Shown: positions 1 through 64,000 of the stretch, piece by piece | Layout of the letters: the number at the start of each line of letters is the position of its first letter | Position numbering within the stretch: the stretch's first letter is position 1 | Source of the DNA: Yuukianura sp. NJ FZ-2021 | Taxonomy: Eukaryota | Reading direction: 5' to 3' | Length of the DNA stretch: 64,000 nucleotides | NCBI GenBank assembly: GCA_046563655.1 | Contig: CM102285.1 | Location: 11,408,001 to 11,472,000, forward strand | The notes under the pieces: generated by a model | The model's input: only the letters and a program-made list of their open reading frames with translations | Told to the model about the DNA's origin: nothing | Database searches by the model: none | Made by a program: the position numbers and the translations under genes

Positions 1-88
1 AAATGGGTTCCCATTGTTGTCAAATTAGAAAAAGCAGCTACTAGTACTTTCTCCCTGTTACTAAAACATGCTCTGTTTGACATTTCAG

Positions 89-613
89 GGGAACTATGAG
101 ACACGTTTTGAGTTGATTGCTTCAGGACTTATCGAGAAAGTTTTCTTTGAATTGAAGCATTCACGGGTCGTAAATAACTTGGAAATTAAAAGTAAGATTG
201 AGACTCAGGATCTTATTAACGATAGCAGCATACACAGCCAGAAAATAATCTAAACGCAACCTTAAGGACTTTGACTTTTTCTTTTTTACGGACTAGAGCG
301 TAAAACTGGATGATGAAAATTCCTAGAAACGTGCCGGAAGGGTTGGAATTGGGAAGCGTTCCTAACAAACAATGGCCAAAACAGAGTTGTGAATTCTTTT
401 CACATTTTCGAATTACCGATCTCATCATCATGGATCCGAGTGAGTCTCTGTAAGTTTTTTTGGAATTCAAAATTGGATTTTAAAAAAGTATTTAACTCTT
501 GCCTTTGCAATGTTTTTTATTCACATTTTCTATTTTATTTTAAACAAAAGTCATCGCTTGTCCCTGCCACAAGAAACTGGAATTTCCACCTATTAGAAGG
601 CTTGGAAAACTAG
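89..613 (+). CDS. Possible 3' exons of an unidentified gene entering from the left edge
   Basis: Candidate exons 89-191, 327-439 and 551-613 join in phase with GT-AG sites (GNYETRFELIASGLIEKVFFELKH...SSLVPATRNWNFHLLEGLEN*). The acceptor at 326 is weak and no family was recognised. Confidence 0.2.
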
Positions 614-1653
614 TAGAAGTTAAATCACAGGTCTGTTTGACTACAACATTTGTTTCGGTAAAAGTTAGGAAAATATTAATTAGTTTAAATTTTAAATGGA
701 GCTCTAATTACTTTCCGTACAACGTTCCATTTCTTACATAACAGTTAACACGTTTTTCAATTTGGTTACATCTTGCCAAATTCTAAGTAGCACCGGTAGC
801 ACCTTTATAACAATGATTTGCTAGACATGTAACTCTGTTCACTGACTCTTTACTTCTAGTGACTTTCCGTTTAATTTTTAGCACAAAAAGTTATACCTAA
901 TTAACAAAAATTTCATTTCGTTGCTCAAAATTAAAAGTCGCGAATATTTGTCTTACTACAGGGAAGTCTGGATACTTTGTCAATGCCAACCGTGGAAGAA
1001 GGTTCATAAATCCTGAAGCTGTATCTTTTTAATAACTCTGTGCTATTAATTATGGAGTGAACTGAGGACGCTGAGACGTGACGGCAAGTCGCATTTCCGT
1101 CGCATCAAGTTATGAATTTAGGGAAGGAGAAAGTTGTACTTGTGCCTCCCAAAAACACAGTTCGACATCAAACATAACTTTAATAAGCTCTCCTTTCAAA
1201 GTGAGCTGTTTTGGCAAACGCTGTAGTTGTGACTGTAATATTATTTGTTTTTATAAACTTCTGTCCAGGGAGACTTAAAGTCCCCCAGTTCGCTCCTGTT
1301 TCTATGTTAAGCATCAATTCCTTACTTTTGAGTTTTTAGAACACAGCTTTTGTTTTTTAATTAATCTCCTAGTCGTGCTCGTCCGCCGTCTGTCAAAGCC
1401 ATCTCAAGTCTCAGTCCTTATTAACCTCGTCTCTGTGTTCCCTTTGAGCAGTTTAGCAAGTATTAAATTTTTGGGACCTGCATCACTTATTGCAAAATAT
1501 AATTTTAACCGAAGAAAAAACAACAAAGTTCGCCAAAAATTAACTTTGAAGTTAACCTTTGACCTGATTCAGAATCAAGCCAATTGTAGCTTGTACTGCG
1601 AAATTTGAACTGACCAAATTTCGGACAAATTTCCAAAGAGAAACTGAGAAAGT

Positions 1654-4600
1654 TCAAACGGTTATTTCTTCTGTAAAACGAGATTTGTCATCTAAATCGA
1701 GAATAATTTTGACTGAACCTCTGTTGCTGGAGGAAGTAGTTGGAGCAGATGCTGGGGAGCCAACGGTGTCCGCCTGACTTTGATTTCCTGTCGTTCCTGA
1801 AAGTGATTGTGGTGGTTCCAGAATTTGAACTTTCTCCTCAGTACAAACCCCGGGTTCTTGAGACGGTGGGGCACTTGCAGTTATGATGCTCCCGGGAATT
1901 GTTTCACTTGCTTCAGCCGCAGCTCCATTTTGAATATTCCCTTCTTCAAGTGGGATGAGCAACGTTTTCCGAATGCTATTCCCAACTTCATCCTCTTCTT
2001 CATAGTCATCTACATCCATATACTCCAACCCATCTTCGTCGTCAGTGGAAATGGGCGAATCTGGTACCTCCGCCGGCTCTCTGACAACGGCAACCATTGA
2101 GCAAATTTCATTCCATTCTACGGCAACGTTACAACTAGTAGATGGATTCTCTTTGACCAAATCCTCCGTCAATTCTTCCCGGACTTCTGGATACGGAACT
2201 ATGACTAGTTCTTGGCTCTGAACTTCGCTCTTGTAAAGGGTCACTACTTGCTTTCCAGAGGCAGCGGCAGCACTTTCTTCTTCTGATATGTGGTGTAACC
2301 GCGGCGTGGGAGTCGTTTTGCTGGCTTTAAAACTAGATTCATTTGGACATACTGTTGTCGTGGGCGGGGCTGAAACTGGAGTTGGACAGTGCAAACCGTT
2401 GGTATCATTAGAGTCGGAAACAGTAGAGAGAAGCGTCACTGCTGCGGCTTGCATGGCCATGATTTTGTCTACTAATTGGCGATTTCCTAACTTGACGTTA
2501 CGCTCTTTGAGATCTTCTAATTGGGAGTAAAAGCGCTGAAACTCTTCCTGGAAATTCGTTAAAACAATTTTGCTTCAAAAAACACACCACTTTTGAAATA
2601 ATTGAATAATAACTACTGGACTGTTATTGAATCTGAATGTTGAAAAGTGGTTTTGTTTTGTATACTTTTACCTGAATGTCTTCTGGAAGTCGTGATCCAG
2701 AACTAGGATCTTGCAGTAGAGCATTTGAAACAAGTGAAGCATGGAGTCCCGTTCCAGTTGAATTCTGGGCACTAAGGCTTGGTTGCTTGTTGGCTTGAGC
2801 TCCACGGCTCTTCGTGATAAATTTGGCTGTAGCATTTCTGGATTCATCAGAACTTGAGCCCTTCCCATGTCCTCGGAAGACCATATAAGCCTGCAAATTT
2901 TAATTAGAACGTCAACACTCCATCAAAATCACTAGATTATTTAAAAAATAAAGCCGTAGAACCAAATTTCATGTTCTAATCTCGGATATCACAACACTGC
3001 CACCTCTGCTTCAGGGATTTACGAATTCAGAATTTTGAAATCGCATTTTGTACCTTCAGAAAGGAGAAACTTTTGGTAACGAAAACGAGTAATTACGACA
3101 ATTCCAATTCCAAGCTACGGAGCGAAACTAACTTAATTTTGATTGTTACGAAGAGAGTGGGATTGAATGTGAGCATAGGATACAAATCAAATTCAAAATT
3201 TCGACAAACCCCAAGGCAAATATTAGAAAATCAAAATCCAAGCTCAATTAAAAATCTAATCAAAAGTGTCCTGGAAAACGTGGGATCTATAGATCTAAAT
3301 CCAAAGTCGCTTTTGGCTTAGATTTAGAATATCACAGTAAGAGTAGTAAATCCAAATCCGGCTCTTGTTGCCCGCAAGTGTTTGTTCTCTAATCAAAAGT
3401 CTCCATGTTGAATAATGTTTGCATAAGAGATGACATCCGACACTGGAACCATTCCCCCGGAAATTTCGAGAATAATACCCTATGTCTCCTGTTTGAATCC
3501 ATCCGCAGAAATATTTCCAACTTCCAAAATCCAAACTTCGATTTTCACACCCCAATAATTTTTGACTTCGAGTTTTAAAAAAGAAAATATGCTTTATACA
3601 AAACTTCTGAACCCCTCTGTAAAGGCATTCTTAACAAAACAGACTATGCCTCCCAAGGAAGACATTTTACCGGTGTGATAAAATTGTAGTACTAACAGTT
3701 TTCGTGTAAAAACATGAACAAAAACGAAAAAGTGAAGTCTACTCTCAAGATTTTTTTTTGACATTGGAGAAAGCAAGTTTCTCCAACGTGACAGCGATAA
3801 AGTGAGTCCATTGTGCATCGTTAGTTTTTCGACTACGAAAATTGACTCAACATGTCCTAACAGGGACAGCGTTAGGTGGAAAAATTTCATGAATAGAGAA
3901 TGAATGTAAACATTTTGGTCCATGCATAAAGTCACAGAGTCATTTCATCTTCATCAAATATTTACAACTTTCACCACGATGGCTACTACTCTGCTAACAT
4001 TCCTACCTTTTCTAGACAGAAGACCACAAACACAAGTGTAACCTACCCATGCACGTCCCTAGGGAGAAAGTTGGTCCAATGCTCCTTCAGTGCTGGGAGC
4101 TTCACGAATTAAACTGTTCCATTTCTCTGAGACACGGTTGAAGTTAAACTGCTACAAACATATTTATGGTATTGCCACTTATTTTATAGCCTCTGCAGCT
4201 ACTCCTACTCCTTTGACTCCAGAAAACGGTAGTACACTGTAAAATGTCGGGAATTGAATGTTTCAAGGCATAGGACATAGTTAATAGGACTGTTATTTTT
4301 CCATAATGGGCAATAACTCCAAACAGATTGGGCCTTTCAGAAGGAAATCAGTGTTTTATTAGACGAAACCAGAACAGGAAAAGTACTTCCTTTTCTCAAA
4401 AGGTGAACGCAATAACCTTAGTTACTGCGAAGAAAGCCTATTATTTCTGCAACTCAGCGTTACATAACTCCCAACTAACAAGCAGTACAATTTGATGGGA
4501 CTGAAGAAAGCACCGAAGTGAAAATTTTCGAAAACGTTCAGTCCATGTTGACAAGAACATCCTTTTACTTCCTTTTTGAAAAGTTTGTTTAAAAACTGGG

Positions 4601-7600
4601 GATGAGAAGAGATTAAATTAAGGTTCTGTGAATAATGGAGTGTTTGTTTATGCAGAAGCTGTTAAGTACGATGAGCTCTCCACTTTCATTTGAAATTTTG
4701 CGCAACAGCAGTCTCCCCGATTTCGGTGCCCGGAGATGTGAAGATTACATAAAGTAAAAGAAAATGGAAAAGAAAGTTATGATATTTTCTGTTACATTTT
4801 CGTTGTTGTTGGTTCCTTCCATGCAGGAAGCCTATTATCTGAATTAAGGCTTATTACGCAAAGGAAATTGGAGGACTGGAGCTTTTTGCCTAGAAACGAG
4901 CCATAGTCTTTCTCTACTGTAAAAGAAATGAGGCGACTACCGCCTTCCGTTTCCATGAATCCCGAAACTTTCTCTGATTTTTCTTAGTCATTTGGACTGG
5001 AAGAGACAGATTACTTACTTTACTTCCAAATATGAGGCAGAGAAGAAGTGTCATCGTGAGCTGAACGTGGCAGAAGAAGATTATGTAGAGTAAATCAGGG
5101 TTGGGTGGTGACTGGAGAAACAGCCTATGGAACAAAAATGACAAAATTAGTTCATAAACTTTAGAAAAAGAAAAAGCGATTTTCCATTTTTGAAAAATTC
5201 TGGTCCAAAAAACAAGAGTCATCATCATTAAGCAACCACACTTTCACTGTTTTTTTTTACTTTCTCTGCAGTTTTAACCACTTATTTTTTGCAATTTCAT
5301 CTTCTAGCAAGCTCAGGCTCAGCAAAAATAGGGAAAAAAGTAAGGTAGACTTTAATCCCACAGGTCGTTTAGAAGTGGCATTTCTTAATGGAGATGGATT
5401 TTCTTCAAATGAATTAGAAAACCCTGTTCGAAGCAGGAAAAGTAACTTGAGAAAAAACTTCAAATTCTGAGTTGAACACAACCTAGATCTCATCTTTTTC
5501 TCATTTCTCTCACGAATGTTAAAAGAGAAAACAAATTGGCCTAATTTGCAATGACGAAAAAAATATCAAGAAAAAAAAGTATTGTCTGTTCTACCCTTGT
5601 AATTGACTATTGAAAGTGGAAATTTGATTATCTTCAAAAATTAATGAAATATGAATATTAAAAGGATTGAATTTCTTGATATGACCTAGTTTTTTTGAAA
5701 AAAAAAATGCTAAAACTCACATGGAAATGTTGAGAAAGAGCGACAGAAGAAATTCGTTGTAGATTGCTAGAGAGATGAATTTACTTTCATTGAATTCTGA
5801 CGGAGCCTTGCGGACGACAATACAGAGACGAATTCCCCAGACGAGAAAGGAGAGTTCCACTGGAAGTAAACAAAAAGAAAATAATGAGATCATTAAGCCG
5901 TCTCTCTTGCTTTCACTTTTCAAACAAACTTTTTAGTTCAGCCGTTCTATTTGAACAAGCCACTGGACACTTATTTGGAGGCGAAATTTCACATCTAAGC
6001 AAAATAAGCACTAATTTTTCAAAAATAAAATAGAGAGAAAGTTTTGCTCTCAGAGATAATTAAAAACCTACGTCTCAACCCTTCTTCCAACGATCATTTT
6101 TCAGAAATTCTCAAAAGCTGATTGTTTTTTCAATGTTTTTCAGCATTTCATTGTAATTGAAGTTCTAAAATGAAATGTGGTTTCCCTCTAACCCACATAA
6201 TTTCTAAAGCCGTTTGCTTTTTGTGTAAAGTTTATCCACTTCCCAAAAATTTGACTAACCCTGTGGTGAAAGTTCTAACAATAAGTTCCTTTTGGGCAAC
6301 GAACAAAGTCACTTTGGCATAATTAATCAGAGCCAATTTTCAACTGTCCAATACTGCTGTCAAGTGAAATTAAAATGACGACAAGGACGAACGATAGTCA
6401 AATAATGTCCTTGGGCTTGACAAGAAAAGTATGTCTAGCTCGATAACGTGCTACGACTGAGCTCAATTGAGCTCAGAAATAATTAAAAAATGGAAGATTT
6501 CCTTCTGCGTGTCTTCTCTGATTCATCAACATGGGGATGAAGCAGACGTTTTCTCAGTCAAATGGGAGTATTCATAAGACAACCAAAAAAAGTGCTTTCT
6601 CTTCGCTTTTTTTCTCTCCTGGAAAATACTTTCGTTTCCCACAACTTTTTTGTCCAAATACTAAAAAAATTCGGAAGAACCTTTGCAAGAAAAAAAAATT
6701 AAGGTAAACCTTAACAAACTATCTATACCTAACTCTGAGCTTTCTGTTAGCGAAACTGACGAAGAGTTTTCTGTTAGGTATGGCTATATTACTGGAAAAT
6801 TCGACAAAAAATTCTGACTTTTTTAAACTGTATTTCTTTTTACAAATTTTTTTTGATCTTCCGTTTACGAATATCTGGAGAAACGAGCTCAACTCCTGCA
6901 ATAATCTGGTTAAATTTTTAAAGTGATTGAAATAACCTACAAGAAATCAAAGTTTAACTATTTATGAACGCATGATCACAAGAAAATCCCATTTCTGACA
7001 TTCAGAAATGGAAAGAGTATGGCGTGAGCATAGTAATTTGTTTTTTGTATTTGAACTACAACTTTCATGTCGCCCAGAACCTAAATAAGAGAAAAACGGA
7101 AAGTATGATTTATATTTTGTGAACTGGTGGTCGGCAAATGCGACAGGTATGAGTTTATTAAATAAAAAGTGAGCGTGGAATGGCCCAACATTCGTTCTTT
7201 TTGGCAAAAAGAAAGATTTGGCCCGAAGGAAGTGATTTAGACGTGGAATTCCTTATGAGCCCAAATTCTTATTTCCCAGCAGGGTACACAAATCTCATTT
7301 CTCATACGGCTTTCCATTTATCAAAGAGAAAAATTCTAGGTACGTTCGTAACTTGTAAGAGAAATCAAGAATTTCTGTTTTCCCTCTTTTTTCAACGTCT
7401 GTCTACGTGGGTAAAGTTGTTACTAAAGCAATTGGCACAGATAGTTCCATAGGTTGTATCAATCTGTCCAAAGAGAAAACTTATTTCAAAAAGCAGAGTT
7501 TGAACCTAAACTTTCTCTTTTCACGGCAAAGTACTACGTTAACTCCCCTGAACGTCCGAAATTTTAATTTACTGCTTGCCAGAATTACATAAACTTTCCA

Positions 7601-10600
7601 CCGTCCCACCAGACTTTTTTTTTTGGTTGAAACTTTTCGGCCCGATGTTTTCAAATCATAAATACTGCATTGAATGGGATAACATGTTGCTAAAAGCTGA
7701 ACCAAGGAAATAGGCTAAAAAATTCCTGGATTTATTCTTTTGGGAAAAGCAAAACCCTTCAGAAACTAACAGAATTCAGTTTACAAAAGTCAAAAAATAT
7801 TTATCAGATAGAGCCACTTCATTTGCTCTCGCTTCAATCGCTTGGGGATTCACTTTTTCCAGCAATAAAATTTTAATCGAAAAAACTTCCCCTAAACAAT
7901 CCTAAAGATTACATAGAAGAAAAATGGGCCTGGCGCCGAGGGCAGGGGATGTTTTTATCCATGTAAAGATTAGAAAGAGAAAGTTCTGGAGCAGATGCAT
8001 GGAGCATCTTCAACTGTCAGAGAGCAGACACTCGAATCACTGTGGAATTTGCAGTGGTCCTCATCTGATATTCAAGTCTATGGCTATCAAGACTTTTTTC
8101 GAGATTGAATTTCCCATTTTCCCGCGAAAGAGAAAAAAAGAACAGGAGGTAACGCACGGCATTTAGAAGAGAGAACTGGCCTACAGGAGATTTCTTTTTG
8201 TGCCTGTTTGATCCATACATGCATGAGCGTGTGAGCGGAAACAGGAAAAGGCCTAGCGTTCAACTTTCAGGGAAAGTGTTAACAATTTCTATACAAGAAA
8301 AATCTAATGTGAGTGAAAGCCTTTCCAAAAAAAATGGAATAAATTGGAAATACTTCAGACTGTTCAAAATCTATAGGAAAATCTTCTTGCATGAAAATTT
8401 ATTTCGGTAGATTAGCCTATTCACTGCAAACGACAACTATAAGAACGTACCAGTCCAATTTCCTGATCTTATTTTTTTTGACAAGCTGTACATCCTATTT
8501 CAAACACTTCCTTCTAGATTCCCTTTTTTCAAAAATTGGAAGGAAACAGATAGAAACTGAAAATTTTTTGCACGAAATTGCACAATCTAGATCACAGAAA
8601 CGCAACGTCAAGAGACTAGGAAGAGAGAAAGCAAGCCGTCCGTGACTCTAAACAAAAATTCAAAAAAGTGGAAGCTGGAAGGGTCTTTAATATTCATTAT
8701 TGAAATCTAAGAAAATTTCAGTTTCACTCGTTCTGTAAAAAAAAAAAATTCATGTCAATAGTATTTAAAACAAATCAACGCCTTTAGACACTGAAGAGGG
8801 AAAAACGGCTTTTGAAAAGTGAAAGTGTTTTGGCCGAGTGAAAACGCACATGATACGCTTTTCACTTTTCCCCGACAACCTTTAAACTTCACACAGTTTT
8901 TTCCCAAGGTTTCGTCATTACTCCATTTGCTTCTCCACGACTACCTCCCTACTTCCCTGGTTTTCTTTTCACTAAAAGTTTACTGGTCTCAAGGGATACA
9001 TTATGATCCTCTTCCTCCTCTGGATCCTTTTAGAAGGCCATTTCTAGAATCCTAGAAGAAATCTAGGAAACTACAAAATCCTGCATCTAGCACAACTAAA
9101 ACTCTTTTGTGTCCCTGGGAAAGGGGTCATTCAATTCGATTTAGTCTTGAGCCACAAATGAATCTTAACATCGGAGTCAATGGGATGACCCAAAAGTAAA
9201 AGTCAAAGCTTTCTACACCCATCCCAAACAACCATACATTTCACAAAGAAGTGCTTCGTGAAAACGATTACCAGAATGCTGGTCTACGAGAAGTACTTCA
9301 GGCGCTTTTACTCACAACAACAACAAAACAAACACCAAAAAGCTAGCAATTTTCGTCCTAAAATGGTTAACTTTAAGTTGAGGGAAAAACAAAAACATTC
9401 GCTCTAGAAAGTAAAAAAAACATTTTGTAACCTGAAATAACTTTTATTGAGGGAATTTCACATTTCTAGAGCCGCCTCTAACGTAAAGCGATAGGAATTC
9501 ATTCAGCGATAATTCACACCAAATAAATTACCAAATACAGTTTGTGTGTAGTATCTCAAACCATGAAAGAGCTTATTATTTATTGGAAACCTTTGAGTCT
9601 TCAAAGAACACGCAATTAGAGAAAACTAAGAAAATCTTTTGCGTTTGCCTCTCTGGTTCTGTTTTGCAGTAGGTTGATATTTTGCTCTTGCAGCAATTAC
9701 ACACCAAACCAAGTCCTAAACATTATCGTTAACATTTACAAGACGTTAAATGTGAAAAGGTCAAAAGAAACAGCATTATAGTAAAACTTTACAAGGTATC
9801 TAATTTCCCACAAACCAGAATTAAGCTTCTTTGAAAACCCCCCAAGTTCTGAAATAGAATACCGCTGAGTGGGATGCTTTATGTAATATCAAAACTATTT
9901 TAGGAAATAGAAATATGAGAAAGCAGATTTTGGTTTTACATATTTTTTTTTCTTTTGATCCACCTTTTACTCACAATAAGTAGGATCTCGGATCAATTTT
10001 AACCAAAGTGAAAGCACATTTTGTCTGAAGAACCACGGACTTCAAAAGAATTGTAATATGTAAATGGAAAAAAGAGTAAGTTGCTTAACATAACTTAAAA
10101 AAAAACTAATTCGGGCTTCGTTTTACAGAACAGAACACTGAAAAGAAAAGGAACAAATATATCGTAAAAACTGGGAAATAATTGACCCAGTTTTTGAAAT
10201 TGAAATTGATTAATTGAATTTTAAGAAACTTATTCGTGAGGCTGCTTTCGTACAAACAAACCGTCCTGCAATGTGTAAGTCAACGTAAGAATTCAATATT
10301 ATGTTGAGCCAAGTTGCTGAGTTCTTGAGAAGCTTCTTGAATCAAAGATGTATCTGATTTGATTGGGTCTAATCCGATTACTTTTCCATTATAAGTTACT
10401 TGTTTCCGTGCGTAGTTTCTCAATTCGTATTAGCTACTTTCTTTCAAATACACAGAGTGAAAGGCTAAGTTGGGAAACAGAAAAGAAACGAAATTGAAAA
10501 AAGTGAGGGAAAATATTAAATTCATTTTCCTTTCCTTTCTGAATATTGGTTCTTTCCACATAACTATCCTATCAAATCCACAAACGTTGTATCCTCCTTT

Positions 10601-13600
10601 ATATTGCTCGTAGTTTTTCAATTCTTGAGATAAAAGACGTATCAGACACTAGATTTAAAAAGCGTTAAATCCGTTTAAACCTTTCGAAGCATGAATAATT
10701 CGAGAAAGTAACGAAATGCCTCTCACAGAGTTCTTAGAAATTTTCAGCTCGCAATTCTTTAGAACTTTCAGTACCAATTTTCTAAACAAATTTTACAAAA
10801 ATTTAATAAAAGAACTGGAGTGTTTTTGTTAATCTCTTCTCAAGGACGAAAAAAAAACTTTTAGTGGTTGATTAAAAATTTTGTGGAAGAAAAAGTAACC
10901 ATAATCCTCCCATCATAATTTAAGCCTAATCTTTAGCACTCATTCTTCCTTAGACAGAAAGCTTAGGGGAAAACTTGAGAATTCATTAGTTGAGCCACTT
11001 CGACTCTCGACTCTTTCAACTGCAAAAGACAGTGAAGATTTTCAAAATTTAAATTTCGCAGAAACTTAAAAAAAAACGCAAAGAGAAAAGAGTGAAAGTT
11101 TTTAGTCCCTCCTTGTAAAAAGTTCAATTAAAATCACTCCCTAATCCGTCCTTTTAAGTATCCATTTGGTTACAGTCGTAAAGCGTTTTTCGCTATAATT
11201 TTAAGTCTCTTTAGTGCTCCCAGTTTCTCCTTTCCTAAATGTTAGGATACACAACTACCACTTTACCTTTTCACTACTTTCACTTTTAGAGAAAAATAAT
11301 ATTTCCATAAAAAGGGCATTAGGCAGTGTCACCTTAGTTTTTAAAATAATGGAAATCACGTTTTCCAACTCCATTATTGCCTCCCTAGGACTAATAAACG
11401 AGATTTCATTATTTCACTTTTTCCACTATCATTTCCCGCCTCACACTTCTTTAAGTTTTTCCTCTTTGAATTATGACTTCAAAATGTCTGCTTTCTCTTT
11501 TCTTAGTTTCCAGGAGAGAAAAAAAGTAATCCTAAGTAATTTTTTGTCTGTTGAATCTGAGTTACAAAACTCATTTTGGCATAGGTATTACGAAAAGAGT
11601 AATGTGAAAATGAAAAATGAATGAAGGGATCATTTTTAAAGCCTTCTTTTACAAAGTCTTTCTTTTCTCTTTTCTCTTCTCTTCATTGGCCCTAATGGAA
11701 ATGATAAGTAAAGCACTTTAAATTTGTCATGTTTATCTTTCCCCTTGGCCTGCCACTTTTTCATTGTATAATACTTTCACCGTGTCTTTACGTTTCTTTA
11801 TCACTATATCCCGTTGTTCTTTTTATCTTAAGTAAGCTCTTCTAACCCTCCGAAGGGAAGTGGAGCAGTTTTTTACTTGAACTTCCATTTAACCTAACTC
11901 AAAAAAAAGTATTCAAAAGCAATTGCAAGTGCAACAGCAAGCTGACAAATTTCTGACGGTAAGATTTCAGAGTGTGACGTCTTAAGACAAAATTTCGAAA
12001 GTTTCATAACTTTCCCAGTTAGTACTAAGAAGTTGTAAGTGCCAAAAGTTGTGCTGAACCGTAGTATTTATATGTAAAAGAGAGTAATGAAATAATTTGG
12101 TGACTTACTAATTGTAAAAGAGTGATCCCACCAATCGCTGATGCAAAGCCAGGCTTTGAGGTTATTATCGGCAGTGTAGTGGACGACAGACACGGGCGGA
12201 GACACGAGCGTTCGAATGACCAGAAGAGCCGTAAACATCCCCACAATCATTCCAAGTCTCTTCATCAAGTCCAGGTCAGTAATTTTAACTGCCTTTGCTG
12301 ATCTCACGCGGAAGATTACTGAGATCCTGAAATGTAAAATGAAGTAGAGCAAAAGAAATGAATGGGCAAACAACGCCCACTCCAAAATGCAAGCGAAAAC
12401 TAATCCTAGTCCATTTACTTCCAATCCCACCCCTTCTTCTTTGTATGCAAACTCTATTAAAGCCGTATGGATTTCAAAGCTCCAAAGAAAACAAAATCTG
12501 AGCCTTAGAGCTTACCGCCATGTTTTCAGCATAAGTGCTCCGTAGGCCAGAGAAAAGCCAATTTCTCGGAGCCACACTCGCATCGTGCAGCTAATTATTG
12601 ATGGAATAGGATACATCACCAAAATCTGAAAGGAAAAAAAGTTGTCCTTCTTAAGTCCAGCCTCAAAACCTACTCTACAATTCTATTTCGGGTACCTAAA
12701 ATCAATGCGGTAGAATTTTGAAATGAGAAAAAAATTTGAGCTCAACAAAACGAAAAACTCACAAAAAATTTCAAACTCATAGTGTTTGAAAGAGTTGCAT
12801 TTAAAAAAAGACGCTTTGTTTCAGAAGTGTAGCACTAACGAAGTTGAATAGAAAAATAGTGCCGAGTTAGCTTGTTTCATGCATGCATAAAAAGGTGGAA
12901 AAAGTAGAAGAGAAAAGTCTCTTGAGTATTAAACTTGAAGAACAACAGAATGAATTGAAGCTTACCGTACAGTAGGTAAAGAATGCTCCCAGAACTATAA
13001 ATCCCAACAAAACAGGACTTGCCGCTCGAATCACCTGAAATAAAAACACAATTCCGGTTTAAAACGATGCATTTTTTAACAACTTACATTTGAATCAAAA
13101 TCCCTTTCCCAAAATTGAATTATGAAAAGAAAGTTAAAAAAAAACTCTGAGTCTGCATAGGTTGCATTCGGCCTAAACTTTGCAAAAAGTAAAACACACT
13201 CTCTCTTGTTTAAGTAAAACATTGAATTGATTTCTCCTTCTCATTTTGGATGGGAGAAAGATGGATTAAGGAATTTAAGCCGAGTGTCACAGAGCATTTA
13301 TTGAGCTCTGTCCAATAGTAAATAGAAGCTGAAAGGAACTGGGTTTGTCAAAGTGAAAGTTGTGGTGAGTAGAAAACAGGCGGAAATTAGAAAGTGAATA
13401 GGAGGAAACTCCTTTGAATTGTTGGGAATGGCTCTTTTGAATCTTTGGAAGTGGGATTAATCATCCTGAAATAGACATCTTCAGAGTGCTTTCCATTCCA
13501 TTTTCTCTTCTCTCCACCTAAGAATGACACTTAAGACACTTTCATCCTTTCGATTGAGCTTCCTATTACTCAAGGAGTTGTAAACCACATAAAGACTTAT

Positions 13601-16600
13601 CAGATACCAAAAGTACTTGGGTTTACCTTGACCTCTGCGTACTTCCAAGTGAAAAGTCCTACAATCGGAAGCATTAAAATAATGACGATTTGGATGATGA
13701 GGATGGCCGATCTCATGAGCCAGTTTAAGGAGACGACGCAGGGCTTGTCGTCAACGCAGTTATCACAGCCGTAAGGACAGAGAAGACATTCAAAAGCACC
13801 GGGCTCACTGTACCGGGACGGTCGGCCCTGCAAACGAGGTTAACAAATTATTTCATCAGTTGTGTAGATGAATTACTTCAATTTATATGACCAAAAACCT
13901 CGAAAGAAAAATACACCGAACGAAATGTAATTTTGTATTAATCCGAAAACCCGAAATAGAGCGAAAGAGCAGGAAATCTGAACCAGTTGGATATGAAAAG
14001 TTTCTCCGACATTTGCCGCAAGGTACTCTGCGAACCCGTAATTGTTACTTGTGCCTTAGGTTATACAAACGCTACATTATCTCATTTCAAACCATAACAA
14101 AAAGAAAGTACTTTGTTGACAGTTTTGAAAGTGAAAGTCTTACCATGAATTTGTTTTCATATTCTTCTTCCAGAAGAGACCCGTTGAAGTACTTGAGTTG
14201 CGAGGTTACATTTGGGAAATAGAATCCATCCTTACAGACGCAATGGTAACTTCCTCTACGAAAACCCAGGCGCTTTACAGGAACACACTGAAAAATGAAA
14301 TAGGAAACCAGTTACAACACATCCGTTTTAAAGGATTATATTCTCAACACAGACACTTTTTATTTCGAATCAGGCAAATGGGAGAATCACTTTAAAACTG
14401 TCAAGTTAAGCCACAGGTATTTACTTTTACTTTTCAATTTTATCCACTTCTGTTTATCCACAACCAAAACTTTCTAGGCAAAAAGAAACATAAGAATCGG
14501 AGTTTTTAAACATATTCAATTTCAAAAGACTGTGGAGAATTTGATGAAAGCGGTTCCTTTCAAAATTGAATTTTCTCCATTTCCGACTTACGCAATGATA
14601 GAAGTGATGTAATATATACAGAAATTTTTGACATGCGAAAATTACGAAAGATTACGCAAATTTGAAATTTGAAACGTGTCAAGCACAATCCGCAGTGAAA
14701 CTTATTGAATTACTTATTGCTGCTGCCCTGCACACTAAACTCAGTATCCTGCATACTGTACTTTTGTTGCGCACTCAGTTTAGTATGCACAATACTGAGG
14801 TTAGTTTCCTGCAAAGCAATTGTAAAGGCGGGTAATAAATTTCGGAATTTTTGGAATTCACGAAAAAAAAGTTTTCTCTAACTTTCCATTTATTGCTTAA
14901 AATGTTGAGAATTTCTCGTACAGTAAGCAGTGGAAGTCTCGACGGTAATGAATTTCGGAAATGATAATGAATTGGAACTGCCGTACTAAGTCTTCATGTT
15001 TGCTCACAACTAAATTATATCTGGCGGCCAGAAGATAGAAATGAAGTGATCTTTAATTACAGGTAGCCTGGTGTAGACTGATTTCCCTCGGCTGTCTAAA
15101 AATGTAATTAAAACTTTCTCCTACTCTCTTTAAACATTTCTAGCTTCTCCCTAGCTGCGAGTTTTTTCTCTCCTAGAATTTTTCCCACTTTCCAAGTCAG
15201 TAAATTTTGAAAAAAAGTTTTCAATAACTTAGTAAAAGCAAGGTTTGTAAATTATAAAGCAGCTGACTAGTGCAAACAGAATTTCCGAAATGGGAAAAAC
15301 TTTAAAATCGCTGAAGCGTTGTTTTGTCTATTGGTATTCGTTCGTTGTTAACCAAAAAACTTTAGTCGTTCCAGAAGCCTTCATTAGGAGCAAACGCGGC
15401 GCGTAGTTAAACACGAAAAACTTTATCAATCGATTTTATTGTCTCTCGTAGTTCGACTTTAGATTTAAAATTAAAATTAAATTAAAGTTTGAAATTCAAC
15501 TCAGAGCTCGTCTTTATGAAATTCTATAACCTAAATTCCTGTGTTTCTGGCAATTTACAAATTAAAGAAAAAGTGGATTAGTTCGCGCGCTTTTGGATGA
15601 ATTGAATTTCGAAATTAAAATATTTTTGGGAAAGTGAAGAAAAGTCTTTGAGTTTGGGCATTGTAATAAACAAGGAAGAGTGAAATGACAAGGTGAAAGT
15701 GAGTGAGGTAATAAAGTGCCATTCTTCATCAGGATTTTTGTAAGGATCGGTACAAGGTTTAATATGACAGACGACAGATAAGCACTTTCTTCCAAGCTTT
15801 TAGCAGGAGGATGAGAAGATGATGGAAAGGTCAAGCCAGGGTCAACTGAAAAACGTGGTTTGGCTTCCAAACACTTTTTTAAGCTTTCTCCAAACATCAG
15901 CATTCCTTTTGAAAAGCATGCAGGAAGCAGAGCGGAGAATGAAAAAAAGCAATATCATTCCACTCATATTTCATCTCCTGTGAAATTGTTTTAGAAATCG
16001 ACGATAATAGATTTATGAAACTCGTGGGAATTTGGACGCTTGTGTTTGAAATTTAATTTTGCAACTGAATTTATAACATTAATTTAGCACAAAGCAAAAA
16101 AAAGTCTGATTGATAGTAAAAACTTGTGCTACGCACGTCGAAAAAACAAAACACTTTTGTGTTACTCATTTTTTCAAACCTTATTTAAAATATCAATTTT
16201 GAAATCAGATCTACGAAGGTCAAGGGACAAGTTCAAACCGAATTGTTTAAAATTCAAAGGACACACGATTTAGTAGATAAAGTGTGTCGGGAAAGTTTTA
16301 AATTGCAGTTAAAATGTGTAAATGAATCAGAAAGTCATTAGGTGGAAATTACCTCGCATTAGGTCTAATCTCTAGCTTATGCTAACAAGTTTCCCTCTAA
16401 GTTAAATACTCCAACTCCTTAAAAGACGCTTTCTAGAACTCATAACAAATAAGAACATTGTTTTAACCAACATTTCTAAACAACATTTAAGACACTAAAC
16501 TCTAAGATCTCAATTATCCAGACAATGGCCCTTACTTTGATCGTCTTCGTGACAATGGTGGGAGTGGTACTTGGGGACGTATCATGTAAGTATGATCCGT

Positions 16601-19600
16601 CCCTTAAGTCCGTGGGTACTTGGGCCAAGTGCGACTACTCCACTTGTCTCCGCAAGGATGAATCCTATACTAACAACTGCTTGTCCTACTGCATCAGTGA
16701 TCAGAGAGAAGGATACTGGAGTGGTTATTGCTGGTCAAATGGATACTGCTACTGCGAGAAGAATTATCGAGATGAAACTGTTTCTGACACCAAATGTGAC
16801 CCTACGACTGGTTACGTTATGGATCAAAATGGCGGTTACTTGAACTATGGTTGCCAACTCTGGTGTAGTCAAGGCGCCTACAGACCCAACTATGGCCAAT
16901 TTGACACTGGCTACTGCAACATCGAGAACTACTGCGTCTGTCAAGATCGAAGATACCGTGACATGACGGATCTTGAAAAAAGTTCGGGATATTACGCGCT
17001 CTATCCCTTCTACGGACCACTTGTGACACCGTACACCGCTTCCTCCATTGACCAGTACGTCAATGGTCAATATGATCTGAACGGTCAATACATTGACCCA
17101 TACAATACCCAATATGCAGTATGAAATTCAATGCAGAAAATTTTAGTCCATTTCAAATTCAAGTTTTAGAAATTCTTTAAAAAAGTAGATTTTTTTTTGG
17201 CAAAATTATGGCACCAAAAGGATGTTTGTATCAACTGTTAGAGTTGAGTTAGATCGTATTCAATTCCAATAAAATTGAAATTTCAAAAAAGCCTAATTTG
17301 AATTTTGTTACGTTCGTTACATTTTTTTTTGGAATCGAAAATTCAAAAAACTAACTCTTCGAACCACCATTTTCAAAATCTTTTCTCAGAGAATAGAAAA
17401 TAATGCCGAAACTAGTGTATAAGTATTTGCGCAAAATGTTCCAAGTCTCAAGTTTTCTTTGTAACTACGTTGAATTTTGTACTACAACATACTCTTTTCT
17501 GAGATTCTGAAAAGTGAGCTCCACTTGAAACAAGATACCCTGCATATGTATTCTGAAATGTGATACAAATGGTTTAGTACACTCTCTTGTGAAGGATCAG
17601 TGCAAATTGTAAGGTAGGTTTGCTATGATCTTCCTGCAAAAGTAACCATGTCACTCCATTTGAATTCTCTCCTTTCTCCCCTTTCACTTCAAATATTTCC
17701 CTAGCAGTTGAATTGACTTGACATTGAGAGTTCTCACACTCTGCTGCTTAGCTGGACTCAATTTCAGCTTAAAAGGACAACAATCCATAGTCTCTGTCCA
17801 TTCGGCTGGACAGGTGACGTTTCTCGTATGGATTTTCATTACAACCAAGTCAAAAGGCTAACTATTCAGTTCTGCCTTTCATTTCACCCCTCAAAGTAAC
17901 AGTTTCACAAAGAAACTCTAAAAATATGAATTCAATTTCAAAGTAATCAAAATTCTAAGTCTAAGTTACTACCTACGTACCAACTTTAGTTGGATCAGTT
18001 CTGCTGTATTTTAAAAATTTGAACGTTTTTACTTTAAAAAAAATCCTCACGAAATGACAATGAAGTGACCATGTCATTTGTCAATTTCTCAATTTGACAA
18101 GAACAAATTTCAAATAGAGAGAGCACTCTGGAATTTCAATAGCAATCTAAAGTGGATACGGACAGTACTTTTGATTCACTTGATTTTGGAAAATGGGACA
18201 ACTGTTTTACAATTGTTTGGAAAAAATGAAAAATACTTTTTTGCCATCACACATTTAGCAATCGCTGAAAGAGAAAGTGAGTACTATCAGTGAAAGCTGT
18301 CACTTTCCTTATGGACATATTTCTCATGAAGTGCAAAGACTCGCTCCGAAAATGCGAAATATGACAGTTAGTAGAGCAACAATTTTTTTTTCGTTCTGAG
18401 AAAGTGACCATCATGCTCTCACACTTTCACAATGAATGAGAACTGCTTTCATTTTCCATTATAGACACTCACTTACCTTTGTCGTAGCACTTTTGCACTT
18501 GTCAGAAGCAGCAAAAATGTTCAGCTCCGTTGAATTTTCGGGAAGTGGACATTGATCTATGTCAACTCGCCTCAAGTCAATATCAATTCCACTTGTGCCC
18601 CTGTAAAAGTAAAAAGAAGTAGAAAACATTAGCCTTCAGAAACCAGTCATGAAGCCAATATTCCAAAATACGCCTAGATTCTACTAGCAGTAGATGCTTA
18701 GAACTCAATCCAATTCAAATCTATCATCGTCACTTTCTCTTTTGCCTTAAAGGCTGTTGTCCTCCAAATCGATTCAATACTTCAACTTTTTATCTCCCTT
18801 ACGACCCAACACCAAAACCTTTTCTTTATTCCTAGAAAGCTCCAATATTTCACATCTCTGCATGATATTTGATATGCTCTTGGAAAATTTCAAGAACCAA
18901 AACAGAAAGTTGTTTTTTTTCCCTAAACTAACAAAAGCTAACCCAACAAAAAGTCAGGCTAGAGACCAACAGACAGGGTTCGTTTGTTATTGAAAGTCGA
19001 AAGTCCTGGATTCCCTGTCAAAAATAGGCATTTTTCTAAAGCTACGCATTTATATGGTAAACTGTGTAATTCAATCTTCAGAGTCAAATAACCAGAAAAA
19101 CTGGAAACTGGAAAAGTTTGCGAAGTATAAGTGGAAATGTATGTTCGTAGGAAATGACAAAATATTTTGCAGAGCGGAAACCGTCGTCCTCCTGACTCTT
19201 CCTCTTCTGTCAAATTCAATAGGATGCCTTTAAGTAAAGTTTTTTGAAGTCTTCCACTTTTTTTTTGTTAACTTTTTATTTTTGAGAAAAGAGAAACAGA
19301 CAGGAAGATAAAAGAGAAAGTTGGTGAGAGTGGGAACAGACAAGGGTATTTGAACGGGTGCGACTTATTTGCCTTTTCCACTTTATTGTTTGCCTTCGGA
19401 AGACAGAATTTTTGCGCAAGAAGAATAAAAAATACCAAGGAGAAAGTTTTTTTTTTTTTAGAGATGTTCTTCCTTCCTTACTTTTGTTACTGGGAGGAAG
19501 TAAATCGATAGTTTGAAAGTTAATGGAATCTAAATGGTATCTTAAATCCCACTTTTTTCAATCAATCCGTTAGAAGCTTTGTTCCTACCAATTTTCTTGA

Positions 19601-22600
19601 AAAACAGGGGAAAACAGAACATATGGAAAGAAATGGAAATTCATGTAAGGTTAGTTTTCTGGAAAGAAAAACTTTCTCTGAAAAGTCTACTTTGCCAGAA
19701 AGTAAAAAAAAATAGACCGTAATGGAATAGACAGAATAGAAAGTGGGCGGAATGGCATTTGTATTTTAAGTAATTATTATGTTGGTTCAAATTGAGTTTT
19801 CAATTGCGCTCTGTCGGAGCGAAAAAAACGATTTTGAAAAACTTTTTCTGTTGTTACCAAGAAAGTTCTTATTCCGAAAATAGACCATGTAAGTAATTCG
19901 ATTCGAATTTGTAAATGTAAAATGAGCTTTCCAAGACATTTACTTTTATCTTCACAAAGTGGGTTGTTAGCCTTAATTTCCAAGGCTTTGACCTCACAAA
20001 CTCAATTTTATCTTGACCTTTCTATTTCATCTCAGCAAAGGTCAGGCTTTTTTTACACTACTTTTTCACAAACTTGTTAATGTCTAAATTTATCACACTA
20101 CCATTCTGAAATCGGAACTTCATTGAAGCGTCTGTGTCACTTATCCAAAAGCCCTGTTTCCTATTGTGCCACATCGAAGTAATGGAAGTGACAGGAAGAT
20201 TGGTTCTGCTTTTCCTGCTAATTGGAACATTTACACCTAAGGTGTCCAAAGGACAAGCCAATCGTCATCTCCCTGGAGATGTAAGTGTCAGTAGAAGTCA
20301 GCGGGAAGGTTCTGGAAGGAAGGCTGCTCAAGTCCCTCTATTGACAAAGCTCCATCGACACAACTTCGACAAAGTCCTTGGACGAAATCAGTTCTTTGTC
20401 GTAGAATTCTTTGACCCCGACTGTGGAGCCTGTCAAGCCTTTGCCCCTACTTTTGTCAAAATGGCTCAAATCCTCAGAGACTATGGACATACGAAGGACA
20501 TCCGACTGGGCAAACTGAATGCTGTTCAAAATTGGAATTTGGCTCGTACCTACGGCGTCAAATACGTTCCTACTATTATTCTATTTCAAAATGGACAACC
20601 ACTACAAACCTACTCTGGAAAAAGAGAAGCAATGACCATGGCAAGATGGGTTTACGACACTACAATTGCTCGTAGTAGGTACAACCTAGATTACAGAACA
20701 TAAAGCTGAAATTTTGAAATATTATGATTTTACACTTATTACATAAATTGAAAAAAGAAATGAAAATCTTGTATTATTTTAAGGTTTGAATTTTTAAAAA
20801 CTTCATGTTCCAAAATCGAGCTTATAAAAATATTGAATATCTAATGTCGATAAAAACACAAAAAACTATGAACAGGAGAAAACTAAATCTTAAACTTTCA
20901 TTTTTGTGACACTGTCCTTACTGTAGGCGAATTTTTTTTAATAAATTGCCACTAACCAATTTTGAATTACTTACAATACAACGCATGTAAAAATTTCAAA
21001 AACGTTGAAATTTGAGCCTCACCTTGACCTTAACCATACACAACGTCTACCAAGAAATCAATCACTGAAACTGGAGATAAAATAAAACTAATCGTAAGCC
21101 CTTGTTAATTTCAGTTTGATGCTCTTTGAACTCAAAGTGCAAATAATTTGAACAATTAACTTGAAAGAAGTTTCTTGTCGTGTCCTTACAGTAATCCTCT
21201 TTGCGTCTCGCAAAGTTCTTTTCTGTTTAATAAGATTCTTCCCTTCTCTTTGCATCAAACGCATCAAAAACACACAATTTCGAAATTAATCTTTGCACTT
21301 TCTTAACCAAAAAGAGGAGACGCTGATTCTACTTGCAAAATTCCTTTGTAAAAGATGCTCTGTACATTATTATTTTACTTACTCCTTTACAAATCCTGCA
21401 CAAAATTTCAAGTCCAAACGGGATGTTGTCAATTTAAAATTCGAATTAGTATGAAGAAAGAGCTCACTTTGGAACCTAATTTTGGAAGCCTTTTTAGGTG
21501 TTTTTTTTTGCTTCCATTGCCGCACTTATGGAAAAACACTTTCTCCATTATGATCGATAAACAAAATAAAATTGATATAAAATTGAAAATATCTACGTTA
21601 ACGGAGTATGAGGCAACTGGAATTTTTTTCGAACTTGAAAAAAAAAACCCTATTCTATAAAGAAACAAAATGTAACTGCGTAACTTATGTTCGGTTAGCA
21701 TAACATAACCTATCCAACAAAGGAGACTCCAACTCAAAGGAATTTCTTTTCAAGACAAGGCTTTGAACAACTTTTAATTTCCTTGTGGGATTTCAACTTT
21801 GGACTTTCATCCTTTTGAATAAGTAATCTACAAGGACTTCTGTTCTGGATAAATATAAGAGAAAGCACGAAGAAAGTTTAGGTTTTAAGGATATTCCATG
21901 CCGTGCGTTTCTGTCTGGGTTCATGTCCAATTTTTGATATCGAAAAAAGTGAAAGTTCTCTCCTTTTAGTAATATCCTGGGGATTCTCATTCCTAAGGAA
22001 TCCAAGAACTGATTCTAAAAGTCCTTACTATTATTTCCAATACCAAATAACATGTTCTCATCTCTCTCCTTTTCGGGTTTCACCAAGGAAGAAACTTTGT
22101 TAACTTTTCTTTCATCAAAAAATATAATGTCTCTCCAGTACTTTGGGGTCTAATGGGATCTTCTAGTACACATCCGTAACAACGTCCTCCTCCAAATGTG
22201 ATCACATACTCCAATTTTCAAGTTTTTTTTGTACTCTTTTCAGAACAAGTAGAAAGAACAAAACTTTGGACCTAGTTTTCTAGGAAATGAAATTGGCGAG
22301 GCACCACCGCAGGCGGGAAAGTGTGCAATTTCTGTTTTTCACAGAAAAAAATAACTAATTTCGGTATGCAGGGTATCAAAGCTACCGCCTCCTAAGCAAA
22401 TTCATGAAAATCCAGTAACCTACAAGCCAGCAACTTTTGACCAAGCCAGTCTAGTAAAAAAAAATAACTGAACCCAGCTTTTGCCTTTTCCAAATTTAAT
22501 AAAATCAAAATTTGAAAGTTGTAATGCTCAAAAGAGAAAGTGAAATTAGACTTTCACCTAAGGCAAAAATGTAGCATCTCTTTGAAGTGAACCAAATATT

Positions 22601-25600
22601 TGGAATAACCGCGGGCGATTTAGTTAAGAAGCCTTTTCCTAACGAATAGTTATTATCGATTAGTATCGAATAGTTACTCCCTCCAACTTCAATTTTTTTC
22701 GATACTGGATCTCATAAATGAAATTATTGTTTATAACCTAACTTTACACTATCATAACCTCGGCAAAGTCTTTGGTTTGTGTTAATAGAATTCAGAAGTG
22801 GAGTTTCTGACGACTGCATGTTTTCTATAGGCCCAGGTAGTAGGTTTAAGAACCCAAGGTGGGTGTGTTGTATTAATTTAAATGTTGCCTCATTTCCACT
22901 AAAGAGAAAGTCGTTGAGTCAAGATAGACTGAGATAAGTGGCTTTCTCCGTTCTTTTTCTTTGCGAATTGTGAGGGAATGACCAAAGAAAAAGGAATGGA
23001 ACTGACAGAGGGAACCCATATTGTGCTGGGGGTTGCTAAGTATTTACTTTTCATTTGAGTCCTTTGAAAATGCTTTCTCTTTGTAGAAACCAGAAATGAA
23101 TTCTACTGACTTTGAGGAAAGGGATACTTCATAAATAAGTTGATCAAAGAATGAAGTGATAAGATATCCGTGACTTGGCTTAAGAAACAAGTGGAGGGTT
23201 GTACGTAGAAAGAGAAAGCAGTACATCATGATTTCAACAAAGTTTTTGAAATTATCTTTCAAATGGACCCGGATGTATTTCAAATTGTTTCACAGCACGT
23301 AACGTAGAAACAAAATTTCACGTTAACAGTCAACAGCACGCTCTACCTTGCTTCCTTAGTCACTCGCCCTACAAAATTATCACCTTTCCTGTCACCGCAA
23401 GAAGTTTGTGTGCTCAGCAGTTACTATAAAAATTTTCAAAAAGAAAAGTTCCAAAAAAACTTACTTGAAAATGTAGGTGTTGTTTTTGAAGTCAAAAAAA
23501 GGAACTGCGTAAGTCATCATCCAAATGTTGCCTCCTCCGCAGTCAAAGTAGGGTTTACTCCATCTTCCATCTTGATAAGTTACGTTGAGTATTATTTCTT
23601 CCGTCATTTCCGTATGATTGTCATTTATCGTATAAGAATGGAAGCCTAAAAAAGAAAAAAAAATTGAATTATGGAAGTGAAAGTTTATTTTATTTTAATG
23701 TAAATTGAAGCAAATAACTTTAAATTTGAATTCGAGAGCTCACAGCAGTTTTCCATTTAATAGAAACTTTTCAATTATGCATAGTGCTGAACAAGACAAA
23801 CTTCAGTTTTTCTAAAAACAAATAAACCCAAGAACAAAATAAATAGCTCTATACGCTTCCGAATTTAAATTACAAATTGTTTGCCTTGATGGAGAAAGCG
23901 TTCCTGCTAGAAAAAATTAATTTGAAAAATGTATTAAAAATTGAATCTAGGTTAACAACCTAGACTCAAATTTACATTGATTCGGCATAGGTAACCTACA
24001 CGTAAATCTTATTTGTAACCAAAAATAGAACCCTGTAACCAATATCAGATGGTTAACGATGGGAAGGGTTACAGGTGAAAGGTAACCGATGAATATGGTT
24101 CAATATTTGCGCACTTTTTACACATTTCCTTGACTCATAGTCAGTCCCAGTCCCATTATACCTCTACATTATTAATGTTCAACTGCTTTTCCGTTGTTTC
24201 ACCCCCGCAGGAAGAAAGCAAAGAGAAGGAAGAAAGTTGGATCATTTTGTGCCAACTTTGGTCGCTTAGGGGTCGATAGGAACTCTCTGGAGTCCAGCAG
24301 ACTGGAAGGAAATAATACATAGAAGAAAGTAGTTTTCACACGAGGAGAGAAGCAGCAGGATATCATAACGAGATTTGGCGGTATGACTGACAGCACGCCT
24401 TTTCTAAATCTAAAGAAAGGAAGTGGAACTTATTTTGGAGGGAAAAGCAGCATTTGCGGAACCTGTGAAGGAAACAAGGACTGCTCTGGAAACCTTTTCT
24501 GCTCCTACGGAGATTCCTTTGAAGTGATCCCAAGCGTGTAAATAAAGTAGAGAGGAAGAAAAGCTTTATTCCTTAGACACAAATTCTTTTGTTAAGAGGG
24601 CCAAGGGCCCCCTAAGACCCTAGCAAGAGGTGAGAGCCCTTACTTCCTTTACTACATAATAATTACGACTAATAGGCTAGGAGGAAACGGCTTCAACGCA
24701 TCCGTGGATCCTCCATTCACGTTACTCTTGCTAAAGCAATAGAGACAGCGTTGGTGCTGTTTTTATTTTGAACCCCACTTTCACCATTAGTATTCCTTTT
24801 CAGAAAATAAGTGGGAAGGAAAGACAAGAACATGGACAAACAACTTCAAAACTTTATGAATATTATAATAGAACAATTAAATAAACTATATCAACTCTAA
24901 GCTAAAGTCAACCAAAGAAAGAGAAAGTTCCAAAAGGAAACGGGGTAATTAGTTTTACACAGAATTAGACCTCTTAAGTTGTTTTGAACAAAAGCAAGTG
25001 ACCTTTGACCTCTGATCAATTTTTCTTCAAAATTAAACCAAAAATTCCAAATATTTTACCAATTATGAAACTTAAAAGATTGTAATGAAGACGAAGGAAC
25101 AACTCCGGGATCGGTTTTACTCGGGCCGAATATTAAGAAAATAAGTCGCTGGCGTTAAGTCGAAACGACAAAAGTGAAAGTGCGCGGAAGAAAGTCTAAG
25201 ACAAAAAATGTTCAAATGGTTCACAAAATTTTAGTAACTATAAAAATTTCTTCAAAGATTTCTGGAAACTCTGAAGCCTATAAACAAAAGGAAACGCAGT
25301 AAAACTGAATGATGTTACTAACTTTTTTTGATGCTGAAACCGAAAAGTTATGAAAAAGAGGACACTTTGGAACATGAAAAAATAAAAACTGAAGTGTGGG
25401 AAACAGAACTTCATATAGCTGTTTTGTTTACTGCTCGATAACCTTCCTGGAAACAAGACTCAGTGGATAATACCCACCCACTGAGAAATGTATGAGGATG
25501 AGGAATATAAATCCCTGAGTAAATAAAATGCGGAATTTCAAAATTACAAAAACCATGGGGGGAGATCAGTGTCCTAGCGGTGGATAATGAAAATCTCTCT

Positions 25601-28600
25601 TCCCACTGAACTCTAACCTGTTCCTTTTGTGTGGCTTTATATGAATGAACACGGAAAGGATTCTTCCTTCTAGCTATTTTCCCAAAAAATGAATAACTAT
25701 GGTCAACAAGTACTAGTCACTGGGACAAGACATGTGTCGACCCCGTTGTTCTCGGTTTACTGACCTTCGTGATTCGCTTGAAACGACTTTTATTAGAACA
25801 CTGCGACGTTGCGGTTTTCAATGTTTGATTTTGATACGCTGCTACCCTCCAAATCATAGGCAACACCTTTCAATCTTCTCATTTTCAAATCAAAACGGCA
25901 ATTTAAATTTGAAATTTATTGTTGCCTTTGGCAATATTTTTGTTTGCTCCTCATATTATTAGACCCACTGCTAAATGTTTGGGAAAGTTTTCCTAAACCT
26001 TCCTCGAAACGCCGTAAAACTTTGTTTTGTAGCAGGATCCAATCTAGACTGCATTTTGAGTGTGACAAAGACGGCTTATAGACCTTAGATGATTAGAAGT
26101 CTGAAAACTTTGCTAACAATAATTTTGTTACTACATTGGAAGAAAAATTAACACACAAATATTTAGAAACTTGCGAACTAGAGTGGAACGATAACCTGAG
26201 AGGCTGCTGAAGAGAATACTGAACAAATAAAAATCAACAGTAACTGTTTTCTCCTTTAAGTGCGGCAAACAAATTCAAGCACGTTTCGCTTGCAGTTAGA
26301 ACAAAAACTGAAGAAAAGCTTTTCACAAGTTATACTTTCTTTTCCATGCTCTGTTGAACTCCTTACGCCTCCATAGTTTACTATTTACTTCAAGGAAGTA
26401 TGGACTCAAACTAGCTTCATCTTCAACCGACCACGATGCAACAAAAACTGCTGTCTTTCCATTTTTTGGCCTAGATTCAATATTTTCTGCCAAGGAAAGT
26501 GTTTTTTTTAGCTCTTTTAAAAAAAAATCCAGTTCCTACGAAACAAAATTTCGAAACAAAATTCAAAAAACAAGAACTGCATACGAACGATAAGTTTTCT
26601 CGCCACGTCTCTGAATCTCTCTCTTTTTAAAGTTTAGTAAATCTCCTGTTTCTTGGTATTCTTTCTATTCCTCACCAAATACGATTTCCTGCGTTTTCTT
26701 TTTTTTTATAATAAAGAAAAAAGAAATTCTAGGATAAAACTTTGTTATTCAGAGCATCGTCGATTGTGCTCCTTCAACGACAGAGAAATGGAACGATGAG
26801 TTTCGAAAGTATAAAATTTCAGAAAAAAAAAAACTTTTCCTTTGGAATGGTTCAGTTAAAATCTGAAGGTAATAGAGAAAGTCCGTTTTCCAGAAAGCTT
26901 AAAGATACTATTATATTCAACAAAAAAGTAGCATTCGTGATCTTCCAGACGCCGAAGGAGCTTTCTCCATTCGTTCGAAGTCTTCAAATCTTTGTTCGTG
27001 TGTTCATCTTTTAATCAAACTTGAACCCAAAATGCGGTTATCTTCTAAAGTAAAGTTACGTGACCAGAATTTATTTTGATTCATCGCAAAGAATGAACCT
27101 TTTACCTGTTTGTCTAGTTTTCACAAAAAAAAAAGTAAAAAGAGAAAATGAAAAAGAAGAAACAATTTAGAACTGTTGTTTTCTTTTCACTGAATTTTTC
27201 TAAGGAACTCATGAAATTATAACACGAAAATTGTAAGATGTTGATGTAATTTGGAAGTTGTAAGGACAATGTTTGACGGTGTAATCATCTTGTTACTTGT
27301 TTGCTCTGCTCTGATTTGAGCAGAACACGCCGAACCATGCTCAAACACACGTAATTACACTTTCTGGAAAACTAGTCAAGTTCTTAGTGAGGGATTGCCG
27401 AAATCTACAGAATTAGAAAGCGCACGGTTTCCTCCTCTCTCTTTTTTGGCCCGTGCAGTTTGATTAATGAGCCTCTAACTTTTCTTTTCTTTTCGTGAAA
27501 ATACTTCCTGAAATCCATAAAGTTTTCCTTACGCCTCTTTGGTGGGCGGTTAAGTTGGCCAAAAGCAAAGAGGACGTGAGCGTTGTAGCAAATAAGCAAT
27601 TTTGGAAAGCTTCATGGAAAAGAATGCAGAAAAGTGCTTAGTGCTTCCTGTCAACCATGCTCAAATTAAGGGCTCCAAGTCCCCTCCCATCTGATTTATG
27701 GACTACTAAGGGCTACTACCTATAACGCTTTTTGGTTGTGTCCAGAAAGCAAAGGAAAGTTAAAAGCCAAAATTGAAGAAACTAAAGACAGTCCCTTCTT
27801 TCACATAAACTTTTGGATTTGGAACCTTACACTAAAAGTTTGCTACTTTTGCTCAGGTCAGTACGACATCAGCAGGGAAAACCCAAAACCAAACTGAGAT
27901 TTTACTACCAAAATCCAATGCGTTTTTTTCTTACTTTCACTTTTTACGTTTTCCCTAGAGTCTGCTGAACGAAAAAGTCTGGCTCAGCTTTCACCACATC
28001 CCCAAACGAATGGGGTCGTAACATATTGGAGTTGGTCGTTTTCCTTATTGATTTATGGACAGAAGCACCTCGACTTAACAGTAGGGTGATAGATAGAGTT
28101 AGTAGAAACCTAGCTGGAGCTATGAATCTTACTCTAACAGACAGTGAGATCAATAGGCACGTCTTCTTTAAGACTTGTTTTGACTTATCAAAGTGAAAGC
28201 CCCAAGGAATTCGGGTTCAGGTTTTTGATAAACAAAAACTAAACTTCCTTCTCCTAAATATCTTATTTCCAACTTCAAGATTTATCCAGAAAAAAAAATC
28301 TAGGCAAAATCATAAAAAATAGAAAGAGAAAGCTAACATTATTACATCAGACGTGATGCATCACTTCAAAAATACTAAGCCTTTTCGAGATTTATTGCTC
28401 GAATTTTGAAACGGTTTTTCAGAATTTATGAAATTTAGTGAAAAGGAAATATGAGAAGCTGTAGAGTTTTATTATTTCAAAAAAGAAATCTGGACTTTTT
28501 GAGTCTATTAAACGAGACAGAAAGGCAGGATTTCTCCTGGTTCCATAATCCCATTTTCTCATTGTTCGTATAATTGTGTCATTATTCTTAACGGGAATTC

Positions 28601-31600
28601 TGGATAAAGAAGGAAGTTGTGTGCAGGACGAATGTATTTGCTAACTCAGCGGGACAACATATAACGTAGGTTGTGGACTCAAACTAGGAAAAGACCATAA
28701 CTCAAAATGGATTTATCCTAATGAATATATACGGCTCATAAAAACTGTCACTCTGTTTTAGACTTTTAATCGATAGCAAACTTTCTCCCGTTTTGGCAAC
28801 TTTCACCAACAGAGAAAAATTTTGGTAGTAAAACTTTTTAAAAAGAAAAAGAGACAGACGAAACTTGACTGAAAAGTGGCAGAAGTTAGAAAGTTAAAGT
28901 CAAGTTAGTACTACCAGCAGACTAAAATGGAAACAGTAAAAATGGAGGAGAAAAAAGGTCAAAGGAAAACGAAACGTAAGCTTTTAGAGTAAGACTTGTG
29001 CTAATCACTTTCGAACTAAAAAAAAGTCGCCTGTTTCTTTCTCTTCGAGACTTATTTGGGATTAATTTTGAAGGAGAAAAGCTAACCTTTAAATAGAAGA
29101 AGAAAAAGAGTTTCATCTTTCGCTTTCTCCGTCCAGCAGTGGTTAGGTTAGCACTAGGGTGAAAGCTAGACACGCGCCGTCTGAATCTATCTTAATGGTT
29201 AGGTATTAGTTGTAACTTAGGTTCCATTTGAACACTGTGAGAGTGGCAATGTTTGTTTCAAGATGAAAAGAAGGAAAAGAAAAGCATTCAAGACCCTGTC
29301 CTAATTTGCAGATTAAATCTTCCTGTGCTTTCATAATCCGGAAAAAAAATAAGTCGTCAAAGGAAACACCAAGGAGCCCTTAGCAGCTTCTCGCCTATTT
29401 CCTAGGAAGCAATTTAGAAGAAAGGGACGGAGATGAGGTCCATAGTATTAAAGTGGTGCGCTTCCTGCTAGTTTTTTTCTTTAATAAAAGTGGTTTCGGG
29501 ATAACAAGCGGCTCCCGACTCTTCCCTCTTTCTTTCCAGTCCATTTCATCAAAAAATGTCAATTCGTTTGTGGTTTCCTTTGTTCGAGACTAGAGACCGG
29601 AGAACCTTTATGAGTTCAAAGGAAAAAAGAAAGCATTTTCTTTTAAATCGAGCAAAAAGGGCAGAACCGAAAGAGTTTATTTGAAGCAGCGACCAATACT
29701 ACGTTCCAAAAACAAAGAGAGAGCAACTCCATCAAACAGTATTTAAAAAGACAGCATAACATTATTGGAAATTGGAAAATCTACAATTCAAAAGAAACAA
29801 GAGAAAAGATTTTCAAAATTTGGAATTTGGACGTAGACTAAACTAAACTTTTGTTGGTTTTGAGCAGACAACTTCAACGGAATGGATGAAATGGAGTGAA
29901 AGTGTTAATGCAAAGAGTCCATACTACACTTGGATAATCATAATCATATAAATCTGAAAAGTAATCGAGTACCTTAAAATTTGAAGCCTAGTTTTATCCA
30001 ACTTCATCAATAATTCAGGTACTAAATTAACCAAAAAGGAAGTTTAAGGGCTCAAAACAGAATTGTTTTCTCATGAATGTCTAAACACTTTTAACATCAC
30101 TTCTGCCCTCCGCCCTCTCTGTTTCTCCCGAAAGTGGAACTTTTCACTTGCAGCTTTTTAGACAGCAAGTGAAAGGAAATGCAAATTGTAATTATGCCTG
30201 TACTTTCCACTTCCTATCACTCTCTCTCTCTCTAAAGTGTTAATTACCAACTCCCAAAGTCCCTCCTGTTAGCTTTAACAACTCCAAAATCCCTTGAGAC
30301 GCTCTGATCTCATTAGCCCCTTTGTCTTGTTTTATAACTCAAGGAAGTTATACTTCTTTCTGACCTTTAGAAAGAGAAAGTTTTTTCTAGAAAGAAAAAG
30401 TTTGAGAAACTTGTTCCAGAAGTTAGAATATGTCGTCTCCTCACTGCCCATAAATTTATAAATTAACCTCACATTACAATTCATACTTTATAATTAATTA
30501 GCATTCTGCTCTTGATTAATATTAATTAACAGAATAGCCTTCTGTAAAAAGAAAGTTCACAACTTTCTCTAAAGAATTGCTCAAGTTCCTTGAATTAATT
30601 ATGCGAAACGGTCTGTTACAAAAGTCTAAAACTGAAATCTCAGTGATTTAAGGAGGTTCAAAACAGAATAGCGTAAAATGGAAAAGTTAAGATAGGAGCT
30701 AAAAAGTAGAGAAAGTACTTATAATCGTACAAAGCGAGTAGGCGCAAAGAAAGCGCAAAGCCGGTCCTGAATTGAATCCAAAAGTTAATTATGTTTTGGT
30801 TCTGTTAAAACCAAAATTTTTAAAATTATCTCCATTCTAACAGAACTCAATATTATTTGAAAATTCGAAAGGACGCAAAAATTCACACTCTGTTTTCTCC
30901 GAAACTCATTCTTTCTACAATTATTGGATCCGTGCTTTATTCAATTCAGTTCAATGATTTAGAATTCACGTGGCGTAGTTATTTTCCGACAAGATGATAA
31001 ATGACATTTGAAATTTCCTTCCTTCTGTATAAAACCCTATCTCCTACCGTATGTTCTCTTCCACTACAGTTGTCTCCTGAATTCATCAAATATACAGTTC
31101 AGAAAACACGGGGAAGAGAGGAATAAGTTATAAGAAGAGGAAGTAGAAATTGGAAAAGATAAAAAAGAAAGTAAGAAAAAGTCTACTGCTGAGAGATGGT
31201 AATGAAGTGGAGGAGAAAATGCTAGAGGGAAGCTAAGACAGAGTAACACGACTTTCGTTTTTACGAAACTTGGATCTTAAAATTTTGGAGCAAACTTTTC
31301 TGCACCTACTTCGGAGAATAGTAAATGACTTTGTCTTTTTGATTTTGGAAAAGGGCAAAGTACTAACTATGTGGCTGGAGTTCTACTGTAATCTGGAAGT
31401 TGTGCTCCATTAATAAGTAAGACTTAAAGATGGATGTGAGTAACTAGGCGTAAAAGTGGGGTTGGCACTGGGAAAGACAGACGCTTTTCGTTGTAGTCAT
31501 GGTTCACTTTCTCCTTCCTTCAACCTTAAAATACCTTGCCCTAAGAGACCACAACCGTAAATCGCTTAACAGAAATGACTCAAGACGAACTTTAAGACAA

Positions 31601-34600
31601 CGTTCGCAGTTTGTGTTCTGAAATCTATAGTTTGTAGTATATTTTTAAAAGGGTCTTTTTAAAGTGGACAAAATTCCAGTCCTTTTGCGGACCCTGAACA
31701 TAAAAATTATCAATTTTTCGAAATTTTGTATTACAAAGCTAATGGAGAGAAAGTGTTTTTCAAGAACTACTAAGTTTTTCGATAAGCGTCGGAATGGAAG
31801 CGAAAGAACGACGAAAACAAAGGGCTACCTTGAAACTGACAAACTATAGAAGTCTATTCTAAAAATCTAGAGCGGGAGGCGAATTTCAAATCTGCAACTC
31901 TTTTACTGCTAACGTGAATGTGGAGGCCTGTGAGATTGAAGGAGAAGATGAGAAATAATCTACCTTCAAAAGTTAATTTTGCCAACCTTGCTCATTCTAC
32001 ATTTCAATTTTTGGATTTGAATGTAGCTGAGATTGTGTCTGAGGATGAAAGCATAATCTAAAAGGAAAGAAAATAAGCGTGTTTCTCAACAGGCTCCAAA
32101 GAGAAAGTGATTAGTTTACGGGAAACAATGTAAGGATAGTACATTTTCTAGCGAACTGCTTGCGGGAACTGTCTGTCTCTCTGTCTTAACATTTACATTG
32201 TTTCTAATAATAGCCGTAGGTTAGACTACCTTTGCTTTTAATTAACATCGGTTAGGCCAGGCTACATTTGTTATTTACATGGAAAATGAAGGTTGAAGAG
32301 ACTTTCTTTAAAAAAGAAAACCAATCCAACAAATCAGAAAATAACCCAGTATCTTTCATTTATTGAATAAATCTGGCGTTTGGATTTTAGTAAGCAGGTG
32401 TTACTGCCCAGAAAGTATTTTGGTAGTGGCCGTCTGGTCTTTCACGCTTTCACCTTCAACACTTCTAGATTCAGAAACTTTCTAAAGAGAGCTTGGCGTT
32501 ACCAAGAATTATTACGAAACCTAGAAACATAAGCCTTATTGAATTGTTTAACATCTCCATTCGAAGCGCACTAGTCATAGCAGGAACTGTAACTTCAATC
32601 GCACTTGACCATGGATGACTTTCTATGGTTTACACAACCGTTCAATTTTTGATGCACTGACCATGAACATTAATTTTCCCAAGCCCTCTTGTGTAATAGC
32701 TCTTTTTTGAAACAAAGAAAACAAACCTAAAATCAGGAATTTTCTCTGCACTAGCTATGGAAAGGCCCCAGGAGAAAGTCTGCCTAAACCACAAGTGAAT
32801 ATGAACCGGAAATTTGCTTTTTACAACAATCAATAATAATTGTTGACTTTTTATGCAACATTATTCAAAGTCAATCTGCTTTCAAAAATTGACGCAGTGA
32901 AAGCAGGTTTTGTTTTGTTTAGGAAAAGCACATGGGGTGGTTAATAATCGACTTTCTGCTATCTGCTGGTAATGACGCGGTACTTAATCCTGGATGAAGC
33001 ATAAAATGACAGAAAGAGTTCATTGAGACCCATTATTCTGTTGGATAATAAAGTGAAAGTTGAAGTTGAAGTGAAGTAGAGTGAAAGGAGCTGGGCTTGG
33101 TTTAGTTGCCGGAGGGAAAAGAACCTTAGACAACACCATGGGATTCGAACCCGCAGCTACACCGCTGTACCACCGCTGTGGTAGAACAAAGGGACCCCGG
33201 AGCAAAGCCGCCTTTCACCGCAGTGGAAAGAACTTTCCCTCTATTCTGACAACAGCCTTTCCGCAGAGCCCTAAACCAAGAATTATTATCTTTCGTATCT
33301 TCATCTCACTTTCTACCATGCATTTCATCACTATCACACCAAACCACAATCCACAATTGAAATTAACCTAAGACAGTAGCTAGAGATAAGCAGTGACATA
33401 GGCATTCATCACTCCAATTCAAATGTAAAACGGAAATTCAAAATTTTAACATCAAACTTCTGAATGCCTGAATTTGAGGTCTCCATCCAACCCAGAAAAA
33501 AACAGGATTATGCGAATTTTGTGAAAACTTGAACAAAAAAGTTCGAATGGGCCTGAGAGAAAGCAAATTTTAAATTAAAATGCTGCTGGAATGTTATTAG
33601 CTTTTCATTTGTCCTTAAAATGTGCTTTTCAAAATCAATCTCGCACTATACGTTTTTCTAAATACAAATTTTACCTCGCCTCCGTAATCCAATGTAATGT
33701 AAAGATTTCCCATAGTACCTTTCCATTCTGGAACCTGGAGCAACGTCGTTAGCCTAATCTTGTTCAACCAGTCTCGCCAGATTCTATGTAACGCTCCAAT
33801 TCTACTCTGCATTTTTCATGCTAACAAAAGACATTTTCATATCCATCCACGCACACGCTCTGCCTTTCTCTCCCCGAATATTCAATAGCGATACAACCTC
33901 TCAATTTTTGACTACTTTACATACATGGCACGTATTTTACATACCAATGTCCGCTGGGAACTTTCACTTTTTAGAACAAAGAAGTCTGAAAGATTGGATT
34001 AAGTTTAAATTAGAATCAAGCTCCAAGTTCTGAAACCTAAATTACGGTTAGCGTCAGTTTCAAGTGGAAAGACAACTCACGAGTGGCACAATTCCGCCAA
34101 CTTTTCGCAATTAATCCCACACTGCGTAACCTCACGTTTTCTAAAGATCCGGTCGTAAGTCTTTTGGAGTGACGAAAGCGACACAAAGTTTTCTGAAGGA
34201 GCCAACCATGGTTTCCTTTAGGAAACTTTTTGAAGCTTTCAAGGCGTAATTATTTTGGAGGTGTTGAAAACGCAAGGCAAGGTTGGTTGCTTTGCGGTGT
34301 AAGCGGTTTGGAAAGAAACAATAAAGTTAACTGGAAACTTTCCACTTTCACTTTCAAAAGTTTGAGATGAGGCACTTCTTCAGTGTAGAAGGATGTGAAA
34401 TCTTACTTTCTCCTTAGCACGTCATACATCTCAGATAAACAAGCCTAAGCCTCCGGCTCGCACATTTTTAGAAGAAACACAACTTGGGTTGATTAAAAAA
34501 TTTCAAAAAAACTGTGAAAAACAAATTTAAAGTTACAACACATTGGCAAAACAAAGAAGTGGCTAATACTTATGACTTTCAATCATGCGTTGCTTTAATC

Positions 34601-37600
34601 TGTCAAGTGAAAACACGCTAAGCTTTGACTCTTGGATAAAAAGCTTTACAAAGGTTCGTTCGAATAAAAAAAAATTGTAATCCGGATCGCCCGTTTTCTC
34701 TTGGAATGTAATCAAAAGTTATTGAAAAATCATTGACCTGTGACTAAATTTTCATTCACTTTTCTCATTTAAAAAAAATTGAAACTCGTCCAAACTTTAA
34801 TATCCTACATTTTTCATGTGTAATATTTTTTGTAGCTCCGGGAAAAGACTTTCCAAAGAATAGAAAGTTCCAACTTACTAAGCATTTCCTAAAATTAATA
34901 TATATTTTTTCTAAAAAGATAACTTCCTTGGCACAATTTTTGGCAATAATCCTAAAAGCAAGATAAAATGGATCAACTAAAAATTTTTTGCTAACGAAAG
35001 CACAATGTGCAGCAAGTATTTCTGAGAATGAAATAATTTCGCAGGCTCTTTATTAATAGCAGGGTTTAAGGCAAGGCGGAGGCTGCTTTGGTAGTTGATG
35101 ATTTCCCAGTGGAAAACTGGAAAACTCATTCGCTAAGAAGAGAAATGAGACATTAAATGTTAGTAGAAGACAGACGAAATCTTTTGTGGGAAATAAATCT
35201 GACAAGGCGTAATTAATTAACTTTCTTGCTTTACCGCTTTCTGTAGTAAAAGTGAGGAAAGAGGTCTCAATTGTTTCAAATTTTGACAACAGTTAACAAG
35301 GCAGAAGCTGTCAAAATAATTCCGAAAACTAAGATTAAAGAAGGGCTGAGGGATGGTTGTGAATTTTAAAGAGGAGGAGAAGGAAGTGAAAGGCGGTGAA
35401 AGCAAATGTAAATTTGAAACTGAGTCTAGCCTCAACGAGGTCAAATTTATACTTTCCACAAATTTTGAAATTCTGGAATTCTGTTTCAAAGTAAAAAGAG
35501 AAAGTCTTTTGATCCTTTCTCCTATTCTGCGTCTTGTCTCCAATTTGGAATTCGTAGAACCCCTGGAAATACCACAGCAGGGGGAACCTTTGCTCTCCTC
35601 CGTCATCTATAAACTGTTCTTAATGTGCCAAACGTAAGGAATTTCAAATGAAGTTTGCAATTTTGCGAAACTTCTTAACCAAGTCTCGCTCTCTTTCCTG
35701 CTCTTGTGAAAAATGAATACAAATCAATATCGTACAGGTTAATGACTTTCTGTACAAAATTCAAAACTGTTTTCGCAGCGAAAAGCTGGATCGTGCTCTA
35801 TCGCTTTAGAATGTTTAAGAGCACTCGATTTCATTAAGAAAAGACCTTTCACTTTTCGTTTCATAAAAATTGCTTTTAAAAAAAGCGGGTATTTATAGAA
35901 AACGGCAACGAAGCTATGCAAAGAAAAGCCAAATTGTGAAAAAATCCTACAACGCTCACCTAGTTAAAATTCTGCAATTTTTTTTTAAACATTTTTCTTG
36001 TTCTGGTTCAGAATGCTTTCATGCTTTCTCTTGCTATACGTCAGCGTTTGGAAAAGTCAAAAAAGTAGTTGCAAATTAGTTTAAGATCATTCCGATTTGT
36101 CAAGAAAAGTAAAAGTAAAAAAAAAAGAAACAAAAGTGTCAATCCAGGAACTTTCTTTGTTGAGAAGCAGGAATTGTGGTTACTGCTAATGGAAAGGCCA
36201 TAAGTAAGAGCTTTGGCTTTTCCCTCTCTGATTCTATCTCTGCCCATGTCTTGGGAATTGTAACGACGACGTTCAAATGGACTCATTTTTCAAAGTGTCA
36301 GGAACTGTGGTTCAACTACTTCCGACAACAGTACCCATTTGCCTACTGCTGCCCTTCTACCCGCCTTTTCAATTGAGGTAATAATGCTTCTGTCGAACAT
36401 TAGCCCAAAACTTTGACGCAATTTGTTTCCAATCCTAAGGATCTAACAGTCTAAACAAATGGGTTGGAGTTTTGGAAACAGCAGAAAGAGAAAGTTCAAT
36501 TGTGAATGGGTTTGGTTAAAGTTAGACCGAAAGTTAGGATAAACTCTAATCTCTAAAACGCGTTGTTTTGCCAAAAACCTAACCCAACTGTTAGCTGTTT
36601 GTGACTGACACGAGAGGTCATTGGATAGAAAGTGATTAAAACTCAGTTGTCCAAAAGGAAATAACAGGCATTCGTTTTCAAAAACGAGATCAACAAAACA
36701 GGTTAGGAGAAACTTTCGAAAACTAAGCGGTTTTCCCAGGCCTACTTAACACAACTAAACCACAGGAAAATTAATGAGGACAGCCGAAAGTCGTTTCCAA
36801 AAACTTCAAAATCCCTCCACAAATCCTCGAGATATCAAACATTCGATTCAAACAACACTTCATGAAAAACTGTTACCATCTTTCATTCAAAAACCAACAA
36901 CTTTTGTTTTAAAACTCTGAATCGATACCACTAATGTACTATTGGATTTCAAAAACTTCACAAAATGGAACTTCGAATAAATTACTAACTACAAAAGAAT
37001 CGAATCAGAATCAAATCTTCAGTGAAAAGTGGCAGTTATTCTTTTGAATCGTCAATCTTTTTCAGTTGGAATTTTCTCTTTACAAGCACAAGCGACAGCT
37101 TCGCAGATCAAAACATCACGATTTTTGTTGTAAAGCGGAAGTTTGACAACCTTCAAAAATGATGTTACGCTCTTCCTAGTCTTTCAAGTGAAAGCAGTTT
37201 CTGTTATTTTAGATTTCGAAAGTTGTTTTAAAAGGAAACCTTTCTTTTGTTCACACGAATGATAATAGATTGAAAAGAAAAGCGGAGAAAGCATGTCCTA
37301 AAACAGTAGACATAACAAAAGAGCCCCTCACTCTATTGTGTATTGTATAGATTTAACGCTACACAACAAATCCATTACAAATGAGATTGGGTCCCTTGAC
37401 GATTGAAACGCGAAAAAAAAGAAGCGACAGACAACTTTTGCAGAATTTCTGCGGAAGAAAAGTTTCGAAAACTAAAAAGAACTAGAAACTAAAAAAGAAA
37501 ACGAAAGTTTCATACTTACCCCTACTAAATTGATTAAAGTTTTTGATTAGTCTCTCAGCATTTGTACGAGCTGCGTAGAAGAATTCTGAAGTGTTCGTCG

Positions 37601-39269
37601 AGTATTTGTACTCCACAGCCAAGTCTTTGACCCAAATAATTCCATCCGGTCGACGAAAAGCAAATGGGCAGAACAGCGTGTAGTTCTTGTACTGTTTTTC
37701 ATCGAAGCAATTCCCTGCAGCAAATATGTTATCGTAGAACTCCACCATTGAAAAGACGCTAGCATGTAACCAATACTCAGAGCTCATGACTTCGGGAGCA
37801 TATTTCCAAAGGCGAGTCAACATATTTGCACGGTTCACGGCCACTTCCGCTTCGTCCTTAAACCTCTCCTGAGCATAACGATCAACAACACCTTGACCTA
37901 GAGTCAAATCCATTCCAGCAGCACAGTTGTCAGCAGTCTTTTCTTCAACCATTCTCAAAAACTTGGTCAGAATATCCATGTCTTCGCGGGGTTCACTTTC
38001 AGTTTCGACTGGAAGTTGACCTTGACCTTCACTGAGGTCGTCCGAAGTGGCTGGTGATTCGTAGTCGTTTACTGACGACAAGTCCTTTTTGTCACTAGCG
38101 TTGATGTCATCTTCCAGTTCCTCTTCATAGGAACTTTGTTCATTTTCACCAAAACTTGGAACTGGGCCAGGTACAAAAACGAGTGGAATTTCATCATCAT
38201 CGTTCTCGTAATGGTTTGAGCTCTTGACATTGTTATTCGACGGCGGAGGAGGATCGCTTCTTCGCAGCGTTGAAACAGGAAGACGCTGTTGCCTCTCGCT
38301 GTTTTTGGACCCGGGAGAAAGTTCTGAGGACTTTAAATCGATGGTACTTCCCACCACTACTGGCGTGAGTGAAGGCCCAAGGATATTGGATTTATGTTTA
38401 CTTTTCCTGAGTGCAGCGGATCTCCCCTTGCTTTTCGTCGAATTCGAATTTGGAATTGCATGATTTGGAGAATATTGTGAAACTGTTGCGTTGACTGAAG
38501 ACAAAAGACTAATAATTCGGTTAAGTTTTTTGCCAGTCTTGGTCCGATTTCTACTATCAAACGTTGTTGCTGGAGATCCATAGATGTGAGTGTCTGTTGG
38601 AGAAATTGGTTTCAATCTGTCTTTCCTTTCACTTTCACTGTGATCCACTTCAGTTCTGTCATTTTGACTTTTATCGCGTGAAATACTGCCTTGGTCCCCC
38701 GCATAATCTTCATCTGGAGAGTCTTTGGCCTCGAGGTCATTCTCGTTATACAAGGAAGTTGAGGCGGAGGTAGAGGTGGCCTCAGAAGTTCTTTGTTGGG
38801 ACGGTTGAGACCTTCGAGCACTGTCACTGTCGCTAACTTTGAGACTTCGAGAGAAACTTTTCCTTGACTTGTAATGTCTTATACTGGAGATGATTGGGCC
38901 TTGACGAGCAGCAGCCTCTTCCGCTGGATTCGAACGAGGCAACATTGACTTCGCTTTGGTCTGGCTCTCTTCATACTCAGCGTCGTCATTTCCGTCATTA
39001 GACGCTACAGGACGGGAAGACGGATCCGTCCAAGTCTTTTGTTGAAAAGTGGAGAGTGTCGTGACCGTAGTAGAGGCATTAGAGTCCAATTGATGAGCAA
39101 TTGTACTGTACGGGGACCAGAGGCGTGCTCGAGAGACGTTCTTCACAAAATTTGGAGTTGCATTGAAACTGAGCAGCCTCTTGTCCAACGATGAACAGTT
39201 CACAAGTTGTAGGGAACAGACAATGGAGGCCAAGAAGACGAAAACAGCTTGGTGTCGAGTGCAGCTCAT
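1654..39269 (-). CDS. GPR158: GPR158/GPR179-like orphan class C GPCR (Drosophila CG31760-like), 12 coding exons, about 1384 aa
   Basis: Exons joined by hand with GT-AG sites and consistent phases: 39269-37520, 23645-23465, 18600-18477, 14287-14144, 13827-13627, 13034-12966, 12625-12516, 12326-12109, 5859-5721, 5124-5019, 2890-2672, 2547-1654 (4155 nt). Features: signal peptide; Cache-like region (GRWSKPYFDCGGGNIWMMTYAVPFF, GTSGIDIDLRRVDIDQCP); EGF-like CVPVKRLGFRRGSYHCVCKDGFYFP; class C 7TM motifs (VIRAASP, WLREIGFSLAYGALMLKTWRISVIF, VRKAPSEFNESKFISLAIYNE); coiled coil EDIQEEFQRFYSQLEDLK. An acceptor at 39301-39302 implies an upstream 5'UTR exon. Confidence 0.92.
14734..14805. repeat. Imperfect inverted repeat (24-bp arms, 24-nt loop) in GPCR intron 3
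   Basis: actaaactcagtatcctgcatact (14734-14757) matches the reverse complement of 14782-14805 (actaacctcagtattgtgcatact) at 21/24 positions. Confidence 0.75.
16525..17124 (+). CDS. Secreted cysteine-rich protein with two tandem defensin-like (CS-alpha-beta) domains and a Tyr-rich tail; nested antisense in GPCR intron 3
   Basis: Intronless 199-aa ATG ORF, GC-richer than its flanks. Signal peptide MALTLIVFVTMVGVVLG. 14 Cys in two repeats of KCD...CxxxC...GYCx4CxC...YRD. AATAAA at 17268-17273. Confidence 0.82.
   Translation: MALTLIVFVTMVGVVLGDVSCKYDPSLKSVGTWAKCDYSTCLRKDESYTNNCLSYCISDQREGYWSGYCWSNGYCYCEKNYRDETVSDTKCDPTTGYVMDQNGGYLNYGCQLWCSQGAYRPNYGQFDTGYCNIENYCVCQDRRYRDMTDLEKSSGYYALYPFYGPLVTPYTASSIDQYVNGQYDLNGQYIDPYNTQYAV
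20182..20703 (+). CDS. Single-domain thioredoxin/PDI-like protein with signal peptide (CGAC active site); nested antisense in GPCR intron 2
   Basis: First ATG is at 20182 (the ORF track starts at a non-ATG codon, 20134), giving 173 aa. Hydrophobic N-terminus RLVLLFLLIGTF. PDI a-domain motifs: LHRHNFDKVL, FFVVEFFDPDCGACQAFAPTF, LGKLNA, LARTYGVKYVPTIILFQNG, YSGKR. AATAAA at 20940-20945. Confidence 0.85.
   Translation: MEVTGRLVLLFLLIGTFTPKVSKGQANRHLPGDVSVSRSQREGSGRKAAQVPLLTKLHRHNFDKVLGRNQFFVVEFFDPDCGACQAFAPTFVKMAQILRDYGHTKDIRLGKLNAVQNWNLARTYGVKYVPTIILFQNGQPLQTYSGKREAMTMARWVYDTTIARSRYNLDYRT
33141..33172 (-). other. tRNA-derived remnant (Pol III A box and B box, no anticodon arm); possible SINE head or tRNA pseudogene fragment
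   Basis: The minus strand reads TGGTACAGCGG (A-box-like), 10 nt, then GGTTCGAATCC (B box / T loop). Confidence 0.4.
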
Positions 39270-42200
39270 CGTTTGAGGATCTCACCATAGCCAATCCTAA
39301 CTGAAAAGAAATAAAAACTTATGTTAATGAAGATTACACTCTTTCACTTATCAGATAAATGCTGGAATTCTTATACTATCCAATTTGTGAAAGAAAAAGA
39401 GAACTCCGATCAATTTTACCTACATTGAATACATGAATTCGATCAACGTCCACTAACGTAACTCCTTTTCAATTCAAATTTAAGATGCGATTGAGCTACA
39501 GATCATGGCAAGGTCTTCCAATAGCTAACCTGGCATAAACGTTTTTTGTACGTTAGATAGTGTCCATTACCTGCGAATTTTGGATGGTACGTTGAGATCC
39601 GACAGTCGTTTTGTCAAGAAAACTTACTTCAAGTCAACAGATTTTCACTAACTTAGTTTTTCAATGTCCAAAAACGTTTTGAAAACGTATGTGTTTCAAA
39701 ATTTCACCATTTGAACTTGTTTTTTAAAAATTCGACACGACCATTTCACTTCCGCTTTGGATGAACAACGAATCAGCAGTTTTTCACTTTTCAAATTTTC
39801 GCGGTATTTTGATTTTGATCTTTTTTTGAGTTTTGCCGCTGAACCAAATTTGAGACAAATCGGGGTTCTTTTTTCAAGCGGCGCAACAGTTTTAATCAAG
39901 GGAGGAAACAAAGTGAAAGTGGTTTAATTAAACCTAAGTCACAATTAACAAACTGATTGAATTTGAAGGTTATTTGAGCAAACCTAAACTGGAAATTTAA
40001 TTAGGATGATCAGGAGAAAGTGGATTCCGGATTAATTAAATCCCGTGTAAGATGAACCGAGCGTTCTAGTACACTTCTTCCCTTTGGAATTCGAGAGGAT
40101 GTTAATTTCCTGTTTCATCCCCTTGCTCAAACCACAACCACTGAACTTTCTCCGCCTTTCTCCAACTTCAAATTGATCCTAACGCTTTTGTTCCAAATTT
40201 TCAACCAAAAAGTTTTTTAAATTAAAAGCAATGCCTCGTGGTGCTCAACTTCTGCGAATGGTGACTGGATTGTTGCTGTCGAAGACTCTTTAGAGAGACT
40301 GAGTCGCTTCGTTGAAGACAACTAAAAGTTTGGAACTTTCTTCAAACGTAAGTCCCTCAGACTGGTTTGGCAAGAATCAGTGAAAGCAGAAAGATTGAAA
40401 GAACACAACTGGAGGCGCAAGCGCAAGCGTTTTAGAATGTTCAAGTTTTGGCAGTTTCAAGTGACTGACTGAGGAGGATAAAAATTATGGTTTGAAAACT
40501 GCTTAGAAGCACTTTACTAATTAATTAATAACTTCCCATTTAAAACAAGAAATGGTGCTTCCATCTTCTTTGGCATCAGTTCAATTCCTAGAGTTAAAAC
40601 TGTCACCTTTTCTATTGGTTTTTCCTTTTAGTGTTACAAATTGAAAAATGTTTTCTTCAGAATTTTGTTACTTTCTCTCCAATTCCTTTTCCCTTCAAAA
40701 CTTTTAGACTTTGTGCTTAATTCCCTTCTTCCTAATGGAAAACTTTAATTTCATCCCCTGTCAATTTTTCAGAAAAGTTTAAAGTTTCCGTTTTTCAAGA
40801 AACATTTTGAACAGATTAACAAGCTTTTGGCACCAAAGCCGTGTTTTCTTATTACACAAAATTGGAACCCAGTTTCAAAGAAACAGATTTGCTCAGACGG
40901 ATTTGACTTTTTCTTAGAAACTGAGAAACATAACAGAAAAAAAGCACTTTCCATTCATTTTCGTCGTGCTACGTACTTATTTCGCCGTGCTAATGATGTT
41001 ATCAGATTTCCAGGATTTTTTAAACAAACTTTTTGTAACAAATTAACGTCAAACTATCGAAATTCCACAATTAAAATTTCTAGTTAAACTGCAAATCTAA
41101 ATGAGGGATTTGATTTTTTTGTCAAATGTAACCAAATTTTCCAAGAGCGACGAAAACGTTTCACAAAATTAATAGAATGAGAAAGGAAAATTTTTTGGCA
41201 ATTTTTCAGTGTTTAGAACACGTTTAACCAAAAAATAAACTTGGGTAAGAATTCCACTCACTTCTACGTAGATGTAAAAGAATCAAAATGCGTATTATGT
41301 ACTACTGTATCTTCAGAGCCTGCTAAATTGGAGTTTCAAACTAAATGTAAACCGGTACTTTCACTTTTCAAATGTACAAAACTAAGAGACTTTGTTTGAA
41401 AAACATTTTGAAAAGGTAAGTGAGAGAAAGCAATTTGAAAGGGGCGGGGCAGAAATAAATTATAGTCGGTTCAAGAAACGCCCAGACATTTGTTACGAGG
41501 AAAGCCATTTTTTAGTCTGAAAGGCTCTTGTTATTTCAAATTTCAGGTTTCTAAAACAAACTTTTCGGTAAAAGCTTTTTAAAGAAGTTTTAACTTTTTC
41601 TTCTATTTTGATTTGATTTTTTTTTTAATTCATTTGGAGAAAGTTACTTTCCCCTTGCACCGCTTAGGTATATCGATCTTTCAGGAAATTCAATCGACGT
41701 AAAAGTTATGCCATTAATTTGGGGATTTCTTACGAGTGCTATCAATTTCTTTTCACTTTACACAAAAATTTAAGTGCCAATTTGTCACCTTGTTGGATAA
41801 ACAAACTTTTCTTTCAAAATATCTCTCATGTAACTTCAAAACTTAAGTTATAAGCATCAGCCCGTCCTCATTCAAGAAATAATTAATAATTTACTTCATA
41901 AAATCTAACAACAGTGAGATGTCAGTGGAACTGGGTTTCTTATGTGATATAAATTTAACTAACTTGATTAGCTTAGCATGCCTAACAAAGTTGTAGTATT
42001 ATAATATGTAGTAATAGTTAAAGTATTATGTTAGATTTAGTATCGAGTTGCTTTCATTAAAGCAAAAACCACAGAAGTTCTAACATTTCATAGTAATCAG
42101 GTTCCGGCTTTCCCCAGAGCCTTTGTGCATTAAACCCCAATGAACAGCGAACGTGCATTACAATTATTGAAATGAGAAACTCAATATTCACACCTCGTAA

Positions 42201-45194
42201 TTTGCCAAATGTCGCCTCGTATTTGCAAACTAAGTGCAGCACCAAAACAGAAATGACAGAATTATTTGCTTTCATTGATACACGCTGATGCTATGCGTTA
42301 TATTATACGTTCCTAATAGCACAACGTCAACACTAACTTCATCATAATCAACCCCGCCTACGGCCTTAACCATGAGAATCTGAAAGGTAAGTATGGTTTT
42401 GATGCTCACAGTGATCAATACGGGATGGACTAGGAGAGATCCAAGCTGTAAAATAATTCAAATGCTGCAGTATAGAAAGCATTCCTTTCTCTAAACATTC
42501 TTGAGTCACAATGGGCTCCATTTCGATTAAAGCTTTCACTAGTTATGCTTTCCTGGAGGTAAACTTAAAGTTAAGACAGGTTTCTGGAAGACTTCTTGAA
42601 GCAAGTGCCATTAAAAGACGAGCATCTGTACCTAAGTGCCTAAAGATTTTGAAGTGCTCCTCAAAACAAATTTGTTCCCATAAATGAAGCTTCTGGAATT
42701 AGCTGAACGTGCGAAAATGAACTTTGCTTGACTTTATTTTCTCTTAACGGTACCTCGGATGAACCTTGGGAATATCGAATCTGTTTTCTACTATAAAGCA
42801 GGTCTGATGTCTTTCTTAGCAGAAAGAACTTTGTTGAGTATGAATTTTCTTATTGCGGTTTTTATGTGGTTAAGGCGTTAATTAAAATCAGCTAAGATCT
42901 CCCCAAAATTTATAATTGACTTCCTCACCAAAACAAAAGGGAAAGTGCGATATAAAAGAATGTGAGGCGATATAATAAACAAAGGACACAAATAATAACC
43001 ATTTTGATCTTGCTTGTGCCATTGTTCTTCATCGCTCTTCGCATTCCTTGCTGCAGAATTTCACCGGGTACTTGGAACAAAAAATGGAAGATGCATTGCT
43101 TTCTCCAGGTGAACTATTTGATACCAAATAATTTTCATTCACTACTTTCCAGTACCAAACTATACAGTTAGTTCATTAGCAATTTAGTACATGGAGGACA
43201 CGGAGTCTCCTTACCCAAGTGAAAGAAAGAGAAACTCTCACATGAGTTTTAAATGAGAAGAGTGAGAGGAAAAGAAAGAGGGTAAGGAGACTCCGTGCCC
43301 TACCTGTAAATAACTTTGCAAAATTGCCTATAAATTTTGAGCAAGCTTTCTCCAGTGGTCGAGTCTGTACACAGACAAAAAAATTTTTTCCTTTAACGTT
43401 TCGTTTGATTACACTTCCAGGAAGAAATAGAGACAAGCGTTAACTATTTAGTTAAGCTTTGTTTATTAATAATCACCCAGAGGAGCCGGGAGCACCTGTT
43501 CCTCGACACTTTCTCCTATCTAATATGTACATAGTAAAACCTCAAATTGCATCCTAATGCACTACTTAATGGATGCCAATTTCCGGAAACGGGGTTTACC
43601 ATTTAGCAAACCGCTTCAGTTACCCATGGATCTGAAACAAAGCGTTATTTGGTAGCAGGTGCTTCATTATGACTTTCACTACAAAATCACAATCAATCAA
43701 ACCATACAGCACAAAGGAGTAGAAAGTAAAGCACGAGAAAATTAAAGCAGGAGAAAGTGACCTATATAGTATACAGACTTCTCGTAGTCCAATTCGAAGC
43801 AAACAGTTTGATTATTCCGAAGAACAAACAAAAGTACACTTAAAGGCATTGTCTAGCATAACATGCTTTGTTTTAATTACTGAAATAACAGTTGTTAACT
43901 GTAATTAATTGATTTTTCGGTTTTCCGAAAAAAAAAGAAAGTCGAATTTTCTAGTCAGCTATTGTCTTTACTATTTGCGGAAAAAAGCTACGCGTCTCAT
44001 ATGTTTTTCTCGTTCCAGAATTTTGAATATCAGAAACCGCCAAACGTCTGCGAAAATGTAAACATGTGCCTTTGTTTTGCTTTTGGCATTTTTTTTTTTG
44101 TAAAATTGTGTGAAATTCCTTTGTCCAGTGCTCATTGTTCAGTGACTCACGTTCAATCTCATTCTTTATTCCTATCCCCGTCTGTTGCCCTTTACGATTT
44201 TTTGCTGGGACAAGAGGTTAGGCATTAGCAGCAGGCAACATGACCTTGATACACCAGTCATTCCGTGTTATCTAAAACCGAATGTGAACAAATGGACACC
44301 GTCGCATCGTTGTTTTTAGTGTTCGGAAGTTGTAACTTTCGTAAGAAGTACCTATTATCATGTCCTGTCTGAATCGGATTCGAAGGGCGTGGCCATCATC
44401 TCAATTTCGTCGTTATGTGAGTAGCTGTACCTCAGTAGTCGCGGAGTACAACAACAGGTTTATGTCAATTCCAGGAAAAACAATAGGTATGGTATGGTAA
44501 CACCTGTCCAGACGTAAGTCTATGAGTTTAATGTGACATGAAGATGGCATTGTGTTGGACGAGAACGACTAGCGTAACAAAGAACGGCAATTTTAATTTT
44601 TTAACTGTGAAAGACTGACACTCAATTTCAATCTCGAATTGCATTTTATTATCATGTTCTCGTCTACTAAGCAATTGCTGGAACAAAGCAGTAAATTAAA
44701 GTACTATAGCAGATAGACGACGAAAGAGAAGACAGGCATTTAGCGTTGTTGGCACAAATAGGGACGCACAATGTACACCGGACAGTTGGAAGATGACGCG
44801 TTTTAACATGCAGATTCCAGAGTCTGTGTGAGTTTTTAGGAGGGAAACGGCTCATTGTTTACGCAACCCTCCCCTTTGTCTGTTTGAAATTCTACCGAAT
44901 CGGATTGCAAATCTGGACAGACAACGGGACGGGAGGATACATTCACCCTTCTGACTTTGATTTGTCAATTTGCAAAGATCTTTTTTCCTGTTTTAGATTC
45001 GAATTTTATAACCATTAAACAATCCATTCTTTGCTTGGATACTGACGGATTTATAGTTCAGTTTTTCTGATTCGATTTTGGTGAAGTCTAAATTACTAAT
45101 TAAATTTTTGTTTTTGTTTTGTTCTGCTCTGCTTCGCTGATTGGATTTTTACACCTACGACTGATTACCGGCTTCAACCTTACTTCGTTTCATT

Positions 45195-48100
45195 ATGACT
45201 TCATCATCAGCATCAGGGAATCCCGACATGCAGTTGAACAAACAAACGCAACCATTTACCATCGTCGTTGAAGGTAACATTGGATCTGGAAAAACAACAC
45301 TTCTGGAGCATTTCAAAAAATTCTCAGACAAAGTTGCTGTTATGGATGAACCCGTCCGGAAGTGGAGAGATGTTGACGGTCATAACCTGCTGGTACGCAT
45401 TTTTAATTTAGCATTGTCTTTGTGAATGTGTTGAGTTGTGTACTTGTTGCGAAATATTTAGTGATCATGCGGTTGCGGTTTCGGTAGATCAAGTCTTGGC
45501 GGAACTCACCTCACCCATCATTTTGTGATTCATTTAACGTTGCGACCATGCTGGATGTGCATTTACAAGCCGGTTGTCCATGACCATGTGCTGACTGTCG
45601 TCTCAGACCGCTTTCTAAATTTTAAATTCTTTGGATTTGAAAAGCAGTCAGTACATGGTCACACAAACACACACACACGCGAGATTAAGCGAATTTTGAA
45701 GTTAGATTTTAGAAATTATTGTAGCATAACAACATCATCTTCAGCATTTGACTTTCCGTGCAAATTCGATGGTTTGATTAATCGAATGACAGCGCATCCT
45801 ATTGTTTTGTTTTTAGTTGAACCTTCCCCACTCTTCCACATGCTTCTAGATCGGGCATTTGAGTAACTCTGTCAATTTATTGCAACAAGCTAAGCAATTG
45901 CAGAGAGCAGCATGGTTGGCTTAAATGGCTATAGGCGATTTTACTATTTTACACAATTTTAGTTGTCACTGAAATGCATGGGATGGGATTATGGGAAGGG
46001 CTAGCAACAACCGCAAGCTTGATGCTGTCTGTCGTTTGTTCGGTGCCGGTAGGCATGCTTTCTCAACTACGACGATGCTCCGAATACAATAGGTTAGGTT
46101 TTATATGCCCAAGCCAAGCCAGGGGGAAATGCCGTTATAAGAAGAGGCTCCCCACTTAACTCCTTCCCATCATCCTCCATCAGCAAAAAAATGTATTCCA
46201 TATGGTAAAAGCTTTCAAAGTTAAGCATAAGTGAGGTTGGTGGTCGACACTTGAAAGTGGACAGACAGCGCAGTTTCCCATCCTTTCCTCGAAGCAACCG
46301 TGGGGGAACCATTGTTATCAGTTAGTTCTATTTCCCGTAACATCCGAAGTTAAGCTGGGTCAGTGATCAAAACGTAAGTCATATGTTACTTATTTGATAC
46401 CGTAATACCGTTACTGGACACATTTGGCTAAGTTTAACAGTAATGTTATTTACAGGCCTACCAAATGACCTCACATATGGAAGGATTGGATATTTTCCTC
46501 AACTCAAAGGGGTTTGTCCTCAAGGACGAGGGATTTGACATCTTGGATCCGGACAATTGGAATCTAGAAGACGACAAATTTTTGGAATCAATTCGATATG
46601 GAGATAGATTGGACTTGGACGAAACGGAACTAATCGATGATCCAGATTTGACAGATTCTCCTCCTCCTGAAATCATAAGCGTTGAATCACCGGCAGAAAT
46701 CATTTCCTACAGTCTATCCGAAGGTGGCCTATCACCATGCTCGGCCTCATCAACTGCTTCATCGTCATCTCCAGCACATTCACAATCAGGCCAGTTCGAA
46801 GATCAAAATGTCAAAGTAGTCCAACTTGTTGGTATCCTCCCAGCCGGTTGTAAAACGTTCCAAATTGTTCAGCAAGATGAAGATGGTACAATCAGTGGAG
46901 AAGAAATCATGGAAGTTACTTCGACTGGCTCTCCAGGAGCTCATCACAGCTATCAAGAGTTAAAGCTTTCCGAAGAAGAACGTCGGCTTTTGGTCAAGGA
47001 GGGCGTCAACCTCCCCACCCATTATCCACTTACAAAATTCGAAGAACGAGAGCTCAAGCGAATTCGAAGAAAAATCCGAAATAAAATTTCTGCTCAAGAT
47101 TCACGAAAGCGTAAGAAGGAGTTTCTGGACACACTTCAACAGCGAGTACAGGAAGTTGAAGAGGAGAAATCACTTCTGGGACGTAAAGTGCGATCTCTTG
47201 AGATTGCAAATTCCAAGTTGGTTGCTCAAGTGAAACGACTTCAAGTAATGATGGCAAATGCTACGAAAGCAGCATCTTCAAGCCTTGGAAACCAAAATGG
47301 CGGATCTGCTCAAGCAGCCCACAACAACAACAACAATGTTGTTCCAGCAGCCACGACCCTTTTAGTTCTCATGCTATCCTTGGCTATTGTTGTTCTCCCA
47401 ACAATGCAAGGACGTCGGCAACCTACTACTGCTGCAAGCATTGAAAACGCTCTCATGAAAGGATTTACTGATTCGTCTCCAAACACTTCTATAATTGGAC
47501 GTTCCCGCACCATGTTGGGACTGGATCAATCATCGGATGAAATTGAATGTGACTGGGCCATGGTGGATGTCGAGGAGCCACTTGCTAAGATCCCAAGATT
47601 TTCGTTCCAGCAACCAATGGGAATGGGGAACGTGGCTCCCAGCACTGCTCAACGCTGTCAAGGACAGATGAATGCAGTCAAGAGTCATGGCGCAGGAGCA
47701 CTTCGCAAACGTCCATTTTCAGCCAGCAGCATGAATGCACTGGTTGACGAAGTTGATTGATTGATTGATTGATTGGCATTGTTGAATTCAATTGAATAGC
47801 AACCATTTAAAATTCCATGGGTTCTCATTTCTTGTGCTAACTTTAACTTAAAAACATGTTCAGAGAGGATTTTTTTTTGCAATTTATTGGGTGCCTAGTT
47901 TTTTTAAGCTTTTAAAGGAAGCGAGTTTGCTTAAGTGTTTAGTTGTGCTTGGGCTTCAGAGGATAATATGGATGTTCTGCGGAGTGATGATGCCTGGTTG
48001 CATAATGAGTTTAAGAAATAATTTAACAAAATGGTGCAAAATTGTTTATTTAAGGAAGACCAAAATTTTGTAAAGAGAATTCACAATTGGTAAATATTAG

Positions 48101-49500
48101 CTAAGAATTAGAAATATATTTCGATTAATTTCCAAACAAATCACGAGAACTGTGTACATTCAGTTGATTCGATTTCTTTTCCATTATGACGTTAATTGTG
48201 ATTGGAGTTGTACATTTCCCTAGGATCTATTCATGGTTCAAGATAACTATTTTCTGTATATACTATTTACAATTGTGTGTAATCCCTTAGACTCTAGCTT
48301 CTACTTTAGAATTCTGTGATTCCCAGCATCAGCCTGTAGAAACCATCTTTGTGGGGAATAAAACCAATGTGGAAAAAAAAAACGTGCGGACCTAGCTTTC
48401 TTAATTTTAAATGTCAGCTTAATAGTTTTGAGAAAATTGCATTCTCTCATTTCATGCATTGGAACTTATTACGGCAGTGACCTTAAGATAACAGCACTTA
48501 ATTCAAGTGTTAAGTTAAGATCTGGAAAAACGGCTAAAAATTAAGTTGTGTAGGGTACAAAGGTTTTTAGTAAAACCGCTTACGCTGCAATTGATACGCT
48601 GCTAATGTTTGAAAAGCCACGCGCGTTGCGTTCAGCGTGTCTGGACTTTGAAGTTTCCAGTAAAGAGTAAACTTGTTATCATTTCATTTTTGGAAATGTA
48701 AAAAATGATTTTTTTTTTTAAATTTGTTCCCCTAGGATTTGATGTACACGGATCCAGTGAAATGGAGTCTCTGCTTCCAGTCATACGTTCAAATGACAAT
48801 GCTGGACCTTCATACGACACAAGTGGAACAACCTATCAAGCTCATGGAACGATCCATTTTTAGTGCCAAGTACGAAGAACATTTTTTGTTCAACTTTTAT
48901 TATGAATTTTAGTATTACATTTAGTAGTAAAAGATTTATGGTTTGCTACAGGTACTGCTTCACGAACAATTTGAAGGAACAAGGCTTCATGACGGATGTG
49001 GAACATGCTGTTATAACCGAATGGTTCGATTTTATTCGAGCGGAAATTCCATTGAGAGTTGACCTCATTGGTAAGTGCTTTTTGTGTATTAACTTTTGTT
49101 ATTTTTGGATTTGAAAAATAAAATCTGAAGTTTCTTTACGAAAAGTGTACTTGCGGACTGACCCAGAAGTGGTCTACGATCGGATTTTGCAGAGAGGACG
49201 CTCCGAAGAAAATGGAATTTCTCTGGACTACTTGAAAAGCATTCACCGACTTCACGAGGAGTGGCTTATCCAGAAAAAGTTTTTCGTTCCAGCACCAGTA
49301 AGTGAAAGTATAGAAGTATACTTCTCATTTTATGCCAAGCTGATGAGGAGACAGGAATTTCTCATCTTCCGGTTCTGTGTGAATCTTTGCAGGTTGTGAC
49401 ATACGATGCCAATGACGATCTGAGCATTATGGCCAAAAACTATTCTCTCTGCGAAGACGCAATCTTTCAAAAGATTCCAGTAGCAAACCGAAGTGCATAG
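45195..49500 (+). CDS. dnk: Deoxynucleoside kinase (dNK/TK2 family), 5 coding exons, about 236 aa
   Basis: Exons 45195-45392, 48736-48869, 48952-49070, 49146-49297, 49393-49500 join in phase (711 nt). Motifs: P-loop [66 protein letters not shown]. Confidence 0.93.
46318..46455 (+). promoter_or_regulatory. Putative Inr, short 5'UTR exon and 82-nt intron of the CREB3-family gene
   Basis: TCAGTT (arthropod Inr consensus TCAKTY) at 46318-46323, donor GTAAGT at 46374, acceptor TTTACAG ending at 46455, then ATG at 46465. Confidence 0.5.
46465..47760 (+). CDS. CREB3-family (CREB3/CREB3L) membrane-tethered bZIP transcription factor, uninterrupted CDS, nested in dNK intron 1
   Basis: 431-aa ORF. Acidic N-terminal region; ATB-like [31 protein letters not shown]; basic region [22 protein letters not shown] followed by a leucine zipper; [18 protein letters not shown]; luminal RxxL candidate S1P site (RSRTML). 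Confidence 0.9.
   Translation: MTSHMEGLDIFLNSKGFVLKDEGFDILDPDNWNLEDDKFLESIRYGDRLDLDETELIDDPDLTDSPPPEIISVESPAEIISYSLSEGGLSPCSASSTASSSSPAHSQSGQFEDQNVKVVQLVGILPAGCKTFQIVQQDEDGTISGEEIMEVTSTGSPGAHHSYQELKLSEEERRLLVKEGVNLPTHYPLTKFEERELKRIRRKIRNKISAQDSRKRKKEFLDTLQQRVQEVEEEKSLLGRKVRSLEIANSKLVAQVKRLQVMMANATKAASSSLGNQNGGSAQAAHNNNNNVVPAATTLLVLMLSLAIVVLPTMQGRRQPTTAASIENALMKGFTDSSPNTSIIGRSRTMLGLDQSSDEIECDWAMVDVEEPLAKIPRFSFQQPMGMGNVAPSTAQRCQGQMNAVKSHGAGALRKRPFSASSMNALVDEVD
47753..47772 (+). repeat. (TTGA)5 microsatellite overlapping the CREB3-family stop codon
   Basis: gTTGATTGATTGATTGATTGAttgg; the ORF ends gtt gat tga inside the repeat. Confidence 0.85.
48357..48362 (+). terminator. Candidate polyadenylation signal of the nested CREB3-family gene
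   Basis: AATAAA about 600 nt after the stop codon and upstream of dNK exon 2. Confidence 0.35.
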
Positions 49501-49839
49501 CTGGCCACCCCTTTCCGTGTGACAAGACTTTTTGCTCTCTCTTTGTACAAAACTACACGTTCCGTATTCTCTGGTCAGCCACAGCCTTACTACTTTCTAC
49601 CCGGATCAAATTCATTTACCGTATGACAGCTTATTTATAATTTGTTAGCTCTGTTTAGTTTCAGGGAACTCGAGTTTAAAATTCTCAGCACTTGATTTCC
49701 TTGTTCTAAACAAACCATTGGAACGATTACTGTTAAGTTAAATTACACTAAATTATTGAGTAATGGTAACTTTTTTATTATGGTCCTGCCAGAATTTCTG
49801 AAAAGTAAAAGTGATGTACTTCTATTCACGAATCTGGAG

Positions 49840-52800
49840 TCAAGAGTTCACTTTCACTTTTGTTATGGTTCCTTTCCCAGCATCCAGAAGAATGAGTTCC
49901 CCTGGACAAAACATAAGCGCATTTCAAGCATAGCGTAACTCTTTTTTCAACTATTTAGCTCTCTTACCTGTTTTGAAAATCTTTGTAGCGTTTCCAGCGC
50001 CTACGATACAGGGTAAACCGTATTCTCTTGCAACGACAGCACCTTCAGGAACATAATCATGCATTTCTTGTTTTACTTTAGAATCACCCATGCAGAGACG
50101 GATGTTTTTGACACTGGGTTGAGGACATGAGAGTTACATTTTAGACAACGACGTGACGGAAACTTACCATGTGAAATCAATCCTCCAAGTTCAGTGACAA
50201 TGCCGCCAAGGATAGGGAAGAATGGAGACCAACCAATGTCAGTTCCATGTGTGATGAGAATGTCTCCTGGTTCGATGAGCTTTGAAGCTTCTTCTATCGT
50301 TCTGCAAACTTTGGCTGGAGCAGTCACTTTCCCAGAACTTACTGGAGTCGCCTTCAGACTGTCTCCGTACTCAACATTTTCTTTCCTTTCAACCTGTTGT
50401 TTTCCGTGGGAAAACATGGGAGAAAAGAGAAGCTCAGAGATTAATGATCCGGAAATGGTTTCTATTTTCTTTTTCCAGTTCCATGTTCAACTTACGGGTT
50501 CACGGATTCCAATAGTAATTTCTGGATACTCTTCCTTGTTCAGTTCTGGAAATAACTTCATCTTCCTCATGGCTCTAGAAAATGTAATGCATTTTTCATA
50601 ATCCTTGAATTTTAAAGTTTTTCAAAACGGACTTACTTGTACAATATTTTTGGACTGTGAGCATGTCTGCTCAAAAGCCGACCAATGTCTTGATGGGTCA
50701 TGTAGTAAATCAATTGTGGTTCTGGTAACAATTGATCTTGGACCATAAGATGAGCAAGACGTTCGTAGCATTGTTTCAACTGATCTCCAGTTCGAACAAA
50801 GTACGACTTTGTTTTCTCACGATTCCAAACAGCTTCGCGGCAATACGGAAGTAAAAATTTTAGGAAGGACCTAGAGAAATTGGATTTTGAAAAGTTAATG
50901 TTAGGTTGTACACTTGAAACATATTTTTTGCAACGAACTTTGCAACAAAGCCAAGTTTTGTGTGCAAACTAGACAGAAGTGCTTCATCGTTTTCGTATTT
51001 TTTGTTTTTAGGTCCATTTGTCTTGGAACTGTCAAATTTGATTTTGTTTCTGACCAAACTTTGAAGAAGATTTACGAATGGAATTGGATCTGACTTCCAC
51101 GACTTCCGCATCATGTCGAGCTGAGAGAAAAAGTTAGAGAAAGTTCATGACCCCTGTTTGGACAGATTATTGATATGCCTTCTCTTTGTACAAGATTGAT
51201 ATGCTGGAAGATTGGATACCTCACAAATGCAGCGGTGACCATGTTTCTCAAAGAAATCTGCCAAGGCTTGAGGGATAATGCTTTCCGTGTGATGAGAAAG
51301 CCACTCGAAACCTGCTGAAGGACTTTGCTCTACAAATCCCATCAGAACAGCATCATGGGATCCGCCATGTTGTACAATAGTTGTTGCTAGTCGGTCCATG
51401 GCTGATGGAAGGTCAGCAGACTCTACGTCCATACACACAGACAAAACTTTGGACACGTCTTCGTATATATCAGAATCCCAATCATCGGCTGGAAAAAGAA
51501 GACCAAGAAAGTTTGTTCAAGTTAATTCCAAAAGTTATGCTCTTTCATGACAAAGTTTTCACTTTCACTTTTTTTGAAGCTTTTCAGGGTAGCTCACCTT
51601 TCCTTCCTTGAGCGAGAGTGAGCAAGGCAAACATTTGTGTTATGGTACTTGCTTCGGACATCATACAATGAACATTGGCTATCTGGAAGGATCCAGGAGA
51701 TGTCAAAGGTCAACTTACGAATAAAGTTTCTCCTTGCGATAGGAAGGTTTTTGAAGGTAAGAAAGTCGAAAAAAATTCTAACGCTTGTGTACTCACCTGG
51801 AACAGGTCAAACAATCGCTCAGTAATGAGTGAATACACTTTTTTGGCATCCGAATTCTCAGAAGTTTTCAATGGAATTGTATAATTTTCATACAGTTTTG
51901 CTGCTTTTTTAATTTCAGATTTCGTTTCTCGTATGGTCTGAAATGAACGTGAAAAAATCAAGACAGGAGCCAACTATGTACTGAATCTGATGCTTTTACC
52001 ATAATAAACGAGAACAGTCCCCGAATTTTCTGGAGCGGAGGAGTTAAACCATGGCGTTGAAGAGCCAATGCATGAAGCTCTTCATCCATCACACGATGTC
52101 CAAAAATTGACAGGTCAGAAGCCACTTTATCTGTTGTAATTTCCTTGTCTACACTTGGATACAAAGCGTTTAGAACATTCAGAACAACTCGGTACCTCTG
52201 AGTAGCCATTTTCTTTAGAGCGTAAGGCACAACTGGATCGTTCGTTCCAGCTCGGTTGCTCCGAATTTGAATTCCAACATCCAGTAGATTTTGAACAACA
52301 GACAAGGACAGGGGTGACGTGACTCCAGGCATGACTTCTCTGAAACAACCACAAAACATGACCATGACCTGCTGACTTTGAGCTATGACCTAAAAACTTT
52401 TGTGGTTGACCCTAATTGATTTATACCCTGTGTTGGCATGAGTAAACCACTCAAACATGGTGTTATAGGCCGAGTCAGCTTCATGAATCAGCTCAAAGTC
52501 TGTCCATATTTCTAGGGACGTGACAGGTCGACATTGGAGGACGAAAATGTTTCCATCCTGCTTTCACCACAATAAGTTATAGGCTTAATGCGATGTGTCA
52601 CTTTAGGCACTTGAGGCAGATCAGCGTCAGGTTCCTTACCTTGTCCACAGCCCATTCAATGTCAACAGGCCTTAGATGACCTAGTTCCGATTCAATTGCT
52701 ATAGCTGCTCTGCCTAGTGCTAGAGCCAGGTCATCAGAAATGCAAAATGAAGTTGACTCTTCTTCGTCAACTTCAATTTCTTCTGTTGTGTCTCCTGCCA

Positions 52801-55800
52801 GGGCTATTACAACTTTTGATTTTTTCTTGCCCATAGTCTTTTCTCCAATTTGTAGTTCTGCAGTTGATGGGAAGCGATTTAGGATAATGGTATCTGGATC
52901 ACAGGCGGCAGAAACAACGCTCTGTTGATGTAAAATTTAGTAATTTGAGTTAATTTTGTGATTAGTAATTCAGGTCATTCGGTGCTTTCTATTACAAAAG
53001 TTCAGAAGTTTACCTCTCCGAGACCATAATTTGCAGAGATCATAAGTTTCAAAGGATTTCCAGTACGAGGATCAGCAGTAAACAGAACTCCAGCTGCTTT
53101 TGCATGAACCATTTCCTGAACCACTACGGCCATTTCACTTACGGCTGGTTGTCCATGGTTCCTAGAAAAGCGGAAACCGCGGCGGTGAAAGTTAAATTAG
53201 TTTTCATGAGAAATAGTTTAGTAGGGTTACAGTCTGTATCGAACGGATTGTGGTGTAAATAGAGACGCCCAACAAGCCACAACTTTCTCCGGAACATCTT
53301 GAGGTCGGATACCAAGGAAAGTTTCATTTTGTCCAGCACAGGACAGTTCAGCTCCATCTTCCAAAACTCCGGAAGATCTCACAGCCAACTTGATCTCGTC
53401 ACTTGATCTTCCAAATATGTCAGTTATCCAGGAAGAGATCAGAGGAGCCAATTCATCTTTGGCATTTGACTCTACGATTTGTTTCATCACGCTGAAATGA
53501 AAATTTTCACAAAGGGAAAGTTTCAAAAACTGAATTTTCACTACTTCTGTGTGTTTCCAAATATCTTTGATGTGGCCAAGGTAGAAGTTGTGTCATGTTA
53601 GGTTGCAATTTCAATAACTACGTTAGAATTAGGATTTTGGATGTTTGGGTTAGGTTTGTTAGGTTATGGTAAGTACATAGAGCCTGGAAAATTGATATTT
53701 CTTTCTACAGAATGAAATTATTCATATGATTTCCTTTGGACATTGGCACAGGAGCAGGGAAATGTAGGTAATGAAAGTGAATTCTGCGAGGAACGCTTAC
53801 TATTTCTATTATATTCAATTGGAATCCTGACCAAGACCATACAGACTATTGAACAAAGTGCTTTGATGTTCAAACAGAATGTTTGATCTAGTCAAGGAGA
53901 AACTCTGCGACTCGGGTCCAGAGTTGAATTGTTATTGTTAGAGTTATTGTTAACTTTCATTTCTTTGGAAAATGCTGGAGTTTTGGATCTCATTGGAATT
54001 TTATGTAGTAAAATCCAATTTCAGAGTGAAAGGAAAGCAGGAGAAAGGTGCAGAGAAAGCACATTATGGAAAAATCATTTCTGACTTTGACCTTACGTAT
54101 TGCAAGTGTTGTCCAAATCATTTTTGTGAACTTTGGAAAAGAGAAGTTTGAATTGGTCAACTGGAAGATGCTGTTTGAATGAAGTCGTTGTTACACAAAA
54201 CCCTTTGGCTGTGCTGAACTGGAAAATATGAAGTAGATTTGGAAAATTGATTTTAAGAAGAAAACCAAATTGGGCGAAAAAATGTTAGGTAAAATTTCAT
54301 ACAGCTTTTGAGTCTAGAGATTGTTGACACAATGAAGCCAATGACGCTCCTTTCCCTCCTACACTTCCAACTTCTTTCGCAATTTCTGATTTGAAAGAAA
54401 CTATTTCCGGTACTTTCTTTTCTGTTTGAGCAGCAGTCGTGACACGGTCAATTGCACGAAAACATTTGATGTTCTCATGATCGTTTGCAATATTTGTATC
54501 AATTATGGAACTGAATGGTCCCACGGGATATAAACTTTCACATTTCCGGACTAGTAGGCCACGGCCTGGCTTTCCATTCATAGTTAACTGAAGCCAAACC
54601 AGTTCGGTAGAGGGAAAATTCTGAGTGAATGTTTTTGGACGTATTTCGACTATAAACGTTCCTCTTGAATCTGTAATTTCCAAAAATTTCTAAAAATCTT
54701 GTTTTCAATTCACTCAAATTTTATACCTATCAAAATTTGAGTAAAATCAACGTGAATCAAAAGTTAATACTGAAAGCTCTAATCGATTTACCTGTTACTG
54801 TGAAAAGTTTCGGAAGCTGGGAATTTCGAAAAAAGAGGTCGTGACCTGCATCCACATTCGTGATTTCATACTTTTTACTTGAAGGATAAAGTGTTTGACC
54901 ATCGATCCATCCTTCTGAAAATCAAAATCAGACAAAACATGTTTGAAATGTTAAGTGTAAGCGTAAAAAACTTTCGGAATTTCAAAAATTCGGAAGAATG
55001 CTTTTTAGGACGGGAAAAGTGAAGGTACCGTTAGTTGCAGACAGGCTAAACGCGTTTCCGTCACATCCAGACATTGCAAAAAGTTCAAGTTGGTATTTTG
55101 GACGGTGAGATTTTGAAAAATCGGTTCCAGGCTTGCTTGTACATTTGATAGAATCATACGTTCGAACACGTTCCCACTTTCGATTTCGAAATCCGTATAA
55201 ATAGGACCGTTCTTCATTTCCATTATCGATTTGAATTGTTCCATGAAGCGCGCCAAATTGCCTGTACCCGTCTGGTAATACGTTTCTAGATAAGCAAAAA
55301 AAAAATAAACGAAATGGGAAAGTTTTCAATTCAAATGGATTTTTTGGCGTGACATTTCGAAAGTGAAAGTCAAGGACTTTCACTAGGCTTTGTTGATTTT
55401 TAGAACCACAATATTCAAATTTCGGCGTTGAACTAAACATTGAATGTCAAACTTTCTCCAATTTCTGAACTTTTCAGTTGTCGTTAACACAAAAGTTCAT
55501 TATGTGATCATAACAAGGGAACGTTAACATCACAAGATTTTGAAATCACGGTATTCAAAGGAACGGAATTTCGAAAAAAAAAAGTTTGAAAGATTCGTCA
55601 TAATTTAAAACCAGTCTCATCTGAACCATAACTTACGAAAGTTCAAATAGGCTTGTTCCAAAACTTCCATATGTTGAACAAAAGTTAGACAGAAGGTGAA
55701 GGTTTAGATCTCGACGCGTGTCCAAAGGGCTGTCAAATGGTTTCCAGCTTTTGGCGGGAAGAAAGTGAAGAAAGTTCAAAAGTTTGTTTAAAGATCAAAT

Positions 55801-56695
55801 GGAAAATCAAGTTAGGTGAAAGTTCTCACAGAAAGTTCAGTTTGACATGAACACAGCCTCCGTTGTTCTCCTGTCTAAAATTACAAGAATATAGAAATGT
55901 TCATTTAGCTCGACACTTTGACCTTTGACTTTTGGTTTGTTTTTACCGTAGGATCCCGTTGTACCAAATCCTCCAGCATCTCATGGCGTCTACCATTTCC
56001 AACTTAAAGTTTCCCAGTACAAATTCAGTTTGGGATGAACTTTGACCTCGTCTGGAAACTGTTTGTTCCCAGAATTAACTTTAAGTTGAGTTTTGGTTGA
56101 AATTTTAACTTTAATTAATCTTTTACCAGAGTACGACACACCGCCTAGACGAAGATGCAATTTGGCTTCGGTAATATCATCGAAGAAGCGTTTGATTTCT
56201 ACGTAAAGCCCGTTTCCATTGTCATCGATTCCAAAAAAGTTAAGTTCATCCGTTTCCTAAAGAAAGTTTCAGTTTTCAAGAAATTTTTTACACAAATTAT
56301 GAAAATTTTTGATTTTTGAAATTAGATCGAATATCGTCAGCCGCTCAACCAATACATCTGAATGCTCCAACTTTCGTGGTAACTCCAACTGCTCTTCTTT
56401 ATGACACGGCAGAATTCCAGTATCGTCGGTTCTTTTTGGATTTTCGGTATTGTGAAATCCTATGCGTCTGGGTTGCGTCTTTTGCCAATTTCTAAGCGCA
56501 ATTCTATTTAAAAGCCTTTTCAATCCTGAATTTTCAAAATTTTCACAATTTTTTAGTTCGCACAAAACTATTCTGAAAAGAAAGCTGGCTTGGGTTAAAA
56601 TTACCTTTCGGTGCTAAATCTCCAGTGAATTTGTAAATCAGCGCTACCGCCGCAACTGCACTTGACAGCAGTATTCCAAAAATTTGAAACAACAT
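49840..56695 (-). CDS. PEP-synthase-like / rifampicin phosphotransferase (RPH)/PigC-like enzyme with N-terminal membrane anchor, roughly 24 exons
   Basis: ATG at 56695 (MLFQIFGILLSSAVAAVALIYKF). PPDK-type ATP-grasp motifs VGGKGASLASL, AVRSSGVLEDGAELSCAGQNETFLG, MAVVVQEMV, AGVLFTADP, ANYGLGESVVS, DIEWA, LQCRPVT. Central domain HANTGEVMPGVTSPLS, KHGHRCICE. C-terminal swivel phospho-His domain [40 protein letters not shown]. Last exon 49901-49840 GELILLDAGKGTITKVKVNS*. Some internal exon borders are approximate. Confidence 0.88.
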
Positions 56696-59600
56696 TTTCA
56701 GTTGTTCAAAAATCCAACTCACGGAAATGTTTCAAGTTTCAGTATGAACGTAGTAGTACGGTGTCCTTCCACGAACAAAATTTCATTCCGAAATGAAGTC
56801 ATAAAGTTGACACGCAATCTTGTACTTAGTACCGCTGTTTGAAGTGGACTTATCAATGTATTGTAATGAAGAACTGATTACACAAGTGGACTTGGCGTGA
56901 AAAATTATCAAATTAGTACACTAGTATATCAAGTTTTTCGAAATTTTTCAACTTTTCAGTACTTATTTCACACTAAACTTTCATATGCTTTTTGAAACAA
57001 TGACGGCTGTTCAAAAACTACTCGATGACCCGATTTTTCCACAAAACACAACTTAAGATTTCCAAAGTTAGAACTCTCGCTCGTCGTAAATTTTGAGTAC
57101 GAATTCCTTGTAGTTTTGGAAGTTCATAGAGTAGAGTGTTCGTAACAATTGAAATTAGAAGGTTATTATAATTAGAATTGTTGAGAAAAAATTGAAGGCC
57201 ACTTCCGTCCACTTAAGCACTTGGCACAAAGTTGTGACGCAAATGGATGCTTTTCTCAGAGCATCCTAAAAGTGCTCACACTAACCAAATTGAAATAACG
57301 ATGAAACTAAACGCACAAAACGTAACTTTGTGTTCAATTGTTGCAACATTTCAATTGATCTGAAATTTTAAAACTAACTTTGACTTGTTGCCAGTAGACG
57401 AAGATCTGTCAGAATGCGGTTTGAAGCAAAACATGCATTTATGCAACCATATGTCCTTCCAGAGCGGCGCAATTAACGTAAGTTGTAGTCTTAAGTTTTT
57501 AGGAAATTAGGCAGGACGAGTGAGAATTGTTGAAATTCATACCCAGTGACCCCGCATTTCTGCTAGTTTGTTCAATTTTCATTCAAGTTCACTCGCCAAA
57601 TTATTGGCAGAAAGAGAAGGAGGTTCCATGAGGCAAAAAATCTAACTAGAAGGAAAAAAATTATGAATTGAAACCATTTTTTGCTAAAATGCAAAAAAAG
57701 AAAGTGAATTTTTGCGAAGTTCCAGCAACTTACGAAGAATGGAAGCTAGAAAAAAACTACGATCCGTGGAGTCATTTTCATTTAAATTTCAAGATGCGTC
57801 CTCTCTATCCAACAACAAGTCCATGTCCAGCTCCCGATTAAAAACTGGTTTCACAATTGAAAATTGGCTTGTTTCAACGTACGGTTCCCCAGAAAAGCAC
57901 TTGTTTCTTACCTGTAATTGATGTCCGAAGAAGATTCGTTCGTCCATCTTCATCATTGGGTTTCCACAATTTAGCAAAATTCCAATTCAAAAAACATCAC
58001 GAAAAACAACTATTCCTTTGTCATAAGAAATTAGGAAAAGGCGTTGAAAAATTGTTAAGTTATGAGACGATCTGAAGCCGGAACTTTCGTTTTTCATTTC
58101 AAATCTGGCCTTAACCCTTATTAGTCAATACTTTTTTTTAAAACCTGCATACACTTTAGAGAAAGTAAAAGTTGTTAGAAACATCGTTTTACCTTATTTT
58201 TCATTGATTCTTGTATTGAAGAAGTTTAAAAAGCCACGTGTAATTTATATCTTGCGTGTTGTAATGCTGCTTGACAGAAAACGGAAACTTTCACTAATTT
58301 GGAAATCATTTTTCGAAAGATCTTCAAATGATGAGATCTTCAATGGAATCAAAATATAATTCTTTCCATTTATGGTCAAACGACTCTTATGACACTTTGG
58401 AAAGTTTTTGGATATGACACCATATTTAATAAGAATTGATTCATAATCGCTCCAAATTTTCAACCTATCGTGTTCAAGACGCAAGGCTTGCTCTCATTAC
58501 TCAGGCCAATTTTAAGGCATTTTTGTGACATTTGGAGAAAGGGGTGACCATAATTTGATTTATGTTATAAAAATACTTTGTTTTGGCTGCGTGTGTCCAA
58601 ATCAGAGGTGCTTTGTGTAGGTGTGAATGAACTTGTGAGGTGTGAAGAGGGTTAAGTGGTTTTAAGTTAGGGATTGGGTGTGTATAAGATAGTACGGTGA
58701 GTCAGATGATGTGACAAACGCCATGCAGCGGGCTAAGACCTAATTAGAGATTCAGCAGTCTCAAGTCCCTCCTTGTCAAACCGCCTCCTCTCCCTCTCGA
58801 CTTTTAATAAAAACTTTCCTTATTTATTTGTCGTTAATACTTTTAACTTCCTTAACGTTAACATTATAATCTAAATTGATCAGTAACTTAATCGATTACC
58901 AACGTTAAGAAGCAGAGGGTCTTTTACTTCGGCCAGTAATACGAACTACAACCTGTGGCAACGGCAACGCAATAACCAGTAACTGCTGTCTTCTACATCT
59001 ACTATTTCCCTACTGGACTTCGGGCCGGTGACCGGTCAACTCGTTCATTTGGAGATATCAGAAGTATCGTTTGCCGTTTTTAAGTTTTCAGTTAGGTAAG
59101 TTGATGTATACTAAGGTATGACTAGTTAATATTATTGATTCATCGGAGGATGCTTGGAGATCTGTACTTGAATTAATTCATATGAGTTATTCTTTTCTCG
59201 GATGAGATGATCGATGATAGATGACGTCATAATTAGTAGTCTAGTCAGTCACTCACTGTTCACGGAAAGGAATTGGAAGACTGTTGACAATGGCCAGCCA
59301 TGGCCCGGGACCTCTCTAAATGTCAATGTTATTTTGAGCCAACTAAAATGTGTTTTCACAACATGAATTTATCGGATTCGGACATAGCCTGGTGTATTGG
59401 CGTAGATTTCTTTCTAGAGGTTACGGTTCACGACGTCAATCAACGATAACATTATGCTCCTTACTAAAAGTTTAATTTATTTCTTTTTAGTATTTTTCTG
59501 TGTCGTGTCAAGGTGAATGAATCCTGCCTAACCTGAGGTGCTCTGTCGTCCTTCAATTTGTTTGATTAGTCTCCAACCGAGATTTCAAAACCTGGCAGGC

Positions 59601-60189
59601 AGAGCAATCTAAGACTTTAATTAGGTCGATCGATATTTCACCATCACAGTTGCCCATTGTCCACCTTCGTGTTTTGAATTTTTCGCTCCTGGTCCCTGCA
59701 AGGTCATTGAGAATTGATCGTTTCATAAGAGTAAGATGAAATGTGTCTTTGACCCTGAAGTGGTCACGAATAGAGGAGAAAGCCTTTTGTTTTGCATCTA
59801 TCCGACACTTCTCAGTTTAAAAATGCCCGATTACCATCTCAAAGAATGGCAATAATTCTTGTGCTACAACTAGTAGAACGAACGAATAATCTCAATCGGT
59901 TTCAGTGTCGCGTAGGCTGGTGGTGAATAAGCACGCTCCGCGTTCTTATAGACTACTTGTTCAATTACTAAGTATGATTTGTGTTTGCGAATTCTGTGCC
60001 TATCATCGGGCCCTTGATGATCCGAACAATCCGATTGCGTTTTCAATCCCGGGGTTACCTCCTCCTCCCGGAGAAATTGAATTAGACTGGATACAACGAC
60101 CTCCGTCAAAGAAACAATGTGATTGTGATTGTTGCAGATTTTATTGTAATTGTTTGTCTTCTTTTTATAAGGCTAAGAGGATTGGGATA

Positions 60190-61478
60190 ATGGCTGTCAA
60201 CGTCTTTGCTACCAATGTGACCTCGGATAACTTGAGCAGACATGATATGCTCCATTGGGTCAACAGTTGTCTTGAATCCTCATTTACCAAGATTGAAGAA
60301 CTTAGTTCTGGTGCTGCATATTGTCAATTCATGGACATGCTATTCCCAGGTAAACGTTCAATGTCAATTTCATATTCGTTCAGTTGTCATAAATCGTGGG
60401 CTTACAAGTTGATCCCGATGTTATGTGGATTTTTACTTTTAGGAAGTGTGCCTTTGAAGAAGGTCAAGTATCAGACCAAATTGGAACATGAATTTATTCA
60501 AAATTTCAAGCTCCTACAAGCTGCATTTAAGAAGATGGAAGTCGAGAAGGTAATGAAAATGAATGCCGTTTGCCTATTGTTCAACGACACACTAACCATG
60601 TCTCTGTTTCAGATTATTCCGGTTGACAAACTGGTCAAAGGTCGATTCCAGGATAATTTTGAGTTTGTTCAATGGTTCAAGAAGTTCTTCGATGCCAACT
60701 ACAAAGGAGACGCTTACGAGGCCTTGGAAGCCAGAGGTGGAATCCCACTTGGGAACACTGCTGTTGCTGGGAAACCCATGCACAAAGTGGTTCCAGTTGC
60801 AACAACTCAGATTTCAAAAGCTAAACCGACGGCGCCGGCTACGGGTAACATTTTGGCGGGAACTGATGACCATCGAAGTTATGAATGTGCATCCATTTGT
60901 GTATATTTTCAGGTCCAGGCACCCCAAGAACATCTGTCAACAGCGTTAGCAGCAATAATGCGAATAACACGACAGGAATGGTAAAACCAAAGCCACCGAG
61001 ATCAACAGCCACTACTAACCATCGCCATGATGCTGCTTCTCAGATTGAGGAGCTCACAGCTCAAGTAATGGACTCTCTAAACAAAATACCAAAGATGGAT
61101 ACCTTATTTTTATGATTCTAAAATATTCAGTTAGCAGAAACAAAATTGAGCCTTGAAGGACTGGAGAAGGAACGGGACTTTTACTTTGGGAAGTTACGAG
61201 ATATCGAAGTGTTTTGCCAAGAACAGGATTCTGGAGAAGAGACTCAAGCTGCCCTTCAACGCGTCCTAGACATCTTGTATGCCACTGAGGTAAGTGTAAG
61301 TGTGCTAATCACGGTTTAGACTTGGGTAATCTGCAGACTGTTGGTTTTGTTTGATTCGATCAATCCTTCGATAATTTTTTACTATGGATTTTGCATTTCG
61401 TTCTTGCAGGAAGGATTTGCTGCCCCAGAGGACGTTTCTCCGGCAAATGGAGATGAAGGTGATCTAGAGGAATACTGA
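60190..61478 (+). CDS. EB1: Microtubule plus-end binding protein EB1 (RP/EB family), 6 coding exons, 292 aa
   Basis: Exons 60190-60349, 60443-60549, 60613-60844, 60913-61064, 61131-61289, 61410-61478 (879 nt). CH domain from [21 protein letters not shown] to [23 protein letters not shown] motif [17 protein letters not shown]-terminal EEY. AATAAA at 61875-61880. A likely 5'UTR intron spans 59096-60171. Confidence 0.95.
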
Positions 61479-62131
61479 AATACGCATCGTTACTGAACAT
61501 CACAACTTGCCAGAAAACGGGAACTCTAAATTGACACTTGTAATTTACTTATTTACCTACACGCGACTGTCTCAAAATTGTCATCAAAATCTGTTGTGCT
61601 AAAACGCATTCAGGCTACTAATTCGCTTAAAAGTTATTTAATTTAGTTGATAATTATTATGCTTTCCCTTTACCATTCGTAGTTTCCGGTTACCAGTTAA
61701 TTCGTCTATGGAATCTCTGTTTGGTTATAAGCTTTCTAAGGTTATCCACATCCGGTTGTTACTGAATCTTATGTTGTTGCAAACCTTAGTTATTTTCTTA
61801 ATCGCCTAAAAGAACGGTGAGAATTATTATTGGGAAGGTCTCTAACTTAACGCTTCTTTCCATCCAGTATCGGTAATAAACACATTTAACTTTGTAATTA
61901 TACAGATGACAATTACAATTTAAGGTTTAGTTTTCGACATAATTTTGAGTTTCATTGCGACATGCGACGAGATGCCCAGTTGAACTATAAAATGCTGGAG
62001 GTGGTTTTGTATTAGTAGAGTTTTCTTAAGGGATTCAGACGTGATTTTTAGGACGACCATTCACAGCTGATTTGCAATTGGTTAAATAAAAGTGATTGCA
62101 TTTTTAGTTTAATTAATTAATTTTAAGAATC

Positions 62132-63672
62132 ATGAATCATCCAGCACCAATGAACGGTTGGGACACAAATAATAGATCTTCATTTTACTCGTCACAAAAC
62201 ATGGCTTCTGCAGCTACAACGTAAGTTTTTTAAGATTATAGTTCGAATCGTACAACATCCTGCAACGTGCAGGCTGGGGCTGGCTGCACGCTGCCCCCAT
62301 GATAAGCCTTCTGTGAGTGATTCTGAAAATACTGATTTAACTATATTTGTTTACATTACAGAGACAGACTGTACAGCGCTCCAATTCCATTTCCGGGCGG
62401 ACCAGGCGGTGGTGGTGGCAGTTTCATGAACGGGGTTCCATCGATAGTAGTTCCACCACCAGTACCTCCACGACCTACGCATCAAACTCGCCCAATTTAT
62501 TCAGCGCCTCCATGGACTTCAACGAACGTCGTACAACCATACCCGGGAGGATACCTCAACTCGTCATCTTCATACTACAGTCCATACTCCAATTTTAATT
62601 CTTACCGGTACAGAAACTACAATCGTATGCCCCTCGGCTTCTCGAACCCTGCATTCACTGAAGAAGAGCCTACTATTGCCGAATTAGCCCAAGAGTCATC
62701 TGCATCTGTGTTCCAGTCAATCGAATCCTTCGTAGATGCCTTTAGATCAGTCACCAGTATGATGGACTCGACGTTTCATGCCGTATACTCATCATTTCGA
62801 GCTGTCATTGAAGTAGCAGATCACCTCAGACGAGTGAAGCAAGTACTTCACACTATAGCTATCTTCCGATTCTTTAGATGGATGTTCCGGCGGATTCTCT
62901 ATTTGATTGGTAATGCTAATGTTTTAATCCAACGCATGAGCAATCACTTCAATAATTTGTTTATTTATTCCGATGAATATCCAGGCATCTCCAAGATAAA
63001 ACCGGATCAAATCGAATCTGCGTGGAACTCTGTGGTTGCTGAGAATGAAGGGCAATTGGATTGGTTAGAACGAGGTCTGAATCAGAAGCCAAAAGATCAC
63101 TCAAGTTGGCCTGTGCTCGCATTCCTTGGGTTCATCTTGGCGGGACCATACTTGGTCTGGAAGCTGCTAGGTTCCTTGAATAGACAGAAAGGTTTGTTCA
63201 GTTTATCAATTTTCGGTGTCAACATTACAATCAAGGTTAACATCAGCAACGAATCGTTTATTTTGTAGTTGCGAGCTGGGCAACTGGCGAGGAAGAGCAT
63301 TTTATTGGAGTTGCTGAGTATGACTTCGAACCAGCCAGCAAGAACGAACTACGACTGCGAATCGGAAACCGAATTCGCTTGGCGCCGGCATCTCACCAAC
63401 CCGATGGCATCAAAGGCTGGCTACTGGCATCTGATGGAAAGAAAATTGGACTCGTTCCTGTCAACTACGTCAAGGTCACGGGCAAAGGTTCCAATGCTGA
63501 CAATACGGTTGGACCTAGTCCTAACGAAGTCAAACCCTCTGTCAATACTGCCGCAACAAACGATACTTTTTCCTTCTCTTGTTCACAAATGGATCCTCCA
63601 GGAGCAACTACTAATTTCAGCAGTCCTGCTATGTCACGTTCCTCGTCGCAGTCAACGCTTACGCCAAACTAA
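62132..63672 (+). CDS. PEX13: Peroxisomal membrane protein PEX13, 4 coding exons, about 415 aa
   Basis: Exons 62132-62220, 62362-62909, 62985-63191, 63269-63672 join in phase (1248 nt). PPPVPPRP and Tyr/Ser-rich N-terminus; AQESSASVFQSIESFVDAFRSVTSMMDSTFHAVYSSFRAV; SWPVLAFLGFILAGPYLVWKLL; SH3 domain AEYDFEP...KGWLLAS...GLVPVNYVK. AATAAA at 63805-63810. Confidence 0.93.
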
Positions 63673-64000
63673 ACAGCTACGGGATCCGCAACACCTAGTT
63701 TTTTTTTCTTTTTAGACATTTTGAATACAAAGCCTCTTCCGTTTAATCTTTCGCAGTCTTCCCTCATTCCCAATGTTGAAAATCGTATTTAGAAAGGAAA
63801 CGAAAATAAATACTCCTGCTGGAGTCCGCTTGCACGCGGGTGAAGAACAAACGAGTCTGGATTTAACAGGGTATCATTTATTCCATCAAAAGAAATTAAA
63901 ATTAGGTATAAGTGGGCTCTGGGAATTCAAATGTGACCTGCTTTCCAGTGAGCTTCTTGTACACGGCAGCGAATGTGTCAACCTATGAAACAGAAAAAAG

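Follow-up and report, generated by a model that had tools for sequence, protein, structure and literature searches.

The CS-alpha-beta superfamily is defined by a CxxxC and a CxC motif (the cysteine-stabilised helix), a third cysteine pair and a GxC motif (PMC5116183). Its fold has the helix packed against an antiparallel sheet of two strands. The three Collembola defensins described in PMC10051947 are single-domain proteins of 63-72 amino acids. The superfamily includes the invertebrate and plant defensins, drosomycin, termicin and short scorpion peptides (PDB 6aty, 1myn, 1mm0 and 2gl1). MtDef5 is reportedly a bi-domain plant defensin.

The catalytic a-domain of the PDI family (PDIA1, PDIA4, TXNDC5) combines a thioredoxin fold and a CxxC active site with a buried Glu in a VEF motif and a cis-Pro motif, behind a signal peptide. 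As regards the redox control of defensins, the substrate in the human case is a cationic beta-defensin, which belongs to another superfamily, and the enzyme is the ordinary thioredoxin, which has no signal peptide; to our knowledge genomic linkage plays no part in it. The reaction has been described as the activation of human beta-defensin 1 by extracellular thioredoxin (PMC3806438). In cone snails, csPDIs are PDI-derived duplicates that work on disulfide-rich secreted peptides, the conotoxins; PMC6275033 describes them as multi-domain ER enzymes that retain CGHC in two catalytic domains together with a b' domain, serve many toxins and are linked with them by gland expression.

Related to gene arrangement, 71% of nested genes in Drosophila are antisense to their host, and the common pattern is one of small, fast-evolving, antisense genes, several per host and often of RNA-mediated origin, whose expression tends to diverge from that of the host (PMC5174743). 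The locus analysed here, in a window of 64,000 nucleotides (the whole stretch of DNA studied) from a small arthropod, shows the same arrangement: two small genes, A and B, lie on the opposite strand within the introns of a receptor gene (Table 1). A codes for a tandem CS-alpha-beta precursor and B for a one-domain thioredoxin; no such pair turned up in the open-access literature when searched by words for multi-domain arthropod defensins and for secreted single-domain arthropod thioredoxins. The reading that we consider best, with a probability of about 0.6, is that the two nested genes were acquired separately and that no dedicated enzyme-substrate link joins A and B.

Table 1. Positions of the host gene, the two nested genes and the conserved non-coding element in the window
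Feature	Position	Strand	Remarks
Host gene, GPR158/179-like class C GPCR	1654..39269	-	splice-site and frame prediction
Mapped host exons	37520-39269, 23465-23645, 18477-18600, 14144-14287, 13627-13827, 12966-13034	-
Further host exons	12516-12625, 12109-12326, 5721-5859, 5019-5124, 3' exons to 1654	-
Host exon 3, separating A and B	18477..18600	-	strong splice sites
Gene A	16525..17124	+	predicted secreted precursor of 199 aa and 14 Cys with two CS-alpha-beta (defensin-fold) domains in tandem
A domain 1, residues 18-82	16576..16770	+	C36, C52xxxC56, G-Y-C69, C75xC77
A domain 2, residues 83-145	16771..16959	+	C91, C110xxxC114, G-Y-C131, C137xC139
A C-terminal tail, 54 aa	16960..17121	+	Cys-free; 11 residues aromatic; net charge -5
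AATAAA poly(A) signal of A	17268..17273	+	144 bases past stop
Putative 5'-UTR intron of B	19889..20035	+	donor 19889, acceptor 20035
Gene B	20182..20703	+	173 aa; single PDI-a-type thioredoxin domain behind a signal peptide and a basic linker
B active site, D-C-G-A-C	20419-20433	+
AATAAA poly(A) signal of B	20940..20945	+	237 bases past stop
Non-coding block common with contig L040 (about 2190-2530)	21845..22160		strand and order with respect to B agree in the two sequences
Invariant 18-base core of block	21975..21992	+	unique in genome
Match to IMD-type kappaB consensus GGGGATTYYY	21979-21988		within invariant core

The host gene and the nested arrangement

The host receptor has a Cys-rich extracellular region. 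A single open frame joins host exons 2-8, the exons neighbouring exon 3 match PF22572 over the cut-off in a profile search, and at least one short exon may be missing from the map. Splice-site and frame prediction places A wholly in host intron 3 (14288-18476) and B wholly in host intron 2 (18601-23464), both antisense. An earlier note on this DNA had described two nested genes some 3 kb apart, flanking GPCR exon 3 in about 34 kb of introns. This arrangement is confirmed: both open reading frames lie on the plus strand and the exon between them on the minus strand, the spacing is 3,057 bases (17125-20181), and the nine mapped introns total 31.2 kb, near the figure given. The co-orientation of A and B weighs little, because both are merely antisense to the host.

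In a codon-bias scan of all frames between 1.6 and 39.3 kb, only two host exons came before A and B, which took the third and fourth ranks, and no other candidate above a score of 8 was found there clear of the host exons, A and B, in agreement with the claim that they are the only two convincing nested genes. The scan overlooked several short true host exons, so that short multi-exon nested genes may also exist in the host introns. Both genes had been called intronless, which holds for their coding regions but not for the whole of B, as this gene probably has an intron in its 5'-UTR; by eye, an intron is similarly placed at L040:660-755 in the contig with a B orthologue. The signal peptides claimed for both proteins were found again by a crude hydrophobicity rule, used in place of a dedicated predictor.

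Gene A, a tandem CS-alpha-beta precursor

Both domains of A carry the cysteine pattern C...CxxxC...GYC...CxC. A had been described as an acidic, disulfide-rich protein with up to seven disulfides; its mature pI of 4.4 and its cysteine number agree with this, and it can now be called more specifically a tandem CS-alpha-beta protein. Domain 1 has an extra cysteine pair (C21 and C41), a net charge of 0 and a C-terminal K-N-Y-R, whereas domain 2 has a net charge of -3 and closes with R-R-Y-R, a possible convertase site. The acidic, Tyr-rich tail is a possible pro-peptide. A therefore differs from the rest of the superfamily in its tandem domains (the Collembola defensins being single-domain), in its Tyr/Trp richness, in the extra pair and the tail, and in domains that are neutral and acidic instead of cationic as in antimicrobial defensins.

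The models of the two domains (mean pLDDT 57 and 65) show the order of helix plus beta-hairpin, with weak fold matches: Z 5.7 for domain 2 against 6aty (rmsd 0.8, 38 aligned) and Z 3.6 for domain 1 (rmsd 1.6, 37 aligned), for which 9/9 rows come from the CS-alpha-beta superfamily. Foldseek gave no match at E <= 0.001 with the two-domain model, and structural matches to ribosomal proteins were set aside because they arise from the low-confidence first domain. As for sequence families, none in Pfam exceeds the cut-off with the whole protein, domain 1 reaches 13.6 bits against gamma-thionin PF00304 (cut-off 25.1), and a genome search with the arthropod defensin family PF01097 did not return the A locus.

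A is present as a single copy in the genome, where no paralogue was found, and a two-domain profile run over loci L121-L178 recovered only A itself. No homologue was obtained among 12 candidates of 109-349 residues, none of 30 pattern matches in metagenome contigs was confirmed, and 1.84 billion representatives yielded one spurious repeat protein (P0004); solved sequences contained no relative and the Atlas no usable match. These results may only reflect fast evolution.

Gene B, a one-domain relative of PDI

The thioredoxin domain of B matches PF00085 with E 1.4e-20 (73.7 bits, cut-off 23.5). The protein shares with the PDI a-domain all the features listed above, and its best solved-structure matches are members of the PDI family. 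It contains two cysteines, those of CGAC, and has a mature pI of 10.1, as expected from its earlier description as an Arg/Lys-rich CXXC protein. Two orthologues (44% and 48% identity) were found in searches for relatives that spanned 93-303 residues, and C81, C84 and V129-P130 are invariant in all three sequences. The family alignment excludes P0006 and P0007, two ordinary thioredoxins. Among 80 metagenome loci only L040 is an orthologue, the others inspected among the matches listed being ordinary PDIs. The three sequences form a long-branched clade in the tree (support 100/98), which does not resolve the paralogue that gave rise to B, and third-codon-position identity between B and P0003 is 0.39.

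The family departs from the PDI a-domain in several ways. P0002, P0003 and P0005 have one thioredoxin domain each, without b/b'; Asp, Glu or Ala replaces the Trp before CxxC, and CGAC or CPAC stands for CGHC, so that the active sites read DCGAC, ECGAC and ACPAC and WCGHC is absent. Besides, Asn replaces the Asp of the VD motif, the pI is 10-11, the coding region is intronless and none of the three C-termini bears a KDEL-type motif.

These features bear on the proposal of the earlier note that A and B may be a substrate/foldase pair; in this reading B would act as dedicated ER foldase for A as csPDIs do for conotoxins. The closeness of B to PDI-family a-domains, the up to seven disulfides of A and the predicted entry of both proteins into the secretory path would suit such a role, but the anatomy of B does not: it has a single domain without the b/b' substrate-binding domains, no retention signal, and DCGAC in the place of WCGHC, and it is apparently secreted and tied to A only by position. 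In human thioredoxin, loss of the active-site Trp lowers activity (PMC11939457), and this genome has canonical PDIs (PDI, PDIA4/5/6-, TXNDC5-, ERp44- and TMX-like, names assigned from motifs). A dedicated foldase is thus very unlikely.

The conserved non-coding block

A non-coding block 3' of B is shared with the orthologous contig, with an alignment score of 75-83 against a mean of 28-30 (sd 5-6, 424 window tiles) and a best score of 50 in 300 shuffles; B thus appears to be old in its place. A coding nature of the block was rejected, since the core has no synonymous change and the indels are off frame. Rfam gave no family at E <= 1 over 14200-23700, and the window holds no complement of the core with up to 4 mismatches.

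The age of B in this position, together with the Cys-rich extracellular region of the host, could be taken to mean that the partner of B is the receptor, B having been kept in the intron to edit the disulfides of that region while A is a bystander. Against this, L040 carries no host exon, and the expression of host and nested genes tends to diverge, as stated above; this possibility seems to us very unlikely. L040 ends 784 bases upstream of the start of B and is therefore uninformative on A.

The core contains the IMD-type kappaB consensus. In 200 kb sampled from random stretches of the genome this consensus has one occurrence, and in the window it has two. The site is single, was noticed post hoc and lies 3' of B, about 5.4 kb from the start of A.

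Are A and B linked?

With 20 thioredoxin-family loci, the 6 defensin-like loci found and spacing within 3.3 kb, about 0.008 chance pairs are expected for the defensin-like/thioredoxin class; the expectation becomes 0.4-1.3 with 300-1000 disulfide-rich secreted genes, a number that was assumed, not measured. B is the sole lineage-specific secreted thioredoxin found, and it adjoins A. A profile that recovers B and 19/19 thioredoxin loci detected no thioredoxin in the 10 kb of any of 20 candidate defensin loci, 5 of which carry the motif, and none of those 19 has a defensin-like neighbour; for the five other defensin-like loci, the closest thioredoxin match is 0.33-2.7 Mb away. The DNA pattern GYC...CxC, with 83 matches and its control with 77, is uninformative alone.

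Upstream, A and B have no sequence in common (score 40, background 38 +/- 7). A shared transcript is unlikely in view of the separate poly(A) signals and the putative 5'-UTR intron of B. A spliced fusion was also considered and discarded: a strong phase-1 donor at 16586 fits the acceptor at 20035 in phase, but a stop at 20107-20109 precedes the B frame.

Co-folding of A with B scored 0.53 against 0.19 for the best of three controls, which were unrelated proteins rather than further thioredoxins or Cys-rich proteins; the runs agree in at least 68% of contacts and the partner pLDDT is at least 68. The mark is reached by 51/78 solved complexes and 2/108 mismatches, and at 0.60 or under by 5/78 solved complexes and all 4 passing mismatches (of 180). 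As thioredoxin-substrate complexes are already solved, memory may contribute to the score. It gives weak support to the activator pair that the earlier note proposed as the other option.

In the main rival reading, A and B form an extracellular redox pair of immunity, co-induced through the kappaB-like element and co-secreted, where B would reduce or reshuffle the disulfides of A, and basic B would bind acidic A and turn its activity on or off. The weak co-folding support, the genome-unique conserved core with its kappaB consensus, the lack of retention signals in 3/3 sequences, the small number of narrow-class pairs expected by chance and the human precedent of beta-defensin 1 are consistent with it. 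On the other hand, mismatches too can pass at a score of this height; immune enhancers of Drosophila, as described in PMC12922788, have Relish and GATA sites in multiple copies close to the start, whereas the site here is single, lies 3' of B and could serve the host gene; the residues adjoining the active site of B are acidic (D78 and D80); B lacks a known reductant system; and the other defensin-like genes have no thioredoxin neighbour. We hold this pair to be a tentative and rather unlikely reading, and the same low confidence applies to the wider proposal of an NF-kappaB-inducible redox defence cassette, in which the introns of a receptor would harbour both an anionic double CS-alpha-beta peptide and a secreted, basic, PDI-derived enzyme with one domain, from a new lineage-specific family of oxidoreductases, that binds the peptide and switches it outside the cell through reduction or reshuffling of its disulfides.

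In the preferred reading of unlinked genes, A and B would have entered neighbouring receptor introns separately and would be transcribed separately. B would be the old resident, most likely a truncated, processed (retroposed) copy from a PDI-family gene that covers the part for the signal peptide and the first catalytic domain, and this copy may have become a secreted basic dithiol/disulfide oxidoreductase acting extracellularly or late in the secretory path. A would be a defence-type precursor that is young or evolves fast. The ordinary PDI/ERp set would fold it in the ER, it would probably be cut after each domain at basic sites, and this cleavage would release two neutral-to-acidic CS-alpha-beta peptides, for which binding to a specific target (a fungal surface, a channel or an enzyme) is more likely than lysis of membranes. 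Both genes may be under common local regulation, immune induction included, with no contact between their products. In favour of this reading are the separate poly(A) signals and the putative 5'-UTR intron of B, the orthologues and conserved block of B as against the lack of any relative of A in the searches made, the defensin loci devoid of thioredoxins, the ordinary PDI set of the genome, the upstream regions without common sequence and the frequency of such nested genes in arthropods. The co-folding score, the narrow-class expectation, the absence of defensin-like neighbours at the 19 other thioredoxin loci, the position of the sole lineage-specific secreted thioredoxin beside A and the opposite charges of the two proteins stand against it.

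Biological implications

On the preferred reading, two unannotated genes are added by this analysis, a result that is useful but ordinary. One encodes an anionic tandem defensin-fold precursor. The other belongs to a small family of PDI derivatives that are secreted, have a single domain and an altered active site, and have stayed in place together with a conserved non-coding element. If the redox pair were true, a truncated PDI copy would have been recruited to extracellular immunity, and an animal genome would hold a linked pair of defensin plus activator. This would provide a directly testable case in which an invertebrate defensin is redox-switched by an enzyme of its own, as has been described for human defensins with the general thioredoxin.

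Transcription units nested in the receptor gene

The window (G000:C3:11408001-11472000 of the source genome) belongs to a 98.7-Mb animal genome, and its minus strand carries a GPR158/179-type receptor gene in which one open frame joins exons 2-8 and PF22572 is matched above its cut-off by exons 2 and 4. Exon 1 comprises about 580 codons, some 430 low-complexity Ser/Asp/Glu-rich residues preceding the conserved extracellular region. Gene A lies in host intron 3 and gene B in host intron 2, both on the plus strand. They are separate units, each with its own AATAAA. A probable 5'-UTR intron of B has a counterpart, recognised by eye, in L040, an orthologous metagenome contig. No likeness was found between the upstream regions of A and B. 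A spliced A-B fusion was rejected, as it runs into a stop codon. In the earlier note these are the only two convincing nested genes; a codon-bias scan gave no candidate beyond host exons, A and B, but skipped short true exons as well. Multiple small antisense genes per host are the usual pattern (PMC5174743).

The window also contains a gene of several exons whose product includes a PEP-utiliser mobile domain (PF00391); we take it to be of the PEP synthase/rifampicin phosphotransferase type, which is unusual in an animal. Besides, there are a single-exon bZIP protein (431 aa, hydrophobic segment at the C-terminus), which we assume to be CREB3-like, and an EB1-like calponin-homology gene and PEX13 with several short retained-frame introns.

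Coordinates of features in the window and at other loci (L numbers) of the searches
Feature	Position	Strand	Basis
Gene A	16525-17124	+	
AATAAA after A stop	17268	+	
Probable 5'-UTR intron of B	19889-20035	+	
Gene B	20182-20703	+	
AATAAA after B stop	20940	+	
Conserved block	21845-22160; L040:2190-2530	same strand	alignment
Host gene	39269 to 1654	minus	
Host exon 1	37520-39269	minus	
Further host exons	23465-23645, 18477-18600, 14144-14287 and onward	minus	splice-site scanning
bZIP gene	46465-47760	+	
PF00391 gene	about 48000-55500	minus	
EB1-like gene	59974-60984	+	
PEX13	62426-63268	+	
Defensin-like cluster	L171:9059-9232, L172:436-2443 (G000:C3 about 14.58 Mb)		
Repeated defensin-like modules	L175:4977-5207 (G000:C7 about 4.177 Mb)		
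Repeated defensin-like modules	L127:1426-1806 (G000:C3 about 0.927 Mb)	minus	
CLPC thioredoxin domain	L022:958-1803 (G000:C6 about 4.005 Mb)		
Tandem repeat	L023 and L038 (G000:C7 about 3.704 Mb), L012		

Gene A

The 199-aa product of A begins with a hydrophobic stretch, includes 14 Cys and ends in an acidic tail devoid of Cys. The Cys form two repeats (31% identical), each C...CxxxC...GYC-x5-CxC, with an additional pair in domain 1. The C...CxxxC...GxC...CxC type of pattern is described for the CS-alpha-beta array (PMC5116183), and this pattern, rather than the low Z values, bears the assignment. In models of low to middling confidence (single-sequence and two-row, mean pLDDT 57 and 65), both domains matched the fold: domain 2 best resembled 6aty (Z 5.7, rmsd 0.8, 38 aligned), and all nine rows of the structure search with domain 1 were CS-alpha-beta chains (best Z 3.6), matches that at such Z are suggestive only. 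Each domain is closed by a basic motif (K79-R82 and R142-R145), a possible convertase site; net charges are 0 for domain 1, -3 for domain 2 and -5 for the tail. We infer a precursor cleaved into two non-cationic peptides. No relatives of A were found in any sequence collection searched, nor elsewhere in its own genome.

The same genome holds further defensin-like genes, some of them multi-domain: at least five CS-alpha-beta-like exons lie clustered together and look like tandem multi-domain genes, several of them strongly cationic; proteins of repeated Cys-rich defensin-like modules are encoded at L175 and L127; and single defensin-like exons at L170 and L173. A tandem repeat with long, open, Cys/Ala/Val-rich minus-strand frames is probably a non-coding minisatellite.

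Gene B

The 173-aa protein encoded by B starts with a signal-like N-terminus, continues with a basic linker and carries a single thioredoxin domain (PF00085, 73.7 bits), whose nearest kin are PDI-family a-domains. Two orthologues, P0003 from L040 (44% identity) and P0005 (48%), are 170 and 171 aa long. All three are basic (pI 10.1-11.3), lack a retention signal, retain the cis-Pro motif as well as the buried Glu, and have replaced the Trp before CxxC, which itself reads CGAC or CPAC. Neither Cys varies although third codon positions have nearly saturated (0.39), which indicates that selection acts on B and that it is probably catalytic. In a tree of 31 rows the B clade was well supported and long-branched, and no parent paralogue was singled out. 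An intron interrupts the thioredoxin domain of the genome's own PDI (paralogue names are our assumption) and none that of B, which fits a retroposed origin. Another divergent thioredoxin domain, with the motif CLPC, ends a long open frame elsewhere. Loss of the active-site Trp lowers the activity of human thioredoxin (PMC11939457), and the activity of B may be lowered or altered. The idea that B is a dedicated foldase for A, like the cone-snail PDI serving conotoxins (PMC6275033), is contradicted by B's anatomy and is very improbable; action of B on the host receptor is rated slightly lower again.

Conserved block 3' of B

The window and L040 (2,692 bases) have a non-coding block in common, in the same order, so that B probably occupies the same place in a second species. 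Its alignment score was 75-83 against a mean of 28-30 (sd 5-6, 424 tiles) and a best of 50 in 300 shuffles; with plain BLASTN the core by itself did not outscore the best 10% of shuffles, the signal coming from collinear pieces. L040 has no host exon and extends only 784 bases upstream of B's start, and therefore cannot show A.

An invariant 18-base core, occurring once in the genome, contains a match to GGGGATTYYY, the kappaB consensus of IMD-responsive genes (PMC6626034), to which the cecropin A1 site also conforms (PMC2831041). The match is a single site spotted post hoc; one copy of the motif was counted in 200 kb of random stretches and two in the window, where 1.1 would be expected. Whereas Drosophila immune enhancers (PMC12922788) have several Relish and GATA sites close to the start, the candidate here is one site 3' of B. 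A possible plus-strand splice acceptor precedes it in both species, and the host gene may be its client.

Evidence on a possible link between A and B

No thioredoxin was found in the 10 kb of any of 20 candidate defensin loci (5 with motif), no defensin motif or Cys-rich signal-peptide ORF of at least 120 aa at 19 other thioredoxin loci, and neither class in 20 random stretches; the thioredoxin profile recovers B and 19/19 thioredoxin loci. The pairing is thus no general rule in this genome, yet also unusual. Pairs expected within 3.3 kb number 0.008 when calculated from the 6 defensin-like loci detected, as a lower bound, or 0.4-1.3 assuming 300-1000 disulfide-rich secreted genes, the class having been picked after the pair was seen, among hundreds of windows scanned.

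B residues 48-165 and A residues 18-146, neither with an alignment, co-folded with a score of 0.53 (runs 0.53, 0.53 and 0.56; contact agreement at least 68%, partner pLDDT at least 68) against 0.00, 0.19 and 0.00 for three controls, none of them another thioredoxin or Cys-rich protein, the output being scores with no interface. Of 78 solved complexes 51 attained the mark, as did 2 of 108 mismatches (eukaryotes: 39/65 solved versus 2/126 unrelated pairs), but scores of 0.60 or below accounted for just 5 of these solved passes, whereas every one of the 4 passing mismatches among 180 lay there. Thioredoxin-substrate complexes are among solved structures. By our estimate, this modelling lifts the chance of a direct link from about one in seven to between one in four and three in ten. 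The main rival, a minority reading, is an extracellular immune redox pair in the style of thioredoxin and human beta-defensin 1 (PMC3806438).

The preferred reading, with a probability of about 0.6, is that the two nested genes were acquired separately. B would be a secreted oxidoreductase of long standing and A a defence-type precursor that evolves fast, each having entered the host introns independently, and the two are perhaps under common local regulation.

Follow-up and report, generated by a model that had tools for sequence, protein, structure and literature searches.

What does a large, intron-rich animal gene encode when its family carries the database label "PEP synthase"? Published papers treat genes so labelled, which may or may not belong to the present family, as part of central carbon metabolism (PMC9113151, PMC3499245). 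One such gene lies in our window, a stretch of 64,000 nucleotides from a springtail-like genome. We propose that its family consists of membrane-anchored, cytosol-facing dikinases of the rifampicin phosphotransferase (RPH) type fused to a phospho-lyase-type barrel, forming an ATP-driven dehydratase whose barrel motif was lost in arthropods; on this reading as a whole we are evenly balanced, and its parts differ in strength. We assembled the gene model by hand, and its predicted splicing rests on sequence and homologues:

49840..56695, minus strand: gene, 24 exons, 1347 aa (splice sites, open frame, colinearity with homologues, single copy)
56695-56605, 56525-56356, 56256-56127, 56058-55947, 55874-55830, 55747-55637, minus strand: exons 1-6
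55285-55029, 54914-54792, 54670-54303, 54218-54097, 53491-53231, 53161-53014, minus strand: exons 7-12
52921-52640, 52557-52427, 52339-52000, 51937-51797, 51682-51598, 51488-51220, minus strand: exons 13-18
51120-50939, 50870-50637, 50574-50496, 50393-50168, 50042-49968, 49901-49840, minus strand: exons 19-24
49774..49779, minus strand: AATAAA, candidate poly(A) signal about 60 nt past the stop, from sequence only

The 4044-nt coding sequence runs from an ATG at 56695 to a TGA stop ending at 49840, without internal stops, and its 23 introns (62-605 nt) are GT-AG in 23 of 23 cases, in agreement with the intact, intron-rich gene of the preliminary description. The gene is single copy in this genome, and its product aligns colinearly over its full length with proteins of springtails, four in number, at 39-45% identity. 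A 194-aa relative matches residues 1154-1345 at 84% identity, gap-free over four predicted junctions, and the Pfam PPDK_N and PEP-utilizers matches sit on the expected exons. A homologue search with exon 15 returned no match; exon 22 succeeded as a query. An additional intron within exon 7 was considered and rejected, as Orchesella proteins carry insertions at the same position.

Most of the protein is a dikinase:

56633..56695, minus strand: N-terminal hydrophobic segment, residues 1-21, the sole hydrophobic segment of the protein
52513..54416, minus strand: ATP-grasp (PPDK_N), residues about 432-755, with K453, R548, T567 and E735
50502..52512, minus strand: helical RPH-type acceptor-binding central domain, residues about 756-1225
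50807..50821, minus strand: R1140-E1141-x-x-K1144, equivalent of the second phosphotransfer site by alignment to RPH of Listeria monocytogenes (RPH-Lm)
49849..50381, minus strand: C-terminal phospho-His swivel, residues about 1232-1345, His1302 codon at 50171-50169

Domain matches bear out the previously described order of ATP-grasp, central and C-terminal phospho-His domains, and the RPH catalytic residues are all present: K453, R548, T567 and E735 align with RPH-Lm K22, R117, T136 and E297, R1140/E1141/K1144 with R666/E667/K670, and His1302 with His825 (numbering transferred via the L. innocua protein and the PDB match alignment). The SHG|AVVARE motif around this histidine is intact, as had been noted, and is interrupted by intron 22. 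Equivalents of K453, R548, R1140, E1141, K1144 and H1302 are conserved in 128-129 of 129 fused proteins, and the same positions are reported as needed for function in RPH-Lm (PMC4844700). For the nearest named homologue, RPH is the top PDB entry, at E 2e-71 versus 5e-45 for PEP synthase. Structures were predicted for homologues, a clam family member and a bacterial partner standing in for the window protein; in the structural comparison proposed earlier, the clam AF2 model (pLDDT 93.6, pTM 0.93) matches RPH first (E 1e-39). The rifampin-contacting segment Q336-Q337 and Y351 of RPH is not conserved in the alignment. Domain order and catalytic residues, together with the clam structure, define an RPH-type swivel dikinase, and by analogy with RPH we consider dikinase chemistry very probable. 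The net charge is 0 before the segment at residues 1-21 and +7 after it, which under the positive-inside rule suggests that the segment acts as a signal anchor and leaves the enzyme facing the cytosol; the membrane anchor, already recognised in the preliminary description, is conserved in 75 of 91 full-length family proteins.

The three kinase domains listed earlier are thus upheld, but a fourth was overlooked, and the ATP-grasp domain starts only near residue 432. This lyase-like barrel is the best clue to function:

54534..56409, minus strand: DUF7065/DUF7064 double beta-barrel, residues about 70-392, exons 2-9, from profile and structural matches
55165..55188, minus strand: degenerate lyase motif R253-N254-R-K-W, replacing R-D-H-S-(F/W/Y)-G-x-R

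The barrel, of about 320 aa, has a fold common to 25-phosphosteroid lyase, AttH and kievitone hydratase. PF23212 scores above its cut-off in amphioxus protein P0116 and in 5/5 bacterial partners (Pfam PF23212/PF23213), and a barrel profile that includes the window protein retrieves the bacterial partner barrels at E 1e-38 to 1e-50; two open frames of the window that span parts of the barrel had no Pfam match by themselves. For the modelled bacterial partner barrel (pLDDT 93.3) the top Foldseek match is 25-phosphosteroid lyase (E 8e-12), to which VIA-align gives Z 23.0 (rmsd 3.6, 273 aligned residues). AttH scores 25.1, three Diels-Alderase-type folds 23.7-24.4 and kievitone hydratase 22.1, so that the double beta-barrel fold seen in the model is common to other enzymes and does not single out the lyase.

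The barrel profile's top and only motif-level PDB sequence match is 25-phosphosteroid lyase, at RDxSWGxR (E 0.042), although in sequence the animal-type barrel resembles this lyase weakly (E 0.042 and 0.068, hhalign probability 53%, identity 12-15%). The product-bound lyase structure PDB 9G4C carries D176N at the motif, a sequence difference that suggests a catalytic role for Asp176. RD[HR][ST][FWY]G is present in 5/5 bacterial, 9/15 deuterostome and 8/14 lophotrochozoan proteins (17 of 29 deuterostome and spiralian proteins together) and in 0/39 arthropod proteins. Bacterial and non-arthropod barrels have a set of polar residues in common (D, H, E, Q, R-D-H-S, R and E). In the window protein the motif reads R253-N254-R-K-W-E, with Asn replacing Asp, and 14 of 17 barrel marker residues are altered, this Asp among them; D90, Q229 and R253 are retained. 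Barrel identity is 30-31% in three arthropod pairs versus 43-50% in four non-arthropod pairs, and ATP-grasp identity is 41-53% in both kinds of pair.

These observations suggest a two-step model. The ATP-grasp domain, by inference from RPH, would move the beta-phosphate of ATP to His1302, with AMP and Pi as the other products; the swivel would then carry it to the central domain, where R1140/E1141/K1144 would help the phosphate reach a hydroxyl on a small acceptor that is probably lipophilic. In ancestral, bacterial and most non-arthropod members the barrel may then eliminate the phosphate to leave an alkene, and the whole would therefore use ATP to dehydrate an alcohol whose hydroxyl is hard to remove, with 25-hydroxysteroid kinase and 25-phosphosteroid lyase as the model pair. 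We lean slightly toward a phospho-lyase role for the non-arthropod barrel; granted that role, the lyase is quite likely dead in the window protein, which is probably kinase-only because Asn stands in place of the motif Asp. In arthropods, including the window protein, the barrel would serve as a binding or structural module, and because the motif is lost the product is probably a phosphate ester. That the substrate is a sterol or isoprenoid is a guess, and we hold it only tentatively.

The bacterial relatives often place the two parts side by side. Kinship with RPH and PigC, proposed in the preliminary description, holds at the level of the superfamily, but the nearest prokaryotic kin form a clade of dikinases of about 790 aa. 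A barrel gene adjoins the dikinase at 11/11 Bacteroidota loci and at 34/66 metagenome dikinase loci, across 23 of 36 kinase clusters (60% identity), with a spacing of <=100 bp in 33 of the 34 pairs. No barrel was seen at the remaining 32 metagenome loci, some of which have short flanks; one bacterial dikinase sub-clade mostly goes without (2/15 with a barrel), and a fused barrel occurs in none of a protist-like clade. At one locus (L074) the gene paired with the dikinase encodes a close homologue of 25-phosphosteroid lyase (E 2e-48). Of the barrel genes at 25 actinobacterial loci, 3 form a fusion with an EcKL/APH kinase, 1 has an APH kinase as its neighbour, 3 come after an RPH-type dikinase and 18 show no kinase within 1.5 kb flanks; the EcKL/APH fold is unrelated to that of RPH-type dikinases, and the barrels partner both. 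The pairing of a barrel with a dikinase of about 790 aa is rare, occurring in 2/401 genomes of Bizionia's phylum, query genome included. No claim here draws on locus L113, which belongs to an unpublished genome and was excluded. The bacterial neighbour genes scanned indicated no substrate and included no pyrrole-pathway genes.

The preliminary description spoke of similar proteins in invertebrates; the family extends beyond these to sharks, rays, lamprey and alligator, and includes flatworms and insects. The 120 matches listed contain no protein named as coming from a cnidarian, sponge, teleost, bird or mammal, a listing too short to show absence. Paralogues are many in spiders, horseshoe crabs and mussels. 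In our tree the animal proteins form one clade, roughly in species-tree order, with fused proteins P0360 and P0374 as sister. The bacterial clade is separate (support 100/100) with the animals outside it (sister relation 80/50), and a tree uniting all eukaryote-like rows is not rejected (p-AU 0.38). The ancient acquisition from bacteria suggested earlier is therefore unproven, as the animal clade is not nested in bacteria. Nine full-length proteins on long contigs appeared bacterial at first sight; the five of them that the tree includes cluster instead with paralogues of freshwater mussels.

The strongest alternative is that every member is a dikinase only, and that its lipocalin-like barrel has at no stage been a lyase but serves to draw a hydrophobic substrate out of the membrane. 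The phosphate ester would then be the end product, made for storage, inactivation or detoxification, and in bacteria the phosphatase encoded next door would undo it: a Y_phosphatase3 gene lies next to the pair at 11 loci (7/11 Bacteroidota and 4 metagenome loci), and a kinase/phosphatase cycle fits these neighbours as well as elimination does. The barrel's absence from many bacterial kinases and from protist-like ones agrees with this, as does its retention without the motif in arthropods (springtail barrels have lost the motif and share 38-43% identity), and the paralogue numbers in spiders, horseshoe crabs and mussels would suit detoxification. Nevertheless, the polar residues common to bacterial and non-arthropod barrels resemble an active site, and the barrels pair with two unrelated kinase folds and the partner is in one case a close lyase homologue, so we regard this explanation as unlikely.

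Two further readings keep an active barrel, and we find both improbable. The barrel might work before the dikinase and supply it with the alcohol to be phosphorylated, through hydratase, cyclase or isomerase activity (compare kievitone hydratase, tocopherol cyclase and AttH/CrtC); folds of hydratase/cyclase type do score as well as the lyase, and tocopherol-cyclase-type clusters appear among ESM look-alikes (0.87-0.88), yet by sequence the lyase alone was matched and hydratase/cyclase types not at all. Alternatively, the springtail protein might run the full kinase-plus-lyase reaction with other residues substituting for the lost motif. Its barrel is intact and full length and keeps D90, Q229 and R253, a picture offset by the 14 differing marker residues and by the motif's loss throughout the arthropod proteins.

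A ligase like PigC/RedH, phosphorylating a carbonyl oxygen to drive condensation, would have the identical three-domain order, and TGE at residues 783-785 is nearer PigC than RPH. Homologues nevertheless score 260-330 bits against PigC/RedH cut-offs of 1300 and 1350, PigC falls outside the family's clade in the tree and pyrrole-pathway genes are missing from the bacterial neighbours scanned, which makes such a ligase very improbable. Least credible of all, the database labels could be literal, PEP synthase or a rifamycin-inactivating enzyme, as the shared ATP-grasp and His domains and the source database names would have it; but the PEP-binding barrel (PEP-utilizers_C, PF02896) has no match in the genome (0/1, controls 14/14, a negative that does not prove absence) and none in 15/15 full-length homologues scanned, the His domain is C-terminal and not central, homologues reach 271-297 bits against a cut-off of 740 for the PEP synthase model TIGR01418, three reach 316-355 against 999 for the RPH model NF041857, and the rifampin segment is not conserved. 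The earlier judgements that a PEP-binding TIM barrel is missing and that the protein is a small-molecule dikinase of RPH/PigC type, not a PEP synthase or PPDK, agree with these results.

Our preferred reading, a dikinase fused to an ancestral phospho-lyase, replaces the "PEP synthase" label with a testable reaction, to phosphorylate an alcohol and eliminate the phosphate, on the strength of the barrel, the motif and the bacterial pair. Chemistry of this kind is known from the anaerobic degradation of sterols by bacteria, and our literature search found no report of it for the present animal family; searches on the animal family or barrel returned no relevant paper, only passing or unrelated mentions, in a coverage that mostly excludes subscription papers. 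More tentatively, bilaterians including cartilaginous fish and lamprey may possess a hitherto unrecognised single-chain membrane ATP-dependent dehydratase, perhaps converting hydroxylated sterols or isoprenoids to alkenes, with the arthropod ancestor having switched the lyase off and gained a new kinase for lipophilic alcohols, which might form steroid or xenobiotic phosphate conjugates by a second route. Arthropods require dietary sterols and use steroid phosphates, and the kinase-only form could for that reason matter for hormone or toxin handling. Loss of the motif across arthropods provides a natural control, and the two-gene bacterial version an easy path to the substrate.

Among known systems, RPH of Listeria monocytogenes (PDB 5FBS, 5HV1) resembles the family in domain order and in having equivalents of K22/R117/T136/R666/E667/K670/H825 (PMC4844700). 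The family differs in adding an anchor and a barrel, in lacking the rifampin-binding segment and in forming a separate clade; its central-domain profile finds RPH at E 1e-14 to 1e-16 versus 1e-79 to 1e-93 for the Bacteroidota clade. With the 25-phosphosteroid lyase that Sterolibacterium denitrificans possesses (PMC8449060, PMC11061730; PDB 9FZN, 9G2I, 9G4C) the family shares the barrel fold and the RDxS(W/F/Y)GxR motif, and the proposed logic of phosphorylation followed by elimination is common to both; identity to this lyase is 12-15%, and the window protein has lost the motif. In S. denitrificans the 25-hydroxysteroid kinase is a separate enzyme of about 40 kDa that yields ADP without a His relay (PMC8449060, PMC11061730), and no lyase gene lies near it; the animal family instead has an AMP-forming dikinase fused to its barrel. 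Two of the papers found term 25-phosphosteroid lyase unknown or putative.

The prodiginine ligases PigC/RedH/HapC and the phenolic dikinases HpeHI/CreHI/PpsAB perform small-molecule His-swivel dikinase chemistry like that proposed here (PMC13534948, PMC12167813); they are without a barrel, and the phenolic kinases are two-subunit enzymes. The Rv3169-family model (NF053593) matches shark and Bizionia barrels below its cut-off. In Actinomycetota, EcKL/APH-DUF7065/DUF7064 fusions join the same barrel and motif to a small-molecule kinase of unrelated fold. Among prokaryotes, both halves of the animal protein find their nearest match in the barrel-dikinase pair exemplified by that of Bizionia arctica (L007), which consists of two genes, with no transmembrane anchor and a shorter ATP-grasp domain than its animal counterpart.

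The gene on the minus strand from 56695 to 49840 is genuine and intact: a splice-site model of 24 exons and 23 GT-AG introns yields a stop-free protein of 1347 aa, which aligns over its full length with four springtail proteins at 39-45% identity. Among the matches listed, the nearest named proteins are from springtails, with Allacma fusca ranking first, which together with this alignment points to a springtail as the source, and each of three genome searches (98.7 Mb, 22 contigs) returned a single locus. We read residues 1-21, the protein's sole strongly hydrophobic stretch, as a signal anchor that would leave the enzyme in the cytosol; 75 of 91 full-length family proteins have an N-terminal hydrophobic segment, and in 74 of these 75 the flank that follows it carries more positive charge than the flank that precedes it. 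The preliminary description of a multi-exon gene with a membrane anchor and the domain order of rifampin phosphotransferase (RPH) was correct as far as it went: it recognized the ATP-grasp, central domain and C-terminal His swivel, and missed a fourth domain, a putatively lyase-related beta-barrel. Other features of the window are:

1654-2574, minus strand: open frame of 306 aa, no match in a Pfam scan
20110-20703, plus strand: thioredoxin domain (domain match)
37482-39281, minus strand: open frame of 599 aa, no match in a Pfam scan
46444-47760, plus strand: bZIP gene (bZIP domain matches), a single long frame in which the zipper is followed by a hydrophobic segment, presumably CREB3/LZIP-like
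~48740-49520, plus strand: 3' exons of a deoxynucleoside kinase gene (PF01712), convergent with the studied gene, the two stops ~350 nt apart
59890-60984, plus strand: EB1-like calponin-homology gene (domain match)
62336-63672, plus strand: PEX13 (domain match)

We saw no sign of a bacterial insert in the window, where the EB1-like, PEX13 and thioredoxin-domain neighbours are ordinary animal genes.

The kinase part is an RPH/PigC-type dikinase and not a PEP synthase or PPDK, as first proposed: searches of 15 homologues and of the genome turned up no PEP-binding barrel, and RPH is a stronger match to the Allacma protein (E 2e-71) than PEP synthase is (E 5e-45). The suggested structure prediction agrees, with RPH structures as the first matches of the AlphaFold model of a clam family member (pLDDT 93.6, pTM 0.93). 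Part of the RPH study (PMC4844700) names Lys22, Arg117, Thr136, Arg666, Glu667, Lys670 and His825 as catalytic, and describes distant clades that retain the catalytic residues and have lost rifampin specificity. The equivalents in the window protein (K453, R548, T567, R1140, E1141, K1144 and H1302) are retained in 124-129 of 129 fused proteins, the single chains that join barrel and dikinase. Three homologues score far under the curated cut-offs of PEP synthase, RPH, PigC and RedH; together with the retained residues and the RPH best match, this indicates an enzyme predicted to work like RPH, yet outside all four named families. In the sister clade, the RExxK motif has been lost from a Eubacteriales kinase (L004:1858-4254) whose neighbourhood contains no barrel gene.

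The fourth domain spans residues ~70-392, which are conserved across animals in our alignment. In amphioxus the family member scores above the DUF7064 threshold of Pfam. As a lead only, ESM comparison likens this segment of the Allacma protein to DUF7064/DUF7065 clusters (0.88). A model of a bacterial barrel (pLDDT 93.3) has 25-phosphosteroid lyase as its top Foldseek match (E 8e-12); AttH, Diels-Alderase-type proteins, 25-phosphosteroid lyase and kievitone hydratase all fall within Z 22-25 by VIA-align, so fold by itself is not decisive for a lyase. By sequence, too, the barrel matches the lyase best, though weakly (E 0.042), with RDxSWGxR at the centre of the match. Inside this motif the lyase structure with product bound (PDB 9G4C) carries D176N, from which we infer that the motif's Asp is catalytic.

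The animal protein is the fused counterpart of a bacterial gene pair, since at 11 of 11 Bacteroidota loci, among 17 found in a GTDB scan, a barrel gene of 336-351 aa (E 1e-38 to 1e-50) abuts a matching ~790-aa dikinase. The central domain of these dikinases matches the animal profile at E 1e-79 to 1e-93, versus 1e-11 to 1e-16 for RPH- and PigC-type proteins; at the remaining six loci the barrel match is absent or weak. A metagenome scan kept 68 loci, two of them fused animal-type frames. The other 66 include 34 with a barrel gene, within 100 bp of the kinase in 33 and carrying the lyase motif in 30. Barrel genes occur in 23 of 36 kinase clusters (60% identity), and in 26 of 28 rows of one bacterial sub-clade versus 2 of 15 of the other; one of these two (L074) has a close 25-phosphosteroid lyase homologue (E 2e-48). 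Eight loci of a barrel-less sub-clade (L029-L033, L036, L037, L040) share a conserved, possibly biosynthetic cluster with an F420-dependent oxidoreductase, DUF1015, a zinc dehydrogenase, a pre-ATP-grasp protein and DAHP synthase. Two Anaerolineae loci (L016, L017) interleave several split dikinase genes with weak barrel matches.

DUF7064 is present in 23 of 151 Actinomycetota genomes. Within 1.5 kb flanks of 25 actinobacterial barrel loci, three barrels are fused to an EcKL/APH kinase, one adjoins an APH kinase, three follow an RPH-type dikinase and 18 show no kinase. The barrel thus pairs with two unrelated kinase folds, as expected for a phosphate-ester enzyme. Against this reading we count a phosphatase gene alongside the pair at 11 loci, and the rarity of the pair (2 of 401 Bacteroidota genomes, query genome counted). 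The EcKL/APH kinase-DUF7065/DUF7064 fusions (L101, L102, L103) are a second single-chain kinase-plus-barrel design. Two actinobacterial dikinases (L126:463-5040 and P0332) join one ATP-grasp to two central-plus-His repeats, that of L126 being directly followed by a motif-intact barrel.

Named members among the matches listed come from amphioxus, acorn worms, sharks, rays, lamprey, alligator, a tunicate, echinoderms, molluscs, nemerteans, an annelid, a flatworm, a nematode and many arthropods. The best 150 of a profile search with bacterial dikinases include ~90 bacterial-type clusters of ~790 aa and the animal proteins. In trees built under LG+G4 with no mixture model, and with uneven composition flagged, animals form a single clade (95/97 and 99/99) that roughly follows the species tree. 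The gene has been inherited vertically since at least the bilaterian ancestor. Two fused proteins, P0360 and P0374, are sister to all animal members (100/99 or better) and may place the fusion before animals. P0374 has long Asn/Ser/Thr runs, as do proteins of some protists. Two further clades stand beside these, one bacterial and one barrel-less, the latter with two members from eukaryote collections. Under the same model and uneven composition, the order of animal, bacterial and barrel-less clades has a support of 80/50 in one tree, and a eukaryote-like grouping is not rejected (p-AU 0.38). The acquisition first proposed is plausible as to a bacterial source, because the bacterial gene pair exists.

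Among 76 chosen proteins, all 5 bacterial barrels contain RD[HR][ST][FWY]G, as do 9 of 15 deuterostome and 8 of 14 lophotrochozoan proteins, P0360 and a flatworm protein (P0350); it is absent from all 39 arthropod proteins and from the one nematode protein. At this site the window protein has R253-N254-R-K-W, and of 17 marker residues it retains 3. Three arthropod pairs share 30-31% identity in the barrel, compared with 43-50% in four non-arthropod pairs; for the ATP-grasp, arthropod and non-arthropod pairs span 41-53%. The degenerate motif, lost markers and barrel divergence make it most likely that the window protein works as a kinase and that its barrel is silent. Nine full-length, apparently intronless proteins lie on long contigs (P0209, P0211, P0212, P0218, P0227, P0229, P0233, P0234, P0236); those tested lack the barrel motif and group with freshwater-mussel paralogues, which suggests a second motif loss and a retrocopy-type expansion. 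In the Alligator sinensis member (P0164) several conserved kinase and barrel positions are eroded, and it is perhaps heading to loss.

Family proteins go by PEP synthase, PigC-like or rifampicin phosphotransferase-like in databases, with Rph_4th listed for them in Pfam 38; what is new here is the lyase-related fourth domain of the animal family. Our searches of the open-access literature turned up no work on the animal family, DUF7064 or the lyase link. Two papers (PMC9113151, PMC3499245) read a 'PEP synthase' of mites or rotifers, which may belong to this family, as carbon metabolism. The barrel's relationship suggests that the kinase part of the animal enzymes would phosphorylate an alcohol and the barrel would then eliminate the phosphate, a second step that arthropods, the window protein included, would have lost. 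In the known system, as described in parts of three papers (PMC8449060, PMC7411048, PMC11061730), 25-hydroxysteroids are dehydrated by a kinase step and then a lyase step.
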